From Anaerolineae bacterium (lineage in GTDB: Bacteria; Chloroflexota; Anaerolineae; Fen-1058): a DNA stretch of 64,000 nt. Positions 1 through 64,000 of the stretch are shown here, piece by piece. The stretch covers positions 52-64,051 of the forward strand of contig JAXLWI010000003.1 of the NCBI GenBank assembly GCA_046328575.1, read 5' to 3'. The position numbers and the translations under genes were made by a program. The notes beneath the pieces are model-generated. The model was not told the origin of the DNA, did no database searches, and saw only the letters and a program-made list of their open reading frames with translations. Each line of letters opens with the position of its first letter. Position 1 is the stretch's first letter.

Positions 1-137
1 ATGCCGTTATTCCGCCGGCGGTGCCGCCAAACAAGAGTCTGCTGCGCACCTCGTATATGGCGACGCACACCGAAGAGCAAATGGACTTTGTGCTGGATAC
101 GTTCTACAGGGTGGGCAAGGAGTTGGAACTGATTTAG
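1..137 (+). CDS. 3' end of a PLP-dependent class II aminotransferase (2-amino-3-ketobutyrate CoA ligase / 8-amino-7-oxononanoate synthase family); 5' part lies outside the window
   Basis: Frame 3 reads ...LLRTSYMATHTEEQMDFVLDTFYRVGKELELI* with stop TAG 135-137. This C-terminal motif (Thr/His ... Glu-Glu ... Asp-Phe ... Val-Gly-Lys-Glu-Leu) is typical of KBL/BioF-type enzymes. Not in the ORF track because it has no start in the window. Confidence 0.45.
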   Translation, partial: AVIPPAVPPNKSLLRTSYMATHTEEQMDFVLDTFYRVGKELELI

Positions 138-176
138 TGGTTAGTCGTCAGTGATTAGTTGTCAGTGATCAGAAAA

Positions 177-215
177 GCCTCCGAAGCGCAGCATGCTCGG
201 GGGTTTTTTGTTTTT
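177..215 (+). terminator. Putative intrinsic terminator (imperfect GC-rich hairpin gcctccgaagcgcagcatgctcggggg followed by tttttgttttt) between convergent genes
   Basis: GC-rich imperfect inverted repeat (cctccg/cggggg with a G-U pair) followed by an 11-nt T-rich run, directly downstream of the aminotransferase stop. Confidence 0.35.
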
Positions 216-267
216 CATGACGCTCAAGGAAGCGTCCGCGACACCAGGCTAGTGGCTTGAGCACCTG

Positions 268-1599
268 TCAGAGGCTGAAATTCACGACTTCGACTCTCGG
301 CTGAAAAGCATGTGTTAAGGCTCGTTTCTGTTTCCACCAAGTAAAGAATGCATATGGAAGCACGCCAAATAGACAGTAAACGAGGGTCAAACTCAGCAAA
401 CGACCATTGATGGCGACAAAGTGCTGCATCTCTGCTATGAACTGTGAAATAGGCAGTAGAGACAGATTGATCGACGGATCACTCAGCACTTCCCAGATCG
501 CAGTTAAATACACGCCTAGTACAGCACTAACTATCGCCAGACCACTGGCAATCAGCAAGCTGGTAATCGTTCGTTTTGTTCTGACTCGATCCATCGCTTT
601 GACGATCCCAACGAACGTAGCCATTCCGATGACGGCGGCGGCAGCCTGAAACACCACAGCGAGTGCGGCCCAAGCTAATGCGCCTAATATGGCTATGCCC
701 AGCCCGACCAATATGCCGCGCTTCAAGCCGGATGGTGCAGCCTGATAACGTCGTTGGGCGTCTGAAGTCATTTCTGGCAATTGTTCTAAACAACTGTGGC
801 ATAACCAGGTTGGCGTTCCATTGATTAACACCAATTGCACAGGTTCGCCATTCTTAACTTTGCAGGTTCGACCTTCGCATTCAGTCAAAGGTTGGGCATA
901 TTTCGAAATGACTTTGACGAGTTGGATCGCTCTAGCCGCAACAGCCTCTGCCGTTTCTTTCTTCGGCTCATATGGTACGATGAACCAGGCGTAATCGTCG
1001 CCAATGGTGTAGGTAAAACCTCGCCGCTTATGCGTCTTGTCAGAGAAGAACTGAAGATCAGAATCTTGCCGAATTGCTTCTTGGGTAGCCGCCTTGTCCA
1101 GGCCTGAGCGAAAGCGAATTAGTATCCCTATAATCGGGCGAAGTGTCTGTTCATGTTGGCCGTAAACGATCATGGTTACGTACTGGTTGATGCGTCCAAT
1201 CAGTCGGTATTGCCAGAGACCCGGTTGATCATTACGTAGAAAGGGTTTCAGGCCTGTTAATTCGGCCAGCTTACGCCAATACTCTCCATACGTGAGGCGA
1301 TTTCGGATTACCTTGCTTTGTAGCGTCCCCACGCGGCCACCATCTTCAAGTGCCGTTTGTGGCTCATCGCCAACCCAGAGCAGGTAGCGATACACAAAGC
1401 CATTCGTAACGATCTCGAAGGTCGCGGGCTGCCCATCGACGTTGAAGGTGTGCCGCGTCCCATATTCAAGAAGTTTTCGGTCAGACACGACCACTCGCTC
1501 GTCGAGCCAGACCGTTCGCTGGCCAGTCCAGTAGGAATGCTGCGCGCGAACAGTGTGCGATTGTCCGTTGATCTGAATCTGCCAAGTACGTTTGGCCAT
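268..1599 (-). CDS. Hypothetical membrane protein: ~250-aa N-terminal soluble domain, Cys-x2-Cys...Cys-x2-Cys zinc-ribbon-like cluster, 4-5 C-terminal TM helices
   Basis: 443-aa ORF. CEGRTC...WLCHSC cysteine pairs. C-terminal hydrophobic stretches (GILVGLGIAILGALAWAALAVVF..., LLIASGLAIVSAVLGVYLTAIW...). No family recognised. Confidence 0.45.
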   Translation of the reverse strand: MAKRTWQIQINGQSHTVRAQHSYWTGQRTVWLDERVVVSDRKLLEYGTRHTFNVDGQPATFEIVTNGFVYRYLLWVGDEPQTALEDGGRVGTLQSKVIRNRLTYGEYWRKLAELTGLKPFLRNDQPGLWQYRLIGRINQYVTMIVYGQHEQTLRPIIGILIRFRSGLDKAATQEAIRQDSDLQFFSDKTHKRRGFTYTIGDDYAWFIVPYEPKKETAEAVAARAIQLVKVISKYAQPLTECEGRTCKVKNGEPVQLVLINGTPTWLCHSCLEQLPEMTSDAQRRYQAAPSGLKRGILVGLGIAILGALAWAALAVVFQAAAAVIGMATFVGIVKAMDRVRTKRTITSLLIASGLAIVSAVLGVYLTAIWEVLSDPSINLSLLPISQFIAEMQHFVAINGRLLSLTLVYCLFGVLPYAFFTWWKQKRALTHAFQPRVEVVNFSL

Positions 1600-1629
1600 T
1601 GCGCCTGATCCCTGATCCCTAATCCCCGA

Positions 1630-2730
1630 TTAACTGATAACCACCAACTCCCGATTGTACGTTGTAAGGCTTTCCGCCCCATCTGCGGTGATCAGCACAT
1701 CATCTTCGATGCGCACACCGCCGACGCCGGGAATGTAGATGCCGGGTTCGACGGTGAAGGTATTGCCGGGCACAAGTGGCACCGCGTTGCCTTCCACCAT
1801 GTACGGCGGCTCGTGACCTTCCAGGCCCAGGCCATGCCCGGTGCGATGTGTGAAGTACTGCCCGTAACCCGCCTCGACGATGACTTTGCGCGCGGCCCGA
1901 TCGATGTCCTGGCCGGTCGCACCCGGCTTGGCCGCAGCGCGACCAGCGGCATTGGCTTGCTTCACCACCTCGTAGATGCGTTTGAATTCATCGGATACGG
2001 CACCCACCGCAAACGTCCGCGTGATGTCGCTGTTGTAGCCATCGACGATGATGCCGAAATCCATCAACAATCCTTCACCCGCCTGAATGACGCCCTCGCC
2101 CGCGGCGAGATGCGGCAGCGCCGCGTGCGGTCCGGCCTGAATCAGCGGCTCAAACGCGATCGCTTCCGCGCCGCGGCGGAGCAGCGCCACCAGCAATTCA
2201 TTTGCCACCTGTCGCTCGGTCATGCCCACGCGGACGACGTCCAACACATCGTCAAGGGCCTGCTCGGTGATGGCGATCGCCCGCCGCATCGCAGCGATCT
2301 CGTCGGCATCTTTGATCGTGCGCGACGCCGCGATGCTGTCTTCCGCGTTCTCGATCTTGACGTGCGCCGCCGCTTGCTCCAACAACCGCAGTTCGAGCAC
2401 GCGCATCTTCAACGCTTCCACGCCGATCGTCGCGGTGCCTAGGTTCAAGGCTGTACTGGCCGCGCGAAATGCATCGAGCGGATCTTGTCCATCGCGATAG
2501 GTGAAAATCTGCCAATCGATGGGGCTGTTATCGGCTTTGCTGGCTTCAAACGCAGGCACGATCAACACCGGACGACCATCTACCGGCAGCAAAGCCAGCG
2601 TCGGTCGTTCCGATAGATGAAAGTGTAGCCCGGTGTAATACACCAGATTCGGACCGGGCACCAGCGCGATGCAATCCAACTTGGCCGCGGCGGCAAATTG
2701 GCTCAGTTTGGTCAGACGCGAGTTGGTCAT
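1630..2730 (-). CDS. M24 family Xaa-Pro aminopeptidase / prolidase
   Basis: 366 aa. Creatinase/prolidase N-terminal region plus pita-bread C-terminal domain with HGLGLEGHEPPY, GNTFTVEPGIYIPGVGGVRIEDDVLIT metal-ligand motifs. Confidence 0.8.
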   Translation of the reverse strand: MTNSRLTKLSQFAAAAKLDCIALVPGPNLVYYTGLHFHLSERPTLALLPVDGRPVLIVPAFEASKADNSPIDWQIFTYRDGQDPLDAFRAASTALNLGTATIGVEALKMRVLELRLLEQAAAHVKIENAEDSIAASRTIKDADEIAAMRRAIAITEQALDDVLDVVRVGMTERQVANELLVALLRRGAEAIAFEPLIQAGPHAALPHLAAGEGVIQAGEGLLMDFGIIVDGYNSDITRTFAVGAVSDEFKRIYEVVKQANAAGRAAAKPGATGQDIDRAARKVIVEAGYGQYFTHRTGHGLGLEGHEPPYMVEGNAVPLVPGNTFTVEPGIYIPGVGGVRIEDDVLITADGAESLTTYNRELVVIS

Positions 2731-2752
2731 GGATATCCTTTCGAGTGGGGCG

Positions 2753-2782
2753 TTTTACGCATTAAGCAATACGCATTATAAT
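2753..2782 (+). promoter_or_regulatory. Sigma70-like promoter candidate (TTACGC - 18 nt - TATAAT) upstream of the YtxH-like gene; SD GGAGGTGG at 2800-2807
   Basis: TATAAT at 2777-2782, TTACGC at 2753-2758, strong Shine-Dalgarno 7 nt before ATG 2815. Confidence 0.35.
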
Positions 2783-2814
2783 CGCATCGATCCAATTCCG
2801 GAGGTGGAAGTCCG

Positions 2815-3024
2815 ATGGGAAAGTTTCTGGCATTCCTGAGCGGCGTGTTAAGCGGAGCGGTGGTCGGCGCCGTCACGGCGTTACTGTTGACGCCGCAAAG
2901 TGGCGAAGGCCTAAAAGGTCAAGCGCGCCAACGGTACAACGATATGTTGGAAGAAGGTCGCAAAGCGGGCGAGGCCCGTCGGCAGGAAGTGCTGGCCGAA
3001 TTTGAGGCCATGAAGCACGGTTAA
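2815..3024 (+). CDS. YtxH-like small membrane-associated stress protein
   Basis: 69 aa. N-terminal hydrophobic helix then charged helical tail (GKFLAFLSGVLSGAVVGAVTALLLTPQSGEGLKGQARQ...), the typical YtxH/DUF948 pattern. Confidence 0.55.
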   Translation: MGKFLAFLSGVLSGAVVGAVTALLLTPQSGEGLKGQARQRYNDMLEEGRKAGEARRQEVLAEFEAMKHG

Positions 3025-3035
3025 ACAGACACCCG

Positions 3036-3061
3036 CCCCGACGTTGACTGTAACGTCGGGG
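3036..3061. terminator. Hairpin (ccccgacgtt-gactgt-aacgtcgggg, 10-bp perfect stem) between convergent ytxH-like (+) and metalloprotease (-) genes; candidate bidirectional terminator
   Basis: Perfect 10-bp inverted repeat seen directly. No strong T-run on the + side, modest T content on the - side. Confidence 0.4.
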
Positions 3062-3120
3062 CTGGTGTGTTACTTCAGTGTGAGACTCTAATGCTCTAAG
3101 CTCGCGTCCCCGCGGGCGCG

Positions 3121-5199
3121 CTATTTTGTCGTGATATTCCAGTTGAAGTCGGCTTCTTCCGTGGTCTTGGGCGCCATCGCACTGATGACGATCTCCGCCC
3201 GCTTCAACTGACTCAGCGGCACCGTCCACTGCGCGGTATTATCGGCGGTGAGTGGCAACCGCGTCACCGTAGTCTGGCCGTCCTGTCCAAAACTGATCAG
3301 CTGCACCGCATAGGTTTGCGGCACAAAGTTATTGGTGCGCAGCCAGCCACCCGCCTGCCAGCCCGCCGAGCCGTTTTCGAAATCATCGTGATAGTTGATC
3401 TCCGGGATCGACACATCGTCGATGGCCATGCCGGGCAGGTTCACGGCTAGATCGTTGATCACCTCAAACCCGATCGTGATCTTCTTCCCCGCGTAATCGC
3501 TGAGATCGACGGTTTCTTCAACCCACTGGGGTTTATCGCCACCGCCGCTGTTGCCGGTGTAGCCCCAACCGTAATTCGCATTGATGGGATTGGTGTCGGT
3601 AGTCGATGGTGCTTGCAAAATCTTCCACGTCTTGCCGCCATCTTCGGACACCGTCAGATACGCGTAATCCCAGTCTTTTTCCAGTGAATACCACGTCCAG
3701 TAGGTAAGCGTCGCTTTGTTCACGCTGGTCAGATCGAAGTCGCGTGTCAGCGTGAGATCGGTCGTGTCGCCGCGATTGCTCCACATGAAGTATTGCCCGC
3801 TGTGCGGCTCCGCGCCGATCATGCGCGCTTTTGTCGAGCCGGCAAAATCGATCGAGACGTCTTTAGCCCCCTGCAATTCGATATAACGCCCGGCGTATTG
3901 ATGCACGTTGCTGCGCTCGGCAAACGGAAAGCGCTTGATCGACTGCTCGGGTTCCACCTGCGCTCGATCGGTTTGGGCGTAGCCATAGCGGCCGTTGTCG
4001 ATTGAAGGATTATCGAGCGTGCGCGCCACCAACCAATCGGCGACAAAATCGTCGACGGTCTTGCCCGGCTCCAACTTGTCCAGAACTTTCTGGATGCCAA
4101 TGAGTCCATTGGCGGGTTCAGCGGCTAGTGCTTGCACGCCTTTATCGCCGAAACGATCCCAGAAGTACAACATGAACGAAAAGGCTGTGCCGTAATTCTG
4201 CGCGTCGGCCACGCCGCCATCTGGCCACGAGTTGAGTTGGATGTCGGGCGTCCGCGCAGCAACAAGGTCCGCACCCGGATCATCGCCGTTAAGGAAGATG
4301 GCCAATTCCGACATGCCTTCGCTGACCCAGGTGTCTTCGTTCTGATCATCGCGGAACAAAATCATATGCTGAAATTCATGCGCCAGCACGCCATCGTAAT
4401 AGCCTGACCCCACCGCTTCCGCGCCGCCTACACCTTCGATGTCGATGTAAAACATATCTTTCTCGTTGGAGTCGGCGCGCACGGCGCTAGTCACTTGATC
4501 GACGCTGGAGAAATAGCCGCCTGACGAAGTGCCAGAGGTATTGAGAATATGAATGCGCGGATCGCAATCGATGCCGGGATTTTCTTCTTCGCCGAAGAGC
4601 GCGTGATTACGCGGATAGATTTTGTCGTTGAACGTCTGCGCGGAGCGGATCAACGCCTGCCGATCGACCATCTGCTCCCAACGGTTGTCCAGCCACATAT
4701 ACGCGTGATCGGTTTTAGCCACCAGTGTGGCCTCTACATCAAACGTCTTGAGGTTGTCGAAACTGAACACTTGAAACTTCGTTTGATCGCCAACATTGTA
4801 ATCGGGCGCCGTGGTGCACGTCTTATCGGGCGCATCGGCGGGCAAGCCCTTGAACTTGATCGCTAAGGCGCGCAGATCGCCCGGCGGAATGTCGGTGGTC
4901 TCAACCAATTGGGCGTTCGTGCGATCGGCGTCGGTGACGGCATCGCGGATAAGGCCGACCGTGTCAAACGTCGCGCCGCTGTCAGATGGAGTCGTGGGGA
5001 CGGTGGTGGCATCGGGTGCGGCCGTGGCCGCCGGCTGCGCGGGATCCGATCGGGGCACAGAATTGATCGGCGCGCGGGTCGGTTCGGGTACAGGCTGAAT
5101 CGGCTGCACATTGGTACACGCTGCCAACAGCGTTGTTACGAGCAGCAACAGCGTTAGCGATCGTTTCAAGGTGACTCTAATGTTCACAATCTCCTCCAA
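3121..5199 (-). CDS. Secreted lipoprotein zinc metallopeptidase (HExxH)
   Basis: 692 aa. Signal peptide with lipobox (LLAAC). Pro/Thr/Ala-rich linker. VLAHEFQHMILF zinc-binding HExxH motif. Family (M6/InhA-like or other) not resolved from sequence alone. Confidence 0.6.
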   Translation of the reverse strand: MEEIVNIRVTLKRSLTLLLLVTTLLAACTNVQPIQPVPEPTRAPINSVPRSDPAQPAATAAPDATTVPTTPSDSGATFDTVGLIRDAVTDADRTNAQLVETTDIPPGDLRALAIKFKGLPADAPDKTCTTAPDYNVGDQTKFQVFSFDNLKTFDVEATLVAKTDHAYMWLDNRWEQMVDRQALIRSAQTFNDKIYPRNHALFGEEENPGIDCDPRIHILNTSGTSSGGYFSSVDQVTSAVRADSNEKDMFYIDIEGVGGAEAVGSGYYDGVLAHEFQHMILFRDDQNEDTWVSEGMSELAIFLNGDDPGADLVAARTPDIQLNSWPDGGVADAQNYGTAFSFMLYFWDRFGDKGVQALAAEPANGLIGIQKVLDKLEPGKTVDDFVADWLVARTLDNPSIDNGRYGYAQTDRAQVEPEQSIKRFPFAERSNVHQYAGRYIELQGAKDVSIDFAGSTKARMIGAEPHSGQYFMWSNRGDTTDLTLTRDFDLTSVNKATLTYWTWYSLEKDWDYAYLTVSEDGGKTWKILQAPSTTDTNPINANYGWGYTGNSGGGDKPQWVEETVDLSDYAGKKITIGFEVINDLAVNLPGMAIDDVSIPEINYHDDFENGSAGWQAGGWLRTNNFVPQTYAVQLISFGQDGQTTVTRLPLTADNTAQWTVPLSQLKRAEIVISAMAPKTTEEADFNWNITTK

Positions 5200-5251
5200 A
5201 TAGTTAACCTAAACGCGGCGATTATACCATTCACGTTCCCTATAAAATGCA

Positions 5252-5284
5252 CATCGCTCGACCTGGGCAAAGCGTCGAGCGATG
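5252..5284 (-). terminator. Hairpin catcgctcgac-ctgggcaaagc-gtcgagcgatg (11-bp stem) downstream of the PDZ gene; stem sequence is shared with the hairpins in the 6421-6700 tandem repeat
   Basis: Perfect inverted repeat followed on the minus strand by tgcattttat. Stem CGCTCGAC/GTCGAGCG is identical to copy 2 of the tandem-repeat hairpin. Confidence 0.45.
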
Positions 5285-5306
5285 CGATGTTGAAAGACGA
5301 TTGAGG

Positions 5307-6326
5307 TTAACCGGTGAAGCCGGGGTTATCGTTATTGAAGCCCGGCGGCATTTGGAATTGTCGTTCGGCGGGTCGCTGCCCTAAGGTGACTTTAACTTCG
5401 CGCGAATCGGTCGGGCCGTTGGCCGTCCCTTTGACTACTGTCAGCGTGATCTCATCGCCAACTTTGAACTGCTGCACGGCATCGCGCAGTGTGTGCTGAT
5501 CATCGACGGCTGTGCCGTTAACGGCGGTGATGACGTCGCCCTTCTTCAGACCCGCCTTCGCCGCCGGACTGCCCGCCACAACGACCCGGATCAATGCGCC
5601 GGTTGTGCCGGTAATGCCTTCGCGCGCGGCCACATCAGCCGTGATCGATTCGAACTCCACACCCAGATATGGGCCGTTCGCCGCTGGCGCTGTTTGATCT
5701 TGCCCGTTGCCAAACGGCATCGGTACCTGCGAACCATCGGGCAATTGGAAATTGAAGTCTTGTGTCGCGGGCCGTTCGCCCAACTTCACTTTAACGTCGT
5801 GCGAATCGGTCGGACCATTGGCAGTACCTTTTACAATCGTCAACGTGATCTCATCGTTGGGCTTAGAATTCGCTACGCGGCTGCGGAGATCGTTCTGCGC
5901 GTCGACCGTCTGGCCATCGACAGCGGTGATCACCTCGCCCGCTTTGAGACCTGCCGTGGCGGCGGGGCTGCCCTCCACCACCGATCGGATCAACGCGCCC
6001 GTCGTGCCCGTGATGCCTTCGGTCGCGGCGAGTTCCGGTGTGATCATTTGATACTCAACACCCAAATACGCGCCGCCCGCCTGTGTCGGCTGTACCTGTC
6101 CAAAGGGTAAGGTAAAGCCCTGCGGGCCGTTGGAGTTGCCGCGATTCTGATCGGGTACAGGTGCGGCCGCGGCCGCCTGATTGGACGCCGCTTGCCGTGC
6201 GCCCTCGGCCTGACCCCAGCGATAGCCGATCAAACCGCCCGCGCCCAGTCCGGCGCCTAATAGCACCAATGCGCCAATGACAATCCCTAAGACTTGTTTG
6301 CCGCTGAATCGTGACTCGGTGGTCAT
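5307..6326 (-). CDS. Membrane-anchored protein with two tandem PDZ domains (no protease domain)
   Basis: N-terminal TM helix (VLGIVIGALVLLGAGLGAGGLIGY). Two near-identical PDZ units (GITGTTGALIRSVVEGSPAATAGLKAGEVITAVDGQTVD / GITGTTGALIRVVVAGSPAAKAGLKKGDVITAVNGTAVDD). Start placed at ATG 6326 (MTTESRF), preceded by GGAGG; the ORF-track start at 6371 lacks an SD. Confidence 0.7.
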   Translation of the reverse strand: MTTESRFSGKQVLGIVIGALVLLGAGLGAGGLIGYRWGQAEGARQAASNQAAAAAPVPDQNRGNSNGPQGFTLPFGQVQPTQAGGAYLGVEYQMITPELAATEGITGTTGALIRSVVEGSPAATAGLKAGEVITAVDGQTVDAQNDLRSRVANSKPNDEITLTIVKGTANGPTDSHDVKVKLGERPATQDFNFQLPDGSQVPMPFGNGQDQTAPAANGPYLGVEFESITADVAAREGITGTTGALIRVVVAGSPAAKAGLKKGDVITAVNGTAVDDQHTLRDAVQQFKVGDEITLTVVKGTANGPTDSREVKVTLGQRPAERQFQMPPGFNNDNPGFTG

Positions 6327-6420
6327 ACTCTTTTCGCCTCCAAATTTCTGGTCGAAGTATGCCACGCGCACGTTAAGATTTCGTAAGAAGGACTTGAAAG
6401 TTGCTTGAAAAGTGCGCTAA

Positions 6421-6700
6421 AACGCAAACCGCCCGACCTTGCCTAAGGGTCGGGCGATCTGCGTAGGAGGAAGGAAGTTGATGATAGTATCGATCCGTTG
6501 GCTTAAGCGCACATGAAAAAGAGTTGAAGGTTGATTGAGAGTTGGCCAACTTTCAAAGTTCGTGCCGTATAACGCAAATCGCTCGACCTTGCCTAAGGGT
6601 CGAGCGATTTGTGTAGGAGGAAGGAAGTTGATGATAGTATCGATCTGTTGGCTTAAATTCATATGAAAACGAGTTGAAAGTTGATTGAGAATTCGAGAGA
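6421..6700. repeat. Tandem direct repeat, 2 copies, period 150 bp (120 bp near-identical core). Each copy holds a 9-bp-stem hairpin and, on the + strand, AGGAGG followed by an 11-codon mini-ORF
   Basis: Copy 1 6421-6540, copy 2 6571-6690, ~93% identical. Hairpins are cgcccgacc-ttgcctaag-ggtcgggcg (6430-6456) and cgctcgacc-ttgcctaag-ggtcgagcg (6580-6606). The c->t change in the left arm is matched by a g->a change in the right arm (compensatory). Mini-ORFs MIVSIRWLKRT (6481-6516) and MIVSICWLKFI (6631-6666) lie 8 nt after AGGAGG. Confidence 0.8.
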
Positions 6701-6758
6701 CTGCGAACGCAGAATTCAGAACAGCGACTGCGTACGAACCCATCTACTCTCGATTGAC

Positions 6759-7655
6759 CTACAACTCCCGAGCGATCAGTGTGGCGACGCGGGCATTGTT
6801 GGCCAGCAGCGCAATGTTGGTCTTCATGCTCTCGCCGCCCGTCAGTTCGGCGACGTGCGCCAGCAGGAACGGCGTAATGGCCTTACCGCGCACACCCTGA
6901 TCTTCAGCCATTTTCAGCGCGGCGAGGATGGCTGGCTCGATGTCTTCGTTGGGGATGGCGAGTTCGGCAGGCACCGGGACACCGATCAGCACGCCGCCTT
7001 CCAGACCAAGTTGATACTTAGCGCGAATGATCGCCGCCGCGTCCGCCGCTGTATCGACGCGGGCATCGACGGGCAGGCCGCTGCTGCGCGAATAGAACGC
7101 CGGAAAGGTATCTGTGCCAAAGCCCAGCACGGGCACGCCGCGCGTCTCCAGCCATTCGAGCGTGAGCGGCAGATCGAGGATGGCCTTTGCGCCCGCGCAC
7201 ACGACAGTGACGGGCGTCTGCGCCAGTTCGGGCAAATCGGCGGACACATCGAACGGCTGCCCGCGGTGCACCCCGCCGATGCCGCCGGTGGCAAACACCT
7301 TGATGCCAGCCTGCGCGGCCACCCACATCGTCGCGGCGACGGTCGTCGCGCCATGGCCGCGCTGCGACACCACAATAGGCAAATCGCGGCGGCTGACCTT
7401 GCGGACACCGTCGGTGTTAGCTAGCAATTCCAGTTCGTGCGGCTCCAGCCCGGCGTGAATTTCGCCGTTCAAAATCGCGATGGTGGCGGGGACAGCACCG
7501 TTGTCACGGACCACAGCCTCAAGCTGGCGGGCCACGTCGAGATTGACAGGGCGCGGCAGACCGTGCGTGATCAGTGTCGATTCCAGCGCGACGACGGGCT
7601 GATGGTTGGTCAGCGCCTCGCGGACGGAGGCAGAGAGATGGAGGGTAATGGGCAT
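6759..7655 (-). CDS. psuG: Pseudouridine-5'-phosphate glycosidase
   Basis: 298 aa, MPITLHLSASVREALTNHQPVVALESTLITHGLPRP... Full-length match to the PsuG/indigoidine synthase A-like family. Confidence 0.9.
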   Translation of the reverse strand: MPITLHLSASVREALTNHQPVVALESTLITHGLPRPVNLDVARQLEAVVRDNGAVPATIAILNGEIHAGLEPHELELLANTDGVRKVSRRDLPIVVSQRGHGATTVAATMWVAAQAGIKVFATGGIGGVHRGQPFDVSADLPELAQTPVTVVCAGAKAILDLPLTLEWLETRGVPVLGFGTDTFPAFYSRSSGLPVDARVDTAADAAAIIRAKYQLGLEGGVLIGVPVPAELAIPNEDIEPAILAALKMAEDQGVRGKAITPFLLAHVAELTGGESMKTNIALLANNARVATLIAREL

Positions 7656-7994
7656 GATGAGGGGCCTCGTTTCGATAGATTCTAAACTATGCCGATTGTA
7701 ACTCGATTGTAATATGCTGAATAGTCAAACCCCAATGGATTTGAACAAACCGAGTCACGTTCAAGCAAAACACCAAGATCTCCTACCATTACTTCCAGTC
7801 TGCTGAAGGCAGCCATGCCTTGATGCCTGTAATCATTGTAAGAAAACCGCAACCATTTTGAAAGGCTTGAGTTATGCATTTTACAAGCATTACGCATATA
7901 ATTACAACACAGAATCGGTCCTATCATACAACTAGAAGTCTGATTACACTTTCTAGTCGTGTGAGGAGGAAGATTCTGACGTTACGGAGATGAC
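7656..7994. promoter_or_regulatory. 340-bp AT-rich divergent intergenic region: promoters for psuG (-) and the kinase operon (+); TATAAT at 7896-7901; palindrome ctagaa-N13-ttctag at ~7932-7956; SD GGAGA at 7985-7989
   Basis: Marked AT-richness compared with flanking coding DNA, -10-like hexamer, inverted repeat directly upstream of the operon start. Confidence 0.4.
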
Positions 7995-10900
7995 GTGATG
8001 TTAAACAAATCTAGATCCTCTTCCTCAGAATCACAAGATTTTGCCAATGGCCTCAGTCTGATGAGCCAGATTGGTCAGGCGATTGTTGCCACACTGGAGC
8101 CAGGTAAACTGATTGAGGAAATCTACCATCAGACACACAAAGTCATCCCGGCCAACATCTTTACCCTTTCTCTGTTTACCGATGACCCGAATTGGATAGA
8201 TATGTTTGCGGTGGATAAGGGGCAAGTCGTCCAGGAGCGGCGTCGCATCGGCACCCTCACCCGATGGGTGGTCGAGCAGCGCACGCTGTTTTCTACGCCC
8301 GATGATCAAGTACAACTTCCTCCTGTACCAGTCACACGAATCGAAACCGACACCGTTGAAGAACCGCGTGCCTATATATTGATCCCGATGATCACCCACG
8401 ACAAAGTTGTAGGCGTCATCTCAGTTCAAAGTTATGAGCCGGATGCTTTCAATGACATGCATCTTGCCATGCTATCGGCCATCGCCAGCCACTCGGCGAT
8501 TGTGATTGAGAATAACCGTCTACTGGCCCAAGCGCAACACCGTGCCGCCGAACTGGCCAGTTTGGAACGGATCGGCTACGAACTGGCACGCCTGACGAAC
8601 ATTGAGGATGTGCTGAAGAAGATCATTACTGAGGCCAAAGACCTGCTCACAGCCGATTCCATGTCGATTTTTGCGTATGATGAGCGGCGCGGCAAGTTTC
8701 GCCCCCCGGCTTTTATTCTCAGGCCTGGAGCCGCCGGGCCTGTCGCGCGTGAACGACCACCGCGCGAGATTGGTCTGACCATCAGGGTTGTTCGACTTCA
8801 CTGTGCCATTTTTACCGAAGTCGCGGCGGACGGTCAAGTACTGTTTGCGGAGACCCCGATCGGCCAAAACGTCGAAGTGGCTCAACGGAAGACCTTTGAG
8901 TTTACCGACCAGGACACGCTCGAATTCTTGCAGGCGCAGAATGTGCGCTCATCCATTGGCTTTCCACTTAGCGCGGGTCGGGATATTGTAGGCGTGCTGT
9001 ATATTAACTACCAACGGCCGCATACCTTCGGCCAGGATGAGTTCCAAACCATCGGCCGATTGGCGCAATATGCGGGCACGGCGATCCAACGGGCCAACGT
9101 CTACGGCGAGATCCGAGCGTTGCATCAGGCGGGCCATGCGCTGACCGGGCAAACCGAGATGCGAGCCGTGCTCAACAAACTCGTCGAGTATGGACATGAA
9201 GTGCTGGGGGCCGATCTGATTACGGTCTTTCCCTATCATGCCGGGGCGGACGAGTTTGAACTGCCGCCGGTCGTGTCAGGCGTGGCCCTGAAACCGGACC
9301 AACTTTTGCCGCCGCAAATCAAGTCCGATGATACTGTACGCCGGATCGTAACAGAGAAAAGCGCCCACTTCAGTCGAGACGCGCAGATAGATCCTTTGCT
9401 GGCAGGGTCCGATCCGGCTCTGCGGGAGTCTCGCTTTGTGAGTCGGGAGCAGATTGTCTCGGCGGCGGCGATTCCTTTACGTACCAACGATGATGTCGTA
9501 GGCGCACTGTTTTTCAATTATCGAACCCGGCAACGATTTGGCTCTCATCAGCGGACACTGATCGAAACCTTTGCGGCGTATGCGGCGACGGCCATTCAAC
9601 GGGCTCGATTGCTAGACCGCCGCCTCAAGGAGTTGCGGGCGCTGGCTGAGATTGATGCGGCGATCACATCGGGCAGTCTGCGAGATGTGTTGGACAAAAT
9701 CATTCAGTCAGCGTGTGAGATCGTGGGCGCCAAAGATGGCAATATTCTCTTGTTACATGAAAGTGGAGAGTATCTGTATCTTGCCGCTCGGCAGGGTGAG
9801 GCGTGGCGCAGTGGGGCGCCGGAACGATTTGAAACTGGTACGAGCAGTGTGACTGGCTGGGTTGCCGCGCACAAAAAAACAGCCCGGATTGGCAATGTCC
9901 GTACCGAGGAACCGTGGAAGGACATCTACCTCGAAGTAATCCCTGACATCCAATCGGAATTGAGTGTGCCAATCCTTGATGAGCAGAAGCAGCTGGTTGG
10001 GATCATCTTTTTAGACAGCAAGGCGGCTCACGCTTTTTCGGCCGACGACGAGCGGCTGCTGGAGGCTCTGGCCGGGCAAGCCTATATTGCCATTCGCAAC
10101 CGGCGTCAATTTGAAGCCGAGCAACGCGCACTCCGAGAACTGCACCTGTTGAGAGAGATCGATAACGCCGTCAGTTCGACGCTGAATACCCAAGAAGTCT
10201 TGCAGCTGATTGTGGACAAGATCGATACGTTAATTGATGCCCCGATCTTCGTCGTGATGCTGGCTGATGAACGGCGAGGAGATTTGTATCAAGCCGCCGG
10301 GCGAGGAGTAGTTGCAGATCTCAAGTATCATCGTCAGAAGATAGGTACAGGGATCGTAGGCCAGGTGGCGCTGACCCATCAAAGTGTGCGGATTGGAGAT
10401 GTTAATGCATTAGTAGGAGAGGTGGATTATCTGCAAGTCGTATCAGACACTCGCTCGGAGTTGGCGGTTCCCATCCTGCAAGGTGACCAACTGGTGGGGG
10501 TGCTGAACGTTGAAAGTCCTCAAGTGAACGCGTTCAATGCGGACGATGAGCGACTGTTGAACAGCCTAGCCTCACTGGCAGTCGTCGGGATCCAAAACTC
10601 ACGTCTCTATGAACAGGAGCAGCGTTCCCGAAAGGTGATAGACATCTTGCGCGACGTCGATAAAGCGATCGCTTTCTTGGCTGTTAATCCGCCCGATCAT
10701 CCCGTGCAAAGCCTCGCGGAGGCATTGAGTCCGGTGCTCCAAATTATCCTCAACCGTGGCCTGGAAGCTGTCGGTGCGGTGGTAGGTAGTATCATGTTGT
10801 ATGATGAGGCGACCGATGACTTATATATGGCGGCCGAGCAGGGAGTCTTGTCAGAGTATCGAAACGCGCGACAGAAGATCGGCCAAGAAAAAGGTATCAT

Positions 10901-12887
10901 TGGAAAGGTAGCGTTAGAGAGACAAATATTGCGGATAGATGACGTAACCGCTACACCTTGGAACACCCAGTATCAAGAGTATACGCCCGGAATGCGTTCA
11001 GAATTGGCTGTACCGCTGATGCACCAAAACCGATTAGTGGGTGTCCTCAACGCTGAAAGCCCTCGGATGAGCGCTTTCGGACCTGACGAGGAAAACCTGT
11101 TCGAGACCTTAGCCGGGCAGGCCGTGATCGCATATTTGAATGCGGAAAGATATCAAGCCCTGCAAACGCTCCGAGATATCAATCAATTGCTAGCTTCAGG
11201 CTATGATACCAGTGAAGTGCTGAAGTTGATCTTGGAGTATGCCTGCACCTTCTTCCGGGTCAAGTGGGGAAACCTACGGGTATATGATCCCAGTGGCCGC
11301 CCTACGCGTGACTACGTACTGGTCACGTCAGCCTTGGATCACGCTCCTGACATCCGGGTGATTGATTTACGATTGGCCACTCATGAACGTTGGCTCGATA
11401 GAGGCATCGTGGACTGGGTTGCGCAGCATCGCACGCTGTTTCGCTCTCAGGGTGATGTGCGCAACGATCAACGCTTTTTGAGCTTTCCAGGCCTTGAGAT
11501 TCGTTCGGAGATGACCGCGCCGCTTTCAGTTGGGCCGGATCTAGTGGGCGTGCTGAACCTGGAGAGCGAACGTCCCGGTGCCTTTGATGAAGAGGATGAA
11601 AATCGAATGGGGGACTTCAGCGCGCAGGCCGCGCTGGCCGTGCAGAATGCACGTAACCTGGCCGAGTTGCAAGAGACACAGGAGCGCTTTTCAGCCCTCT
11701 ATGAAGTGGGGAGCGAGATTATCACGGCTCCCTTGAATGAACAGAAGATTCTTGAAATTGCCCTGAATGCCGGGCTAAACCGCACCGGGGTCTTCCACGC
11801 AATTGCCTGGCAACCCGATCGAGACGGCAAACAATTGGAAGCGCGTCTGGTGCTGGGCGAGCAGCAATCCGAGCCGCACGAGCCTATTCCCCGCGATGGC
11901 ACACTTGTTAACAGCGTGGCATGGCAAAAGCGGTCAGAGATCCTGGTCGACGACGTGACAGCGCCACCGGAGGGAGTAAAGCATCGGCCCGGATATACGC
12001 GGACAGGCTCAATGCTGGTTATGCCGATGATGGCAGGCGGCGAGTATTTCGGCAACCTGGACTTTCGGCACAAAGACCCTCACGGATTCAAACAGGAGGA
12101 AATCCGCCTGCTCAATGGCTTGACTGCGCAAGCGGCCAATGCAATACGTCGCATCCGCCATGAAAGAGAACTGGACCAATTCCGACAACGTGAGCACGAA
12201 GCGCGAGCCATGACAGATATTGGTATGGCTGCCGGCGAATTGGGGCACCGGATTGGTAATAAACTTGGCCTATTCAAAACTCATATTGAGGCAATCAAAG
12301 AACAGATTGGCTCGAGTTATCAAGATATCACTCGACGACTGGACTATATGTCAACAAATGTGCAATACTTGCTAACGTTAACCCAACAGTTGAAGCAAGA
12401 ATTGAATGACCGAACGAGTGGAGTTAAGAAGCAGAAAAAGGATTATTCTGCAGCAGTTGTGTTATTTGAAGCATGTAACTCGAAGACTCCGTCGGAATTC
12501 ATTCATGTGCAAATGGACCCTCCAACAGACGACCTTATAGTGAGGGCGGATGATAGCATTTTTGATGCTTTCATTAATATCTACAGTAATGCAATTGAAG
12601 CGCTTGAGTTGCAGGGCGGCACAATCTATATGAGTGCCTGTCAAATTAATGGTTGGATTGAATTCAGGATAGCAGATGATGGCCCGGGCATAGAAGCAGG
12701 AAAACTCGACAAGATCTTTAACTTGTTCTATTCGACCAAGCAAAATAGTCTGGGTTTTGGATTGTTTAGCGCTAAACAACGGGTATTGGCCAACGGTGGA
12801 CAAATCGAAGTACACAGTAAGATTGGAGAAGGGACCACGTTTATAATTCGACTGCCGTCAGCGTTAGCCAAAGAGGTGCGATCATGA
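7995..12887 (+). CDS. Sensor histidine kinase with eight tandem GAF domains and an NtrB-like kinase core (H-box GELGHRIGNKLG, N/G1/G2 boxes NIYSNAIEA/DDGPGI/GFGLF)
   Basis: 1630 aa. Repeated GAF signature (SELAVPIL.GD.LVGVLNVES.....F...DE.LL) about 8 times. C-terminal HATPase_c. Probable start ATG 7998 (GTG 7995 in the ORF track). Stop overlaps the next start (ATGA). Confidence 0.85.
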   Translation: MMLNKSRSSSSESQDFANGLSLMSQIGQAIVATLEPGKLIEEIYHQTHKVIPANIFTLSLFTDDPNWIDMFAVDKGQVVQERRRIGTLTRWVVEQRTLFSTPDDQVQLPPVPVTRIETDTVEEPRAYILIPMITHDKVVGVISVQSYEPDAFNDMHLAMLSAIASHSAIVIENNRLLAQAQHRAAELASLERIGYELARLTNIEDVLKKIITEAKDLLTADSMSIFAYDERRGKFRPPAFILRPGAAGPVARERPPREIGLTIRVVRLHCAIFTEVAADGQVLFAETPIGQNVEVAQRKTFEFTDQDTLEFLQAQNVRSSIGFPLSAGRDIVGVLYINYQRPHTFGQDEFQTIGRLAQYAGTAIQRANVYGEIRALHQAGHALTGQTEMRAVLNKLVEYGHEVLGADLITVFPYHAGADEFELPPVVSGVALKPDQLLPPQIKSDDTVRRIVTEKSAHFSRDAQIDPLLAGSDPALRESRFVSREQIVSAAAIPLRTNDDVVGALFFNYRTRQRFGSHQRTLIETFAAYAATAIQRARLLDRRLKELRALAEIDAAITSGSLRDVLDKIIQSACEIVGAKDGNILLLHESGEYLYLAARQGEAWRSGAPERFETGTSSVTGWVAAHKKTARIGNVRTEEPWKDIYLEVIPDIQSELSVPILDEQKQLVGIIFLDSKAAHAFSADDERLLEALAGQAYIAIRNRRQFEAEQRALRELHLLREIDNAVSSTLNTQEVLQLIVDKIDTLIDAPIFVVMLADERRGDLYQAAGRGVVADLKYHRQKIGTGIVGQVALTHQSVRIGDVNALVGEVDYLQVVSDTRSELAVPILQGDQLVGVLNVESPQVNAFNADDERLLNSLASLAVVGIQNSRLYEQEQRSRKVIDILRDVDKAIAFLAVNPPDHPVQSLAEALSPVLQIILNRGLEAVGAVVGSIMLYDEATDDLYMAAEQGVLSEYRNARQKIGQEKGIIGKVALERQILRIDDVTATPWNTQYQEYTPGMRSELAVPLMHQNRLVGVLNAESPRMSAFGPDEENLFETLAGQAVIAYLNAERYQALQTLRDINQLLASGYDTSEVLKLILEYACTFFRVKWGNLRVYDPSGRPTRDYVLVTSALDHAPDIRVIDLRLATHERWLDRGIVDWVAQHRTLFRSQGDVRNDQRFLSFPGLEIRSEMTAPLSVGPDLVGVLNLESERPGAFDEEDENRMGDFSAQAALAVQNARNLAELQETQERFSALYEVGSEIITAPLNEQKILEIALNAGLNRTGVFHAIAWQPDRDGKQLEARLVLGEQQSEPHEPIPRDGTLVNSVAWQKRSEILVDDVTAPPEGVKHRPGYTRTGSMLVMPMMAGGEYFGNLDFRHKDPHGFKQEEIRLLNGLTAQAANAIRRIRHERELDQFRQREHEARAMTDIGMAAGELGHRIGNKLGLFKTHIEAIKEQIGSSYQDITRRLDYMSTNVQYLLTLTQQLKQELNDRTSGVKKQKKDYSAAVVLFEACNSKTPSEFIHVQMDPPTDDLIVRADDSIFDAFINIYSNAIEALELQGGTIYMSACQINGWIEFRIADDGPGIEAGKLDKIFNLFYSTKQNSLGFGLFSAKQRVLANGGQIEVHSKIGEGTTFIIRLPSALAKEVRS

Positions 12888-13303
12888 GAGTGCTAATAAT
12901 AGACGAAGATCGGTATTGGCGTGAGATGGCCTGGATGTGCCTGCGACAGGTGGGGTACCGTGTAGACGCGGTTGCTGATTCTCTCCGGCTACAACAGTTT
13001 CTCGCAAAGTGTCCGGATATCATCTTATTGGGATTCTCAGTCATTCGGCCACATGACGAAGATCTAGTCGCCTGTGTACGCAGAACCTGCCCTCAGGCCA
13101 TGACGCTGGTGTTCTCGACATCTTGGCCGATTGCCCAGGCAATCGAGAGACGTTTGCTGCGTAGCGGAGTTGTTGATGTAATGGGGCGCTCTAGCTTCGA
13201 CTGTGATCTGGTTAGCCTTGTCGAGAATGAATATGCTAATCAAACTCAAGAGACGGCTTTGCTCTCAATCTATGGGCGATTCCGTCTACAGGGAGCGAAG
13301 TGA
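12884..13303 (+). CDS. Degenerate (pseudo-)receiver domain protein; phospho-acceptor Asp replaced (PDIILLGFSV)
   Basis: 139 aa with CheY-like fold signature (MRVLIIDEDRYW..., LVFSTS) but Gly at the phospho-acceptor Asp position and no conserved Lys. ATG overlaps the kinase stop. Confidence 0.55.
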   Translation: MRVLIIDEDRYWREMAWMCLRQVGYRVDAVADSLRLQQFLAKCPDIILLGFSVIRPHDEDLVACVRRTCPQAMTLVFSTSWPIAQAIERRLLRSGVVDVMGRSSFDCDLVSLVENEYANQTQETALLSIYGRFRLQGAK

Positions 13304-14910
13304 TGGCGGAACGACGAGTATTAATCGTTGACGATGAAATCGAATGGCAGGAAGAACTGCGTCACATTCTTGTCGGAGGGGGCTATCAAGTTGACACGGC
13401 AGGAAGCCTGGAAGTTGCCTTTGCGTATCTCAACAATCGTCTTTATCACCTGGTCATCATTGACATACGACTGGCAGATCGGGATGTAGACAATGTTGAA
13501 GGCATGAGGATCCTTGAAGAATTACATGCACGTTACGATGATACGACGTTGTCGAAAATCATGATTTCTGCCTATGGCACGCGCGAGCAGATGCGAAAGG
13601 CATTTAAGCAGCACAAGGTCGCCGATTTCATTTCTAAACAAGAATTTGACAAATGCGAGTTTCTGACAATCGTTGAAGACACCTTCATTCAAAATGTTAG
13701 AGTGAATCCGAAACTTGACATTGTTTTAGAGGATGGTTTGTCTTTCGAGAATATGATTGTCGGTATCATTTCCCGCGATGGCAAGCGCGTTAAGAGCGCC
13801 GATGCCGATGTGCCGCGGCTTGTCATGGAACTCGAAGATTTGTTTTGCCGTTTGTTTTATGACGATATGCGCATTATCGTACGAAGGGTTACCTTGGGTC
13901 GTGGCAAAGCGGGTGTTGTCAAGGTGGCACCATTCTCGCATGATGGACATGATGAAACTGTGATTGTTAAGTATGGCGATCATGAAGAAATCGCTCGCGA
14001 GTGTCAAAACTATGAGGACTGCGTCAAGGGCAAGATCGGCATGTTATCCACCAATGTCCTCAATTTGAAAAGAACTCCGTTGTTGGGTGGTGTCGTCTAT
14101 TCGCTGATCGGCACACGTGTTGAAGAGATTGTCGACTTTGCCGAGTTTTATCACAAGCACCCGACTGACCGGATCAAGACAGTTCTCGACCACTTGTTTA
14201 AAGAAACATGTGGCAACTGGTATACTGACCGTGGTAAAGTTCAATACTGCCACCTTGACGACATGTATGAAAAGGCTCTTGATTTTCGGCACTCTCAATT
14301 AATAGATGCTCTGGAAGATAACTTTCCGCATTACCTGGATCAAAAAATACTTGCCTTTCGCGATCTTCCCGACGTGCACGTTCCAAATCCGGCCTATGCG
14401 GTCAAAGGATCAGCGTTCTCTCAGTTGACCTTTGCTTGCACGACCCACGGCGATCTCAATGCTAACAATATCCTAATTGATGTCAATGATCACACGTGGC
14501 TGATCGACTTCTATCGCACAGGTGCAAGCCACATCCTGCGGGATTGCATCCAGTTGGAAACAGTCATCAAATTCGTCTTATTGCCGGGGGTCTTGCAATC
14601 AGGCGAGGAACTAACTGCACGCTATCATCTCGAAAGGGCATTGCTGAACATGAATCGTCTTAAAGAGGCCGACACTTTACATTATGAAGCGCCCCACGAA
14701 GAATATGCGAAGGCCTTTGAAGTTTGTCGCCGATTGCGACAGATTGCCCGCGATTTGGTGCATCCCAACGATGACTTTGCCGAGTACGCAATTGGCCTCT
14801 TATACTGTAGCATGAACACACAGCGTTTCTACAAGCTGCCTAAAATTAACCGCTTGCATGCGCTGCTTGCAGCGGGTATGTTGTGCCAGAAATTGGGGAT
14901 CAACGCCTGA
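13300..14910 (+). CDS. Response regulator: canonical receiver domain fused to a protein-kinase-like / aminoglycoside-phosphotransferase-like domain
   Basis: N-terminal receiver (VLIVDDE..., LVIIDIRLAD, IMISAYGT, FISKQ). C-terminal PKL motifs: Gly-rich loop GRGKAGVVKV, VIVKYG Lys, catalytic HGDLNANNILID, DFG-like LIDFYRTG. Confidence 0.6.
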   Translation: MMAERRVLIVDDEIEWQEELRHILVGGGYQVDTAGSLEVAFAYLNNRLYHLVIIDIRLADRDVDNVEGMRILEELHARYDDTTLSKIMISAYGTREQMRKAFKQHKVADFISKQEFDKCEFLTIVEDTFIQNVRVNPKLDIVLEDGLSFENMIVGIISRDGKRVKSADADVPRLVMELEDLFCRLFYDDMRIIVRRVTLGRGKAGVVKVAPFSHDGHDETVIVKYGDHEEIARECQNYEDCVKGKIGMLSTNVLNLKRTPLLGGVVYSLIGTRVEEIVDFAEFYHKHPTDRIKTVLDHLFKETCGNWYTDRGKVQYCHLDDMYEKALDFRHSQLIDALEDNFPHYLDQKILAFRDLPDVHVPNPAYAVKGSAFSQLTFACTTHGDLNANNILIDVNDHTWLIDFYRTGASHILRDCIQLETVIKFVLLPGVLQSGEELTARYHLERALLNMNRLKEADTLHYEAPHEEYAKAFEVCRRLRQIARDLVHPNDDFAEYAIGLLYCSMNTQRFYKLPKINRLHALLAAGMLCQKLGINA

Positions 14911-14921
14911 GAGGATGAACC

Positions 14922-16487
14922 ATGCGGGTTCTCATAGTAGATGACGAGCAAGAATGGCGCGAGAATCTTTGTGACACCGTTCGATTGGCTATTCACCAAA
15001 CCGTCGAGTGTGTGTTAGCCGCCAGTCTTGAAACGGCTCAAGCCGAACTCAAGCAGGCATCATTTGCGCTTATTCTTAGCGACCTTGGTATTCCGTCCCG
15101 TGATGGCATTTCTGACATATCCCCTGAAAACGGCATGTTGCTCTTGCGACTGATTCGAAGCAACGGGCTTAATCAAGGGGCCATTGGTATCGTCGTTACA
15201 TCTCGTGGAACGCCGACTCGCATGCGGGAAGTGCTTCTTAGGCTCAATTTCTCTGATTTCCTAGAAAAAGACAAATTCGATCAAAAAGAAGCTCAGGAAG
15301 TCATTCGCGCGGCACTTTTCACTGGAGCGTATCAACGTGTTGCCGCGTCACAAGCAACCAAATTTGATTTAACATTTGTGTTGACGAATACCCACTGCGT
15401 CTTCGCAGAGTTGTCTGGTCCGGAACGGTTTGGAGATGTAATTCCCGATCAGCCACTGGTCTTTGAGGCGGAGGAATCGATCCGCCGAGCAGACCGTATT
15501 CGCAAGCTCGTCACTGGTGATCTGCGCCGTGAGATGATTGATGAATGGCGGACTGATGCGCGTGAGACTGGAATGGGCCTCTATCGAAGTCTGTTCGGCG
15601 ACTTGTCATTTGGCGGCATTTTGCGGGCTGGCTCCGAAGGCCCGAAACAGTTTCGCGATCTCCGGCTGTGTTTTCGTGGCACACGCCGTTCGTTGGCTGT
15701 GCCCTTTGAACTCCTACATAATAATTCGGAATACCTGGCGTTAAATCATCCCCTTGTCCGCCAGGTCACCTCGGATCACGCGTCGGCTCGCAAGGCTGCC
15801 GCTTTTCGGACTTCACTTCTCAAACTGCACGAGTCGGATAAGACCCTCAACGTACTCCTGCTTGCTTCAAACGGTGGCGATGATCTGGAGGCGGCTGATC
15901 AGGAAGTGACCCAACTTAAGACCCGCATCGATGACCGTTTAGCCGAGACGGGGGTCCGTCGTAATGTATTAGCTATCTCTACGGCTGAGGCGACCTATAC
16001 ACGCGTCGAGTCAGTGCTGCGCGAACGAAAATGGCATGTCATTCACTATGCCGGGCATGGCCGTTGGAATCCGGATCTCCCGGAGGATAGTGCGTTAATC
16101 TTCATGCATAACGACAAGCCACGGTCGATGCCGGCCAGTGTGTTGCATGATCTTCTGAAAGATTCAGAGACTCTGCTGTTCTTCCTAAATGGGTGCTGGG
16201 GTGCGCGCACGGCCGAACATTCAGAGCAAGGCGACTTGTATGGGTTGATGGACAGCCTAGTACAGGCAGGCACGCCCATTGTTTTGGGCCACCGCTGGAG
16301 TGTATCAGACGGCGCCGCCCGTGATTTAGCGTTGACCTTTTACAATGACCTGCTCCAAAATTGGTCGGCTGAGGATGCGCTCCTCTTGGCGCGGAAAGCC
16401 GTCGTGAGCGAGTCCCCATTCCACGGAGACGACCCGGGTTGGGCCTCGCCTATTTTGGTGGTACAGACTGCATACACCCGCTGCTAA
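14922..16487 (+). CDS. Response regulator: receiver domain fused to a CHAT (caspase-like) peptidase domain
   Basis: Receiver motifs (VLIVDDEQEW, LILSDLGIP, VVTSRGT). C-terminal CHAT signature: VIHYAGHGRW (catalytic His) and LLFFLNGCWGART (catalytic Cys). Confidence 0.75.
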   Translation: MRVLIVDDEQEWRENLCDTVRLAIHQTVECVLAASLETAQAELKQASFALILSDLGIPSRDGISDISPENGMLLLRLIRSNGLNQGAIGIVVTSRGTPTRMREVLLRLNFSDFLEKDKFDQKEAQEVIRAALFTGAYQRVAASQATKFDLTFVLTNTHCVFAELSGPERFGDVIPDQPLVFEAEESIRRADRIRKLVTGDLRREMIDEWRTDARETGMGLYRSLFGDLSFGGILRAGSEGPKQFRDLRLCFRGTRRSLAVPFELLHNNSEYLALNHPLVRQVTSDHASARKAAAFRTSLLKLHESDKTLNVLLLASNGGDDLEAADQEVTQLKTRIDDRLAETGVRRNVLAISTAEATYTRVESVLRERKWHVIHYAGHGRWNPDLPEDSALIFMHNDKPRSMPASVLHDLLKDSETLLFFLNGCWGARTAEHSEQGDLYGLMDSLVQAGTPIVLGHRWSVSDGAARDLALTFYNDLLQNWSAEDALLLARKAVVSESPFHGDDPGWASPILVVQTAYTRC

Positions 16488-16513
16488 AGTCAAACCGTAG
16501 TCAGTATTGCCCA

Positions 16514-19500
16514 ATGAAAACTACCTCTATAGCATCTAACTCGAGGGCGCAAGGTCTTGCCGACGGCCTCAGCCTAATGAGCCAGATTGGTCAGGCGATC
16601 GTTGCCACGCTGGAGCCAGGTGAACTCATCGAGGAAATCTACCATCAGACCCACAAGGTCATCCCGGCCAACACCTATACCCTCTCTTTGCTCACCGATG
16701 ACCCAAATTGGATAGACATGTTTGCGGTCGATGAAGGACAAATTGTCCAGGAGCGGCGGCATATCGGCACCCTCACCCGATGGGTGGTCGAGCATCGCAC
16801 ACCGTTTGCTACGCCCGATGATCAAAGGCAACCTCCTCCGGTAGCGGTCACGCGAATCGAGACTGGTGTCGCTGATGAACCGCGGGCCTACATTCTCATC
16901 CCGATGGTTACCCACGATAAAGTCGTCGGCGTCATCTCGGTTCAAAGTTATGAGCCGGATGCTTTCAATGACGTGCATCTTGCCATGCTGTCGGCCATCG
17001 CCAGCCACTCGGCGATTGTGATAGAGAATAACCGTCTGCTGGCGCAGGCCCAGCATCGTGCTGCCGAACTGGCCAGTTTGGAGCGGATCGGCTACGAACT
17101 GGCGCGCCTGACGAACATCGAGGATGTGCTCAAGAAGATCATTACCGAGGCCAAAGACCTGCTCAACGCCGACTCCATGTCGATCTTTGCGTATGATGAG
17201 CGGCGCGGCAAGTTTCGACCCCCGACCTTTCTTCTCAAACCCGGAGCCGTCGGGCCGGTCGCACGTGAACGACCACCGCGCGAGGCTGGTCTGACGATCA
17301 GGATTGTTCGACATCACTGTGCCATTTTTACCGAAGTCAAGGCGGACGGTCAAGTGCAGTTTGCAGAGATCCCGATCGGTCAAAACTTCGAAGTGGCACA
17401 ACGGAAGACCTTTGAGTTTACCGACCAGGACACACTCGAATTCTTGCAGGCGCAGAATGTTCGCTCGTCCATCGGCTTTCCACTCAGCGCGGGTCGGGAT
17501 ATTGTGGGCGTGCTGTACGTCAACTACCAGCAGCCGCATGCCTTTGGCCAGGATGAGTTGCAGACCATTGGTCGATTGGCGCAATATGCGGGCACGGCGA
17601 TCCAACGGGCCAATGTGTATGGTGAGATCCGAGCGCTGCATCAAGCGGGCCACGCGCTGACCGGGCAAACCGAGATGCGGGCCGTGCTCAACAAACTCGT
17701 GGAATATGGGCACGAGGTGCTAGGGGCCGATCTGATTACGGTCTTCCCTTATCATGCCGGGGCGGACGAATTCGAACTGCCGCCGGTCGTGTCGGGCACG
17801 GCTTTGGCCCCCGACAATCTCTTACCGCCACAAATCAGGTCCGATGATACTGTACGCCGGATCGTGACCGAGACAAGCGCCCACTTCAGTCGGGATGCGC
17901 AGACGGATCCTTTGTTGGCAGGGTTCGATCCGGTCTTGCGGCAGTCCCGCTTCGTCACTCGCGAGCAGATTGCATCGGCGGCGGCGATTCCCTTGCGAAC
18001 CAATGGTGATGTCGTCGGCGCTCTGTTCTTCAATTATCGCACCCGGCAACGATTTGGTTCTCATCAGCGTACGCTGATCGAAACCTTTGCGGCGTATGCG
18101 GCGACGGCTATTCAACGGGCCCGATTGCTAGACCGCCGCCTCAAGGAGTTGCGTGCGCTGGCCGAGATTGATGCGGCGATCACATCGGGCAGTCTGCGAG
18201 ATGTGCTGAACAAAATCATTCAGTCAGCGTGTGAGATCGTGGGCGCCAAAGATGGCAACATTCTGTTGTTGCACGAAAGCGGGCAGTATCTGTATCTTGC
18301 TGCCCGTCAAGGTGAGGTGTGGCGCAGTGGCGCGCCGGAACGATTTGAGATTGGTAAGACCGGCGTGCAGGGCTGGGGCGCCGTGCACAAGAAACCAGCC
18401 CGGATTGGCAATGTGCATACCGAGGAACCGTGGAAGAATATTTACCTCGAAGTGATCCCCGGCATCCAATCGGAATTGAGTGTGCCGATCTTGGACGAGG
18501 AGAAGCAACTGGTTGGGATCATCATTTTGGAAAGTAAGGCGGCTCACGCCTTTTCGGCGGACGATGAGCGGTTGCTCGAGGCCTTGGCCGGGCAAGCCTA
18601 TATTGCCATTCGCAACCGGCGTCAATTCGAGGCTGAGCAGCGCGCGCTCCGCGAACTGCATCTGCTGAGAGAGATTGACAGCGCCGTCAGTTCGACACTC
18701 AACCATCAGGCGGTGCTGCAATTTATTGTAGACAAGAGCGATGTTCTGATTGATGCGCCTATCTTCACAGTGATGCTGTATGACGAACGGCGCGGCGATT
18801 TGTATCAAGCAGCGGGACGAGGCATAGTTGCAGATCACAAGTATCATCGTCAGAAGATGGGTACGGGGATCGTAGGGCAAGTGGCGTTGACACGCAGGAG
18901 CGTGCGGGTCGGTGATGTCACTACACTTGCGCAGAATGAAGGCTTTCTACCAGATATGCTCGATACTCGTTCAGAGCTAGCGGTTCCCATCCTGCAAGGT
19001 GACCAATTTGTTGGCGTGCTGAACGTCGAAAGCCCTGAAGTTGACGCGTTCAATGCGGACGATGAACGACTGTTGAAAAGTCTGGGATCGCTGGTCGCTG
19101 TCGCGATCCAAAACAGCCGCCTCTATGAACAGGAACAGCGCGCCCGCCAGGTGATTGATATCTTGCGCGAAGTCGACCAGGCGATTGCCTTCTTAGCAGT
19201 GACTCAACCGGAGAACCTGGCAGACGAATTGAGCCCCATACTGCAAATCCTCCTCAATCGTGGCTTGGATGCGGTGCACGCGCCGGCTGGCAATATTATG
19301 CTGTATGATGATGCCACCGATGATTTATACATGGCGGTCGAGCGTGGTGTGCTGCCCGAACACCGCACCGCCCGCCAGAAGATCGGCGAGGGCGTCGTGG
19401 GCCGCGTCGCAATTGATAAACGAACGTTGCGTATAGATGATGTGAATGTGCCGCCGTGGGATACAGTCTATCAAGGCTACATCTCCGACGTTCGATCTGA

Positions 19501-21430
19501 ACTCGCCGTGCCACTGGTATACAAAGACCGCCTGGTCGGCGTCCTCAACGCCGAAAGCCCACTGGTAAGCGCGTTCGGACCTGAAGATGAGGACCTCTTC
19601 GAAGCCCTGGCCGGGCAAGCCGTGATTGCCTATTTGAACGCCGAACGGTATCAGGCCTTGCAAACCCTTCGCGAAGTCAACCAATTGTTGGCCTCAGGCC
19701 ATGACTCCAACGACGTGCTGAAGTTGATCCTTATCTATACCTGTACCAACTTCCGAGTGGAGTGGGGGAACTTGCGGCTATTTGACCATACAGGACAGCC
19801 GATCCTCGATTACGTCCTGGTTACCTCGGCGCTGGGCATTGACCCGGAAGTACGGGTGATTGAAATTCGACGCGCAACTCATGAAAAATGGCTAGAGAAG
19901 GGCATCGTCAGCTGGGTCGCACAACAACGTGAACTGTTCCGCTCGCAGGGCAATGTGCAGGCAGATCCGCGCTTTCAGAGCTATCCTGGCCTCGAGATTC
20001 GTTCGGAAATGGCTGCGCCGCTGTTGGTTGGCTCAGATCTAGTTGGCGTGTTGAACCTGGAAAGCCAACGTCTAAATGCATTTGATGCAAACGATGAAGA
20101 CCGCATGCGCGACTTCAGTGCGCAGGCCGCACTGGCCGTGCAGAATGCGCGTAATTTGGCCGAGTTGCAAGAGAGCGAGGGGCGCTTTTCAGCCCTCTAT
20201 GAAGTAGGGAGTGAGATTATCACGGCTCCTTTGGATGAACTCAAGATCCTTGAGATTGTTCTGAGTGCCGGACTGAACCGCACGGGGGGCTTCCACGCAA
20301 TTGCCTGGCAACCCGATCGAGAGGGCAAACAATTGGAGGCGCGTCTGGTGCGGGGCGAGCAGCAAGCCGAGCCGCATGAGCCTATTGCACGCGACAGCAC
20401 ACTCGTTAACAGCGTGGCATGGCAAAAGCGGTCAGCGATCCTGGTCGACGATGTGACCGTGCCACCGGAAGGGACAAAGCATCGGCCTGGACATACGCGG
20501 ACCGGCTCAATGCTGGTGGTGCCGATGATGGCAGGGGAAGAGTATTTCGGTAACCTGGATTTTCGGCACAAAGACCCGCACGGATTCAAACAGGAAGAGA
20601 TTCGATTACTCAATGGCTTGGCCGCGCAGGCCGCCAATTCGATACGCCGTATCCGCCGTGAGAATGAGTTGAAGTCAATCTTACAGAAACAGTTTAACGA
20701 ATTACAAGATGCTTATGATGAATTAAGGATCGCTGACCGGCAAAAGTTGGAGTTTCTCGCGATTGCCTCTCACGAGCTGCGCAAACCATTAACTCCACTT
20801 CGTGTTGTCTTAGAACGGGCCGTTTTGGGTGAATACTCGCCATTAGAATTGCTGGATAAAATGCGGCTCGCCCTTGATCGTACCCAGCATCTAACAGGTA
20901 TCGTCGATCAACTTCTGAATATCGCTAGGATTGAAGCTGGCAAGATTAAGCCTGAGTTTGGAACTCATAGTGTAGTTGACTTGATAAAAAGATCGTTAAC
21001 AAGTATTCAGCATGTTGCCGAGAATAAAGGCATTCAGCTAATATCTGAATTGCCAACCGAATCGATCACCGCCGAAATCGATCAAGGTAAAATTAGCCAA
21101 GTGCTTGATAACCTCCTAGACAATGCTCTCAAACATACCGAGGCAGGCGGTTGTATTACAGTTTCATGTATTCACCTCAAGCCTGAAGACGACGTCATCC
21201 TCTGCGTCCGTGACACTGGAGAAGGAATACCAGAGAAGGAATACAAGCGAATCTTTGACTGGTTTTATCAGGTCGATCCTTCCCTGACGCGCTCCATTGA
21301 AGGTTTGGGCGTTGGGTTGTATGTCGCTAAAAAGTATATCGATATGCATGGCGGTCAGATCACGGTGAAAAGCGAGGTCGGCAAAGGCAGCACCTTCACT
21401 GTCTTGTTGCCGGCACGTCAGAAGGCATAA
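16514..21430 (+). CDS. Sensor histidine kinase, paralog of 7995-12887 with eight GAF domains but a classical HisKA (LEFLAIASHELRKPLTPL) + HATPase_c core
   Basis: Residues ~1-1340 are ~85-90% identical to the first kinase, then diverge into a PhoR/EnvZ-type core. Start set at ATG 16514 (MKTTSIAS...) by alignment with the paralog; the ORF-track start at 16439 overlaps the previous gene. Confidence 0.85.
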   Translation: MKTTSIASNSRAQGLADGLSLMSQIGQAIVATLEPGELIEEIYHQTHKVIPANTYTLSLLTDDPNWIDMFAVDEGQIVQERRHIGTLTRWVVEHRTPFATPDDQRQPPPVAVTRIETGVADEPRAYILIPMVTHDKVVGVISVQSYEPDAFNDVHLAMLSAIASHSAIVIENNRLLAQAQHRAAELASLERIGYELARLTNIEDVLKKIITEAKDLLNADSMSIFAYDERRGKFRPPTFLLKPGAVGPVARERPPREAGLTIRIVRHHCAIFTEVKADGQVQFAEIPIGQNFEVAQRKTFEFTDQDTLEFLQAQNVRSSIGFPLSAGRDIVGVLYVNYQQPHAFGQDELQTIGRLAQYAGTAIQRANVYGEIRALHQAGHALTGQTEMRAVLNKLVEYGHEVLGADLITVFPYHAGADEFELPPVVSGTALAPDNLLPPQIRSDDTVRRIVTETSAHFSRDAQTDPLLAGFDPVLRQSRFVTREQIASAAAIPLRTNGDVVGALFFNYRTRQRFGSHQRTLIETFAAYAATAIQRARLLDRRLKELRALAEIDAAITSGSLRDVLNKIIQSACEIVGAKDGNILLLHESGQYLYLAARQGEVWRSGAPERFEIGKTGVQGWGAVHKKPARIGNVHTEEPWKNIYLEVIPGIQSELSVPILDEEKQLVGIIILESKAAHAFSADDERLLEALAGQAYIAIRNRRQFEAEQRALRELHLLREIDSAVSSTLNHQAVLQFIVDKSDVLIDAPIFTVMLYDERRGDLYQAAGRGIVADHKYHRQKMGTGIVGQVALTRRSVRVGDVTTLAQNEGFLPDMLDTRSELAVPILQGDQFVGVLNVESPEVDAFNADDERLLKSLGSLVAVAIQNSRLYEQEQRARQVIDILREVDQAIAFLAVTQPENLADELSPILQILLNRGLDAVHAPAGNIMLYDDATDDLYMAVERGVLPEHRTARQKIGEGVVGRVAIDKRTLRIDDVNVPPWDTVYQGYISDVRSELAVPLVYKDRLVGVLNAESPLVSAFGPEDEDLFEALAGQAVIAYLNAERYQALQTLREVNQLLASGHDSNDVLKLILIYTCTNFRVEWGNLRLFDHTGQPILDYVLVTSALGIDPEVRVIEIRRATHEKWLEKGIVSWVAQQRELFRSQGNVQADPRFQSYPGLEIRSEMAAPLLVGSDLVGVLNLESQRLNAFDANDEDRMRDFSAQAALAVQNARNLAELQESEGRFSALYEVGSEIITAPLDELKILEIVLSAGLNRTGGFHAIAWQPDREGKQLEARLVRGEQQAEPHEPIARDSTLVNSVAWQKRSAILVDDVTVPPEGTKHRPGHTRTGSMLVVPMMAGEEYFGNLDFRHKDPHGFKQEEIRLLNGLAAQAANSIRRIRRENELKSILQKQFNELQDAYDELRIADRQKLEFLAIASHELRKPLTPLRVVLERAVLGEYSPLELLDKMRLALDRTQHLTGIVDQLLNIARIEAGKIKPEFGTHSVVDLIKRSLTSIQHVAENKGIQLISELPTESITAEIDQGKISQVLDNLLDNALKHTEAGGCITVSCIHLKPEDDVILCVRDTGEGIPEKEYKRIFDWFYQVDPSLTRSIEGLGVGLYVAKKYIDMHGGQITVKSEVGKGSTFTVLLPARQKA

Positions 21431-21448
21431 ACAAGCTGGAGGCTTCAC

Positions 21449-22963
21449 TTGTCGCAAAATCTCCGGATCCTCATCATCGATGATGATCTCATTGCAACTC
21501 AAGAACTCAAAGAAGCCCTTGAATATGAAGGGTATTCAGTCAGCATAGCATCCGGTGGAGTGGATGGTGTGCGCCTTGCAGAAGAGCTGCTTCCGAGCCT
21601 CATCATCTTGGATGTGATGATGCCGGGAATGGACGGCTTTGAAGTCTGCCGCCTGCTTCAAGCAGGGGCTGAAACGGCGAAAATTCCGATTCTCATGTTG
21701 ACCGCTCGCACTGAAGTACAGGACAGGATCAGCGGGCGCGACCGGGGTGCAATCGTTTATATGACCAAGCCGTACTCGATAAGCGAGCTGCGCGCTCAGG
21801 TCAGGGTTCTGCTCCATCGTTTCCCTAACCCACACCGCTCAGAGTTATCGATCACATACAATAGTCAGCAGGTATTCTCCTTCCAGCTACTGGGTGTTAC
21901 AACGTATGCCAGTGACGGGCGGCATATTCCCCTCGCTCTGGTGGATCTCAATCAAGAACTCGTAGACGTGGGAGATCGAATCAGTGCCTTCCAGAAACTC
22001 CTGGCAGATGCTCCTTCTGACGAACAAAGTGCGCAGTACCATGAAAAACGTGATGTCTGGCGACGGCAAGTTAAGAAGCGCGGCAAAGAACTCCACGATC
22101 AATTCGTCGCCGCCAACTCGGATCTGGTCGAGCAGTTTGGCTTGGCGAAACAAGTATTACGATCAGATGACTTACTTGTCCGCTTTATTGGGCCGCGAGC
22201 GCATCTTGGCCTGCCGTGGGAGCTGCTCCATGACGGCGAGCACGTGCCGTTGGTAATCATGCATCCATCCTGTCGGACAGTAACAAGTATTCATTCTCGT
22301 CACAAGCACGATTCATGGAGTGCCTTCCTCGACAGACTAGATTCCGAGCCGCTGCGTGTTCTGTTGCTTGCTTCGAGTTCAGGCACACCGCTTGAAGAAA
22401 TTCAATATTTAGGTCAATGGTTTAAGCAAGCATTTCGAGATAGGGTAGTTGTCGAACCTGATCCGCCGATAGTTTTGTCCCGACAACAGGCTGAAATCTT
22501 GCTGCGCAAAAAGTCGTTCCACCTCATTCACTACGCCGGTCATAGCAGCTTTGACGGGGTGCGCCCAGATCAAAGCGGGTTACGATTTGGCTCAAAGAGG
22601 GACGATCTGATCACGGCTGGGTGTCTATATGATCTGCTGCTTGATTCGCCGGCCCGGTTGGTTTTCTTGAATTCGTGCGCAGGCGCGCAAGTTGGTGATC
22701 TTGAACGACTCAAAGACAATGATTTTCTGGGCCTAATTGATGTAGCGGTCGTGGCCGGCGTGCCCGCTGTCTTGGGTTTTCGCTGGAATGTGACGAATGC
22801 CGCATCGTTCGAGTTCGCCAAACAGTTCTATGGTCACCTGCTTGAAACTCGGTCTTTGGAGCAAGCGACCTGGCTGACTCGCAAGAGCATCTATCGTGCT
22901 AACGGATGGGACGAAACCTGGCTCTCTCCTATCTTGGTCGTCCAAAATCCTCAATCCTTCTAA
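21449..22963 (+). CDS. Response regulator: receiver domain fused to a CHAT (caspase-like) peptidase domain (second copy)
   Basis: TTG start with SD GCTGGAGG. Canonical receiver (ILIIDDD, LIILDVMMPGMDG, LMLTART, YMTKPY). CHAT motifs HLIHYAGHSSF (His) and LVFLNSCAGAQ (Cys). Confidence 0.75.
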   Translation: MSQNLRILIIDDDLIATQELKEALEYEGYSVSIASGGVDGVRLAEELLPSLIILDVMMPGMDGFEVCRLLQAGAETAKIPILMLTARTEVQDRISGRDRGAIVYMTKPYSISELRAQVRVLLHRFPNPHRSELSITYNSQQVFSFQLLGVTTYASDGRHIPLALVDLNQELVDVGDRISAFQKLLADAPSDEQSAQYHEKRDVWRRQVKKRGKELHDQFVAANSDLVEQFGLAKQVLRSDDLLVRFIGPRAHLGLPWELLHDGEHVPLVIMHPSCRTVTSIHSRHKHDSWSAFLDRLDSEPLRVLLLASSSGTPLEEIQYLGQWFKQAFRDRVVVEPDPPIVLSRQQAEILLRKKSFHLIHYAGHSSFDGVRPDQSGLRFGSKRDDLITAGCLYDLLLDSPARLVFLNSCAGAQVGDLERLKDNDFLGLIDVAVVAGVPAVLGFRWNVTNAASFEFAKQFYGHLLETRSLEQATWLTRKSIYRANGWDETWLSPILVVQNPQSF

Positions 22964-22974
22964 GGAGAACTAAC

Positions 22975-23331
22975 ATGTCTGACCAGCAACCTTCCGATAG
23001 TATCATCGTTTACACCATGCCAGACGTAAGCGAAAAGACCAATGATTATGATCAGATGCGCGGTGATTATGATCAAGAGAGAAAGTGGTTTGGTTCTCCA
23101 AAGCCAACTACAGTCTCATCCGTGAAACTTCAACAGCAGATCAATGTCTTTCTAGTCCAAATGGGCGAAGCGTTGAAAGAAACACCGGCTGAAGTAGGCG
23201 GATTCAAATTAAATGAAATCGAAATCTCGGCCGGAATCACGGCCGGCTTGGAGATTGCGCTGATTGGGTTGGGCAGCGCCAAAGGTGAACTCACGGGGGG
23301 ATTACGCTTTACGTTTAAGCGTTCAGAATGA
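22975..23331 (+). CDS. Small (118 aa) protein resembling the Trypco2 / CU044_2847-type domain that co-occurs with trypsin/CHAT peptidases in conflict systems
   Basis: Strong SD AAGGAGA 6 nt before ATG 22975. C-terminal half (FKLNEIEISAGITAGLEIALIGLGSAKGELTGGLRFTFKR) matches the alternating beta-strand pattern I recall for Trypco2; from memory, not a search. Stop overlaps the next start (ATGA). Confidence 0.4.
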   Translation: MSDQQPSDSIIVYTMPDVSEKTNDYDQMRGDYDQERKWFGSPKPTTVSSVKLQQQINVFLVQMGEALKETPAEVGGFKLNEIEISAGITAGLEIALIGLGSAKGELTGGLRFTFKRSE

Positions 23332-24743
23332 AGTCTGAAGTCCCACTCACCGCCTCGTATCGATACGCCGAGGTAACCCAAATCTTTCGCCGGGTGAAAG
23401 CCGGCGATTCATGCATGGTCGTCGGCGTGAGCGGCATGGCCAAATCGAATCTGTTTCGACATATCGCTAGACCTGAGATAAGAGAAATATTCTTGGGCTT
23501 GACCTGGCAAAACTACGGGTTTGCGTCGACGGATGTGCATGCCCTCGCGAATCCCAATGAGGCGGGATTATATGAATCTATCTTGCGTAATCTGATACGA
23601 GACACCAAGGAATTAGGCCTAGCAGGCAACGACCTACTCACTTCTGTACAGACTCAGTTTGTGCAACTAGAACGCTTGACGACTGACCGTGAGTTGCCTC
23701 AAGCGCAACGCGCTTTTTTGACGGCGATGGATCTATTCGCGACTAACAGGCAACTACATTTCGTCATACTGCTTGATCAATTCGATGAGATTTTTCCACA
23801 TTTGTCCGCCCGCTGCTTTACCACCTTACGGCATTTGCGAGATCAGCTAAAGTATCGGCTGTCATATATAGTCTTTACACGTGAAGATCTGTCTCGCCGA
23901 GGTCACAATGCAGGAGTTGAAGAATTCACTGAACTACTCACGCCCGCAGTCCTCTGGCTAGGGACCTACTCGCGAGAAGACGCCCAAACTGAAATACGGC
24001 GTGTAGCGGCACGATATGGGATCAAGCCCGATTTTCGCGTAAGTGATCGCTTGATCGATCTCACAGATGGTCATTCCGGGTTGCTGAAGGCAGCTTATCA
24101 GGCTGTAATCGATGGGCGTGCAAACATAGAACTGAATGACAGCGCCATCAGTCTACTAAAGGATTCCAATGTTCAGACGGAATGCATGAAACTCTGGAGT
24201 AGCCTCACCTCAAAAGAGCAGACAACGTTAGTCAGAGCTGCGCTCGGGGGTGAGGTCGGTTCTCCAGTTAACGATACTATCGAGTATCTTGAGCGCAAGT
24301 CTCTACTAACAAAATCCGGTGGTCACTATAAGATTTTCTGCTCATTGTTCGCTGACTTTCTCGTTCAGCAAGCCAGTGGTTCATTTCAAAATCTCACTCC
24401 AGCAGCGGTAAAAACTCACCAAGGTACGCCCAGGAATTTGAAACTCCGTATTGAGACTGAAACGCGGACCGCCTGGCTTGGCTATCAGGAACTCAAGCTA
24501 ACTCCCAATGAGTACAAACTGCTGGACTTGTTGTATCACCGCCGAGGAGCCGTTTGTAGTCGAGACGAGATCGTCCGGCAGGTTTACTCTGTTCGAGTGG
24601 TCGATCCTGCTACGGGTATTGACGATAGTCGTGTCGATACGTTGGTAAGCCGGCTACGAGGAAAGATAAAGGGCGCGGGAGGCGATCCGCACATTGTTAC
24701 GACAGTGTGGGGACAAGGCTTCAAATTAGAAAACGACGAGTAA
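23328..24743 (+). CDS. P-loop NTPase (AAA/STAND-like) fused to a C-terminal OmpR/PhoB-type winged-helix DNA-binding domain
   Basis: Walker A-like VVGVSGMAKSN, Walker B HFVILLDQFDE. C-terminal ~100 aa with trans_reg_C pattern (LTPNEYKLLDLL...VDTLVSRLRGKI...IVTTVWGQGFKL). Confidence 0.65.
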   Translation: MKSEVPLTASYRYAEVTQIFRRVKAGDSCMVVGVSGMAKSNLFRHIARPEIREIFLGLTWQNYGFASTDVHALANPNEAGLYESILRNLIRDTKELGLAGNDLLTSVQTQFVQLERLTTDRELPQAQRAFLTAMDLFATNRQLHFVILLDQFDEIFPHLSARCFTTLRHLRDQLKYRLSYIVFTREDLSRRGHNAGVEEFTELLTPAVLWLGTYSREDAQTEIRRVAARYGIKPDFRVSDRLIDLTDGHSGLLKAAYQAVIDGRANIELNDSAISLLKDSNVQTECMKLWSSLTSKEQTTLVRAALGGEVGSPVNDTIEYLERKSLLTKSGGHYKIFCSLFADFLVQQASGSFQNLTPAAVKTHQGTPRNLKLRIETETRTAWLGYQELKLTPNEYKLLDLLYHRRGAVCSRDEIVRQVYSVRVVDPATGIDDSRVDTLVSRLRGKIKGAGGDPHIVTTVWGQGFKLENDE

Positions 24744-24764
24744 CGCTAGTTTCGCGTTGCCGAA

Positions 24765-25628
24765 TCAATCTAGTTGACTTCGTGGTCGTTTGCGAGGGGA
24801 AGTAGATGGGGGAGTTGGTGCCGTTCCCTCAGCTGGCAACGATGATGGGAAGGATGTTGCAGCCGGACGGGCAATCTTACGTGGTATAGACTGGCTGTCT
24901 TTATCGGGTACAACTATATCCGTTAGGTCAGGCATATTGATGTATTGCTTTCCACCTGCCATAGCTTGCATTGCCTCAATAGCTTCTGTACGCATCGCCT
25001 GTGTTAATTCATAGGGCTCATATTGGCTGAGATCTTGAACATTGACGCCCCGCTGTACCACCGCCTCAAATCGGCTTTGTAGCGCTAGGGGAACCTTAAC
25101 TCGGAGCACCATACCAAAGAGCGGCTTTAATGCTAGTGGCTGAAGACGGCTGGTCAAAACGGCCAAGAATTTCTGCTCCAGCGGCACAAACACTTCTCCT
25201 CGACAAACCTGTTCGGCGTAGAATTCTGGCATTGCCGCCTGCAGCGCTCGCTGAGCGTTGTCTGTCACAATTGCCCGGCGAACAAGCTGCGGCCACTTGA
25301 CGAAGAGAGCTATCTTTTCATGTGGCACTGAGAATGGCTCAAAAACGTAAGCCAGCGCGATTGATAGATCGAGTTGTAGGGCATCGCGAGTTTGGACACT
25401 CGGAATAGGGACTGAGATGAAATCTGGCGCTACGCTGATGACAGAGCGTACTGTCTGAGTAAACGGATTAATCCGGAAAAAACCAGGCCCCATTACTTTG
25501 TCATACTGTTCTAGACGATAAATTACGGCGAGCTCATAGTCACCGACCCAACGTATACCAAAGGGACGTCCAAGGCGAAGTAACAACCGATAAACCATCG
25601 GGGGCCGAGTGTCATGTGAGTCCTTCAT
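24765..25628 (-). CDS. SPFH/band-7-like domain protein with low-complexity Pro/Ser/Thr-rich C-terminus
   Basis: YRLEQYDKVMGPGFFRINPFTQTVRSVISVAPDFISVPIPSVQTRDALQLDLSIALAYV resembles the prohibitin-homology core. Start placed at ATG 25628 (MKDSHD) after CTAGGAGGG. Confidence 0.45.
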   Translation of the reverse strand: MKDSHDTRPPMVYRLLLRLGRPFGIRWVGDYELAVIYRLEQYDKVMGPGFFRINPFTQTVRSVISVAPDFISVPIPSVQTRDALQLDLSIALAYVFEPFSVPHEKIALFVKWPQLVRRAIVTDNAQRALQAAMPEFYAEQVCRGEVFVPLEQKFLAVLTSRLQPLALKPLFGMVLRVKVPLALQSRFEAVVQRGVNVQDLSQYEPYELTQAMRTEAIEAMQAMAGGKQYINMPDLTDIVVPDKDSQSIPRKIARPAATSFPSSLPAEGTAPTPPSTSPRKRPRSQLD

Positions 25629-25682
25629 AGAATACCCTCCTAGCATACCAAAAGAATGTCTTTGTGCTCGTTAAGCCCTGAC

Positions 25683-27053
25683 TCATTCTTTCTGCAAACA
25701 AATAATTCGATAAGCGCCATTGGGTTCGAAGATAATATACTGTTGTTGCGGCGAATCAATCTTGCGCTTGATCTCCATCATATAGCTGTCGAGACGGTGA
25801 TCGGGCGGACCAGGGAAGCGCCGTTGCTTAACTTCACCTGCTAGCATTTCACCGATCAACTCTTGACGTGTGATAGATTGTCCGCAACGCTTGTATAAAT
25901 AGGCCAGAAGTCGATATTCGACAGCGTCTAGGCTCTTAACGGTCTGATCTGCCAATCGGACCCCTTGACGACTAGGAATCAATTCAATCGCCGGTTGGTT
26001 ATCCTGCGACCTATCCAGAATATATCTAGCAAAAACTGGCGAAAAGATCTCGTAGCCTTCCTTGGATCTGGGTCGTATTAGGCCCTTTCGCTCAAGCCTC
26101 CGCGTAGCCACACCTTGCAGCCGTCCTTGATCGGCTAAGATTTGTAGACAGGCTATTTCCTCCTCTTCTAAGCTCTTCCAAATCTCGTCACATTCTGACT
26201 GTATCCGAGGGTGTTCACGAAGTTTTTCAAGAATCTCGGAAGACAATAAGTCCGTGGTTTCTTTACGACCAGTGACTTGTAGAATTGCTTTTATTAAACC
26301 AGCATGGCGACCTGAAATCTTTAGAAGGCGCTGTCGTTCCACCTCACTAAGAGAAAAATTCCACCGGGCAACTAGCCGGTCTATCATGAAGTTTGCATCT
26401 ACTTCTCGATAGGGGCCAATTGCGATGGTCGTGGGAGTAACAATCTCGTAGAAATCCTTGCGTTCATCTTCATCACCCAAGAACGCCAATTCGTGACGGG
26501 TCACCGTCACGTACATCAGATGGAATTTGTGATTATCTCGCAAGACGCGTAGGCCATTCAAGACCTGAGCCGGCAAATTCTGAACAACATGGTCAAAATC
26601 GTCAAAGATCACAAAAATCTGAGACACGTCGGCTTTCAATATAGTCGTGATCACATCTTCCAAGGCTTGCCCCATCATTTCGGATGAGGTACTTTCAGCA
26701 GCTTGTCTCCACATTTCCTCTATCTTCGGTCGCAAGGCCATCGTTTTAGGGCCAGCCTGCTGAGTAGCCTGCGGTAAAGCCTGTAATATTAAACTATGCA
26801 TTGCCAGAGCTGAGTACTTAGATAGTTTTGTACAAGGCACTAGGATACTGAGGGTATCTTGTGCGCGATCGCCTAGATGATGCGCCCGTACGTCGTAGCG
26901 CTCCAAGTGGCGTGCTACATTTGACTTGCCCGAACTGCCAACGCCAACTAAGGAACATGATTCACCGCTCGTCAAGGCCGTCAATACTGGCTTAATGACT
27001 TCACTTCGAAATTCAACTGAAAGTGGAAGATCCAGCATGTTGCCCCCAATCAT
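25683..27053 (-). CDS. P-loop NTPase + C-terminal OmpR-type winged helix (paralog of 23328-24743)
   Basis: Walker A LVGVGSSGKSN, Walker B IFVIFDDFDH. C-terminal LDAVEYRLLAYLYKRCGQSITRQELIGEM... winged helix. Same architecture as the + strand paralog. Confidence 0.6.
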   Translation of the reverse strand: MIGGNMLDLPLSVEFRSEVIKPVLTALTSGESCSLVGVGSSGKSNVARHLERYDVRAHHLGDRAQDTLSILVPCTKLSKYSALAMHSLILQALPQATQQAGPKTMALRPKIEEMWRQAAESTSSEMMGQALEDVITTILKADVSQIFVIFDDFDHVVQNLPAQVLNGLRVLRDNHKFHLMYVTVTRHELAFLGDEDERKDFYEIVTPTTIAIGPYREVDANFMIDRLVARWNFSLSEVERQRLLKISGRHAGLIKAILQVTGRKETTDLLSSEILEKLREHPRIQSECDEIWKSLEEEEIACLQILADQGRLQGVATRRLERKGLIRPRSKEGYEIFSPVFARYILDRSQDNQPAIELIPSRQGVRLADQTVKSLDAVEYRLLAYLYKRCGQSITRQELIGEMLAGEVKQRRFPGPPDHRLDSYMMEIKRKIDSPQQQYIIFEPNGAYRIICLQKE

Positions 27054-27311
27054 CGGCTTTGAAGGGAGCAGTATCTAATTAAAGAGATACTACTCTTTCG
27101 CTCATCTCTTAGAAATCATACAACTAGGTCGGTGATTGTCAAGAACAGCCTTGCGAAAGCGCGCATTCTGTGGGTACTGTGCCATTGAGGTTGAGGATCA
27201 ATCTCACACCGATGAGGCGCTGTACGCTGTGATGAACCAGATGCCAGAGAAGTTCGATTGGCCTGAGCTACCGACGCTCATCAATGCGCAAGGTTGGCTA
27301 CCGTGCGCAGT

Positions 27312-28391
27312 CTAGGTAGCACCGCATTGTCGAATAAACTCTTCGAAAACCGTCGCGAAGACTCCATCAGGGCGTCCACGCACCAAGCCCTTATGTCGCA
27401 GCTGCAACAGATCCGCATAATTGACATCCTCGTGTCGATTGTAGACTAGTGCGACTAAAGTTGCCTGTTCACTGCTTTCTAGATCATTCCACATATCGTA
27501 ACAAAGATTGTGTAACGTCGGTTCATCGTGCAGGATGCACGAAACGCTAGACCACGGCAGGTCTCGCTGGTTGAGACATGCCAGTGCAGCAACCAAGAGC
27601 TTGGCATGCCCGCCTGTCACTCGATAGAGATCTGCCTGTTGATCGTCGTCGAGATGCACGCGCCCGTCGACCGTTCGACGCTCGACCAGCGCGCGCGCAT
27701 CACGCTCAGAGTACGGCGGCACCCAGAACTGAACGCGAAATATCTCTGTGAATTTTTCGCTCAACGGCTCAGACGCACCCTGCCGCGCGGCTAACGCCAC
27801 GAGAGAGCTACGCGTACCGGTAACATATGTGAGCGAGTGCTTGTGATTGTCGCGCAGCCGGCGTAACGCTCGCAACGTGGCGGTGGGGAGTGTCACGAGC
27901 AATTGATCGAAGTCGTCGAAGATCAACGCTATGCGTGATTGCCCCGCGTGCCCCACCCCCCCCAACATGTCGGAAAGCATCACCTCCGCTTCAATGTCGT
28001 TTTTGCAGGCCGCAAGCTGCGTTGCATAGTTTTGAGCCAGCCTGCGATCGGCGATTGACCATTGCAACGCCCGTAGCTGAAGATAAACGCTGTCGGCGAT
28101 AACACGGCATAAAACAAGCGTGGTGTCGAGCGTGTCGTACCGCGGATCAGCCCCGAGATAAACGGGCAAGAGGGTTGTAGTGGCCATCTCGCCAAGGTGG
28201 TAGGCAATGGCGCGGCGTTCACATATGAAACGCAATAGGTTTGAGAGGCCCACTCCGCGGATGCCGATGATTTGGTTTGCATCGTAGCCATGATACATCG
28301 AAGTGAAAAGAGGGGCAACGATCTCGCGCCGGAATGACAGCGCCAATTCGCGCGACAGAACAGACGACCGGGCTTGACTGTCGGTGTCCAT
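27312..28391 (-). CDS. NTPase-like paralog with a degenerate P-loop and no winged helix
   Basis: Collinear with the two NTPases above (IALIFDDFDQ Walker B retained), but Walker A reads IGIRGVGLSNLL (Lys lost). Confidence 0.5.
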   Translation of the reverse strand: MDTDSQARSSVLSRELALSFRREIVAPLFTSMYHGYDANQIIGIRGVGLSNLLRFICERRAIAYHLGEMATTTLLPVYLGADPRYDTLDTTLVLCRVIADSVYLQLRALQWSIADRRLAQNYATQLAACKNDIEAEVMLSDMLGGVGHAGQSRIALIFDDFDQLLVTLPTATLRALRRLRDNHKHSLTYVTGTRSSLVALAARQGASEPLSEKFTEIFRVQFWVPPYSERDARALVERRTVDGRVHLDDDQQADLYRVTGGHAKLLVAALACLNQRDLPWSSVSCILHDEPTLHNLCYDMWNDLESSEQATLVALVYNRHEDVNYADLLQLRHKGLVRGRPDGVFATVFEEFIRQCGAT

Positions 28392-28409
28392 GGTTTGTGG
28401 TCCACGTAA

Positions 28410-29504
28410 CTAGGCGATGTCGTCGGGCGGCGCCCTCAGAATCGCTTCAACTACGCCGAATACCCGCAGCGGATCATCGTCTAGTTCGCGCTCAGAACCG
28501 TCGTGGATATTCCATTCTCTGCCCAGGCCAATGATATGAACTCTCGTGTGAGGTGCGGTAGATTCGGCCGAGTCGATCCATGCTTCTTGCTTGATCGTAT
28601 CGACTATGACGAGATGTTGTCGATTCTGATCGGGCCGACTTTGTTGGCGAACGATGATATAACATTCATCATCCATGTCAGGCTGATCTGGATCAATCTG
28701 TAAAAACGCATACACCTGTCGCGACCACATGGGATACGTTTCGCCAGTCACTGCAGGATCGAGTGGCTGAATGTTGAAGCGCCGCCCACCAAGTGCTAGA
28801 TGGCTGATTTCTAGAAAATCGGGAGCCGTCCCCCCCGAGGGCGGTAGTAGCCCCAGACCGGTTCGCCGATTGTCCGGCCAAACAATTCGCGTCGGCACAT
28901 GGATGTTGAACGGCGGCAAATGCCGACGCGATTGCGAATACTGCCTGGCCCCGTATCGGTTTGTAGCTGGGGGCGTTCGCTTGCCATCGGGCGGCTCGAT
29001 CTGCACGTGGCGCAATTCTCGTATTACCGCACGTTGTAGTTCCCAATAGGCGCGTTCTTGCTTCGGTTGTTTGGCATACGCGCTGCGTTGTGCTAAACGA
29101 ACCAAGACCAGTGCCGCCTGTTGATAATATTCAAGCGCAGCCGTACTTCGCCCGTCGTTTAGCAGGAAGCGCGCTTGAATCAAAGTCGCGATTACCCATT
29201 GATGATCATTGCGCTTTAGCCAACCGATCGCAGTGCTGCCGTCGATCGGCGCCACATCTCGTTCGTCCTTGAGACCGGATGAATGACGAACAACCGCAAG
29301 GTACAAAAAGGCCACACCGATTGTCAACGGTTGCCGTGCAGCGACCGCTAAGCTGGCGGCTGCACGTGCGATGTGAATAGCAGGTTGAACTTCGCGTTGT
29401 CGACACAAGCGTTCGGCGTCAACGCAGCGCTGGTGAATATCGGCGTCTATCAGCGATAGGTCGAGCCGTCTAAGTAACTCATCAATCGAAAGGGGGTCTG
29501 TCAA
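28410..29504 (-). CDS. Hypothetical protein (helical N-terminal half; beta-rich C-terminal half of unknown fold)
   Basis: 364 aa, no recognisable motifs; ends 19 nt upstream of the next gene start (same operon). Confidence 0.4.
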   Translation of the reverse strand: MTDPLSIDELLRRLDLSLIDADIHQRCVDAERLCRQREVQPAIHIARAAASLAVAARQPLTIGVAFLYLAVVRHSSGLKDERDVAPIDGSTAIGWLKRNDHQWVIATLIQARFLLNDGRSTAALEYYQQAALVLVRLAQRSAYAKQPKQERAYWELQRAVIRELRHVQIEPPDGKRTPPATNRYGARQYSQSRRHLPPFNIHVPTRIVWPDNRRTGLGLLPPSGGTAPDFLEISHLALGGRRFNIQPLDPAVTGETYPMWSRQVYAFLQIDPDQPDMDDECYIIVRQQSRPDQNRQHLVIVDTIKQEAWIDSAESTAPHTRVHIIGLGREWNIHDGSERELDDDPLRVFGVVEAILRAPPDDIA

Positions 29505-29523
29505 TCTTTACTCCTTGTGATGA

Positions 29524-31374
29524 TCATCGCTGGCTAATCTGGTTGCCAGGTCCCATCATCTTTCGCAACTTCTCCAGCAACTTCTCCATCTCCGCGCGCG
29601 AGTTGTCACTGGGCGCTTCGCGGAGTTGTCGTTCGAGCATACGCGCCATCGTATCCATGAAGACGTATGCCAGCGGATGGACCACTTCGCCTGATTCGGC
29701 GGTCTGATTGACGGTGCGGACGGCTTGCGTCAACGCCTGCACCAGCTCGGCTTTGGCTTCGGCCTGCGCGAATTGGATTTGCTGAATCGCTTCTGCTTCG
29801 CCACGTGACTGCGTGATGGCCGATTCCTTTTCCCACACCACGCCCCAACTCTTCTGGCGTTGCTCGGTCACTTCCAATGGCACGGTAATGTTGCCAAAGC
29901 CGCTGTCGAGCAAGTCGATACCGCGTTTGGCTAAGGCCTGCTTGCCGTTGGTGTCGAGCAGTTGCGCGATCTCTTTGCGCGGATTTTGGGCTGAATCGTC
30001 GGGCGCAAACAGCTGATCGAGCAGGCGCTTGGACATGAAATCGCCCACTTCGCCGGCGGCAACTTTGAACGCTGCATCACTCCACTTAATCGGCGGGTTC
30101 GCTTTGGGACTATGGTGAACTTCATATACGGCGGCGCGCAGCGCCTCGGGTGAGGCCGGAAAACTGCCCACGGCTTTGGCCGGATTTGGACCGCGAAAAA
30201 AGGCGCGTAGCACGGTCGAGAAACCGGGTTTGGGCGGCGGTGGTGGTGTTTCACCCGGCATCTTCCGCGCGAATTTGAAGATCGCCCCGACACTGACTCG
30301 GATCGGCACACCATCTTTGGTCAAGACGGCAGTGTCTTCACTGTTGCTCTGAGCGCGCAAATCCAACACGGCCCGCGGATATTCAAACGCTTGGAGTTCA
30401 TATTCGCCAGGGCCGTACATACCCGCGTAGCTGCCACCATGTTCGGTGATCACTGCCGTGCCCGATCGCACATCGAGTATGCCCGGCCCGCCGATGCGCA
30501 TCGCCACTTCATTCTTAGGCGCCTCGACCGCTTTCTTAAGTGCCGCTAGGCCTTTCGAAGGAGGCGGTGGTTCTGCGCCTTCGATCGCGCCGCTCTTGGC
30601 GACGATGACGGTGCCGTTGCCGATGCCAAACGTGGTCGCGAGCACAAACTCGATCGCGTGGCTCAGCGATTGCAAGCTGTACATCTGCGCGACAAATCGC
30701 CCGGCGCGAAAGACAGCAAACGCCACGCCCAAGATCGCCGGCGCGACGAACCAAATATCGAACGGGAACGTCGTGGTTGTAGCCGTGGCCGGTGCCGGCC
30801 CAACGTAGGTCTGAATGCTGAAGTTAACCAACGGGCCAAAGGGCTGACCATTAGGCGCATGCAACCGCCAGGCATTCGTATACTGTCCCAGCCGATTGGG
30901 AGCCGACATGCCAATCGTGGGTCCAAATATGCCACCCGGTGGAATCTCTAGCGGGCCGAGATCCGTTCGGACAACATAGGTTGGCGCGGTCACTGTGGAA
31001 GTGACTTCGGCCAATGGCCCTTCCTCATGTCGGAACGTCACCGTTTCCGTCCACACACAGGTGCCGGCATTAACCATGTATATCCAGTCGGCATCAAAAG
31101 ACTGACCAGCTGGTTTGAGTCGAATCGCTTGTGCCTCGTCGGGATTGCCGACGATCTGCGCGGCGTACGTGCAGCCTATCTCTGGATCGCGCTGAGTGAT
31201 AGTCGGCGGGGGCATCCGCCGCATGAGCCACGAGCCCAGCACACCCATCAAGAGGACGGCGGCCGCGACGAAGACGCTCCGCCCGAGTGCGCGCAGCTGT
31301 TCGCTATGCAAGCGGCGGTTGAGCGAACGCCAGAAGGCTTGATTTAGTTCACTGAGACTGGGTCGATGATCCAC
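29524..31374 (-). CDS. Membrane protein with N-terminal TM, extracytoplasmic domain and SPFH/band-7 (flotillin/HflK-like) domain with C-terminal coiled coil
   Basis: TM (VFVAAAVLLMGVLGSWL). SPFH-like core (...LTKDGVPIRVSVGAIFKF...). C-terminal helical region (AEAIQQIQFAQAEAKAELVQAL). Confidence 0.55.
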   Translation of the reverse strand: MDHRPSLSELNQAFWRSLNRRLHSEQLRALGRSVFVAAAVLLMGVLGSWLMRRMPPPTITQRDPEIGCTYAAQIVGNPDEAQAIRLKPAGQSFDADWIYMVNAGTCVWTETVTFRHEEGPLAEVTSTVTAPTYVVRTDLGPLEIPPGGIFGPTIGMSAPNRLGQYTNAWRLHAPNGQPFGPLVNFSIQTYVGPAPATATTTTFPFDIWFVAPAILGVAFAVFRAGRFVAQMYSLQSLSHAIEFVLATTFGIGNGTVIVAKSGAIEGAEPPPPSKGLAALKKAVEAPKNEVAMRIGGPGILDVRSGTAVITEHGGSYAGMYGPGEYELQAFEYPRAVLDLRAQSNSEDTAVLTKDGVPIRVSVGAIFKFARKMPGETPPPPPKPGFSTVLRAFFRGPNPAKAVGSFPASPEALRAAVYEVHHSPKANPPIKWSDAAFKVAAGEVGDFMSKRLLDQLFAPDDSAQNPRKEIAQLLDTNGKQALAKRGIDLLDSGFGNITVPLEVTEQRQKSWGVVWEKESAITQSRGEAEAIQQIQFAQAEAKAELVQALTQAVRTVNQTAESGEVVHPLAYVFMDTMARMLERQLREAPSDNSRAEMEKLLEKLRKMMGPGNQISQR

Positions 31375-32653
31375 TGCTGTTTCCGGTATCTTTGGGCGCG
31401 ATCAGCCCCATGATCTGAACGTTCTCACCCAACATCAGGGGTGGTTGCTCGTCGGCGATCTTTTGCAGTGTTTCCAAAAAGCGCCGCGCCACTTGATCGG
31501 TGCTGTCGGCGATGGCGGGTGCGCCTTGTTCCAATGCCTGAGTCACGCGCATGATCAGATCCATGTACGCTTGCGTGCGAGCTAATGCCCGGCGGCGCTG
31601 CACCTCGGCCTCGGCCTCGGCGTTGACACGGATCATACGGCTTTCCCATTCGGCACGCCATGCTTTGACGCGCTGTTGGGTGATCTTGTCGAGCTCGGCC
31701 GTCTTCGGATTCTGATCGAACGCTTTAGCTTGATCAAAACCGGCCGGGAAGAAGATGCCCACACTCACGCTCAGCACGTTGATGCCGCTGGGGGCTAACG
31801 CCGCTTTTACCGCTTTATTCAGCCGTGCTTTGATGTCACTGCGCGGATCTTTGCGCGGCTCCAACGGCTCGGTCAATTGATCGAAGGTGTATTCGGCGAT
31901 GATGCCGCGTAACATTCCGGCGGCGATGCCCAACGGCACATCATCCCATTTGGTCTGACCATCTTTGCCGACGGTTTGCAGCCCCAGGGCGCGCTTGATA
32001 GTGCGCGGTGTCCAACTCAACGGGCGCGGCCAACGCAGCACGCTCCGATCGATCTCCTGCACCTTAACGAACTGCACCTGATCGATCTGGAAGCGGACGG
32101 CAACGTTGGTTTTGATCAGAATGCCATCGCGTGTGGTGTATTCGAATCTGTCGCTGCGCAGTTGGATGCGCAGATCGATAATCGGGCCGATCTTTTCTGT
32201 TTCCGAAGTGAATACGACGCCCTGGCCCTTAAGTCGACTCAGCCCGGTGTCTGTAGCGAGTCCAACGATACTAGTGCTGTCGACATCGATCACACCGGTG
32301 CCGCCGGTGCCGGCGCGCGGCTTGCCGTCCGGCCCGTCCAGCACTTTGCCTTCACGCACCACGGCCGTCAGCGTCGGCGTACCGAGGGCGAACTGGTTGA
32401 GAACGCGCCGGGCACTGCTGCGCTCGCGCCGATCGCGCGTATTGATTGGCAGAACGTGTGGGCCGATCAGCCACAACGCCAGTAAGAAGAAGATCGCGGC
32501 AATGGCGGCCATCACGATTAGGCCATAGATTGTGCCCGTTATCACATCGCCGTACCAACGGATGGGACCGACGGCGGCCGCCCAAGCGATCACGAAAATG
32601 ATCAGCAAGGGGAGGGCAACTCCGCGGGCGAGGATTTGGCGAATTTGGCGCAT
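31349..32653 (-). CDS. SPFH/band-7 domain membrane protein
   Basis: Two N-terminal TM helices then TTRDGILIKTNVAVRFQI... SPFH core and C-terminal coiled coil. Start placed at ATG 32653 (MRQIRQI); the ORF-track start 32800 would overlap the divergent methyltransferase gene. Confidence 0.5.
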   Translation of the reverse strand: MRQIRQILARGVALPLLIIFVIAWAAAVGPIRWYGDVITGTIYGLIVMAAIAAIFFLLALWLIGPHVLPINTRDRRERSSARRVLNQFALGTPTLTAVVREGKVLDGPDGKPRAGTGGTGVIDVDSTSIVGLATDTGLSRLKGQGVVFTSETEKIGPIIDLRIQLRSDRFEYTTRDGILIKTNVAVRFQIDQVQFVKVQEIDRSVLRWPRPLSWTPRTIKRALGLQTVGKDGQTKWDDVPLGIAAGMLRGIIAEYTFDQLTEPLEPRKDPRSDIKARLNKAVKAALAPSGINVLSVSVGIFFPAGFDQAKAFDQNPKTAELDKITQQRVKAWRAEWESRMIRVNAEAEAEVQRRRALARTQAYMDLIMRVTQALEQGAPAIADSTDQVARRFLETLQKIADEQPPLMLGENVQIMGLIAPKDTGNSSGSSTQSQ

Positions 32654-32753
32654 GTAAGGAAGCCTACCTAAGCATAAGGTAATATAGCATAAACTCTCGA
32701 CAAAGACCAACGCCCGATAGACGCTGAGCCTGACTTGGCAGTATAATGCAGCC

Positions 32754-33917
32754 ATGACCACGCGGTTGTCGCCATCTCGATTGACTGAAACATCCCCCAC
32801 GGTTACCGTTCAGTTGGAAACGATGATCTACGGCGGCGAAGCGTTGGGCCGCGTAGACGGTCAGGCTATCTTCGTGACGGGCGGCCTAGCCGATGAAACG
32901 GTGCGCGTGGTGATCACGGAGCGGCGCAAGAACTTTGCGCGAGGCATAGTCACGGAGGTGTTGGAGCCGTCGCCAGAGCGCGTAACACCGCGCTGCCGTC
33001 ACTTTGGCTTTGACGCCGAAGCTTGCGGCGGCTGTCACTGGCAGCACATCGACTATGCGGCACAGCTGCGCTTTAAGCGCGACATTGTGCGCGAACAACT
33101 GGCGCGGCTGGGCAAGATTGCGGATGCGCCCGTGCGCGACGTGATCGCCAGCCCGCAGCCGTGGGCGTATCGTAACCACGCCCAATTCGGTTTAACTCCC
33201 GATGGGCAGCCCGGTTTTCAAGCGGCACACAGTCATCGGGTGATCCCGATTGACGAGTGCCACATCGTGCGGCCTGAAATCCTCGATTGGCTGCTGACCC
33301 ATCAGCACATTGCTAAGCCAGACACAGCGCGGATCGATATTCGCTTCCCGCCAGCGGCCTTCCACGTGCGGGACGCAGTGTTTCAGGTTGCGCCTGAAGG
33401 TTTCTTTCAAGTGAATACGTCACTGCTGGACACACTGGTCGAACAGGTCTTGACGAAGTTGGACTTGCGCGGTGGCGAGGCGGTGATCGACGCGTATTGC
33501 GGCGTCGGGCTGTTTACGCGTTTCATCGCGCCACTTGCCGATCGGGTGGTGGGCATCGAGTCGAGCCGCAGCGCGATCGAGGCGGCGCGGCAAAACCTGA
33601 CTGAGTTCAAGCACGTACAGTTTGATGTAGGTCGTGTGGAAGAGATCTTGCCCAAGCTTGTTGGTCGCTTTGATGCAATTGTGGTCGATCCTCCGCGTGC
33701 GGGCTGCGGCCAGCTGGTGATCCAAACCGTGATCGATCGGAAGATCGATCGGGTGGTCTACGTGAGTTGCGATCCGGCGACGCTGGCGCGCGATGCCCGG
33801 CAGTTGATCGAAAGCGGCTATCGCTTGATCGAGGTGCAGCCGCTCGACATGTTTCCGCAAACGTTTCATATCGAGACCGTCACTTTGTTCCTAAAGTCAG
33901 ATCACGCTATACTGTAA
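32754..33917 (+). CDS. 23S rRNA (uracil-C5)-methyltransferase RlmD/RumA family with N-terminal TRAM domain and Fe-S cluster cysteines
   Basis: TRAM (GEALGRVDGQAIFVTGGLADETVRVVI). CRHFGFDAEACGGCHWQH 4-Cys cluster. SAM-binding VIDAYCGVGLFT. Catalytic DAIVVDPPRAGC. Confidence 0.8.
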   Translation: MTTRLSPSRLTETSPTVTVQLETMIYGGEALGRVDGQAIFVTGGLADETVRVVITERRKNFARGIVTEVLEPSPERVTPRCRHFGFDAEACGGCHWQHIDYAAQLRFKRDIVREQLARLGKIADAPVRDVIASPQPWAYRNHAQFGLTPDGQPGFQAAHSHRVIPIDECHIVRPEILDWLLTHQHIAKPDTARIDIRFPPAAFHVRDAVFQVAPEGFFQVNTSLLDTLVEQVLTKLDLRGGEAVIDAYCGVGLFTRFIAPLADRVVGIESSRSAIEAARQNLTEFKHVQFDVGRVEEILPKLVGRFDAIVVDPPRAGCGQLVIQTVIDRKIDRVVYVSCDPATLARDARQLIESGYRLIEVQPLDMFPQTFHIETVTLFLKSDHAIL

Positions 33918-33927
33918 CGCGGAGGCT

Positions 33928-36189
33928 ATGGTGCGGCGCACATTCGCGTTCCAATACACGCTCATTGCATTCCTGGTGGCGCTGTTGTTCGTCGTGGTCC
34001 ATGCCGCCTTGGACGTGTGGGAAACCGGCTCGCCGTTGACGCTGGACGCGTTGCGCCGTTCGGTGGGATGGGGCGATTTGTTGGTGATGACGACGCCGCT
34101 CTCGTTTGGGCTGTTTGCTTTCCTCGCCGGCCGTCAGCGCGATCAAGTCGACGCGCAAACGCGCTATTTAACCGCCCTCAATCAAGTAACTCGTACGCTA
34201 GCGCACTCGTTGGATCTGGATCAGACTTTGCCAGAAGCGTTGTCGCGCACGGTGCGCGCGCTGCGGGTCGATCATGCCACGCTCTATCTGTTTAACCGCG
34301 ATCAGCTAAATCTGCGAGCAACAACGCCCGATCTGCCAGATGTGCTGACAGATTTTGTTCAGCGCTTGCAGCTGGAACAATGGCTGCCGATGCTGCTGCC
34401 CCGGACCGAAGGCGAACAGTTAGTTACGGTCAATTTTGCGGATATGCCGAATGTGTCGGCGAGCCTGCTGCGCAGCGACTATCGGCAGCTGGTCAGCATG
34501 CTCGTTCAATCAGAAGACGAGAGTCTGGGGCTGATGCTGATTTTCGCCCGCCGCACAGTGAGCTGGTCGGCCGAGCAGAAGAGCTTCCTAGCGGTCGTGG
34601 CTAATCAAATCGGCGGGGCGGTTGCCCGGATGCGGCCCTATGCGGAACTTCGTCGGCGCGCGCGTGACTTGGATGCCGTGGCACAGGTTAACCGCACCCT
34701 GCTGGCAGGCATGGGGCTGGACGATCTGTTGACCATGATCGTTAGTGCCGCTCAAGTCCGGTTTGGTCTGCCGTATGTGGCTGTGATGTGGGTGGACGAA
34801 GCGGACCAGGAATTTTTCATCCGCGCACAGGCTGGCCCGTTGGCGGTTAAGGCGTCGTCAACTCATCGCCAAAAACTGACCGAAGGTTTGTCAGCGCAGG
34901 TGTATCAGACGGGGCAGCCCTATCTGGCCCGCGATGTGCGCACGGAGCCAGACTACATTCCCGCATCAGAGGCGCCGGTGCTGTCGTCACTGTTGACGCC
35001 GATGAAAGCCTCCGGCAAAGTGATCGGTATCATGGCTTTTGACAGCCTGGCGCTGGACGGCTTCAGCGAAGCCGATGTTGCAGCGTTAACCACGTTGACC
35101 GATCAGATGACGATCGCGGCGGAGAATGCACGTTTGTATGCCGAAGCGCAAGTCGAGCGCCGCCGCATCGCCGCGATCTTGCATAGCACGCGCGATGTGG
35201 TGATGTTGATTGGGCCGGAAGGCTGCGTGCAGCTGATGAATCCGGCCGCGGAACGCGTGCTGGGTGTCGCGGAGGCCGATGGGATCGGTGTGCCGATCGA
35301 GCAGGTGTTGATCGAGCCGTCGTTCCGTGAGGCGTATCAGTGGGCTAGCTCGCACTCACCTGACGAGGACAGCCCGCCGCGTGAAGTGATGTTGAGCAAT
35401 AACACCGTCTATCTGTTTACGGTGACGAATGCGCGAGACGAGACTGGTGCTTTCTTCGGGCGCGTGATCGTCATGCAGGATATTACGTATCTAAAGCAGT
35501 TGGATCAGTTCCGTACTCAAATGATTCAGATGGCTACCCACGACTTGCGCAATCCGCTGGGCGTGGCGATGGGCTACCTGGATCTGTTGCATGCCGACTT
35601 GCAACCGTTAGCGCCCATGCAAGCGCAAGTGTTGAATGGTATCGAAGGCGCGCTGATACGCATGCAGAACCTGATCAAAGATTTGCTGGATATGGAGCGC
35701 ATCGAAGCCGGGGTTGACCGACGGCGCGAGCCAGTCTCGGTCAATGCGGTGACGTTGGCCGTCGTTCAGGAGTTGCGTGATCAGGCTGAAGCCAAACGCC
35801 AGTCTTTGGAAACCGCGTTGAGGCCGGTGCCCAACGTGTTGGGCGATCCGGTGCGGTTGAAGCAGGCGCTGATGAATTTGGTCGGCAACGCGATTAAGTA
35901 CACACCCGATGGTGGTCACATTTGCGTGCGGTTATCCGCCACCGATCGACGGGTGGTGTTTGAAGTACAAGATAATGGTTACGGCATTTCCAAAGCCGCA
36001 CAAGCCAAATTATTCCAGCGGTTCTATCGCGTCAAGGCGCGCGGTACCGAACACATCGACGGCACTGGCCTGGGCCTGAGTCTGGTGAAAGCCGTCATCG
36101 AACAGCATGGCGGGCGCATTTCGGTTGAGAGCGATGAGGGACAGGGCAGCACTTTCCGCGTGGAGTTGCCCGCAGCGAATGACAGTTAG
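33928..36189 (+). CDS. Membrane sensor histidine kinase (2 TM, GAF x2, PAS, HisKA, HATPase_c)
   Basis: H-box MIQMATHDLRNPLGV. N/G boxes LMNLVGNAIKYT, DNGYGI, GTGLGLSLV. Upstream GAF and PAS regions. Confidence 0.8.
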   Translation: MVRRTFAFQYTLIAFLVALLFVVVHAALDVWETGSPLTLDALRRSVGWGDLLVMTTPLSFGLFAFLAGRQRDQVDAQTRYLTALNQVTRTLAHSLDLDQTLPEALSRTVRALRVDHATLYLFNRDQLNLRATTPDLPDVLTDFVQRLQLEQWLPMLLPRTEGEQLVTVNFADMPNVSASLLRSDYRQLVSMLVQSEDESLGLMLIFARRTVSWSAEQKSFLAVVANQIGGAVARMRPYAELRRRARDLDAVAQVNRTLLAGMGLDDLLTMIVSAAQVRFGLPYVAVMWVDEADQEFFIRAQAGPLAVKASSTHRQKLTEGLSAQVYQTGQPYLARDVRTEPDYIPASEAPVLSSLLTPMKASGKVIGIMAFDSLALDGFSEADVAALTTLTDQMTIAAENARLYAEAQVERRRIAAILHSTRDVVMLIGPEGCVQLMNPAAERVLGVAEADGIGVPIEQVLIEPSFREAYQWASSHSPDEDSPPREVMLSNNTVYLFTVTNARDETGAFFGRVIVMQDITYLKQLDQFRTQMIQMATHDLRNPLGVAMGYLDLLHADLQPLAPMQAQVLNGIEGALIRMQNLIKDLLDMERIEAGVDRRREPVSVNAVTLAVVQELRDQAEAKRQSLETALRPVPNVLGDPVRLKQALMNLVGNAIKYTPDGGHICVRLSATDRRVVFEVQDNGYGISKAAQAKLFQRFYRVKARGTEHIDGTGLGLSLVKAVIEQHGGRISVESDEGQGSTFRVELPAANDS

Positions 36190-36206
36190 GTGTAAGCAAG
36201 GGGAAG

Positions 36207-37586
36207 ATGGCTACTAAAGCGAAGACTAAAACTCAATTCGTTTGTCAGCAGTGCGGCTCAGTCCAGTTGAAGTGGATGGGCCGCTGTCCTGATTGCGGCG
36301 AATGGAATTCATTCGTCGAGGTAGTGGAAGAACGCGCGAGCCACAAAGATCGATCGGGCAGTGGGTTGCCGCGCGCGGCGCCGATCAAACTGAGCGATAT
36401 CCAAACCGATCGGGCCGATCGCATCCCGATGGCGATGCAAGAGTTCAGCCGCGTGTTGGGCGGCGGCATCGTGCCTGGTTGTCTGGTGTTGGTCAGTGGT
36501 GATCCCGGCATCGGTAAATCGACGCTGTTGATGCAGGTGGCTGTGCAGATCGCGGAGGCGCATGGACCGGTGCTGTATGTGTCCGGCGAAGAGAGCGCGC
36601 AGCAGATCAAGATGCGGGCCGAGCGCTTGGGTGGCGGCGATAGTTCGCTGTATTTGCTCACAGAAACCGATCTCGACGAGATCGTGCTGCACATTGCGCA
36701 GCTCAAGCCGCGCCTTGCCATCATCGACTCGATCCAGACGATGCAGGTCAATGAACTTACGTCGGCGCCAGGCTCGATCTCGCAAGTGCGCGAGTGTGCG
36801 TCGCGTTTGCAGGCCATCGCCAAATCGAGCGGCACGAGCGTGTTCATCGTCGGGCATGTAACCAAATCGGGGTCGATTGCCGGGCCGAAGGTGCTGGAGC
36901 ATATCGTCGATACGGTGTTGTACTTAGAGGGCGATCGTTTTCATACCTATCGGTTGTTGCGCTCGATCAAGAATCGCTTCGGCGCGACCGATGAAGTGGG
37001 CGTGTTTGAAATGCGCGGCACGGGCATGGCCGAAGTGGCCAATCCGAGTGAGGCGTTTTTGGCCGAACGGTTGCCCAATGCGCCCGGCTCGGCGATTGCG
37101 GTGACGCTGGAAGGTACGCGTCCATTGCTGGTGGAAGTTCAGGCGTTGTGCAGTACCAGCGCGTTTGGCTTACCGCGCCGCACGGCCAACGGCCTCGATA
37201 TGAATCGCTTGTTGTTGATTGCGGCGGTATTAAGCAAACGCATCGGGTTGAAGCTGGGCGATCAAGATGTGTTCGCCAATGTGATCGGCGGCTTGCACGT
37301 CGGCGAACCGGCCGCCGATCTCGCCGTAGCGTGCGCCATCACGTCGTCGATGCGCGATGTGCCGGTAGCGACGGATATGGCCATCATCGGCGAAGTGGGG
37401 TTGAGCGGCGAACTGCGCACCGTGGGTCAACTCGCGGCCCGCTTGAACGAAGCGGCGAAACTGGGCTTTGCGCGGGTATTGATGCCCAAGACCCATCGTA
37501 TGGCTGATCTGCCAAAGGATAAAATCGAAATCGTCACGGCGCGGAGTGTCGGTGAAGCGTTAGCAATTGCATTGATGAAAAAGTGA
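36207..37586 (+). CDS. radA: DNA repair protein RadA/Sms
   Basis: N-terminal C4 zinc finger (CQQCGSVQLKWMGRCPDCGEW). RecA-like Walker A GDPGIGKST. KNRFG motif. C-terminal Lon-like domain. Confidence 0.9.
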   Translation: MATKAKTKTQFVCQQCGSVQLKWMGRCPDCGEWNSFVEVVEERASHKDRSGSGLPRAAPIKLSDIQTDRADRIPMAMQEFSRVLGGGIVPGCLVLVSGDPGIGKSTLLMQVAVQIAEAHGPVLYVSGEESAQQIKMRAERLGGGDSSLYLLTETDLDEIVLHIAQLKPRLAIIDSIQTMQVNELTSAPGSISQVRECASRLQAIAKSSGTSVFIVGHVTKSGSIAGPKVLEHIVDTVLYLEGDRFHTYRLLRSIKNRFGATDEVGVFEMRGTGMAEVANPSEAFLAERLPNAPGSAIAVTLEGTRPLLVEVQALCSTSAFGLPRRTANGLDMNRLLLIAAVLSKRIGLKLGDQDVFANVIGGLHVGEPAADLAVACAITSSMRDVPVATDMAIIGEVGLSGELRTVGQLAARLNEAAKLGFARVLMPKTHRMADLPKDKIEIVTARSVGEALAIALMKK

Positions 37587-37620
37587 GAGCTAGTGCGGTA
37601 GTGTGTTTGTGCTTTATAAA

Positions 37621-37660
37621 TAGGACTGGTCAGCTTGGGCGCCAAGCTGACCAGTCTTTT
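37621..37660. terminator. Bidirectional intrinsic terminator: 15-bp perfect stem (gactggtcagcttgg / ccaagctgaccagtc), loop gcg, followed by TTTTCT
   Basis: Perfect inverted repeat between convergent radA (+) and the 621-aa gene (-), T-run on the + side and TATTTA on the - side. Confidence 0.7.
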
Positions 37661-37688
37661 CTATCGCAGCAACGACGCAGCTATTGCA

Positions 37689-39554
37689 CTACTTTCCCAC
37701 TCCAATGTGCACCTCGGATTTCACCAACTTGTCCGTCGGCACACCACTGCCGGTCGAAACCCACTGGAAGTGGCCCAGATAGTTGAGCACAGCACTGGTC
37801 GTCGTGTCACCCTGTTTGGCCTCCGACTTGATCATCGTCCATAGCGGCTGCAAGTTGAGATAGCCGGTTTGGACGCGATTGCCCGGCAGTAAGCCGACCG
37901 CTGTCTTGAACGTCGCATCATTTGTGATCGGTGACGGTTTGGCGTTTTGGACGCGCAACAAGGTGTCCGAAGTTGAGCCGATGACCAGTCGACCGTCAAC
38001 CACGCCGTAAATGAAGGCAGGTGTGGAGCTGTTGTCGAGCAGCACTGCACTGTAAGGCAAACCACTCAGGGGCTGCCACTTCACATCGCCCTTGCTCTGT
38101 TCCGCAACGGCCTGCACCAGCTTATCAAGCGTGGCCGAGGCGCGGGCTGCATCGCTGCTATCGAACAGCAGTGCGAATTCAAATGGCATGTCTTTTAGGG
38201 CACTGTCAGGACTATCGCTGACTGTTTGGACCTTGGGGCTGACGATAAAGGCAAACTCACCGTTGAGCAAGTCAATCAGATCGGTCTTGAGGTTGACGCC
38301 TGCCAGCTTCTCCAACTGCGCGATCTTGTCGCGGAACGTTTCGCTTCCCATGCCGGGGAGGTTGGCAAACGGATCGGGTTGGTTGGGATCGAAGAACGGG
38401 TTGAGGTAGCCCGCCGGATTGTTGCCACTCAGCACGGCCATAGCCACCTGCGGAATCGATTCGAAGACCTTGTTGGCTGCGGCTTTATAACTCGCCTCAT
38501 ACATTTGGCGCTGCGCTTCCGGCAGTTTTGCCAAATCGATCTGCGCTGCTGTATCAAAGCGCAAGCCGGTCGGCTCGTAGGTCATTGCCACACCGATGCC
38601 GCCCATGGCATTCAGCGTGTCTTGGGCTTTTTGCAACTGTTCCAACTGCTTTGAGACATTCGGTGTAGCAGCGTCACCCAGATTGCCAAACTGCTGAGAA
38701 ATACCCAAGGTCATCGTCATCACGGCTTGCATGTACTGGTTGAAGTCCATGTACATGGCGAAGGCCGTTTGGCCGGGTAGCGAGTTCATCGTCGTCTGAT
38801 ACTTGGCATTGAGGGACAAGTTATTGCCGTCCAGCGACGCGTCGATGGCTTTCTTCAAGTTGTCGGCGTTTGTGGTCACGACGATCACGTCGTTGACGGT
38901 GGCGTAAGCGACCACATCGCTGGTCGTGGATTTTTCCGCGCCAAACCAGTGACTCTCGGACGTGAGCGAGACGATCGCGACGCCGCGATAAGTGTCGTCG
39001 TGAAGCGTGGTTGTCACGTAGTCACTGGGCGTGAGCTTGCTTTCGATCTCTTTGCGGACGTTGACCAAGAATGCATCGGACTTAGCTCGATCGCGCGTCT
39101 GCACGACCGCGTAATACGTTGGCCCGTGCACCTCGCTTGTGGTTATCAGTCGCGTGTAGTTGCCCAGATCAAGCAGGCCAAAGGTGATCCGCTCGCCCAA
39201 CCACGGCTGGATGTCGTCTTCCCAATTAAAACCGGCTTGAATGATCGCCAGTTTTAGCGCGCTTTCGATCTGCTTGGCTTCGGGTGAGCCTTTCCACGCG
39301 TCGGCCACGACGTTGTAATTGGGCAGCTGATCCGATCGGGTGTTGAGCGACATTAGCAGCATTGTGTCGGGCGGCAGCACTTTGACTGTCGGATCGACGA
39401 CGGGCGCCGCGGTGCGACTGACGACGACGGCCACAATCGCGCCGACGAGCGCCAGCACGCCGATACCGAAGACTAGCTTGGCCAGCACACTGACCGGACG
39501 CGACTTCGGTAAGTTAACGTCAAATTCTACAGATTGGGTTACGGGCTCTTCCAT
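37689..39554 (-). CDS. Hypothetical membrane-anchored extracytoplasmic protein (possibly DUF3352-like)
   Basis: 621 aa, single N-terminal TM (VLAKLVFGIGVLALVGAIVAVVV), large hydrophilic domain, no catalytic motif recognised. Confidence 0.4.
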   Translation of the reverse strand: MEEPVTQSVEFDVNLPKSRPVSVLAKLVFGIGVLALVGAIVAVVVSRTAAPVVDPTVKVLPPDTMLLMSLNTRSDQLPNYNVVADAWKGSPEAKQIESALKLAIIQAGFNWEDDIQPWLGERITFGLLDLGNYTRLITTSEVHGPTYYAVVQTRDRAKSDAFLVNVRKEIESKLTPSDYVTTTLHDDTYRGVAIVSLTSESHWFGAEKSTTSDVVAYATVNDVIVVTTNADNLKKAIDASLDGNNLSLNAKYQTTMNSLPGQTAFAMYMDFNQYMQAVMTMTLGISQQFGNLGDAATPNVSKQLEQLQKAQDTLNAMGGIGVAMTYEPTGLRFDTAAQIDLAKLPEAQRQMYEASYKAAANKVFESIPQVAMAVLSGNNPAGYLNPFFDPNQPDPFANLPGMGSETFRDKIAQLEKLAGVNLKTDLIDLLNGEFAFIVSPKVQTVSDSPDSALKDMPFEFALLFDSSDAARASATLDKLVQAVAEQSKGDVKWQPLSGLPYSAVLLDNSSTPAFIYGVVDGRLVIGSTSDTLLRVQNAKPSPITNDATFKTAVGLLPGNRVQTGYLNLQPLWTMIKSEAKQGDTTTSAVLNYLGHFQWVSTGSGVPTDKLVKSEVHIGVGK

Positions 39555-39676
39555 GTTGATTGCTCCTTACGTGGGAAAATACAACTCGGCTACATTGACG
39601 CTTCCATTATGCGCCGCGTTGAAGTGAAGTCAAGCACCTGAGTGTGCCGGTAGGCTGACAATTGTCGGACGAAGGG

Positions 39677-41212
39677 CTAATCGGCGATGGGTTGTTCCGC
39701 GGCCGACATCAATAACGCCGGCAGTAGCGCAATGACGCACGCTGTCACAGCAAATAACAAAAACGATTCGCCTACCGCCTGCGCCGTGGCGCGTCGAAAG
39801 ACCTCAAAGGTGTTGCCGGAAAACTGACTGGTTCCGGCGGCGAATTCGGCGGCCAGCGTTTGCACGCGCTGCGTGCCCCACGACAGCGCGATTGATCCAC
39901 CGAGGCTCATACCGACCAACCGCAGAATGATCACTAAGGCCGAAGCCACGCCGCGTTCTTGCAGCGGCGCGCTGTTGACGACGGCGGTCGCGATCGGAGA
40001 CAGGATCAAACCAAAGCCCGCACCCGCCACAATCAAGCCGGGCGTCATTTCGAGATAGGTCGTAGTCGCTTGCCATTGACTGGCGATGACAAAACCGATC
40101 GCGGCGATGATCAATCCCAGTAACGTCGGCGCGCGGTAGCCAAACCGATCGACGATCCGACCGATCACGAGCGACATCAAGGCCATCGTCACGGTTAACG
40201 CCGACAGCACCCAGCCTGTAAACCACGCGCCATCGCTGAGGATCTGTGCCACAGTGGCGTTGGGCTGACTCGACGCCACCACGGCGTTGATGAACAACGG
40301 CACCACGCCCAGCGCGACGATCAACGCAAAGCCTACCCCAAGATTAACCAACGCTGCGCCCGTAAACATCCGTTGTTTGAACAGACGCAGATCGAGCAGC
40401 GGTTGTTCCGCGCGGAGTTCCCAGACGATGAAGGCGACGAACAGCCCGATCGACGCGATGAGTAACGGCGTTTGATAAGAAGGCGTAGTCTGCTCGACAA
40501 ACTGCGACACTTGCCCCGACTCTGCGCCACCACCCAGGCCGATATTGAAGGCGGCCAACGCCGCGCCGATCAGCACCGCGCCGATCCCGTCCAGTTTCCC
40601 GACGACTTGCGGTTGTGGTAAATGGCGCAGTGCGCGCCAGCACAACGCAAAGGTGATCAGGCCGATCGGGATGTTGAGCCAGAAGATGATGCGCCAATCG
40701 GTGAACAGGCGGATCATGATACCGCCGTAGAGATGTCCGACGACCCAGCCCGCGGTATCGACCGCGGCGACAAAACCGAGAGGCGTCGCGCGCCGATCGG
40801 GCGGAAACAGATCGGCGACCAGCGCCATCGAAACTGGCACCATCGCGCCTGCGCCCAACGCCTGAATCACGCGGCTGACCACCAGCCATTCGAGCGTGAA
40901 CGACGGCGTGAAGCCCGTCGTGCGCGTCAACGCCACCAACAACGATCCACCGATGAAGATGCCGAGACACACCAGATACGCGGTGCGCCGCCCGTAGAGA
41001 TCGCTGAGGCGACCTGCGAACGTCATGCTCACTGCATACGCGGCGAGGTACATCGTGACGACCCAGCCCGCCAGCGCGAACTGCTGCGTGTTCAACTCAA
41101 AATCGACGACAACTTGCGGCAGAAACGCCGAGGCCACCGTCAAGTCCATCGCGCCGATAAAGATGGCGATCGACACGAGTGCGATGGTCCGTTTGGGGTT
41201 AGGTGAAGTCAT
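39677..41212 (-). CDS. MFS transporter, 14-TM drug:H+ antiporter (DHA2/EmrB-QacA-like)
   Basis: 511 aa, 14 predicted hydrophobic segments, MFS motif A region (GRLSDLYGRR). Confidence 0.8.
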   Translation of the reverse strand: MTSPNPKRTIALVSIAIFIGAMDLTVASAFLPQVVVDFELNTQQFALAGWVVTMYLAAYAVSMTFAGRLSDLYGRRTAYLVCLGIFIGGSLLVALTRTTGFTPSFTLEWLVVSRVIQALGAGAMVPVSMALVADLFPPDRRATPLGFVAAVDTAGWVVGHLYGGIMIRLFTDWRIIFWLNIPIGLITFALCWRALRHLPQPQVVGKLDGIGAVLIGAALAAFNIGLGGGAESGQVSQFVEQTTPSYQTPLLIASIGLFVAFIVWELRAEQPLLDLRLFKQRMFTGAALVNLGVGFALIVALGVVPLFINAVVASSQPNATVAQILSDGAWFTGWVLSALTVTMALMSLVIGRIVDRFGYRAPTLLGLIIAAIGFVIASQWQATTTYLEMTPGLIVAGAGFGLILSPIATAVVNSAPLQERGVASALVIILRLVGMSLGGSIALSWGTQRVQTLAAEFAAGTSQFSGNTFEVFRRATAQAVGESFLLFAVTACVIALLPALLMSAAEQPIAD

Positions 41213-41286
41213 GAGAAGGTTAGTTGGTCCAACAGCGCATAGTCTGATAGTCTGCTGATTGACTGTGTGACTACAAGACGATAAGT

Positions 41287-42030
41287 CTATTTGACTTGTG
41301 GCGCAGCGATATTGACCGTCTTGCCGTACGAGCCGAACGTTAACGTCCAGGTCGTGGGCTTTTGCGGATCGGCAGTGGGATCAACAACGACGGCTTTGCG
41401 CGGCAGGAAGGTGCTGCCTTCGACCCAGACTTCTGCGTCCACCCGGCCTGTGCCGATGAGTCCGCCGCTCATGCCTTGCACGCGCGCGCCATCGAGTTGA
41501 CCTTTGACGTGATAAACGTTTACGTTGTCGAGCGATTCCACGCCGACCAATTGAGCATTGTCGATGCCGCCGCTCAATACTTGCTCCAGCCCTACTTTCG
41601 GATCGAACATCACAGCGGGATTGAAGCCAAATTCAGGCGGCAGCACTTCCCACTGATGTGTGAGGATATTGGTGAGGTACTGCTCATTGCCGATGGCGAT
41701 CATGTCCAACTCGGCGGCGGCGACGGCGGCGATGACTTTGAGGTGCACGCCCATCCGATCGGGACGGCTGAAGTCCCCTTCGGCGCTGCGGAGTTGAAGT
41801 GACGTCGCACGATTGAGATACACCGCCGAGCCTGCGATCTCGATCTTGAAGTGAAACGCAGGCACTTGCAGCATGGCCTGACCGGCGCGCGTGACAATGT
41901 CGTTGGGCGGCAAGTCCGGCAGGGACGGACCGCAGGCCGAAAGCACCAGCAGCAGACCGATTAGTATTTGTCGTATTTTCAAGTGACACCACCTGGCAAG
42001 TATTGTAAGCGAGCGATGAAGCAGTGTCAA
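41287..42030 (-). CDS. LppX/LprAFG-like lipoprotein
   Basis: Lipobox LLVLSACG followed by a ~220-aa domain resembling LppX_LprAFG lipid-binding lipoproteins. Confidence 0.5.
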   Translation of the reverse strand: MTLLHRSLTILARWCHLKIRQILIGLLLVLSACGPSLPDLPPNDIVTRAGQAMLQVPAFHFKIEIAGSAVYLNRATSLQLRSAEGDFSRPDRMGVHLKVIAAVAAAELDMIAIGNEQYLTNILTHQWEVLPPEFGFNPAVMFDPKVGLEQVLSGGIDNAQLVGVESLDNVNVYHVKGQLDGARVQGMSGGLIGTGRVDAEVWVEGSTFLPRKAVVVDPTADPQKPTTWTLTFGSYGKTVNIAAPQVK

Positions 42031-42070
42031 ACGTCGGTAGGGGCACGCATCGAGCTGTTATAATCGCGAT

Positions 42071-45000
42071 ATGCGTATTTATCGAATAGGTCTGGTCCTG
42101 GTCATTGCTCTGGTCGCGATTGGTTGGCTGTTGCCTGCGACATCTGCCCGAAGTGAAGTCGGAACTGAAAACGCCACGACTTTGCCGCTGCCGCCGGAAT
42201 TGCTCCGCAAACTGCATCCTTCTTTGACGAAGCAACTACTATCGTCCTCAGTAAGTGACGCGGCCGATCTGCGTGTGCAGATTGTGATGCGCGATCAGGC
42301 GGATGTGCGCTCGTTGGCGGCGCTCAATCGCGTCGCGTTGGTTGCCGATTTACGGACGCGAGCCGAGCGATCACAGGCGGGCGTGCTGTCCGTGCTCGCT
42401 CAGGCGCAGCTGGCCAATCGGGCTGGCGATGTGCGCGCGTTGTGGATCAACAACTCGATCGCCGCGCGGCTCGATCGAGCAACCCTGTTGACCATCGCCG
42501 CCCGCGATGACGTCGCGTTGATCAAACTCGACGAGTATCGCCAATGGGTGAATCCCACCGAGTTTGCCGATCAACCGCTTGATATTCAATCGCCAACTTC
42601 AGTGGAATGGGGTGTCGCACGCATTCAGGCCGATAAGGTCTGGGCGGCGTTGAATATCACCGGCACGGGTGTCGTCGTCGCCAACATGGACACCGGCGTG
42701 GATTGGCAACATCCGGCTTTGCAAGCCGCGTATCGCGGCAATCTGGGCAAGGGCTTGGTGTCGCATGTCGGCAACTGGTTTGATGCGACGGACTTTCCCA
42801 CGCAATATCCTTACGATGCCTTTGGCCACGGTACGCATACGATGGGCACGCTGGTCGGCAGCGGCGGCATCGGCGTGGCGCCGGGTGCCAAGTGGATCGC
42901 GGTGCGCGTGCTGAACAATCAAGGCTACGGCTTGTACAGTTGGATTCACACGGGTTTCCAATGGATTCTGGCACCTGGCGGCGATCCGTCGCGCGCGCCG
43001 GATGTGTTCAATAACTCGTGGGGATCGTCGATTGGCGGGGACGCCGAATTCCGATCGGATGTGCAGCTGCTCAACGCCGCCGGGATTTTTGCGGTGTTTA
43101 GTAATGGTAATGATGGCCCGTCAGTGGGGACTGTCGGATCGCCCGCTTCGTATCCAGAAGCATTCAGCGTTGGCGCGACCGATCAAGCTGAGTTCATCAC
43201 GAGTTTTTCCAGTCGTGGGCCATCGCCATTTGGTGTCATCAAACCCGATCTTTCTGCGCCGGGTCTCAAAGTCCGATCGAGTTTTGCGGGTGGCGGTTAC
43301 GTCATTGCCAGTGGCACATCAATGGCTGCGCCGCATGTGGCGGGTGTGGCCGCGCTGATGCATTCGGCGGTGCCGGGTCTGTCGATTCAAGCGACACGTT
43401 ACGCGTTGACCAGCACGGCGATGCGTCTTACCAGCCTGACTTATCCCAACAACGATTACGGCTGGGGGCGCGTCGATGCGCTGCGAGCCGTGTTGAGTGT
43501 GGCCCATCCTGGTTCGATCAGTGGGACGATCACACGCGCCGATAACGGCCTACCGATCAGCGACGTCACCGTTCACGCCGAGTCCGGCACTGGACTGCTA
43601 GCCGAAACAACCACTGATACGGCGGGACACTATCGCGTCTACAGCGCGGCTGGCTATTACACGCTGACGCTCGCGGCGTTTGGATACGAATCGCAAGTGC
43701 GCCCCAATGTTTTCGTTCTTACCGACACGGTTACGCCGCGCGATTATGCCTTGACGCCGTTGCCGACCGGTACATTATTTGGCCGCGTGACCGATATCAC
43801 CGGCACGCGGTTACTCAGCGGCACACTCATCGTGCGGCAGTCGCCGGTAAAGGTCGATATTTCGGGCACATATACCCTCGTCTTGCCAATTGGCACGCAC
43901 GTGATTGAGATGCGTTCACCGGGACATCGCGTGATGAAGACGACGATCACGATCGAGGCGGGCAAGTTACTACAGCTGGATTTTGCACTGCCCGACGCGC
44001 CCAGCATTTTAGTGATCGATAGCGGCGCATGGTATGCCGAAAGCCAAATTGGTTACTATCAACAGGCGCTGGATGATCTCGGTTATCTCCACACCGATTG
44101 GACTATCCGCGACCCGTCGATTGATCTCCCGACGACGCCCACGCTGCGCGCCTATGACACCGTGATTTGGTCGTCGCCGTTCGATTCGCCGGGAGTGGTG
44201 GGCGCGTCCGAAGTGCTGAGTGATTACCTGTCGAATGGCGGCCACTTGTTAATCAGCGGCCAGGACGTGGCGTACTTCGATGCGTACTGGGGCAGCGGGA
44301 CTTATTTGACCGATCAGATTTTGGCGCGATTTGTCGCCGACGACGGACCAACGCGGGTGTTGACCGGTCAGCATGGCTATGCAGGGCGCGTCGTTAACTT
44401 GACGGGCGGTGACGGTGCCGACAATCAGCTGTATCCCGATGTCATTACATCCACCGATCCGTTTTTGGCCGATACGGCTTTTGAATATGCCGCCGGTCAA
44501 TCGGGCGGTCAGACCAGCGGTTTATGTCGGCGCTATCGAACAGCGTATCTGGCCTATGGGTTTGAATCGATCAGTGATGCCGCTTCCCGCCGCGCGGTGA
44601 TGTCGGACAGCTTGCGGTGGTTGGCGCATCCGCCGATTACGCAATACTATGCGCTCGATCCGCAAACTGAGCCGTTGATCGGCGTCGTCGGGATGCGCGT
44701 GACTCGCACCCTGCAACTCCACAATCTCGACGAAGTTGCGCCGTCAACGACGTTCGCGCTCAGCATTGATCCGGCCTGGTCGGCGACGATCACGCCGACA
44801 CAAGTTACGCTAGCTAGCTGTCAAAGTAAGGTAATAACCGTTACGGTCGATGTGCCAATCGGAACGGCTTTTGGTACGTTGCAGACGCTGAACATCGAAG
44901 CGACTCCGCTGTCGGTGCCGTCCGCCGCAGTGTCTACCACGCTCGTTGCTAAGGCCCCGGGCAGCGTGCTGCTTGTCGACGATGATCGCTGGTATGCCGT

Positions 45001-46282
45001 CGACGCGCCTTATCGCGAGGCTTTGGCCGCGCACAACATCTCCTATGATTTGTGGCGCGTGCCGGTCAATTGGGCGGGGCCGGAAGCGGCCGCCCCAGAC
45101 GCCGATCGGCTAAGTTGGTATCCAGCCGTGATTTGGTTTACGGGCTACGATTGGTATGACACGCTGTCGGCTGGCAATGAAGCTGCGCTGCGCTCCTACT
45201 GGCAGAATGGCGGTCGCTTTGCGCTCTCGTCGCAGGATTATCTGGGCCAACGCGGCTACAATCTGTTCGGACGTGATGTGTTGGGCGTAGGTGCGTTTTC
45301 CGGCGATGTGCAAGATCCAGCGATGGGCGGCGTCGCACCGCGCTTCGGCGATGTATATTGGCAGCCGTTTGTGCCACCGTATCCCAACTACAGCGATGCG
45401 CTTGTGCCGCTGCCGGGCGCGCAGGTCGCCATGGTCGGTGCACACGGCTGGCCGACCGCCTTGGCGAACGCATCCACTTCGAACAAGGGCAAATCCGTAT
45501 TCATGGCGTTTGGCTTTGAGGGGCTGACGGCAACGGCGCGCCTCGAACTGATGAATGCCACGTTGGGTTATTTATCGTGGCTCGGCTCGTCGAGTGTGAG
45601 TTTCGATCGGGATCAAGCGCAGAGCGGCGACGTTATTACAGCCACGATCGCTGCGGTGAATGACGGCCCGCGTCCGATCGATCTAGCTGCCTTGACGGTT
45701 ACTCTCCCCGCCAACGTCAGTGATCCAGATGGCGCCTTGACCTGGCAGGGTTCGCTGTTGCCCGGCCAGCGCGTGACGCAGACCCTGGCGATGACGGTGA
45801 CCAACGGTGACCGGGTCGAGTTGCCCGTGCACTTTGAGGATATCGATCACCAGTTGCATTTCACGCTGACGGCGCGTTTGCCGCTCACTGCGCCGCAACT
45901 CGACTTGAACGTACAACCGGCCCCAGCGTCGGTGTTGGCTCGTGAAGTCATGACGTGGACGGTAACGGCCCACAATCGTGGCCCGCTTGATGAGGCAACG
46001 ACGATTACGAGCGTTGTGCCGTTCAATCAAAGCATCATCTCAACTTCTGTGCAGGCCAGTTCGGGTGCGCTCGGTCTTTACACCGACACGCTTGATTGGA
46101 ACGGCATCATCTCGGCCGGGCAGACCATCACGCTGACGTATCAGATGACGGCGCCGCGCACTTTGTACGCGCAGGACTATTATGCCAGCGCTATCGCAGT
46201 GATTGGCGATGAGGTCTGGCAGGCCCACGCCTGGCTCAATGTGCAGCCGCGCCGCGCCTACTTGCCCATTGTCCGAAAATAG
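42071..46282 (+). CDS. Large secreted subtilisin-like serine protease (S8) with long C-terminal beta-rich domains
   Basis: Signal peptide. Catalytic triad motifs VANMDTGVDWQHP (Asp), HGTHTMGTLVG (His), GTSMAAPHVAGVAALM (Ser). 1403 aa. TATAAT at 42059-42064 only 6 nt before the ATG (leaderless-like). Confidence 0.8.
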   Translation: MRIYRIGLVLVIALVAIGWLLPATSARSEVGTENATTLPLPPELLRKLHPSLTKQLLSSSVSDAADLRVQIVMRDQADVRSLAALNRVALVADLRTRAERSQAGVLSVLAQAQLANRAGDVRALWINNSIAARLDRATLLTIAARDDVALIKLDEYRQWVNPTEFADQPLDIQSPTSVEWGVARIQADKVWAALNITGTGVVVANMDTGVDWQHPALQAAYRGNLGKGLVSHVGNWFDATDFPTQYPYDAFGHGTHTMGTLVGSGGIGVAPGAKWIAVRVLNNQGYGLYSWIHTGFQWILAPGGDPSRAPDVFNNSWGSSIGGDAEFRSDVQLLNAAGIFAVFSNGNDGPSVGTVGSPASYPEAFSVGATDQAEFITSFSSRGPSPFGVIKPDLSAPGLKVRSSFAGGGYVIASGTSMAAPHVAGVAALMHSAVPGLSIQATRYALTSTAMRLTSLTYPNNDYGWGRVDALRAVLSVAHPGSISGTITRADNGLPISDVTVHAESGTGLLAETTTDTAGHYRVYSAAGYYTLTLAAFGYESQVRPNVFVLTDTVTPRDYALTPLPTGTLFGRVTDITGTRLLSGTLIVRQSPVKVDISGTYTLVLPIGTHVIEMRSPGHRVMKTTITIEAGKLLQLDFALPDAPSILVIDSGAWYAESQIGYYQQALDDLGYLHTDWTIRDPSIDLPTTPTLRAYDTVIWSSPFDSPGVVGASEVLSDYLSNGGHLLISGQDVAYFDAYWGSGTYLTDQILARFVADDGPTRVLTGQHGYAGRVVNLTGGDGADNQLYPDVITSTDPFLADTAFEYAAGQSGGQTSGLCRRYRTAYLAYGFESISDAASRRAVMSDSLRWLAHPPITQYYALDPQTEPLIGVVGMRVTRTLQLHNLDEVAPSTTFALSIDPAWSATITPTQVTLASCQSKVITVTVDVPIGTAFGTLQTLNIEATPLSVPSAAVSTTLVAKAPGSVLLVDDDRWYAVDAPYREALAAHNISYDLWRVPVNWAGPEAAAPDADRLSWYPAVIWFTGYDWYDTLSAGNEAALRSYWQNGGRFALSSQDYLGQRGYNLFGRDVLGVGAFSGDVQDPAMGGVAPRFGDVYWQPFVPPYPNYSDALVPLPGAQVAMVGAHGWPTALANASTSNKGKSVFMAFGFEGLTATARLELMNATLGYLSWLGSSSVSFDRDQAQSGDVITATIAAVNDGPRPIDLAALTVTLPANVSDPDGALTWQGSLLPGQRVTQTLAMTVTNGDRVELPVHFEDIDHQLHFTLTARLPLTAPQLDLNVQPAPASVLAREVMTWTVTAHNRGPLDEATTITSVVPFNQSIISTSVQASSGALGLYTDTLDWNGIISAGQTITLTYQMTAPRTLYAQDYYASAIAVIGDEVWQAHAWLNVQPRRAYLPIVRK

Positions 46283-46298
46283 GTTGTGCGATACAGAC

Positions 46299-47217
46299 AT
46301 GAACGATTTTTTACAGCATCTCCAAGCGGGTAAGCCGTTGATTCTGGATGGCGCGACGGGCACCGAACTCGATCGGCGCGGCGTAGATACCTCGTTGCCG
46401 CTCTGGTCGGCGCGGGCGCTCATCACCGCCCCCGAAATCGTGAAGCAAATTCATGTGGATTACATTCAGGCCGGAGCGGACATCGTCACCACTAACACCT
46501 TTCGCACGCATCGCCGCACGCTGACCCGCGCCGGAATTGGCGCACGTGCGCACGAACTGACGCAACTCGCCGTGCGGTTGGCGCGGGAGGCCGCGGCACA
46601 GGCGGGGCGTACCGTCTTTGTGGCAGGATCGATGTCGCCGCTGGAGGATTGTTATGCGCCAGACTTAGTGCCGCCTGACGCTGAACTGCGCGCCGAACAT
46701 CGCGAAATTGCGACGGATTTGGCCGATGCAGGCTGCGATGTGCTGTTGGTGGAAACGATGAACTCGATCCGCGAGGCGGTGCTGGCGGTTGAAGCGGCCA
46801 AAGCCACCGGGCTACCGGTGCTGGCCAGTTTCGTCGTTGGCCCCAACGGCCAGCCGCCCGATCGTGTGGTGGTGAACGCTTCAGCGGCGAATGCGCCGTT
46901 GAGATTACTCAGCGGCGAATCGATTACAGCGGCCGTGCAGGCTGTTAAAGCGCTGAAGCCGGCTGCGATCATGGTGAACTGTGTGCCACTGGCTTTCATC
47001 GACGGCGCGTTGGAGGAACTCGCGCGGCTTTGCCTTGATCGGCTTGTATGCCAACGTCGGGCACGCCGACGACGCGATCGGGTGGACGCTCACCGACGAC
47101 GTGCGGCCCGAAGCGTACGCGCAGCACGCGCGGCACTGGCTCGAACACGGCGCGACCATCGTCGGTGGGTGTTGCGGCACTTCACCCGCACATTGCCGCT
47201 TTGAAGAAACTCATTGA
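46299..47217 (+). pseudogene. Homocysteine S-methyltransferase family gene with a +/-1 frameshift near 47020
   Basis: N-terminal 240 aa in one frame (LILDGATGTELDRRG...). Conserved C-terminus (GLYANVGHADDAIGW...IVGGCCGTSPAHI) in another frame (ORF 46981-47217). Arg-rich out-of-frame tail in ORF 46203-47204. Confidence 0.6.
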
Positions 47218-47235
47218 TAAGGAAATAGCGACCAG

Positions 47236-47890
47236 ATGATAAAAGCACTGATTACAGATTATGGCGGCGTACTGATGCGCACTCGCACCGATCGCGCGCG
47301 CGGCGCGAGTTGGAACAACGTCTGGGCTTGCCGCCGCGCACGATCGAGGATCGCGTCTTTTCGAGCGATCTGTTCACACGCGCGCAGAGCGGTGAGATCA
47401 GCGAACCGGAGTTTTGGTCGTCGTTGGGGCGCGACCTAAATCTAGCGCAATTTGATCTCAGCCCTCAAACATTCCGGCTGGAATTCTTCGCGGACGATTT
47501 TCTGGACGGAGAATTGATTCAGTTCTTTCGCAACGCACGCGGCACGTTCAAGACCGGCCTGATCAGCAATGCGTGATGGACTGCGCGATGCTGTTGACGG
47601 ACCTGTGGCACATCGACGACGCGTTTGATGTCATCACGATCTCGGCCGAAGAAAAGGTAATGAAACCGGATGCCCGCATCTTTCACACGGCGCTCGAACG
47701 GCTGGGCGTGCAGGCTGTTGAAGCGATCTTCCTCGACGACTTCAAAGTCAACGTCGATGCCGCGAATGCGCTGGGCTTGATCGGTGTCCACTTCCGATCG
47801 AGCGAGCAGGCCCAGCGTGATATTCGCGCACTATTGGATGGAAAAAGGGTTAACGTCGGATTCGCGTTCGAGGTGAAATCCGTAGGGCTT
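47236..47890 (+). pseudogene. HAD-IA family hydrolase gene split over three reading frames (>=2 frameshifts)
   Basis: Motif I MIKALITDYGGVL (47236 frame). Middle segment ...FWSSLGRDLNL...KTGLISNA (47310 frame). Motifs III/IV VITISAEEKVMKPDARIF...EAIFLDDFKVNVDAANALGL (47573 frame). Confidence 0.55.
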
Positions 47891-47894
47891 ACTC

Positions 47895-48438
47895 ATGGCG
47901 ACGATTGGGATCGTAGCAGATACGCATGCCGCAGCGATTGGCGCGGCTGCCGCAGAACTTGGCGGCGGCGCTGCGTGGCGTCGATCTAATTCTGCACGCC
48001 GGCGACCTCAATTCGCGCCGGGTGCTGATTTATTGGCGGAAATCGCGCCGGTGCAGGCCGTAGCGGGCAACGCCGATCTTTTCGGACACGGCTTGCCGTT
48101 GACGCGGCTGATCGAGATTGAAGGCAAGCGCATCGGGTTGGTGCATGGCCACGGCGGCTGGGCCAAGTATCTGGCGGGCAAAGTGTGCGATCGGCTAGGC
48201 TATCGCGAAGAGTACTATGTGAACATTGTGGTGGAGTCGTTTGGCCACGTGGACGCGATCGTGTTTGGGCACACGCACCGTCCGCATTGCGAAGTCCGGA
48301 TCGAGTGTATTGTTGTTCAATCCCGGACCAATCGCGCCCACGTATTACACCACGTCCGGTCCGCAAATCGGCTTGCTGCACGTGTCGGCGCAGGGCTTAA
48401 CGACTGAAATCGTCAGCTGTAACGGCTTCGTAACCTGA
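47895..48438 (+). pseudogene. YfcE/MJ0936-type metallophosphoesterase gene with >=2 frameshifts
   Basis: MATIGIVADTHA, GVDLILHAGDL (other frame), AVAGNADLFG, LVHGHG, VFGHTHRP, then LLFNPGPIAP in a third frame (ORF 48226-48438). Confidence 0.55.
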
Positions 48439-48483
48439 TTGTTCTGAAAGGCAAATTGGCTGTTGACTTGATTTGTTGTACAA

Positions 48484-49300
48484 TGCTGCGTGTTGCATTG
48501 ATTATGATTGATCGTGCGCTAATTTCCGTCGAACATTTCCGGCGACCTGGCTGAGCATCTAGCAGTCGCTCGACAAAACGGTCTGGGCTTGGAACTCCAG
48601 GAATTTTCTGATCCCAACGTGCTGGACGGCGATTGGCGCGGTCTCCTCGATCGGTATCGGCGTGCTTTGAAGGATTTCCCTGGGCTGTTGTCGATGCACG
48701 GCGCGTACATCGATCTGGTCAGCGGCAGCCCTGATTTGCGGCTAGTGGCACTGACCCGCGAACGCTATTTACACAACCTGGAAATCGGCCGCGAGTTGGG
48801 TGTGAAGTACATCGACTTTCACGCCAACTATTTGCCGCTCGTCGATCATCCCAGTTATCTGCCCGGCTGGGTGGAACTGGCAGGTGGCCTCTGGTCTCTG
48901 CTGGCCGAACAGGCGGCGCAGTCAGGCATTGTGTTGTTGCTGGAAAATATGTGGGAGCCGGGATCCCGCTATCATCGTGCGCATCCTCGAACGTGTCCAA
49001 TCGCCGTATTTGCGGGCTTGCCTCGACGTGGGACATGCGGTGTTGTATTCACATCTGCTGATCAGCGCGTGCGGATCCGTGAACTGGGCGGGGACCTAGT
49101 CTATACGCACCTACACAATAATCACGGCACCACCGACGAGCACTTGGCTTTTGGCGACGGCGTGATCGATTTTCCGGAGTTGCTCACTTTGATGCGGGCG
49201 TTGCCACAACCACCCTTGTTCAGCCAAACTACCCAACCTCACACTGATCAAAGACAGTCTGCCCTATTTGAAACTGACACTCTAAATCTGCCTATAAGAA
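48484..49300 (+). pseudogene. Sugar phosphate isomerase/epimerase (xylose-isomerase-like TIM barrel) gene with >=3 frameshifts
   Basis: Segments GDLAEHLAVARQNGLGLELQEF, YIDFHANY..., LLLENMWEP, IVRILERVQSPYLRACLDVGHA, LVYTHLHNNHGTTDEHLAFGDGVIDF occur in alternating frames. The ORF-track version reads through the terminator at 49300. Confidence 0.5.
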
Positions 49301-49329
49301 AACGCGACCCACTTTCGGGTCGCGTTTTT
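49300..49329. terminator. Strong bidirectional intrinsic terminator: aaacgcgaccc-actttc-gggtcgcgttt + TTTTT
   Basis: 10-11 bp perfect GC-rich stem flanked by A-run and T-run, between convergent genes. Confidence 0.7.
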
Positions 49330-49344
49330 GTTGAGATTACTTTT

Positions 49345-49635
49345 TCACTGAGTTTTACGGGCTAAGCCTTTGGGCCAGTCCACCACTTTGCGTTTTGGCT
49401 CGGCTTCGACCATATGCTTCATCGCCTGGGCGATCTCTTCTGGATCATAGTTTCCCGACTGCGCTGCCAACTCGTCGAGCGCAGCACGTTCTTCGTTGTA
49501 ATCGGCCGGCCAAACTTGCACATCGAGGTCGGCCATCGCCAACAGCAGGGCGCGTTGATCGGGCGTTAACTTGCGCGCATTCTCCAACAACCACTTGGCT
49601 TTGCCGGATGCAAACAGGGATTTTTTCTGGGCCAT
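49345..49635 (-). CDS. Small hypothetical protein (96 aa), intact
   Basis: MAQKKSLFASGKAKWLLENARKLTPDQRALLLAMADLD... No family recognised. Starts right after the terminator on the opposite strand. Confidence 0.4.
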   Translation of the reverse strand: MAQKKSLFASGKAKWLLENARKLTPDQRALLLAMADLDVQVWPADYNEERAALDELAAQSGNYDPEEIAQAMKHMVEAEPKRKVVDWPKGLARKTQ

Positions 49636-49831
49636 GCCGATCGTCCTTTTGACGCTCGCGGTGTTACTTTCATTATACGCTAAGCCGGGGCTGAGTCAAA
49701 GCCTAATCCTTGCTTCAGGATTGACAATCGTACCAGGCACATGCACACAATAGGACCACGCCGATTGCCTAATCCTGCACGGGATAGCCTGCGGACTTTG
49801 CGGCGCATTCAAATCGCTAGAGGAAGGAATC

Positions 49832-51587
49832 GTGAACGCTGGTCAGTTTCGAGTTCGTGTAGCAATAATTGTTGCTTTATTATCGACGGCGGTTTTGGGT
49901 GCGGCTGGTGCCGCCGACCAATCATGCGCTGCAGGCTGCCGATGCGGATCGGGGCCGGCTTCTGTTCCCGGACCAGAAGTGATTGTGCGTGCCGTGAATA
50001 ACCCAGGTAGCCGCCTTTTCAGCGCCGCCGCCGTCTCCGGCACTTCGACTCAATCCTAATGCGCCCAGCGCAAGCTACGTTCAATGTCACGTATAACGGC
50101 TTCCGGCCAACGCTCAGGCGGCTTTCCAATACGCCGTCGATATTTGGGCCGGGCTGCTGGATTCATCGGTGACGATCAACATCACCGCCACGTGGACACC
50201 ACTTGCGACGGGTGTATTGGGTTCCGCCGGAGCGATCAGTCTCTATCGGAACTTTCCGGGCGCGCCTGCTGCTAACACGGGAAGTTCTCTGACGCACTGG
50301 CCGATCGGCGGGCGTGCGGCAATCGCGGCGGCACGTATGACATCAATGCCAACTTCAACAGTAATTTTGCCGATTGGTATTTCGGTACCGACGGTAACGT
50401 GCCCTTCACCAATGGGATTTTGTCTCGGTGGTCTTACATGAGATCGGGCACGGTCTGGGCTTTGCTGGATCTTTCACGACGGTAAGCGCGGGCATTGGCC
50501 AATGGGATCATCCCTCATTTCCCGGCACACCCACGATCTACACGCGTTTCGTCCGCGACGGTTTGGGCAATCCGATTATCTCTTATGCCAGTCCATCGGC
50601 CGCGCTTCTGGTACAGCGCCGTAAGGCGGGGCTAGTGGCCTGTTTTGACTGGCCCGTTTGGCACGGCCGGTAACAGTGGTACACAGCCCACGCTGTATTC
50701 ACCCAATCCGTGGAAGCCGGCTCCAGTTTCTCGCACTTTGATCAAGCCACGTACGCGGTTGAACTGATGAAGCCTGCGCTGCCCAACGGCACGGCGATTC
50801 ACTCGCTCGGCACACGCACGCTGGGCGCGTTGCGCGACATCGGCTGGGGTGACGAACTGGTGATTCAGGCCTTCGGCTACAACACCACTGGCGTTGTCGA
50901 ATGGATATGTTTCAGAAATAACTCGTCGGTGTCGGTGAACCTGAGCGACTATGCCATTGGCGACGAAGAGCGGCAAGGCGGCACAGAAGGCATGTTCCTG
51001 CTGCCCAACGTCAATCTGGCGGCGGGTGCATTGTTCACCATGCGCGCGCAGCGATGGCACGTGGGCGACCGCTTATATCCGGGCGATCCCAATCCGACCT
51101 ATTGCTGGAATTGCACGAGCGGCTATACAAATCTGACCAACTACAGTCTGTGGGGCGGCACGGCTGGCGATCTGGCTAACACGGGCGACGAAATCGTCTT
51201 GCTGCGCACCAACGGCGGCCAAGCCGACACGGACGGCGTTACCGATGACTTTATCATCGACGCGATGCTATGGAACCGGACAAAACGTACATCGATACCG
51301 ATGGCAGCGGGATCAGCGAAACGGCCGATCGCAACATCTTCACCAACGGCACCCGCCTGAGCACGCTGGCGTCAGGCAGTTTTCAGCGTGCGTCGACCGT
51401 AGAGACGTGCGTGCCGTCCACTGCCTTGACCGATAATCCCACGGCCGTCACAGTGAACTCATTAGAGGCGGCGCGCTCAACCACCGACCCAGATTCGGCG
51501 GCCAACTCCAGCCGATTGCTGATCGCGGCGACTGCGTTGCTGTTGGCGGGCGGCGTGGCCGTTTATCGGCGGCGACCGGCGCGTTAG
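49832..51587 (+). pseudogene. Secreted zinc metallopeptidase (HEIGHGLGF) with C-terminal TM + Arg-rich anchor, fragmented by >=4 frameshifts
   Basis: Signal peptide ORF 49832-50059. HExxH in ORF 50428-50673. Further collinear fragments 50169-50441, 50710-51360. C-terminal LLIAATALLLAGGVAVYRRRPAR in 51270-51587. Confidence 0.5.
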
Positions 51588-51679
51588 GCGTTAGTTCCAC
51601 TTCGACTTACTACATCGCCCCGCTGGCTTTGAATTTTCCAGCGGGGCGATGTGTTAATTCTCAACGGCTTTCCAGTTTC

Positions 51680-53374
51680 GCGCGTGCAAGTCGCGCTTCA
51701 GGATTTTGCCAACGGGATCAGCGCGGCAGCGCCTCGACGATCAGCAGTTTCTTCGGCATCTTGTAAGACGCCATGTCTTTGGATTTCAAGAAGTCGCGCA
51801 GTTCGTCGATGGTGATCGACTGATCCTTTTTCTGGCGCGATCGGCGCGCAGATCCGTTCGTCGTCCAACCGCTGATCGGTGATGCCGACCACGGCGACCT
51901 CGGCCACTTTGGGATGCTCGACCAGCAGCGCTTCGATCTCCTCCGGCGCGATCTTCATGCCGCCGCGAATGATCAAATCTTTAGCCGCCCCACAAAGCGA
52001 TACCGATTCAACTCGCCGCCTTCGCCCGCGATTTCGAATAGATCGCCGGTGTAGAAGTAACCGTCGACATCGAAGGACTTAGCGGTCAAGTCGGGCCGCG
52101 CGTAGTAGCCGGTAAATACCGTCGGGCCTTTGATGGATTAACTCGCCCGCGCATTCGGCTCGGTGATCGTCGCTTTCGTGATCGGGTCGACCAGCCTTGG
52201 TAGACATGCTCGCACCGCGCGATTGGTCCACGCGAAGGGCACGCCGTAACGCGGAAAGTAGCGGGCGCGCTCGGCGGCATCGGGAATCTCATCGGGCGCG
52301 CTGATCAACGCAGTGCCTTCGTTGTTGCCAAAGAAATTCAACACGTTGATGTGGTGCTGTTCCTTCCAACTGCGCGTCATCCATTCGGACAACGGCGCCG
52401 AACCAGACCCGATGTTTTTGATCGAACTCAGATCGGCGTTAGCGAGGATGGCGGGATTGAGCAGCAGCATGTTCAACAGCACTGGCGGCACAACGGTGTA
52501 GTTGACGCGCTCGCATTTCTTTGATTTGGCCTAAAAACAAGCCCAAATTCAACGGGTGATGCATCACCAACTTGCCACCTGTCAACAGCCATGGTACCAG
52601 CATTCCGCCGATGGCGCTCATGTTCACCATCGGAAAGGGGTTGAGCAGTGTGTCGCCGCGCTCGATCTGCGCGCCGTCGGTGGTGGTGGCATACGCGATG
52701 CTGATCCAGTGATTGTGGCTGCGCGGTACGCCCTTCGGTTCGGCCTCAGTGCCTGATGTCCAGCAGATGGTAAAGACCTCATTAGCGGTGATCGGGTAGG
52801 CGGCCCGTTGTATCGCCAAGCCCGGATAATCGGCGGGCGCGGCGACCAGGTCCGTCCACGCGATCACATCCACTGGCAAGTCGTCGCCGAGCGCGATGAT
52901 CGTTGAGGCTGGGCACTTCGGGTTGCAGATGCTGCACCATCTCGACGTAGCGTTGAAGCCGCCGAAGTGGTTCGTCGTAATGAAGGCTTTGGGCGCGACG
53001 TTCAACGTTTGGCGCAGTTCGTGCGTCCGATACTGCACGGGCAGTGGACTGACGATCAGGCCGAGCCGTGCGGCAGCCAGATACACGATCGGCAGTTCGA
53101 CGATGTTGGGCAATTGCACCATGATCACGTCGTCTTTGGTGAGGCCCAACTTCAGCAGGCTGCTCGCCAGTCGATCGACTTGTTCCGCGAGTTCGGCATA
53201 GGTGAAGCGCTGCGGCTGGCCAACAGTCAATTCTGCGCGATTCGGCGGATCAACTAGCGCGACAGAGTGCGGTGTAGCAGCCGCATTGCGGCGGAACAGA
53301 TCATCCAGCGTGTCTGTTCCCCAATAACCAGCGGTGGTATACGCCTGAATTTGTTCGGGGGCAACTAACAACAT
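51680..53374 (-). pseudogene. AMP-dependent synthetase/ligase (acyl-CoA synthetase) gene with >=4 frameshifts
   Basis: N-terminal segment 53374-52439 including TSGTEAEPKGV. Middle 52491-52138 (IGSGSAPLS). C-terminal IIRGGMKIAPEEIE (51976-51698). Correct C-terminal tail ...ITIDELRDFLKSKDMASYKMPKKLLIVEALPR is only in another frame, shifting at an A5/T5 homopolymer near 51830. Confidence 0.5.
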
Positions 53375-53454
53375 TGACTACTCCTCCCAGGGTAGATTGA
53401 GAAACTCAAAGGCTGAGTTTTCTGACAAACAGATTGCATGTTGCCGCGCAACGC

Positions 53455-54294
53455 TCAGGCGCCTCGCGTTGCACCGCTCCCGGAGGTCAACACGCAGCGA
53501 TTAGTTTTCAGCGCGTTGGCCCCGGCGCGGTGGCCAGGGAATGAACGCGCCTGTCGTGTCCATATAATTTTTGTAACCAGGCTTCTTGTCTTCGCTAAAG
53601 TTTTTTCCAGCAAACCTACGCCCGATACTTTTACCAGAAACAACGTCATGATGATGGGACCGAAGATCGACCACCAGCCGCCCGCACTGCCGCGATTAGG
53701 TAGTAGCCCCACCATTGCGCACTATCGCCAAAGTAATTGGGATGACGCGCATGGTCGGCGAAACCGGTGTTGAGCAACTTGCCTTTGTTCGCTGGATTCG
53801 CTCTGAAGGCGCCTTGAGTTGCGCATCGCCGCATTGTTGAAATAGAACCCGATGATCCACGCCAGCACGCCGAAGCCATCCACCAACCCGATCGGACTGG
53901 CCCCGACTGCGCGATCAATAGCGGCGCGCCGGGATCACAAACATCAGCACACCTTGCAGCAGAAAGACCTGAAAGAAACTCACCCACCAGTAGCGTTCCG
54001 GCCCGTACTGAGGCGAAACCCTGGTAGCGAAAGTCTTCCGGCTTGCCGCCAGGTTGCGTTGATGAATGTGAAGCTCCCAAACGCAAGCCCCAGATCGTGA
54101 CCAGCGCGGCGATTAGTAGTTTGCGTGGCAGATGACCATCGGGCGTGAGCAGGAAATACACCCATACTTGCAGCACGAAGCCGGGTCCCCAGTACGTATC
54201 GACGATGCTGGCATTTGATGCGGACGCTGTAAATCCACAGCAGCGTCATCATGAGCAGAATTGCGCCGAAACCGATTAAGTAATTTTGTAACAT
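53455..54294 (-). pseudogene. DUF1295 / steroid-5-alpha-reductase-like membrane protein gene, frameshifted
   Basis: N-terminal TM segment in ORF 54294-53980. RHPNYFGD...WWGYYLIA family signature in ORF 54176-53646. Fragments in different frames. Confidence 0.4.
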
Positions 54295-54742
54295 GAGTAT
54301 CTCCGAGTGAAATGACCAAAGACCAATGAAAAATGACGACCGCTGAATGCTTTAGACTAACTTTTGAAACTCTTCTGAAAAATGCATTACCCTGCTTATC
54401 GATGAGCATGAGTTTGACGCTGCCGGTGACCAAGCGTAGGCGCGTATCGGCGTTGATGATCTCGTAGCCGAACGTCAGCGCGCGGCTGCGCAGTGAGTCG
54501 ATCCACGTGTGCGGACGGTGATCCGTTCGTTGTAGTGCGCGGGCGACAGGTAACGGCACGTTCACATCGGTGACGGCCAGCGATAAGCCGCTCCGCTCCA
54601 CGGCGACGTAGTCGAGATGTTTCTGCCGCATAAATTCCGAGCGGCCTTCTTCCATCCACACCACGTAGTTACTGTGATGGACGATGCCCATCTGATCGGT
54701 CTCGGCGTAACGCACGTAAAAAGAACTTAACAACTTTGTCAT
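54113..54742 (-). CDS. Hotdog-fold acyl-CoA thioesterase (YbgC/4HBT-like); the 3' ~200 nt of this ORF is probably read-through
   Basis: YVRYAETDQMGIVHHSNYVVWMEEGRSEFMRQ active-site region typical of 4HBT thioesterases. Expected size ~135 aa, so the true stop is probably near 54330. Confidence 0.5.
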   Translation of the reverse strand: MTKLLSSFYVRYAETDQMGIVHHSNYVVWMEEGRSEFMRQKHLDYVAVERSGLSLAVTDVNVPLPVARALQRTDHRPHTWIDSLRSRALTFGYEIINADTRLRLVTGSVKLMLIDKQGNAFFRRVSKVSLKHSAVVIFHWSLVISLGDTHVTKLLNRFRRNSAHDDAAVDLQRPHQMPASSIRTGDPASCCKYGCISCSRPMVICHANY

Positions 54743-54789
54743 CAGTCATTTAGCGATACCCTTCGGCTTGAATCGTAAACAGTTTAGCG

Positions 54790-56470
54790 TACATGCCGCC
54801 CTTCGCCAGCAAGTCGGCGTGCGTGCCGGGATCCAGATCGCGCCATCTTCCAGCACGATGATGCGATCGGCCATGCGGACGGTGCTAAACCGATGGCTGA
54901 TCAAGATCGCAATCTTGTTATCGGTCAGTTCGCGAAAGCGCTGAAAACGGCATATTCGTTCAACGCGTCGAGCGCGGCCGTTGGTTCATCCAGCACCAGC
55001 ACTTCAGCATCGCGCATGAAGGCGCGGGCTAGCGCCACCTTCTGCCACTCGCCGCCAGATAGATCGTTGCCGCGCTCGAACCACTTGCCCAGCATCGTGT
55101 CATAGCCTTGCGGCAGCGAGGTGATCGTCGGGTGAGCACCGAGCGCTGCGCCGAATCGACGATACGCGGCTCGTTCTCCAACTGATCGATCTGGCCGAAG
55201 CCGATGTTCTCTCTCTCGCCGGCAGGAAGTACTTCACAAAGTCTTGGAATATCACCCCGATCCGCTTTTGCAGTTCCTTTTGATCGACTTCGCGCAGATC
55301 AACGCCGTCAATCAACACCTGGCCTTCGGTTGGATCGTACAGGCGCGTGAGCAGTTTAACGAGCGTGGTCTTGCCCGCGCCGTTGGCGCCCACCAACGCG
55401 ATCTTTTTCGCCGGGTTTGATCGTGAGATTAACATCACGCAGAGCGTAGTCGCTGCGATCGGCGTAGCGGAACGAAAACGTTCTTGAATTCCGATGCCGC
55501 GCTCGATCGGGTGTGGGAGCGCGATCGGAGTGACTGAGATCGGCATCAGCGGTTTCCTAAATCGAGAAACGCAGGCGAGATTGCTCATGAACAGCGCGTT
55601 TTCGTACAGATCGCTCAAGCCGAAGAACAAACTTTGAAAGACGTTCTGGCTCTGGCGAAAGATCGACAGATACAGCGCGTCATATCGCCGAGCGTGATGC
55701 CGCCTTCGATGGTGCGGTAGACGATCCAGCCGTAGGCGAAGTAGTAACTGAGCGGCCAGCAAGCCCCAGCCAAATGAGGCAAACTGCGCTTGCGCCAGCG
55801 CTTGATCTTCGCGCATGAACTTCCAGAACAGATCGGCATAGCGTCCCAACAGCGGCTCGCCCAAACCGAAGAGCTTGACTTCCTTCACGCTGGTATCGAC
55901 GGTAAGCAAGTATTCCAGATAATTCATGCGCCGCGCTTCAGGCGCGCGCCACGACAGCAAGCGGAAGTTCAACTGCGCGTATTGCGACCGCGCGATGAAG
56001 GCCGGAATCGTCGCGCCGAAAGAAAGGGATGAGGGCGAGCAGCGCGTTGAAGCGGAAAAGCAGGGCCGCAAATGAGAGCAGCGTGATCGTGTTCTGAACG
56101 AAATAGAAGCCGTTGTTCATGATCTGCAGCGCGCGCCAATCGGCTTCGCGACGAGCGTTTTGCAGCTTGTCGTAGAACTCGGCGTTCTCAAAGTGCGAGA
56201 GATCGAGCCATTGTGCGCTTGCGGATCAGACGCGTGTTGAGCGTGAAGTTGAGGCGTGTGCAAGATGTGCTCGGTCAACGAACGTGCCTGACCGACACCT
56301 GCTGACGCGAGGATCAACACGAACTCGATCGCCAGATACGGCAACGTTGCGGTCAGGCCGGTTTGCGCGTCCACCTTCGCCCCGATCGAACTCACGACCG
56401 AATCGATGATCAACTCGTTTACCCATAGGCCTGCCCGGCCGGGATCAACGCACCAACGATCGTCAACGCC
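54790..56470 (-). pseudogene. ABC transporter (fused permease + ATPase, MsbA-like exporter) gene with multiple frameshifts
   Basis: Walker A LVGANGAGKTTLVKLLTRLYDPTEGQVLIDGVDL in ORF 56071-55100. TM-domain fragments in ORFs 56413-56117 and 56120-55938. C-terminal ATPase motifs in yet other frames. Confidence 0.5.
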
Positions 56471-56702
56471 GCCATCATCAACGTCGCGGGTTTATGCGCG
56501 TCCCACACCAACCGAAAGGCCGCCGGAATGTTCGCGGCGGCCTGTTTGAGATCTTGCCGATTCGGCAACTTGGATTCACTCGCCAAGGCCACACCTTTGA
56601 TCGCAGATTCAAATTACCTCCGCGCCCGATGACCCACGACTTGTCCATAAGGTCTGCGCCTGAACCTGTGCGTGAGGCAACGCCTATGGAGGCTTTGCTA
56701 TA

Positions 56703-57605
56703 ATGGGCTATCGAATTCCGATAGTGAAAAGGAAACAAACAAGCGCCAATCCCTTGCGCAGGTGGTGGCTGGTGCTCATCGTGGCGCTCGTCGCGTGCTC
56801 GATTAATGGGACCTCGACCTCGATCGGAGCGGGCACGCGTCCCCCGAGCACGTCGCCGTTACCGACGCCAACGATCGGTGTTAGCCCACTGAGCAGCCCG
56901 CAACCGATCCCAGTTTTCAGTTACCAGATCGTCAATACATATCCTCACGATCGAGCAGCGTTTACCGAAGGTCTGGTATTGGACGGGCAGACGCTGTATG
57001 AAGGCACGGGCCTTAACGGCCAATCGGTCTTACGCCGTGTCGATTTGACGACCGGCCAAGTCCTGCAAAATGTCGCCCTATCTTCGAAGTACTTTGGCGA
57101 AGGCATCGTCGTCTGGGGTGATCAAATTCTACAACTCACCTGGAAGTCGCACATTGGATTTGTCTACGACAAGGCGACTTTTCAACAGCTCAAGACGTTC
57201 AATTACGACACTGAAGGCTGGGGCTTTACGCACGACAGTCAACACTTGATCATGAGCGATGGCACTGCCACACTGCACTTCCTCGATCCAGAGACGCTGA
57301 CCGAAGTCGCGCAGCTGACAGTCATCGCGCAAGGTCAACCGGTGGTCAACATCAACGAATTGGAATATGTGCAAGGCGAAATCTGGGCGAACATTTGGCA
57401 GACCAATCGCATTGCCCGCATCGCGCCGGATACCGGCCAGGTCGTCGGCTGGATCGATCTCACTGGTCTGCTCACACCCGCCGAGCAGGCCGCGGGCGTC
57501 GACGTATTGAACGGCATCGCTTACGATGCCGAGCACGATCGCGTATTTGTCACAGGCAAGTTCTGGCCCAAACTGTTCGAAATCAAAGTCATACCCAGTC
57601 CATAA
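56703..57605 (+). CDS. Glutaminyl-peptide cyclotransferase (beta-propeller, plant/bacterial type)
   Basis: Signal peptide then YPHDRAAFTEGL...LYEGTGLNGQS...WKSHIGFVYD, characteristic of the Glu_cyclase_2 family. A TATAAT overlaps ATG 56703, so GTG 56724 (MKRKQTSANPLRRWWLVLIVALVAC) is a plausible alternative start. Confidence 0.8.
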   Translation: MGYRIPIVKRKQTSANPLRRWWLVLIVALVACSINGTSTSIGAGTRPPSTSPLPTPTIGVSPLSSPQPIPVFSYQIVNTYPHDRAAFTEGLVLDGQTLYEGTGLNGQSVLRRVDLTTGQVLQNVALSSKYFGEGIVVWGDQILQLTWKSHIGFVYDKATFQQLKTFNYDTEGWGFTHDSQHLIMSDGTATLHFLDPETLTEVAQLTVIAQGQPVVNINELEYVQGEIWANIWQTNRIARIAPDTGQVVGWIDLTGLLTPAEQAAGVDVLNGIAYDAEHDRVFVTGKFWPKLFEIKVIPSP

Positions 57606-57639
57606 CACAACCGGTCGTTATGATAGAATCTGATCGATC

Positions 57640-60600
57640 ATGGCCACTTCGCTGCCAACGCCGATCACTCGTTTCGTGGGGCGTACCCGCGAACTGCACG
57701 AACTGCGCGACCTGTTACAGACCGAGCGGCTGATCACGCTCACCGGTCCCGGCGGCAGCGGCAAGACTCGCCTCGCCGTGCAACTTGCTTCGGTTGTTTC
57801 TATCACAGTTCACTGGATCGATCTCAGCGCGCTGACCGAGCCCGATCAAGTAGCCGAGTGGGTGCGACGCGCGCTGGGGCTAGGTGAACAACCCGATCGA
57901 TCGGCCAGCGACCACGTGATCGATTTTCTGCGCGATCGATCGCTCTGGCTCATCCTCGATAACTGCGAACAAATCTCCACCGCACTAGCCCGCTTCGTTC
58001 ACACCCTGCTCGATCGGTGTCCTAACCTCAACGTGCTGGTGACCAGTCAACAGCCGTTGGGCCTGCCGTCTGAAAAAGTCTATGCGGTACTGCCGCTGTC
58101 CGTGATGGTGGGCGAGGGTCAATCGGACGCCGTTCAACTCTTCATCGAGCGTGCCCGCGAAGTTCTGCCCACGTTCGAAATTACCGCCGCTAACCTTGCG
58201 TTGATCGAGATGATCTGTCGCCGCCTCGACGGACTGCCGCTGGCCATCGAGTTGGCGGCTGCGCGCGTGAAGGTGCTCTCGCTCGCGCAGATCGCCGATC
58301 GGTTGGATGACGCCCTGAAGTTGTTGACGCGGGGCACTGCCGCGCAAGCCGCGCGGCATCAAACTTTGCGCGCCGTCATGGAGTGGAGTTATCGACTGCT
58401 GTCAGCGGCTGAGCAAACTTTGTTGCGGCGTTTAGCCGTTTTTGCAGGCTCGTTCACGCTGGACATGATCGAAGCCGTCGGCGCGGATAATGCAGTTGGC
58501 GTGCTTGATCTACTCACAGATCTGATCGACAAATCGTTAGTGGTGGTGGATGCGCCCATTACCGATCCTGCGCGCTACCATTTACTAGAAACGATTCGGC
58601 AGTATGTGCGGGAACAACTCGATGCGGCGGGCGAAAGTACCGAGTTGTTCACGCGCTTGTGGCAGTGGGCGGTGACGCTGGCTGAACAGTCTGAACCGGA
58701 ATTGATCGGGCCGCAGCAACGCAAGTGGCTGCAACGTTTGACGCTGGACTATGCCAACTTGCGCGCGGCGCTGTCCTTTACGCAGCGCCAGAACTTGATC
58801 GAGCGCGGACTGCGGTTGGGCGCGGCGCTGGGCCGTTATTGGTGGGCGCGCGGCGAATTTACCGAAGGGCTGTACTGGTTGGAGATGTTTTTGGCTCGAT
58901 CTGATAACGTGCCTGCCACGGCTGCTAGCCGCGCCAAAGCCTGTCAATATGCGGCTGGTTATTTATATCGACAAGGTAAATTGGAGCGCGCCGCGCTGTT
59001 AGCCAAACAGAGTTTAGCCTTGCGGCGTCCGCTGGGCAGCGAACGTGACATGGCCGAATCGCTGAACTTGCTGGGCATGATCGCGTCAGATGCCAGTGAA
59101 TTTGCCACAGCCGAAGCCTACTATCTGGAAGCGCTGCAGTTGCGACAAGCGGCGGGCGAGGTGCGCGGTACGGCGGTGGTGCTGGGCAATCTGGGTTACG
59201 TGCTGCGCTTGCAAGGCCAGTACGATCGGGCGCATGACTATTATCAACAAGCGCTGATCCACTATCGGCAGTGCGGCGATGTGCGCGGCATCGCCACTAT
59301 CTTGAACAACCTCGGCAACATCCACACGACTCGCGGCGATTTGAACGGCGCACGTCCGTTGTATGAAGAGAGTCTGGCGCTATCACAGCAACTCGGCGAT
59401 CAATGGGGGGCGGCGCGAGCCACATCGTCCATCGCCGCTTTAACGTTAAACGTGGGCGAGTACGATCGAGCCCAGACGTTGTTGCAAGAGACGCTGGCCC
59501 TGGGTCGAGCCATTCACGATGAATTGATCGTTGCTTCAACGCTGACCAATTTGGGACTGTTGGCTTATCTGCAAAACGATTATGGCCGCGCAGCCACTCA
59601 CTACGAAGAGGCGCGGCTGCGCTGGCAAACCCTAAAACATGATTGGGGCGAAGGGCAGGTGCTGGTCGGGCTGGGGCGGCTGGCCTGCGATCAAGGTGAC
59701 CTCGTGCGCGCTGCACACTGGTTGCGTGAGGGGTTACAACTTTATCAGCGCCTTCATCACCTCGAAGGTTTAGCCGATAGTTTTGAAGGACTCGCCGCGC
59801 TCGCGGCGCGACAATCCAACACTCCGCTCGCGGTGCAACGGTTAGCGCTGGCAGCGCGCTTGCGCACGCAGGCGCACGTCCCGGCGCTGCCGCCGCAGCA
59901 AGCGCAGATCGATCGATTGACGACGGCCGCGCGCGCCACGTTGGGTGACGCCGCGTTCGATCGGGCGTGGGCGGTTGGAGCCACGCTCGAATTAGACATG
60001 GCCGTAGCCGAGGCGCTGAGCGATCAGCCGCCGTCAATCCAGATCAGCCCGGCTGAACCCGCGCTGCGCATCTTTGCTTTAGGCCCAACGCGCGTGTTGA
60101 TTGGTGAGCGCGCGCTCACGTCAACGGATTGGACGTACACCAAAGCGAAGGAACTGCTCTTCTATTTCCTCGCCAATCCGCCTGCGACCAAAGCGCAAAT
60201 TGGCTTGGATGTGTGGCCGGAAGCCTCGGCCGATCACCTGCGTAACATCTTTCATCGCGCATTACATCATCTGCGCAAGGCGCTCGGCCAACTCGATTGG
60301 ATCGTCTTCGCCGACGACGCCTATTCATTCAATCGGACGTTGAATTACTGGTGCGATCTGCACGAGTTTGAAGTGCGGCTGGCGTCCAAGTCAACCGACC
60401 GCGCGGCGGAGATCAAACGGCTGGAAGCGGCCGTGCAATTGTGGCGCGGCGATTTCGCCGAAGATTTGGATGCCGCTGAATGGGTGATCTTCAAGCGCGA
60501 AGAACTCCGCAATCGCTACCTGCAAGCGTTGCTCGATCTCGGCGCGCTGCATTTTGGCACGGCACAGTACGATCGGGCGGCGGCAGTCTATCGGCGGTTG

Positions 60601-60792
60601 CTGGCGCTCGATACGTATTTTGAATTGGCGCATCGTGAGTTGATGCGCTGTCTCGTGCGGCAGGGCGAAGTCGGTCACGCGCTGCAGCACTATCAACATC
60701 TGCGCGAGATGCTGCGGCAGGAATTGCAGGCTGAGCCTTCGCCGGAGACGGTGCGCCTGAATGAGCGGATCAAACGCGGCGAGTCAGTCTGA
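57640..60792 (+). CDS. Large NB-ARC-like ATPase / TPR-repeat transcriptional regulator with C-terminal SARP-type winged helix + BTAD domain
   Basis: Walker A GPGGSGKTRLA. Central TPR repeats. C-terminal RIFALGPTRVLIGE...ELLFYFLANP (OmpR-like wHTH) and a BTAD helical region. Confidence 0.75.
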   Translation: MATSLPTPITRFVGRTRELHELRDLLQTERLITLTGPGGSGKTRLAVQLASVVSITVHWIDLSALTEPDQVAEWVRRALGLGEQPDRSASDHVIDFLRDRSLWLILDNCEQISTALARFVHTLLDRCPNLNVLVTSQQPLGLPSEKVYAVLPLSVMVGEGQSDAVQLFIERAREVLPTFEITAANLALIEMICRRLDGLPLAIELAAARVKVLSLAQIADRLDDALKLLTRGTAAQAARHQTLRAVMEWSYRLLSAAEQTLLRRLAVFAGSFTLDMIEAVGADNAVGVLDLLTDLIDKSLVVVDAPITDPARYHLLETIRQYVREQLDAAGESTELFTRLWQWAVTLAEQSEPELIGPQQRKWLQRLTLDYANLRAALSFTQRQNLIERGLRLGAALGRYWWARGEFTEGLYWLEMFLARSDNVPATAASRAKACQYAAGYLYRQGKLERAALLAKQSLALRRPLGSERDMAESLNLLGMIASDASEFATAEAYYLEALQLRQAAGEVRGTAVVLGNLGYVLRLQGQYDRAHDYYQQALIHYRQCGDVRGIATILNNLGNIHTTRGDLNGARPLYEESLALSQQLGDQWGAARATSSIAALTLNVGEYDRAQTLLQETLALGRAIHDELIVASTLTNLGLLAYLQNDYGRAATHYEEARLRWQTLKHDWGEGQVLVGLGRLACDQGDLVRAAHWLREGLQLYQRLHHLEGLADSFEGLAALAARQSNTPLAVQRLALAARLRTQAHVPALPPQQAQIDRLTTAARATLGDAAFDRAWAVGATLELDMAVAEALSDQPPSIQISPAEPALRIFALGPTRVLIGERALTSTDWTYTKAKELLFYFLANPPATKAQIGLDVWPEASADHLRNIFHRALHHLRKALGQLDWIVFADDAYSFNRTLNYWCDLHEFEVRLASKSTDRAAEIKRLEAAVQLWRGDFAEDLDAAEWVIFKREELRNRYLQALLDLGALHFGTAQYDRAAAVYRRLLALDTYFELAHRELMRCLVRQGEVGHALQHYQHLREMLRQELQAEPSPETVRLNERIKRGESV

Positions 60793-60830
60793 AGTGAAAT
60801 AGTCCAGCAGCACACACTCAAGGGGGAGAC

Positions 60831-61223
60831 ATGTCCGATCAAATCATCACCGTTCGACCTGAAGTTACGATCATGACCCGACAGCATCTGCCCAACTTCG
60901 TGGGTATTTCGGCGGCCACAGCGGGCGCGACCAGCATCTCGATGAACATGGTGATCATTCCGCCGGGCGGTTCGGCTGAACCGCACTTGCATCGCAACTA
61001 CGAAACCGCCATCTATCTGCTGCAAGGCCGTGTCGAAACGCGCTACGGGCCGGGGCTGAGCCAATCGGTGGTTAACGAGGCCGGGGATTTCATTTTCATT
61101 CCGGCGAATGTGCCGCATCAACCCATCAACCTCAGTGACACCGAGCCCGCGCGGGCGATCATCGCGCGCAACGATGCCAACGAGCAGGAACACGTGGAAG
61201 CCTATCATCCGCATGACGCTTGA
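60831..61223 (+). CDS. Cupin domain protein
   Basis: 130 aa with cupin motifs (PPGGSAEPHLHRNYETAIYLLQGR...GDFIFIPANVPHQPIN). Confidence 0.6.
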   Translation: MSDQIITVRPEVTIMTRQHLPNFVGISAATAGATSISMNMVIIPPGGSAEPHLHRNYETAIYLLQGRVETRYGPGLSQSVVNEAGDFIFIPANVPHQPINLSDTEPARAIIARNDANEQEHVEAYHPHDA

Positions 61224-61399
61224 GCGCACTGGGAGGCTGGCTCTGTCCAACATCCAACATCCAGCCTCCAACCTCCAATTTCCAACTTCCAATTTCTAAC
61301 CTGCCCTGTTAGCACTTCTAGAAGCACCGGGGTGCTATGCTGTACGACAATTCGCCGCAGGCGGACTTGTTGCCGCAGCGGTGATCAGGGGAGGATACT

Positions 61400-64000
61400 A
61401 TGCTGCGTCGACTGTCCGTCACGCTAGCGGTGAGTCTTGGACTGCTGCTAGCGCTCTTCGTTTGGCTGCAAACCCCGTTGGCCAACGCTCAACCTCAGCC
61501 CGCTGCCGCTGAGCCTCAAACGTTGCACGCGACTTCCGCGCAAACATACACCTTGTTTTTGCCGCTGGTCGCCAATAACTATCCTTTCTACACTCAATAC
61601 GGCGTGGGCTATGCCACTGGCAGCGATCGAACGCTGATCCGTTGGTTCTGGACCAAACCGATCGAGCCGTCGGCTTTTCGCGTGTATCGTCGGGTCGGTA
61701 ATGGAGCGGAAACGTTGATCGCCACGGTCGTATCGATGACTAATCCCACCGCCGCGATCAATCTGCTCAACAATACCGATCCGCGCTACAACAATCTCTA
61801 CAACTTTCTCATCACCAACTACGCGCCACTTGGCATCACCGATATCCCTGCGTTTCACGCGGTGATGAACAACAACAAACTCGCCGCGCAGCGCATGGCC
61901 GCCGACTTCTATCCCACCGCGCTCGTCATCGGCTGGGGTTATCTGGATAAGGCCATCTCGCCTGGGATCACGTATACCTATCGAGTTGAAGCGGTGCTGC
62001 CGACGGGCGCGCAAAACTTGGGCAGCGTATCGGCCCTCGCCGGACAGTTGACGCCCCTCACCAAACCGACCGGCCTGTCGGCGTTGTCGTTGGACGACAA
62101 CGATCCGTTGATCCGCGACAAGGCCGGTGATTGGGGCACGGCGCAGCAAAATCGCCGCTTCCATCAAACGGTGTATCTGTATTGGGATGCTGAACAACAA
62201 AGTAATTCGATCAACGGGCCGTGGCTGACGGGCTACGATATTTACCGCGCGCCCATCACCGCCTCGACCGCTTTTTCGCGCGTTAACGGTCTTCAACCGG
62301 TGCAGGCCTTGACGGCGACGATTCCCATTTCAGATACGCCTGTCACGACGAGTGTGCTGGCTTATGAAGAAGTGCCCTATTACTACGCCGACATCGCACC
62401 CGCGGTGGGGCAGTATGTTTATCGTGTGACGCCGCGCGATTTGTTGGGACAGATTCGCGCGTGGCCGACGGATCAAGCCCAGTTCAGCGATCCGATCACG
62501 GCGCGCGCCCGCGACTTCATGCCGCCCGATCCCCCCCTCAACGTCACAGCGACGGTCACCGCCACCGGCCCGATCTCAACCGTGATTGTTTCGTGGTCGA
62601 TGACGCCTACCGCCGATCTCAGCGGCTTCATCGTCTATCGCGCCTTCTCGATTTCGGTGACGCTGCAAACCAACTGTGTTGATGAACATCAATGTTGGCG
62701 CGAAGTGACACGCACGACGCAATTGCAGTGGCACGATCTCGATCCGCAAATGGAGCAAGTGCGCTGGTATCGCCTGCAAGCCGTCGATCAGGACGGTAAT
62801 CGCAGCCGCTACACATCACCCGTGCAAGCGATCTTGCACGATGTCACGCCGCCCACTCCGCCGACCGTGAATGTGATCCCGTGTGATACATCCGGCGGAC
62901 AAGAGGGTGGCTACTGCATCAGCGCCACGCCCACGACGACGGACACGACGCGCTATCGCGTCTATTGCCAGTTCAGTCCTGACGGTGTGATGATGCCGAT
63001 CAGTGACACCACGCAGATCAACAACTTCAAATTAGAGAGCGTCTATTCGCCGACGTATCCGCTGCAAAACGTGACGTGCCAGCTGCGCGCCGCCGATGCG
63101 CAGGGTAACCTCAGCGCGCCTGCATCGTTCAACGTGCCGTGGATGTTGTCGCTGCGTCCGATCGTTGCGCCGACGCCCATCATTACGACGATCAACACGG
63201 CGTTGGGCGGCGTCAACGGCTACAGCGCGCAGATCAACTGGGACGTGAACGATGCCGGAGGCCTATCGGGTTTTCGGATTGATCGGGAGGCGATCTATCG
63301 ACCCAACAATGGCCCCGTCGGCGATGTTGCAACGTTCAACGTCGCTAATCCCAGCGCGCGCGTTTACACTGATACCTCGATCGAATTGCAGACCGTTTAC
63401 AACTACACCGTGACCGCGCTGACACCGTCGGGCTTCCCGTTCTTTGGCAAAGAGGCCGCCTCGTTTCCGCGCACGTTTAAGGCGGTGATCAACGGACAGC
63501 GCCCCATCACCGAAGTTGATTGGATCACGATGACGTGGAGTGCGGGCTCAGGCACGTTCATGCATTGGGACCCTACCAGTGATTTTCTGCGCGGCTGGGC
63601 GATCTTCCGCAGCGTGCATCGCGATAGCGATTACATTCAACTGACGCCCATTGTCAACAGCGGACCGATTTACAGCGACAGCAGCGCGCAACACGATCGC
63701 TACTGGTACGTCGCGGTGGAATTCGATCTGCGCACGGGTGAGCCGATCCGCTACACGCGCCCGCGCAGTGTGGCCAATGGCATTTCTCCGACTACGCAAG
63801 ATCAGCTAGGAAGTAGGGCGGGTTTCTTACCCACCGCACGAGGCGGCTATGGAAAGCCGCCCTACACAATGACGGCGACCAAACCGATGACTGCGTGTTC
63901 GCCCATCATGCCAACTGCGGGCGAACCCTTACGCTTTGGTGAAGGCTTCGAGGTGGTCACCGTTACTCTCGGCGCGCCGATCATTCCCAGTAACTTAACG
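61400..64000 (+). CDS. 5' part (>866 aa) of a large secreted protein with repeated FN3/Ig-like beta-sandwich units; continues beyond the window
   Basis: SD AGGGGAGGA then ATG 61400. Signal peptide MLRRLSVTLAVSLGLLLALFVWLQTPLANA. Uninterrupted reading frame to 64000. Recurring ...YRV/.YTV.A. strand motifs (TYTYRVEAV, YVYRVTPRD, RWYRLQAVDQDGN, YNYTVTAL). Not in the supplied ORF track (no stop in window). Confidence 0.5.
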   Translation, partial: MLRRLSVTLAVSLGLLLALFVWLQTPLANAQPQPAAAEPQTLHATSAQTYTLFLPLVANNYPFYTQYGVGYATGSDRTLIRWFWTKPIEPSAFRVYRRVGNGAETLIATVVSMTNPTAAINLLNNTDPRYNNLYNFLITNYAPLGITDIPAFHAVMNNNKLAAQRMAADFYPTALVIGWGYLDKAISPGITYTYRVEAVLPTGAQNLGSVSALAGQLTPLTKPTGLSALSLDDNDPLIRDKAGDWGTAQQNRRFHQTVYLYWDAEQQSNSINGPWLTGYDIYRAPITASTAFSRVNGLQPVQALTATIPISDTPVTTSVLAYEEVPYYYADIAPAVGQYVYRVTPRDLLGQIRAWPTDQAQFSDPITARARDFMPPDPPLNVTATVTATGPISTVIVSWSMTPTADLSGFIVYRAFSISVTLQTNCVDEHQCWREVTRTTQLQWHDLDPQMEQVRWYRLQAVDQDGNRSRYTSPVQAILHDVTPPTPPTVNVIPCDTSGGQEGGYCISATPTTTDTTRYRVYCQFSPDGVMMPISDTTQINNFKLESVYSPTYPLQNVTCQLRAADAQGNLSAPASFNVPWMLSLRPIVAPTPIITTINTALGGVNGYSAQINWDVNDAGGLSGFRIDREAIYRPNNGPVGDVATFNVANPSARVYTDTSIELQTVYNYTVTALTPSGFPFFGKEAASFPRTFKAVINGQRPITEVDWITMTWSAGSGTFMHWDPTSDFLRGWAIFRSVHRDSDYIQLTPIVNSGPIYSDSSAQHDRYWYVAVEFDLRTGEPIRYTRPRSVANGISPTTQDQLGSRAGFLPTARGGYGKPPYTMTATKPMTACSPIMPTAGEPLRFGEGFEVVTVTLGAPIIPSNLT

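Follow-up and report, generated by a model that had tools for sequence, protein, structure and literature searches.

A conserved Anaerolineae locus encoding histidine kinases, receiver-CHAT proteases and a Pepco-family protein as a candidate signalling-to-cell-death system

The window analysed here, a stretch of 64,000 nucleotides from an Anaerolineae bacterium, carries a locus which on balance, and with modest confidence, we interpret as a conserved system, encoded on the chromosome of a filamentous bacterium, that leads from signalling to cell death, with the three genes at 21449-24743 as its distal end. The locus looks like a known protease-toxin cell-death module which here takes its input from a histidine-kinase phosphorelay and has been set into an older cassette of kinase and STAND-type transcription-factor genes. 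Toxins licensed by proteases are coming to be seen as one of the main principles of immunity and cell death in prokaryotes; in the cases described so far, the input is either a CRISPR signal or a sensor, such as Avs or another STAND protein, that is joined to the protease by fusion or works as its partner. The input here would be a classical histidine-kinase phosphorelay, and a caspase-like death switch would thereby be connected with the largest signalling family of bacteria.

The initial annotation had read three neighbouring genes, encoding a peptidase effector, a small Trypco2-type adaptor and an NTPase with a DNA-binding domain, as a unit resembling NTP-dependent conflict systems. The three forward-strand open reading frames are present as described (21449-22963, 22975-23331 and 23328-24743) and their order is conserved, but they are only part of a larger conserved system (7995-28391, about 20 kb), which the window contains in full: two histidine kinases with eight GAF domains each, a pseudo-receiver, a REC-TCAD9 protein, two REC-CHAT proteases, a Pepco protein, three NTPase paralogs and an SPFH gene. 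The basis of each assignment is given in brackets.

7995..12887, + strand: HK1, soluble histidine kinase with 8 GAF domains and HATPase_c (Pfam)
12884..13303, + strand: stand-alone pseudo-receiver, receiver-like (read from the sequence)
13300..14910, + strand: REC-TCAD9, receiver with an APH/Kdo-like kinase domain (Pfam, motifs)
14922..16487, + strand: REC-CHAT1, first receiver-caspase-like protease (Pfam, motifs)
16514..21430, + strand: HK2, second 8-GAF histidine kinase, with HisKA and HATPase_c (Pfam, BLASTP)
21449..22963, + strand: REC-CHAT2, receiver with a CHAT caspase-like protease (Pfam, invariant residues)
22975..23331, + strand: Pepco-family small protein, 118 aa, predicted pro-toxin (Pfam)
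23328..24743, + strand: NTPase-A, nSTAND1-type module with a C-terminal OmpR-type wHTH (Pfam)
24765..25646, - strand: SPFH/Band 7 protein, convergent with NTPase-A (Pfam Band_7, 1.3e-07)
25683..27053, - strand: NTPase-B, paralog of NTPase-A with a divergent C-terminal wHTH (Pfam, alignment, motifs)
27312..28391, - strand: NTPase-C, shorter paralog without wHTH (phmmer relationships)

The identity of the 118-aa protein is central to the interpretation of the locus. It has no match to Trypco2 (PF19631) in Pfam even at E<=10 and none in NCBIfam, CU044_2847 included, at E<=0.1; it belongs instead to the Pfam family Pepco (PF24393; 4.4e-13, 50.1 bits against a cutoff of 27, model positions 3-112 of 112), a family which is precomputed on 8/8 of its close homologs, and a relative in locus L023 has only a sub-threshold Trypco1 match (0.093). 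The preprint of Evans et al. (2025, doi 10.1101/2025.11.14.688446), which handles Pepco, Trypco1 and Trypco2 as one group, describes SsPepco as a pre-assembled beta-barrel pore toxin, an SDS-resistant 9-10-mer, whose toxicity requires the neighbouring protease, the trypsin-like Avs4, and which is activated when a 20-residue charged, proline-rich C-terminal tail is cut off after a conserved Ile. Because this sole studied Pepco is a toxin and its protease the activator, the roles proposed by the initial annotation are probably inverted: by analogy, the Pepco protein here is probably the executioner rather than an adaptor, and REC-CHAT2 its predicted activator.

As had been noted initially, the Pepco gene has a strong ribosome-binding site (AAGGAG at 22962-22967, 7 nt before the ATG at 22975) and its TGA stop overlaps the NTPase-A start (ATGA, 23328-23331). 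The protein has a variable acidic N-terminal extension (residues 1-47), followed by a predicted helix (49-68) and a predicted amphipathic beta-hairpin at about 78-116; an AlphaFold2 monomer of moderate confidence (mean pLDDT 65) has its helix at residues 49-68 and its strands at 81-96 and 106-115, and the segments 78-86 and 100-108 show an elevated hydrophobic moment of the beta type. The core, with GGLKFVFKR and the predicted amphipathic hairpin, is strongly conserved. The protein ends 2 residues past the conserved FKR and has neither a C-terminal tail nor a conserved Ile cleavage site, so that activation may differ from that of SsPepco or may not occur. Across the best 150 representatives of the family, C-extensions have a median length of 3.5 residues and N-extensions one of 41 residues, and only 21 of the proteins have a C-terminal tail of at least 10 residues. 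This indicates a large Pepco subgroup with an N-terminal extension and no C-terminal tail, in which activation cannot follow the published C-terminal-tail mechanism.

The peptidase encoded beside Pepco is of the CHAT cysteine type rather than trypsin-like. The receiver domain which the initial annotation had recognised in this effector is confirmed: REC-CHAT2 (Response_reg 7.9e-24, CHAT 6.4e-23) has a receiver of the OmpR-family type at residues 1-125 and a CHAT domain at about 241-504. Its receiver residues D55 and K107 and its protease dyad, H365 and C410, are invariant among 24 REC-CHAT homologs. REC-CHAT1 (CHAT 5.7e-29, Response_reg 1.3e-08) carries the motifs HYAGH (375-379) and LNGC (422-425); the CHAT bit scores of the two proteins are 82 and 102 against a cutoff of 24, and their protease domains are 35% identical. 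REC-CHAT2 starts with TTG, preceded by GGAGG at 6 nt, and the spacing along HK2, REC-CHAT2, Pepco and NTPase-A is 18 nt, 11 nt and a 4-nt overlap.

Upstream of these genes lie the candidate inputs. HK1 has 8 GAF stretches and HATPase_c but no HisKA match in Pfam, its phospho-acceptor region is non-canonical, and no transmembrane segment is predicted; its stop codon overlaps the start of the pseudo-receiver gene. HK2, for which the correct start codon is the ATG at 16514 (residue 26 in the open reading frame as listed), has a canonical HisKA and HATPase_c. The two kinases are 74% identical overall by BLASTP, and their first ~1400 residues align closely, but the likeness is lost in the transmitter, so that nearly identical sensor arrays are joined to unrelated transmitters. 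The pseudo-receiver has no Pfam match and reads 'IILLG' where receivers have 'hhhhD', so that the phospho-acceptor Asp is missing; it is also kept in locus L004 (3e-44). REC-TCAD9 matches both TCAD9 (1.4e-39) and Response_reg (1.2e-13), and its kinase domain carries HGDLNANN and IDF motifs. REC-TCAD9 and REC-CHAT1 both carry motifs that match the phospho-acceptor Asp and the conserved Lys. Kinases with HATPase_c thus adjoin receivers which have both residues, and phosphotransfer between them is predicted from sequence. In 5/5 distinct REC-CHAT contexts (the window and L026-L029), the gene immediately before REC-CHAT is of the histidine-kinase type; in L027 its product fuses TCAD9 to HATPase, and in L026 the contig ends within it.

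The distribution of the genes across other loci separates what is constant from what is variable. The initial annotation proposed that its reading would fail if the small protein lacked a Trypco2 or CU044_2847 match and the three genes lacked conserved synteny; the match is absent, but the order REC-CHAT, small open reading frame, NTPase-wHTH recurs in other Anaerolineae assemblies, with 68-78% identity in the small protein. A CHAT gene immediately precedes Pepco in 6/6 distinct loci (the window, L001/L005, L004, L022, L023 and L027), and Pepco adjoins an NTPase-wHTH gene in four of these six; L023 and L027 have CHAT-Pepco pairs without the NTPase, and L027 combines Pepco with both CHAT types, at 36% CHAT identity. 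L004 has lost HK2 and the greater part of CHAT2 but has kept Pepco and NTPase-A, so the retention of Pepco does not strictly depend on CHAT2. A TCAD9 kinase-like gene stands directly upstream of NTPase-wHTH in 9/17 genome loci; the receiver is mostly detectable in these nine, most have a GAF histidine kinase upstream, and neither CHAT nor Pepco was detected in any of them. In L007 the TCAD9 protein ends in a TIR domain, and in L018 it carries a STAND-like NTPase. The triad is therefore not one evolutionary unit; the locus defines a conserved GAF-HK / REC-TCAD9 / STAND-wHTH cassette in Chloroflexota and Acidobacteriota, and its variable effector slot is the pattern of constant core and variable effector expected for conflict or cell-death systems.

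Some of the evidence would also be accommodated by regulatory proteolysis that does not kill the cell, an explanation which we consider rather unlikely. The REC-CHAT proteins would then be ordinary two-component outputs in stress or filament development, like the cyanobacterial HetF-type CHAT proteins, with the NTPase-wHTH transcription factors encoded next to them as a possible substrate, and Pepco would serve at the membrane as a modulator or scaffold. Many REC-CHAT genes adjoin histidine kinases without any Pepco, and such pairs are widespread (731 matches), so REC-CHAT has other substrates. REC-CHAT1 has a weak HetF match (NF045509, 2.1e-09), far under its cutoff, and the three DNA-binding or NTPase paralogs together with the SPFH gene suggest a membrane-linked regulatory circuit. 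Housekeeping genes flank the locus, searches of the phage and plasmid collections did not find it, it shows no mobile-element signal, and none of the PADLOC defence models matches Pepco or the NTPases; an anti-phage role is for these reasons conjectural. Against a purely regulatory role, the strict adjacency of CHAT and Pepco argues for Pepco as a dedicated partner, the conserved core belongs to a family with demonstrated toxin activity, and TIR, a typical death effector, fills the equivalent slot in a related locus.

Closer to the initial annotation is the classical NTP-dependent conflict system, in which a STAND-type NTPase is the sensor or switch, a Trypco2-like protein the adaptor, and the CHAT peptidase a terminal effector which degrades cellular proteins. 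Part of that resemblance holds, in the Aravind-lab domain vocabulary for conflict systems, with CHAT, a peptidase-co-occurring small protein, nSTAND1 and TCAD9, the last of which is named from ternary conflict systems and lies within the same operon; Pepco and NTPase-A are, moreover, translationally coupled and adjacent in most Pepco loci. NTPase-A exceeds the nSTAND1 cutoff (PF20703, 39.9 bits against 27.1, over model positions 19-226 of 379 only), also matches AAA_16, and has its best fold matches in NB-ARC and CED-4, and PF20703 is precomputed on most of its homologs. Its module (residues 1-350) contains a Walker A motif (GVSGMAKS, 33-40), a Walker B motif (LLDQFDE, 148-154), GHSGLLK (248-254) and an internal winged helix, with helical and winged-helix modules at 195-350 in the AlphaFold2 model; K39 and S40 of Walker A, D150 and D153 of LLDQFDE, and H249 and G251 of GGH(P/S)GLLK are invariant. 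The public record (P0009) gives a protein of 442 aa, but its start leaves out residues such as R12 and G26, which do not vary among 30 homologs, so the start that yields 471 aa is preferable.

The C-terminal OmpR-type winged helix reported initially is also present (residues ~372-471, Trans_reg_C 2e-16), but its position, which had been called unusual, is the canonical one in OmpR/PhoB; what is unusual is the N-terminal NTPase in place of a receiver. At ~470 aa, NTPase-A has no effector-associated domain and no C-terminal arm of sensor repeats of the TPR, WD40 or LRR type. It is unlikely to be a sensor driving the protease, because it lacks a sensor domain, has a DNA-binding domain and belongs to a family that mostly occurs without CHAT or Pepco, and because the CHAT proteins have a receiver input of their own and are encoded right after a histidine kinase. 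Pfam scans of all large open reading frames in the locus and its flanks found no vWA, MoxR or VMAP gene, and TCAD9 is the only element of the vWA-MoxR-VMAP vocabulary common to the locus. With the Trypco2 match missing, the sole studied Pepco a toxin rather than an adaptor, and the CHAT-Pepco pair and the NTPase each found without the other, the classical arrangement is improbable here.

The paralogs of NTPase-A lie on the opposite strand. NTPase-B, 24% identical to NTPase-A (alignment A1), matches AAA_22 and AAA_16, has a canonical Walker A (GVGSSGKS) and a Trans_reg_C score under the cutoff (3.5e-05, 24.2 bits against 26.2); in NTPase-C the Walker A lysine is replaced (GVGLS), and the K-to-L change occurs only in the window copy in the Walker A alignment. 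The SPFH/Band 7 gene holds the same position in L001-L005, and NTPase-B-like genes adjoin Band7 in L020 and L021.

That three unrelated genes merely came to lie together in one metagenome-assembled genome is scarcely credible and is refuted by the conserved synteny: nothing specific favours it beyond the window's NTPase and Pepco having no record in the contig index, while the gene order is repeated in independent assemblies and more widely at 36% CHAT identity, and the starts and stops overlap or lie 11-18 nt apart.

In the favoured interpretation, a signalling-to-cell-death system, the two cytoplasmic kinases would sense one common intracellular cue through their near-identical 8-GAF arrays and pass it to different partners. 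HK2, with its canonical HisKA, would phosphorylate the OmpR-type receiver of REC-CHAT2, and HK1 would serve the other receiver lineage, that of the REC-TCAD9 kinase and REC-CHAT1. Phosphorylation-driven dimerisation of the receivers could pair two CHAT domains and so switch on the protease, which would clip the Pepco pro-protein encoded immediately downstream. The licensing cut is predicted after the conserved R29|G30 in the N-terminal extension or after R116, because the protein has a 47-residue N-extension and only 2 residues past FKR. Processed Pepco would form a small beta-barrel membrane pore and kill or arrest the cell, as abortive defence or as programmed death in the filament. The translationally coupled nSTAND1-wHTH protein would be an NTP-switched DNA-binding regulator from the older GAF-HK / REC-TCAD9-kinase / NTPase-wHTH cassette, which appears to have received the two-gene CHAT-Pepco module by insertion; the protein most likely determines how the locus is transcribed or serves as a target for the TCAD9 kinase. 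A more far-reaching form of this proposal is offered tentatively, as possible but doubtful: a bacterial 'caspase circuit' driven by a phosphorelay instead of a pattern-recognition NTPase, in which two kinases with the same 8-GAF sensor array but different transmitters feed two distinct REC-CHAT proteases and a REC-kinase, and these together license a Pepco pore toxin with an N-terminal propeptide and an Arg-Gly site, and the STAND-like OmpR-wHTH protein provides a link to transcription. If true, it would be the first proteolytic cell-death pathway controlled by a two-component system, and a second mode of activation for Pepco toxins.

The nearest known system is SsPepco-SsAvs4 of Streptomyces subrutilus, which shares with the present locus a small (~117-118 aa) non-enzymatic Pepco encoded beside a protease, a helix followed by an amphipathic beta-hairpin (predicted here) and, by analogy, the logic of a latent toxin, site-specific proteolysis and interchangeable sensors. 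In that system the protease is a trypsin-like serine protease, its input is an Avs/STAND pattern-recognition sensor fused to it, the Pepco gene lies upstream of the protease gene and the toxin has a C-terminal tail with a conserved Ile, whereas here a CHAT cysteine protease has a phospho-receiver predicted to be fed by a histidine kinase, Pepco lies downstream, and a 47-residue N-terminal extension stands in place of tail and Ile. The NTP-dependent ternary conflict systems (vWA-MoxR-VMAP, Trypco1/2-trypsin; Kaur et al. 2020, PMC7159879) likewise combine a peptidase with a small protein, TCAD9, receivers and STAND-type NTPases, are preponderant in multicellular or filamentous bacteria and have a variable effector slot, which holds TIR in a locus related to that of the window. 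Their vWA, MoxR and VMAP core and Trypco1/2 have no match here, and their NTPases have effector-associated or sensor domains where NTPase-A has a DNA-binding domain. Receivers in those systems were found without histidine kinases (Kaur et al. 2020, PMC7159879); the present locus, in which giant GAF histidine kinases are integral, is a counter-example. Among STAND-family transcription regulators, MalT combines a C-terminal LuxR-type HTH with a large sensor arm, and AfsR, of the AfsR/SARP type, an N-terminal OmpR-type wHTH with BTAD and TPR; NTPase-A is a minimal protein with a C-terminal OmpR-type wHTH and no sensor repeats. Craspase/Csx30 and CalpL-CalpT-CalpS follow the same general scheme, in which a signal-activated caspase-like or Lon-type protease cuts a neighbouring small or regulatory protein and so produces growth arrest or a transcriptional response, but their signal is RNA or a cyclic oligonucleotide and their substrates are of other families, whereas here the signal is predicted to be phosphorylation by a histidine kinase and the substrate to be Pepco.

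The 118-aa protein encoded at 22975-23331, which the initial annotation had taken for a Trypco2-like adaptor, gives no match to Trypco2 (PF19631) or CU044_2847 in Pfam (E<=10) or NCBIfam (E<=0.1), and belongs instead to the Pfam family Pepco (PF24393), which it matches across the whole model (50.1 bits against a cutoff of 27, E 4.4e-13). The same assignment is precomputed on 8/8 close homologs of the protein, and HMMER, run in full over 1.84 billion representatives, yields 324 family members at E<=1e-3. Pepco reportedly received its name from Nicastro et al. 2023. A metagenome scan with the Pepco alignment returned four loci, including two false positives, while the phage and plasmid collections contained no Pepco match; L024 and L025 were rejected as Pepco loci because their matches fall inside HlyD-type genes.

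The precedent for the function of this family is SsPepco, the Pepco of Streptomyces subrutilus, which neighbours the trypsin-like Avs4 and forms pre-assembled, SDS-resistant beta-barrels of 9-10 subunits (Evans et al. 2025 preprint, doi 10.1101/2025.11.14.688446). SsPepco is cut after Ile97 by the neighbouring protease and so loses its 20-residue C-terminal tail; the shortened protein is lethal to E. coli, and the authors conclude that it permeabilises the membrane as a pore activated by the protease. One sentence of the same preprint groups Pepco with Trypco1 and Trypco2 (Evans et al. 2025). On the strength of these findings, the Pepco of the window is most plausibly the executioner and the CHAT protease its activator, which reverses the original roles of protease effector and small adaptor.

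All three genes of the proposed triad are found on the + strand at exactly the positions first assigned to them, within a longer locus made up of the following features:

7995-12887, + strand: HK1, a GAF histidine kinase with eight GAF domains and HATPase_c by Pfam and no HisKA match
12884-13303, + strand: pseudo-receiver, a stand-alone receiver-like protein with Gly at the acceptor Asp position (IILLG) and no Pfam match
13300-14910, + strand: REC-TCAD9, with kinase motifs HGDLNANN and IDF
14922-16487, + strand: REC-CHAT1
16514-21430, + strand: HK2, a GAF histidine kinase with eight GAF domains, HisKA and HATPase_c by Pfam
21449-22963, + strand: REC-CHAT2, 504 aa, TTG start, GGAGG 6 nt upstream, 18 nt past the HK2 stop
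22975-23331, + strand: Pepco, 118 aa, ATG start, AAGGAG at 22962-22967
23328-24743, + strand: NTPase-A, the NTPase-wHTH protein, 471 aa, its start ATG overlapping the Pepco TGA as ATGA
24765-25646, - strand: SPFH protein, convergent with the + strand genes
25683-27053, - strand: NTPase-B, with a weak wHTH
27312-28391, - strand: NTPase-C

The + strand order is HK1, pseudo-receiver, REC-TCAD9, REC-CHAT1, HK2, REC-CHAT2, Pepco, NTPase-A, and the Shine-Dalgarno sequence and downstream overlap previously noted for the 118-aa ORF are the AAGGAG and ATGA of the list. A scan of 7000-26900 for promoters and terminators found terminator-like sites to be rarer than in shuffles and gave no convincing operon boundary, and no convincing transmembrane segment was found in any component from HK1 through NTPase-C. 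Three public database proteins (P0001, P0009, P0188) are 100% identical to window proteins and originate from an Anaerolineae metagenome-assembled genome. The flanking genes are housekeeping genes (psuG-like, RadA, TrmA-like), and G+C drops to 0.47-0.51 from about 12 to 28 kb, against 0.55-0.60 in the flanks. Elsewhere in the window, the N-terminal part of a 443-aa protein at 268-1599 matches the FAIM1 (Fas apoptotic inhibitory molecule) domain (E 8.8e-10), and 57640-60792 encodes a further STAND protein, of 1050 aa, that combines NB-ARC/AAA_22 and TPR with a BTAD domain at its C-terminus.

A CHAT gene lies directly upstream of Pepco in 6/6 distinct loci (the window, L001/L005, L004, L022, L023 and L027), with Pepco identities to the window protein of 75% in L001/L005, 68% in L004, 78% in L022 and 38% in L023. 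The gene that follows Pepco in L023 encodes a 1256-aa WD40/HEAT/TPR protein, and in L027, whose CHAT is 36% identical, a different P-loop NTPase is nearby and both CHAT types are present with Pepco. When genomes were scanned with the NTPase-wHTH alignment, 17 loci were recovered, in Chloroflexota, Acidobacteriota and a single 'Heliobacteriaceae' MAG, and CHAT and Pepco occur in just one of these (L005). A TCAD9 kinase-like protein is encoded upstream of the NTPase-wHTH in nine (L006-L010, L014, L015, L017, L018), most of them with a detectable receiver and most with a GAF histidine kinase gene 5'; three loci pair the NTPase-wHTH with a short NTPase (L011, L012, L016), two pair an NTPase-B-like gene with SPFH (L020, L021), and two are truncated (L013, L019). 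The C-terminal additions to TCAD9 vary, with unassigned extensions in L006 and L014 and, in the Acidobacteriota loci L007 and L018, where the REC-TCAD9 protein is likewise upstream of the NTPase-wHTH, a TIR (L007, 7770-9953) and a STAND-like NTPase (L018, 1797-5138).

The synteny of these two sets of loci separates the kinase cassette from the CHAT-Pepco pair: the cassette is the stable partner of the NTPase-wHTH, the core is constant while the effector slot varies, and CHAT-Pepco behaves like a two-gene unit of its own in that slot. The triad as originally conceived was correct in its genes and general flavour, and mistaken in the family of the small protein, in the roles, and in the unit of selection.

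L004 has one kinase and one CHAT, and also a frameshifted CHAT2-type remnant (the last ~80 codons, L004 6690-6940) between REC-CHAT1 and Pepco, just upstream of the latter. This pseudogene remnant marks the locus as a deletion derivative, so the idea that L004 shows the ancestral arrangement before duplication was rejected. HK2 and the greater part of CHAT2 were deleted from this genome while Pepco and the NTPase were retained, and the layout with two kinases and two proteases is therefore ancestral in this clade.

The first ~1400 residues of HK1 and HK2 align closely, with 74% identity over the whole alignment, and the transmitters are unrelated. These giant, soluble kinases, with nearly the same array of eight GAF domains and a HisKA that is canonical in HK2, look like a means of passing one signal into two receiver lineages. 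The pseudo-receiver is translationally coupled between HK1 and REC-TCAD9, and is conserved in L004. The intergenic stretch before HK1 contains a direct repeat, CGATTGTAA-N2-CGATTGTAA, at 7693-7712, with the 11-nt spacing that is typical for OmpR-family binding sites; the wHTH domains of the NTPases are candidates for binding it. Over the whole window GATTGTAA is not significant (3 matches against 1.3 expected).

Pfam confirms the receiver that had been recognized on the CHAT protein (Response_reg and CHAT in REC-CHAT2), and both REC-CHAT proteins retain the acidic pocket, the phospho-acceptor Asp, the conserved Lys and the His-Cys dyad, with D55, K107, H365 and C410 invariant in a 24-sequence alignment. 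The protease domains of CHAT1 and CHAT2 are 35% identical, and the two receivers come from different lineages. The ~500-aa REC-CHAT architecture is widespread (731 matches), and Pepco follows some REC-CHAT genes only. Since a histidine-kinase-type gene is immediately 5' of REC-CHAT in 5/5 distinct contexts examined (the window and L026-L029; a REC-TCAD9-HATPase fusion in L027, and cut by the contig end in L026), REC-CHAT is most probably a two-component output. The best NCBIfam match of the REC-CHAT2 receiver (21449-21868) is the cyanobacterial OmpR-family regulator RpaB, at model positions 1-140 of 229, and that of the NTPase-A wHTH (24411-24743) is also RpaB, at positions 125-227 of 229. The two domains look like the halves of one response regulator split onto the proteins that flank Pepco, or the shared matches may reflect generic OmpR-family resemblance alone.

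NTPase-A is a STAND-like protein that lacks a repeat sensor arm; Pfam detects nSTAND1 (39.9 bits, cutoff 27.1), AAA_16 and the C-terminal Trans_reg_C. The OmpR-type winged helix first seen there is therefore present, and its C-terminal position, described as unusual, is normal for this type, the fusion partner alone being unusual. In an alignment of 30 homologs, K39 and S40 of Walker A (GxxxxAKS), D150 and D153 of Walker B (LLDQFDE), and H249 and G251 of a GGH(P/S)GLLK motif are invariant. The AF2 model is confident (mean pLDDT 85.5), and a PDB sequence search with the NTPase profile matched the wHTH domain alone. In the public annotation (P0009) the protein begins 29 codons later, at Met30 (442 aa; differing stretch 23328-23414), but the 471-aa start is preferred because R12 and G26, upstream of the annotated start, are invariant among the 30 homologs, and the ATGA overlap also supports it. 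In NTPase-C, Leu replaces the Walker A lysine (GVGLS), while the L001 and L004 orthologs retain GKS; since the lysine is missing only in this genome, a conserved inactive 'iSTAND' was rejected. Just past the NTPase paralogs are two membrane proteins (29524-31374 and 31349-32800), one with an N_BRCA1_IG Ig-like domain and the other with SPFH/Band 7 and N-terminal TM segments, which brings the SPFH proteins around the putative pore-toxin locus to two, counting the gene at 24765-25646.

While SsPepco loses a 20-residue C-terminal tail, the window Pepco and its close relatives stop 1-7 residues past the highly conserved GGL(K/R)F(V/T)FKR strand, and carry ~47 acidic, poorly conserved residues before the helix. 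Among the 150 best representatives of the family, extensions have a median length of 41 residues at the N-terminus and 3.5 at the C-terminus, and a C-tail of at least 10 residues is present in only 21. In the AF2 monomer (mean pLDDT 65, moderate), residues 49-68 form a helix, and residues 81-96 and 106-115 form strands with amphipathic periodicity of the beta type. The N-extension contains an Arg-Gly pair (R29-G30) that does not vary in the close subfamily and is found again in many remoter members. As a rule, clan CD peptidases tolerate little variation at P1, and several, such as metacaspases and separase, favour Arg there. We infer from these features that Pepco would be licensed through its N-terminal extension, cut after R29, or by cleavage after R116, which would shorten the C-terminus very slightly.

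What is directly observed is the set of parts, their intact residues, how they are spaced and which of them occur together; the best reading of this is a phosphorelay-gated protease-toxin pathway, every arrow of which we infer. The GAF arrays would read a cytoplasmic cue, and HK2 would phosphorylate the OmpR-type receiver of REC-CHAT2, HisKA kinases being the usual partners of such receivers. Receiver dimerisation might then switch on the caspase-like domain, much as caspases are activated by proximity, and the activated protease would process Pepco into an active pore. HK1 would act in parallel on REC-TCAD9 and REC-CHAT1, and NTPase-A may belong to the older cassette as a transcription factor switched by NTP, or as the target of a kinase. 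The pathway may end in abortive infection against phage, or else in programmed death and differentiation within a filament.

No PADLOC model matches Pepco or any of the NTPases, and the locus is accordingly not among the catalogued defence systems; the only PADLOC hits are weak receiver-domain or CHAT cross-matches (SduA, PD-T4-6, BovA; E 1e-3 to 1e-8 on REC regions). A literature search found no description of a histidine-kinase input through REC-CHAT to a Pepco module, of an N-extended, C-tail-less Pepco subtype as a mechanistic class, or of the cassette of GAF histidine kinase, REC-TCAD9 and STAND-wHTH, and no histidine kinases were found among the vWA-associated effectors with receivers (Kaur et al. 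2020, PMC7159879). The pairing of a protease with Pepco and the principle of proteolytic licensing are already known, and nSTAND1, TCAD9 and receiver domains have all been described previously in conflict systems.

Follow-up and report, generated by a model that had tools for sequence, protein, structure and literature searches.

Genes and reading frames of the block

The window analysed here, a 64,000-nucleotide stretch of a Chloroflexota contig, carries between ~47,022 and ~56,620–56,755 a block of 9.6–9.7 kb in which nine of ten genes are broken by small insertions and deletions (Table 1). The longest open reading frame (ORF) between 47.0 and 56.5 kb has 323 aa, and the flanks contain ORFs of 1403, 1050, 1630 and 1663 aa. 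When stop-free fragments were compared to Pfam profiles, pieces of single genes resumed in shifted frames. The homocysteine S-methyltransferase matched positions 1–232 and then 225–276 of PF02574, the acyl-CoA synthetase 1–257 and then 255–352 of AMP-binding followed by 1–41 and then 41–71 of AMP-binding_C, the DUF1295 protein 6–186 and then 189–222 of its profile, and the ABC exporter 9–80 and then 104–137 of ABC_tran. Reference-free tracing of the coding frame with a 3-periodic Markov model, for which the flanks served as training data, also showed frame switches, but this signal was too noisy for counting.

Table 1 Features of the block and its right border (window coordinates)
Feature	Coordinates	Strand	Indels and remarks
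Indel-noisy block	47022..56755	.	First event ~47,022-47,035; last certain event 56,620; possible last +1 event ~56,753
Homocysteine S-methyltransferase	46299..47236	+	Clean for 723 nt, then frameshifts at ~47,022 and ~47,185
HAD-family hydrolase	47236..47845	+	Shifts at ~47,294 and ~47,593; 3-nt insertion creating an in-frame TGA at ~47,574
YfcE-like metallophosphoesterase	47895..48420	+	3 frameshifts: ~47,928, ~48,026, ~48,300
Xylose-isomerase-like TIM-barrel protein	48507..49302	+	5 frameshifts: ~48,540, 48,961, 49,068, 49,228, 49,278
96-aa ORF	49345..49635	-	Sole undamaged gene of the block
Secreted lamin-tail-domain (LTD) protein	49832..51587	+	14 indels of 1-2 nt each
Hairpin (inverted repeat I2) between convergent genes	51604..51660	.	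Context only, not damage
AMP-binding acyl-CoA synthetase	51654..53374	-	8 non-3n indels and four 3-nt indels
DUF1295 / steroid-reductase-like membrane protein	53501..54294	-	10 indels
4HBT thioesterase	54352..54749	-	4 indels: 54,382, 54,507, 54,555, 54,722; orthologue of 133 aa
ABC exporter (subfamily B, fused permease-ATPase)	54750..56586	-	17 indels
Glutamine cyclotransferase-like gene	56703..57605	+	Opens the clean right flank

The damage sets in within the methyltransferase gene and not at a gene boundary: no event was found at 46,299–47,021, the first 723 nt of this gene, an absence with P = 0.003 under the rate of the block. On the right, no non-3n (frame-shifting) indel lies in the coding sequence at 56,760–61,223, which leaves ~4.4 kb in frame without one (P ~ 1e-14 under the same rate), barring the possible +1 event within the first codons of the glutamine cyclotransferase-like gene. 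Repeats and mobile-element ends were looked for at the block edges and none were found. The LTD protein carries a zinc-protease-like HEIGHGLGF motif and a C-terminal transmembrane anchor, and the hairpin that follows its gene is likely a bidirectional terminator. An in-frame stop at 52,140 in the acyl-CoA synthetase gene was rejected as a nonsense substitution, as it sits out of frame between two close compensating indels; this position probably hides a compensated indel pair.

An earlier note on this DNA had described nearly every gene as disrupted, between flanks with long uninterrupted ORFs, and the fragments as collinear across shifted frames. All of this holds, and the Pfam pieces and the intact orthologues described below show that the fragments are not unrelated ORFs. 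Its figure of at least 20 indels was an understatement, as the block contains at least 70, and the right edge, which it had placed at 56,470, lies at 56,620 or possibly at ~56,753. The note had regarded the 96-aa ORF and perhaps the thioesterase as intact. The former is collinear with a 99-aa orthologue in L169 (69% identity) without an internal shift, the chance of zero hits in its 291 nt at 8 events per kb being ~0.1. The thioesterase is broken, and a 210-aa ORF at 54,116–54,745 was rejected as its native form, this ORF being a shifted read-through.

Intact relatives and selection on the frame-corrected genes

Three contigs assembled from short reads, L163, L166 and L169, which represent two related lineages, served as references. 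L163 and L166 are 98.7% identical to each other and each is ~88% identical to the window. Uninterrupted orthologues of 584 aa (LTD protein) and 571 aa (acyl-CoA synthetase) are present in L163, of 609 aa (ABC exporter), 133 aa (thioesterase) and 263 aa (DUF1295 protein) in L166-L168, and of 318 aa (methyltransferase), 203 aa (HAD-family hydrolase), 176 aa (metallophosphoesterase) and 264 aa (TIM-barrel protein) in L169, and the segment is syntenic and unbroken in the related lineages. A base-level DNA alignment covered 49,515–56,650 (7.1 kb) and contained 63 gaps, 57 of them non-3n. The left part was aligned protein-to-DNA in a frameshift-aware manner, which added ~13 events at 47,022–49,300 and gave identities to the L169 orthologues of 68% (methyltransferase), 68% (HAD-family hydrolase), 72% (metallophosphoesterase) and 76% (TIM-barrel protein). 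Where L163 and L166 overlap, L163 reproduced every one of the 16 events detected in the comparison with L166. With intact genes in all three contigs and full agreement on these events, the indels belong to the window alone.

Further relatives of the acyl-CoA synthetase, found in species-representative genomes and JGI metagenomes, were only 64–75% identical at the amino acid level, too far removed for an alignment of single bases. When four genes were joined into one chimeric protein query, no close relatives of the left part emerged, with methyltransferase homologues dominating the matches. The right flank is more diverged from L166 than the block is (82.8% versus 86.9% identity).

Once their frames are corrected, the block genes are 90–96% identical to their orthologues. 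With L166 as the reference, dN/dS is 0.042 for the ABC exporter (95.6% identical, zero stops), 0.076 for the thioesterase, 0.109 for the DUF1295 protein (90% identical) and 0.097 for the acyl-CoA synthetase (91–92% identical). The last gives 0.115 with L163, placing it at 0.10–0.12 overall, and the LTD protein 0.127 (93.5% identical to its orthologue P0121). The range of 0.04–0.13 in the block is indistinguishable from the 0.033–0.131 of flank genes. Substitutions on the window branch of the acyl-CoA synthetase gene are distributed over the three codon positions as 29/22/111. The LTD gene has acquired 13–19 lineage-specific amino acid changes in the window and 5–9 in L163, versus 14 indels. 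In the 7.1 kb compared at the base level, a clear nonsense substitution occurs only once, at 50,622. The 57 non-3n indels are accompanied by little or no excess substitution, with the proviso that a substitution error of up to ~1% is not measurable against 11–13% of real divergence. Judged by their frame-corrected sequences, the nine broken genes, from the methyltransferase C-terminus through the ABC exporter, are very probably ordinary, functional and conserved beneath the indels.

Density, size and context of the indels

The density of non-3n indels in the DNA-aligned part (49,515–56,650) is 8.0 per kb and does not depend on coding status: 52 events fall into 6,506 nt of coding sequence (8.0 per kb) and five (49,744, 49,774, 49,820, 54,304 and 56,620) into 630 nt of non-coding sequence (7.9 per kb). 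Neighbouring events are separated by exponentially distributed distances (KS p = 0.54), and a variance-to-mean ratio of 0.8–0.9 likewise fits a Poisson-like process. The 63 gaps comprise 30 of 1 nt, 24 of 2 nt, six of 3 nt, two of 4 nt and one of 5 nt, with none longer than 5 nt. Insertions (34) and deletions (29) occur without a deletion bias, and the ratio of 2-nt to 1-nt events is 0.8.

The 30 single-base events lie in homopolymer runs of length 1 (12 events), 2 (12), 3 (two), 4 (three) and 5 (one), a distribution only mildly shifted from the random expectation of 55/30/10/3/0.6%. Errors centred on homopolymers are expected for nanopore, 454 and Ion Torrent sequencing. The weak link to homopolymers excludes the profiles of these three platforms, but not an artefact as such; together with the frequent 2-nt events, it points to no particular platform or step of a pipeline. 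The earlier note had suggested long-read homopolymer errors and advised frameshift-aware mapping with a test for homopolymer enrichment, as well as a comparison with orthologous loci. Alignment to the DNA of the relatives placed 57 non-3n indels at base resolution, and the comparison found intact orthologues and indels confined to the window. The homopolymer idea fared less well: with 24 of the 30 single-base events in runs of two or fewer, the enrichment is weak.

Neither the methylation motifs GATC and CCWGG nor any 4-mer context was enriched at the indel sites after multiple-test correction. Tandem duplications make up about half of the insertions, including six of the 15 two-nt insertions (versus ~13% expected) and a GAAA-GAAA duplication at 56,018. 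The deleted bases are skewed, with A accounting for one of 39.

Origin of the indels

The alternatives offered by the earlier note were a decaying accessory segment and a locally error-rich part of the assembly. In the former case, nine adjacent genes, for example in a redundant or dispensable segment, would have been freed from selection and be decaying by real mutation. The ORFs are truly broken in the given sequence, the tandem duplications resemble natural pseudogene insertions (PMC6054270), and two stops, the nonsense substitution at 50,622 and the one created by the 3-nt insertion at ~47,574, are of the kind that decay would leave. We nevertheless consider decay improbable. In bacterial pseudogenes there are some ten substitutions for each indel, the sizes of indels are power-law distributed with a long tail, and 2-nt deletions occur at 0.34 times the frequency of 1-nt deletions (PMC6054270); our arithmetic from the counts in that study puts those of at least 4 nt at ~44% of all deletions. 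At such rates the 17 indels of the ABC exporter should have come with ~170 substitutions, raising dN by ~0.09, whereas its entire dN is 0.022, with the low dN/dS and absence of stops given above. Furthermore, dN/dS in the block equals that of the flank, the damage starts mid-gene and is as dense outside genes as within them, long indels and a deletion bias are both lacking, and the segment is conserved, syntenic and unbroken in related lineages.

[quoted passage not shown] These also show several frameshifts per gene, adjacent affected genes and some direct-repeat insertions. Their pseudogenes, however, are scattered over the genome, contain many substitutions and stop codons, and show indel sizes that follow a power law, long deletions included (PMC6054270), whereas no event in the block exceeds 5 nt and its substitutions and dN/dS match those of intact neighbours.

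Considering (i) the even, Poisson-like spread of the indels, (ii) their indifference to coding status and gene boundaries, (iii) the lack of a substitution excess or a relaxed dN/dS, and (iv) that natural decay should leave some ten substitutions for every indel together with a tail of large deletions, neither of which is seen, we believe that the block is very probably a technical artefact, a local patch of consensus or assembly error, and does not consist of decaying genes. A consensus of ~9.6–9.7 kb would have been built here from poor evidence, possibly because a gap was closed with no more than a few long reads, because coverage was low or because a chunk escaped polishing, and would have received random insertion and deletion errors of 1–5 nt at ~0.8% per base. 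Going by the sequence, the cause probably lies in sequencing or assembly rather than in mutation, with unpolished or low-coverage long-read sequence as a candidate.

Pseudogenization of this kind is a known consequence of long-read errors (PMC12007338). The false pseudogenes of long-read and hybrid assemblies share with the block differences dominated by indels, split genes that read perfectly once the frame is restored, the lack of a substitution excess and a disregard for gene boundaries and coding status. They differ in that the damage here forms one ~9.7 kb patch in an otherwise clean contig, its association with homopolymers is weak and the share of 2-nt events unusually high. Counting against the artefact, the spectrum matches the textbook profile of no platform, 2-nt events being nearly as common as 1-nt ones, and insertions by tandem duplication occur in nature too (PMC6054270).

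If the block is an error patch, gene callers would report nine false pseudogenes or ~30 ORF fragments here, and to conclude from it that genes were lost, selection relaxed or an accessory island present would be wrong. The analysis also provides a recipe for telling an error patch from true decay without reads: intact relatives are found, the frame is restored, and four properties are checked, namely dN/dS, how many indels there are per substitution, the distribution of indel sizes, and the indel density in coding versus non-coding sequence.

The sequence could also have been corrupted after assembly, by in silico or file-handling alteration or by fusion into a chimera with a poor-quality contig from the same locus, and would then look much like a read-level artefact. 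The near equality of 1-nt and 2-nt events, the balance of insertions and deletions, the uniform placement without context dependence and the abrupt edges would all fit. Purely random synthetic edits are difficult to reconcile with the enrichment in tandem duplications and the skew against deleted A, and we regard such corruption as unlikely.

That the indels are real and fixed, arising in a ~10 kb tract from an indel-only, substitution-free burst (e.g. by error-prone synthesis during break repair) or being tolerated through a novel bacterial means of restoring the frame in expression, appears highly improbable. We know of no repair process that produces ~8 indels per kb without substitutions, and if reads, against expectation, confirmed the indels, an indel-only mutational burst of such density would be unprecedented. 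We give even less credence to the specific processes that could be invoked: localized indel-only hypermutation, by error-prone synthesis across a repair tract of ~10 kb, and cryptogenes decoded by insertion/deletion RNA editing or massive programmed frameshifting. Their appeal lies in the oddity of the spectrum, which is indel-only, context-free, sharply bounded and a poor fit to standard platforms. Both signs of 1–5 nt events, however, occur without an enriched sequence motif, and the mid-gene start and the affected intergenic DNA indicate that the process is not directed at genes. In programmed ribosomal frameshifting and insertional RNA editing, as here, coding information resumes in another frame. 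Programmed frameshifting, which the sites and the orthologues argue against, uses a specific slippery site with a stimulatory element, conserved in orthologues; the block has ~70 sites of both signs, and its orthologues are plain uninterrupted ORFs that require no recoding.

Frame disruption and intact orthologues

Between ~47.0 and 56.5 kb, the ORF map of the window contains no ORF longer than 323 aa, and the flanks carry long unbroken ORFs (1403 and 1050 aa, with further ORFs of 1630 and 1663 aa to the left; the earlier note had reported uninterrupted ORFs of up to 1663 codons). The window GC profile shows no change across the block (54–60%). Pfam scans of stop-free fragments of the block match successive parts of the same profile: the homocysteine S-methyltransferase profile is covered at positions 1–232 and then 225–276, in different frames; AMP-binding at 1–257 and 255–352, followed by AMP-binding_C at 1–41 and 41–71; DUF1295 at 6–186 and 189–222; and ABC_tran at 9–80 and 104–137. 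The other genes encode a HAD hydrolase, a Metallophos_2 protein, a xylose-isomerase-like TIM barrel, a lamin-tail-domain (LTD) protein with a HEIGHGLGF motif, and a 4HBT thioesterase. As the fragments are collinear parts of single genes split over shifted frames, and not unrelated short ORFs, the initial observation of frame disruption stands.

The source is a bacterium of the Chloroflexota/Anaerolineae type, and the genes of the block are ordinary and conserved. Protein searches with frame-reconstructed block sequences identified close orthologues, whose contigs, assembled from short reads of related lineages, were then compared with the window. L163 (GCA_964394735.1, 4.4 kb) encodes an LTD protein of 584 aa, a convergent AMP-binding protein of 571 aa, and the start of DUF1295; it aligns to window 49,515–53,968 with 89–90% nucleotide identity. 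L166–L168, MEGAHIT contigs from ENA, match the right flank with a cupin gene, a 1051-aa TPR regulator and a 290-aa glutaminyl-cyclase-like gene, and continue into intact ABC (609 aa), thioesterase (133 aa), DUF1295 (263 aa) and AMP-binding genes; L166 aligns to 51,826–63,105. L163 and L166 share 98.7% identity, and each is ~88% identical to the window. The left-hand genes are intact in L169 (GCA_040960975.1): methyltransferase (318 aa), HAD (203 aa), phosphoesterase (176 aa), TIM barrel (264 aa) and a 99-aa ORF. The gene order in L169 (492–7570) is ABC-thioesterase, then methyltransferase, then 99-aa ORF/TIM barrel/phosphoesterase/HAD/methyltransferase. This stretch lacks DUF1295, acyl-CoA synthetase and LTD, and these three genes therefore form a variable insert between conserved neighbours.

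Number, size, context and placement of the indels

Against L166, blastn gives 86.9% identity with 52 gap openings over 4.9 kb of the block, and 82.8% identity with 13 gap openings over 6.5 kb of the right flank. A MAFFT global alignment of the right flank retains only seven gaps (84, 6, 13, 3, 7, 51 and 1 nt), and the only gaps within the three flank genes tabulated are those of 6 and 3 nt. In window 49,515–56,650, the L163 and L166 alignments yield 63 gaps (34 insertions, 29 deletions), 57 of them with lengths that are not multiples of three; sizes are 1 nt (30), 2 nt (24), 3 nt (6), 4 nt (2) and 5 nt (1). Where the two alignments overlap, each of the 16 events in the L166 alignment also appears with L163, so these 16 are derived in the window. 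The only relative for the left part is 68% identical. Here a frameshift-aware protein-to-DNA aligner that we wrote, and tested on flank controls and right-hand block genes, places two events in the methyltransferase, three in the HAD, three in the phosphoesterase and five in the TIM barrel gene; the 96-aa ORF contains none, and is intact as first thought. The original estimate of at least 20 indels was too low, the count being at least 70 in ~9.7 kb. Nor is the thioesterase intact, as had been considered possible: its 210-aa ORF results from read-through in a shifted frame, which scrambles a stretch of 16 residues and adds a spurious extension at the C-terminus.

Features of the window, with events of length not a multiple of three and selection estimates
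Feature	Position (strand)	Events	Comparison with orthologue
Signalling module	7995–24743 (+)		
1403-aa ORF	42,071–46,282		
Indel-rich block	47,022 to ~56,620–56,755		
LTD	49,832–51,587 (+)	14	L163: 93.5% aa identity, dN/dS 0.127
Hairpin	51,604–51,660		
AMP-binding (acyl-CoA synthetase)	51,654–53,374 (−)	8 (including 51,833, L163 alignment only)	L163: 90.9% identity, dN/dS 0.115; L166: dN/dS 0.097
DUF1295	53,501–54,294 (−)	10	L166: dN/dS 0.109
Thioesterase	54,352–54,749 (−)	4	L166: dN/dS 0.076
ABC exporter	54,750–56,586 (−)	17	L166: 95.6% identity, dN/dS 0.042, no stops
Intergenic		5	
Cyclase-like gene	56,703–57,605 (+)		
1050-aa ORF	57,640–60,792		
Four flank genes, same contig			dN/dS 0.095, 0.033, 0.131, 0.123; dN 0.015–0.101

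Homopolymers, which had been suspected as the setting, are mildly over-represented (runs of 4–5 hold 4 of 30 single-base events, ~3.5% expected) but are not the main context, since 24 of the 30 lie in runs of two or fewer. Neither GATC, CCWGG nor any other 4-mer is enriched at the events after multiple-test correction. Tandem duplications account for 6 of 15 2-nt insertions (13% expected), and one 4-nt insertion is a second copy of GAAA. On the + strand of 49,515–56,650, A makes up 1 of 39 deleted but 15 of 52 inserted bases. We know of no profile that accounts for this asymmetry or for the near-equal frequency of 1-nt and 2-nt events.

Event placement fits a uniform Poisson process of 8.0 per kb (exponential spacing, KS p=0.54; variance/mean 0.8–0.9), with equal densities in coding (52 in 6,506 nt) and non-coding (5 in 630 nt) sequence. 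The left edge lies within the methyltransferase gene, whose first 723 nt are event-free (P=0.003 at the block rate). On the right, the last certain event is a CC insertion at 56,620, and ~4 kb of flank coding sequence contains no event that breaks the triplet frame (P ~1e-14). At 56,740–56,756, the window has AAC in place of the ATG start of the cyclase orthologue, with an additional base ~12 nt further on; this probable +1 (~56,753), possibly the final error of the block, shifts the first five cyclase codons, and the ORF is open solely via the in-frame upstream ATG at 56,703. No repeats or element ends were found at either edge. At 56,660, directly at the right-hand edge of the block, the window lacks 84 nt of the L166 ABC/glutaminyl-cyclase intergenic region, which could be natural variation or a junction scar.

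Selection and the origin of the block

With the frame restored by reading the window through orthologue codons, dN/dS is low in block and flank genes (see table). Window-branch substitutions in AMP-binding fall at codon positions 1/2/3 as 29/22/111. Against seven outgroups, the LTD protein has 13–19 lineage-specific amino acid changes in the window and 5–9 in L163, an excess that is small beside its indels. The sole clear nonsense substitution is at 50,622 (TAA vs CAA); an apparent stop at 52,140 was rejected, as it falls between two neighbouring indels that cancel out, where the sequence is briefly out of frame.

The earlier note had offered genuine decay as one reading of these broken frames. 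New indels in bacteria are roughly tenfold rarer than new base substitutions, and indel sizes in real pseudogenes show a long-tailed power-law distribution, 2-nt and 3-nt deletions each occurring at ~0.34 times the 1-nt frequency (PMC6054270). By our arithmetic from the counts in that study, ~44% of pseudogene deletions are at least 4 nt long, compared with 1 of 29 in the block; likewise, the 2-nt:1-nt ratio is 0.8 in the block (all indels) and ~0.34 in pseudogenes (deletions). Under decay, an ABC gene with 17 indels should have gained ~170 substitutions, whereas its dN totals 0.022. These results reject neutral decay with a normal mutation spectrum, and real biology of any kind, be it true decay, a local burst of indel-only mutation, or recoding or editing, is very improbable.

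The other initial reading, a locally error-rich part of the assembly, is favoured: from the placement, context and selection tests, we infer a technical cause, and the block is very probably a local patch of low-quality consensus whose errors are nearly all small indels. Such a patch may have arisen where a single long read, or a handful, was used to close a gap, where coverage was low, or where polishing skipped a chunk. Long-read errors are known to create false pseudogenes through small indels (PMC12007338). Corruption after assembly, which from sequence alone would look the same as a read-level patch, is unlikely. The block serves as a warning for annotation and for anyone inferring gene loss from the contig. 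The weak homopolymer link, the many 2-nt events and the balance of insertions and deletions fit no platform profile known to us, so a platform cannot be named.

Additional features of the window and its relatives

The LTD family (~585 aa) combines a signal peptide, the zinc-protease-like HEIGHGLGF motif, a lamin-tail domain and a C-terminal TM anchor; the search returned ~18 full-length relatives (55–79% identity), the sole lineage-labelled one from a Thermoflexales MAG (Chloroflexota). The hairpin where the LTD and acyl-CoA synthetase genes converge has 23-nt arms and is probably a bidirectional terminator. In L165 (ENA ERZ25039554 contig_35487, 1–15077), relatives of L164 genes are chopped small (DUF58 as 137 + 133 aa; LTD protein 319 aa vs ~585 expected), and it looks like another public-assembly contig full of indel errors.

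Further left, the window carries a duplicated, signalling or conflict-system-like module. Its order is an 8xGAF histidine kinase (1630 aa), a 139-aa ORF, REC+TCAD9 (536 aa), REC+CHAT (521 aa), a second 8xGAF kinase (1663 aa), REC+CHAT (504 aa), Pepco (141 aa) and nSTAND1+Trans_reg_C (471 aa). GC dips to 47–50% at 12–15 kb and 23–27 kb of the window.
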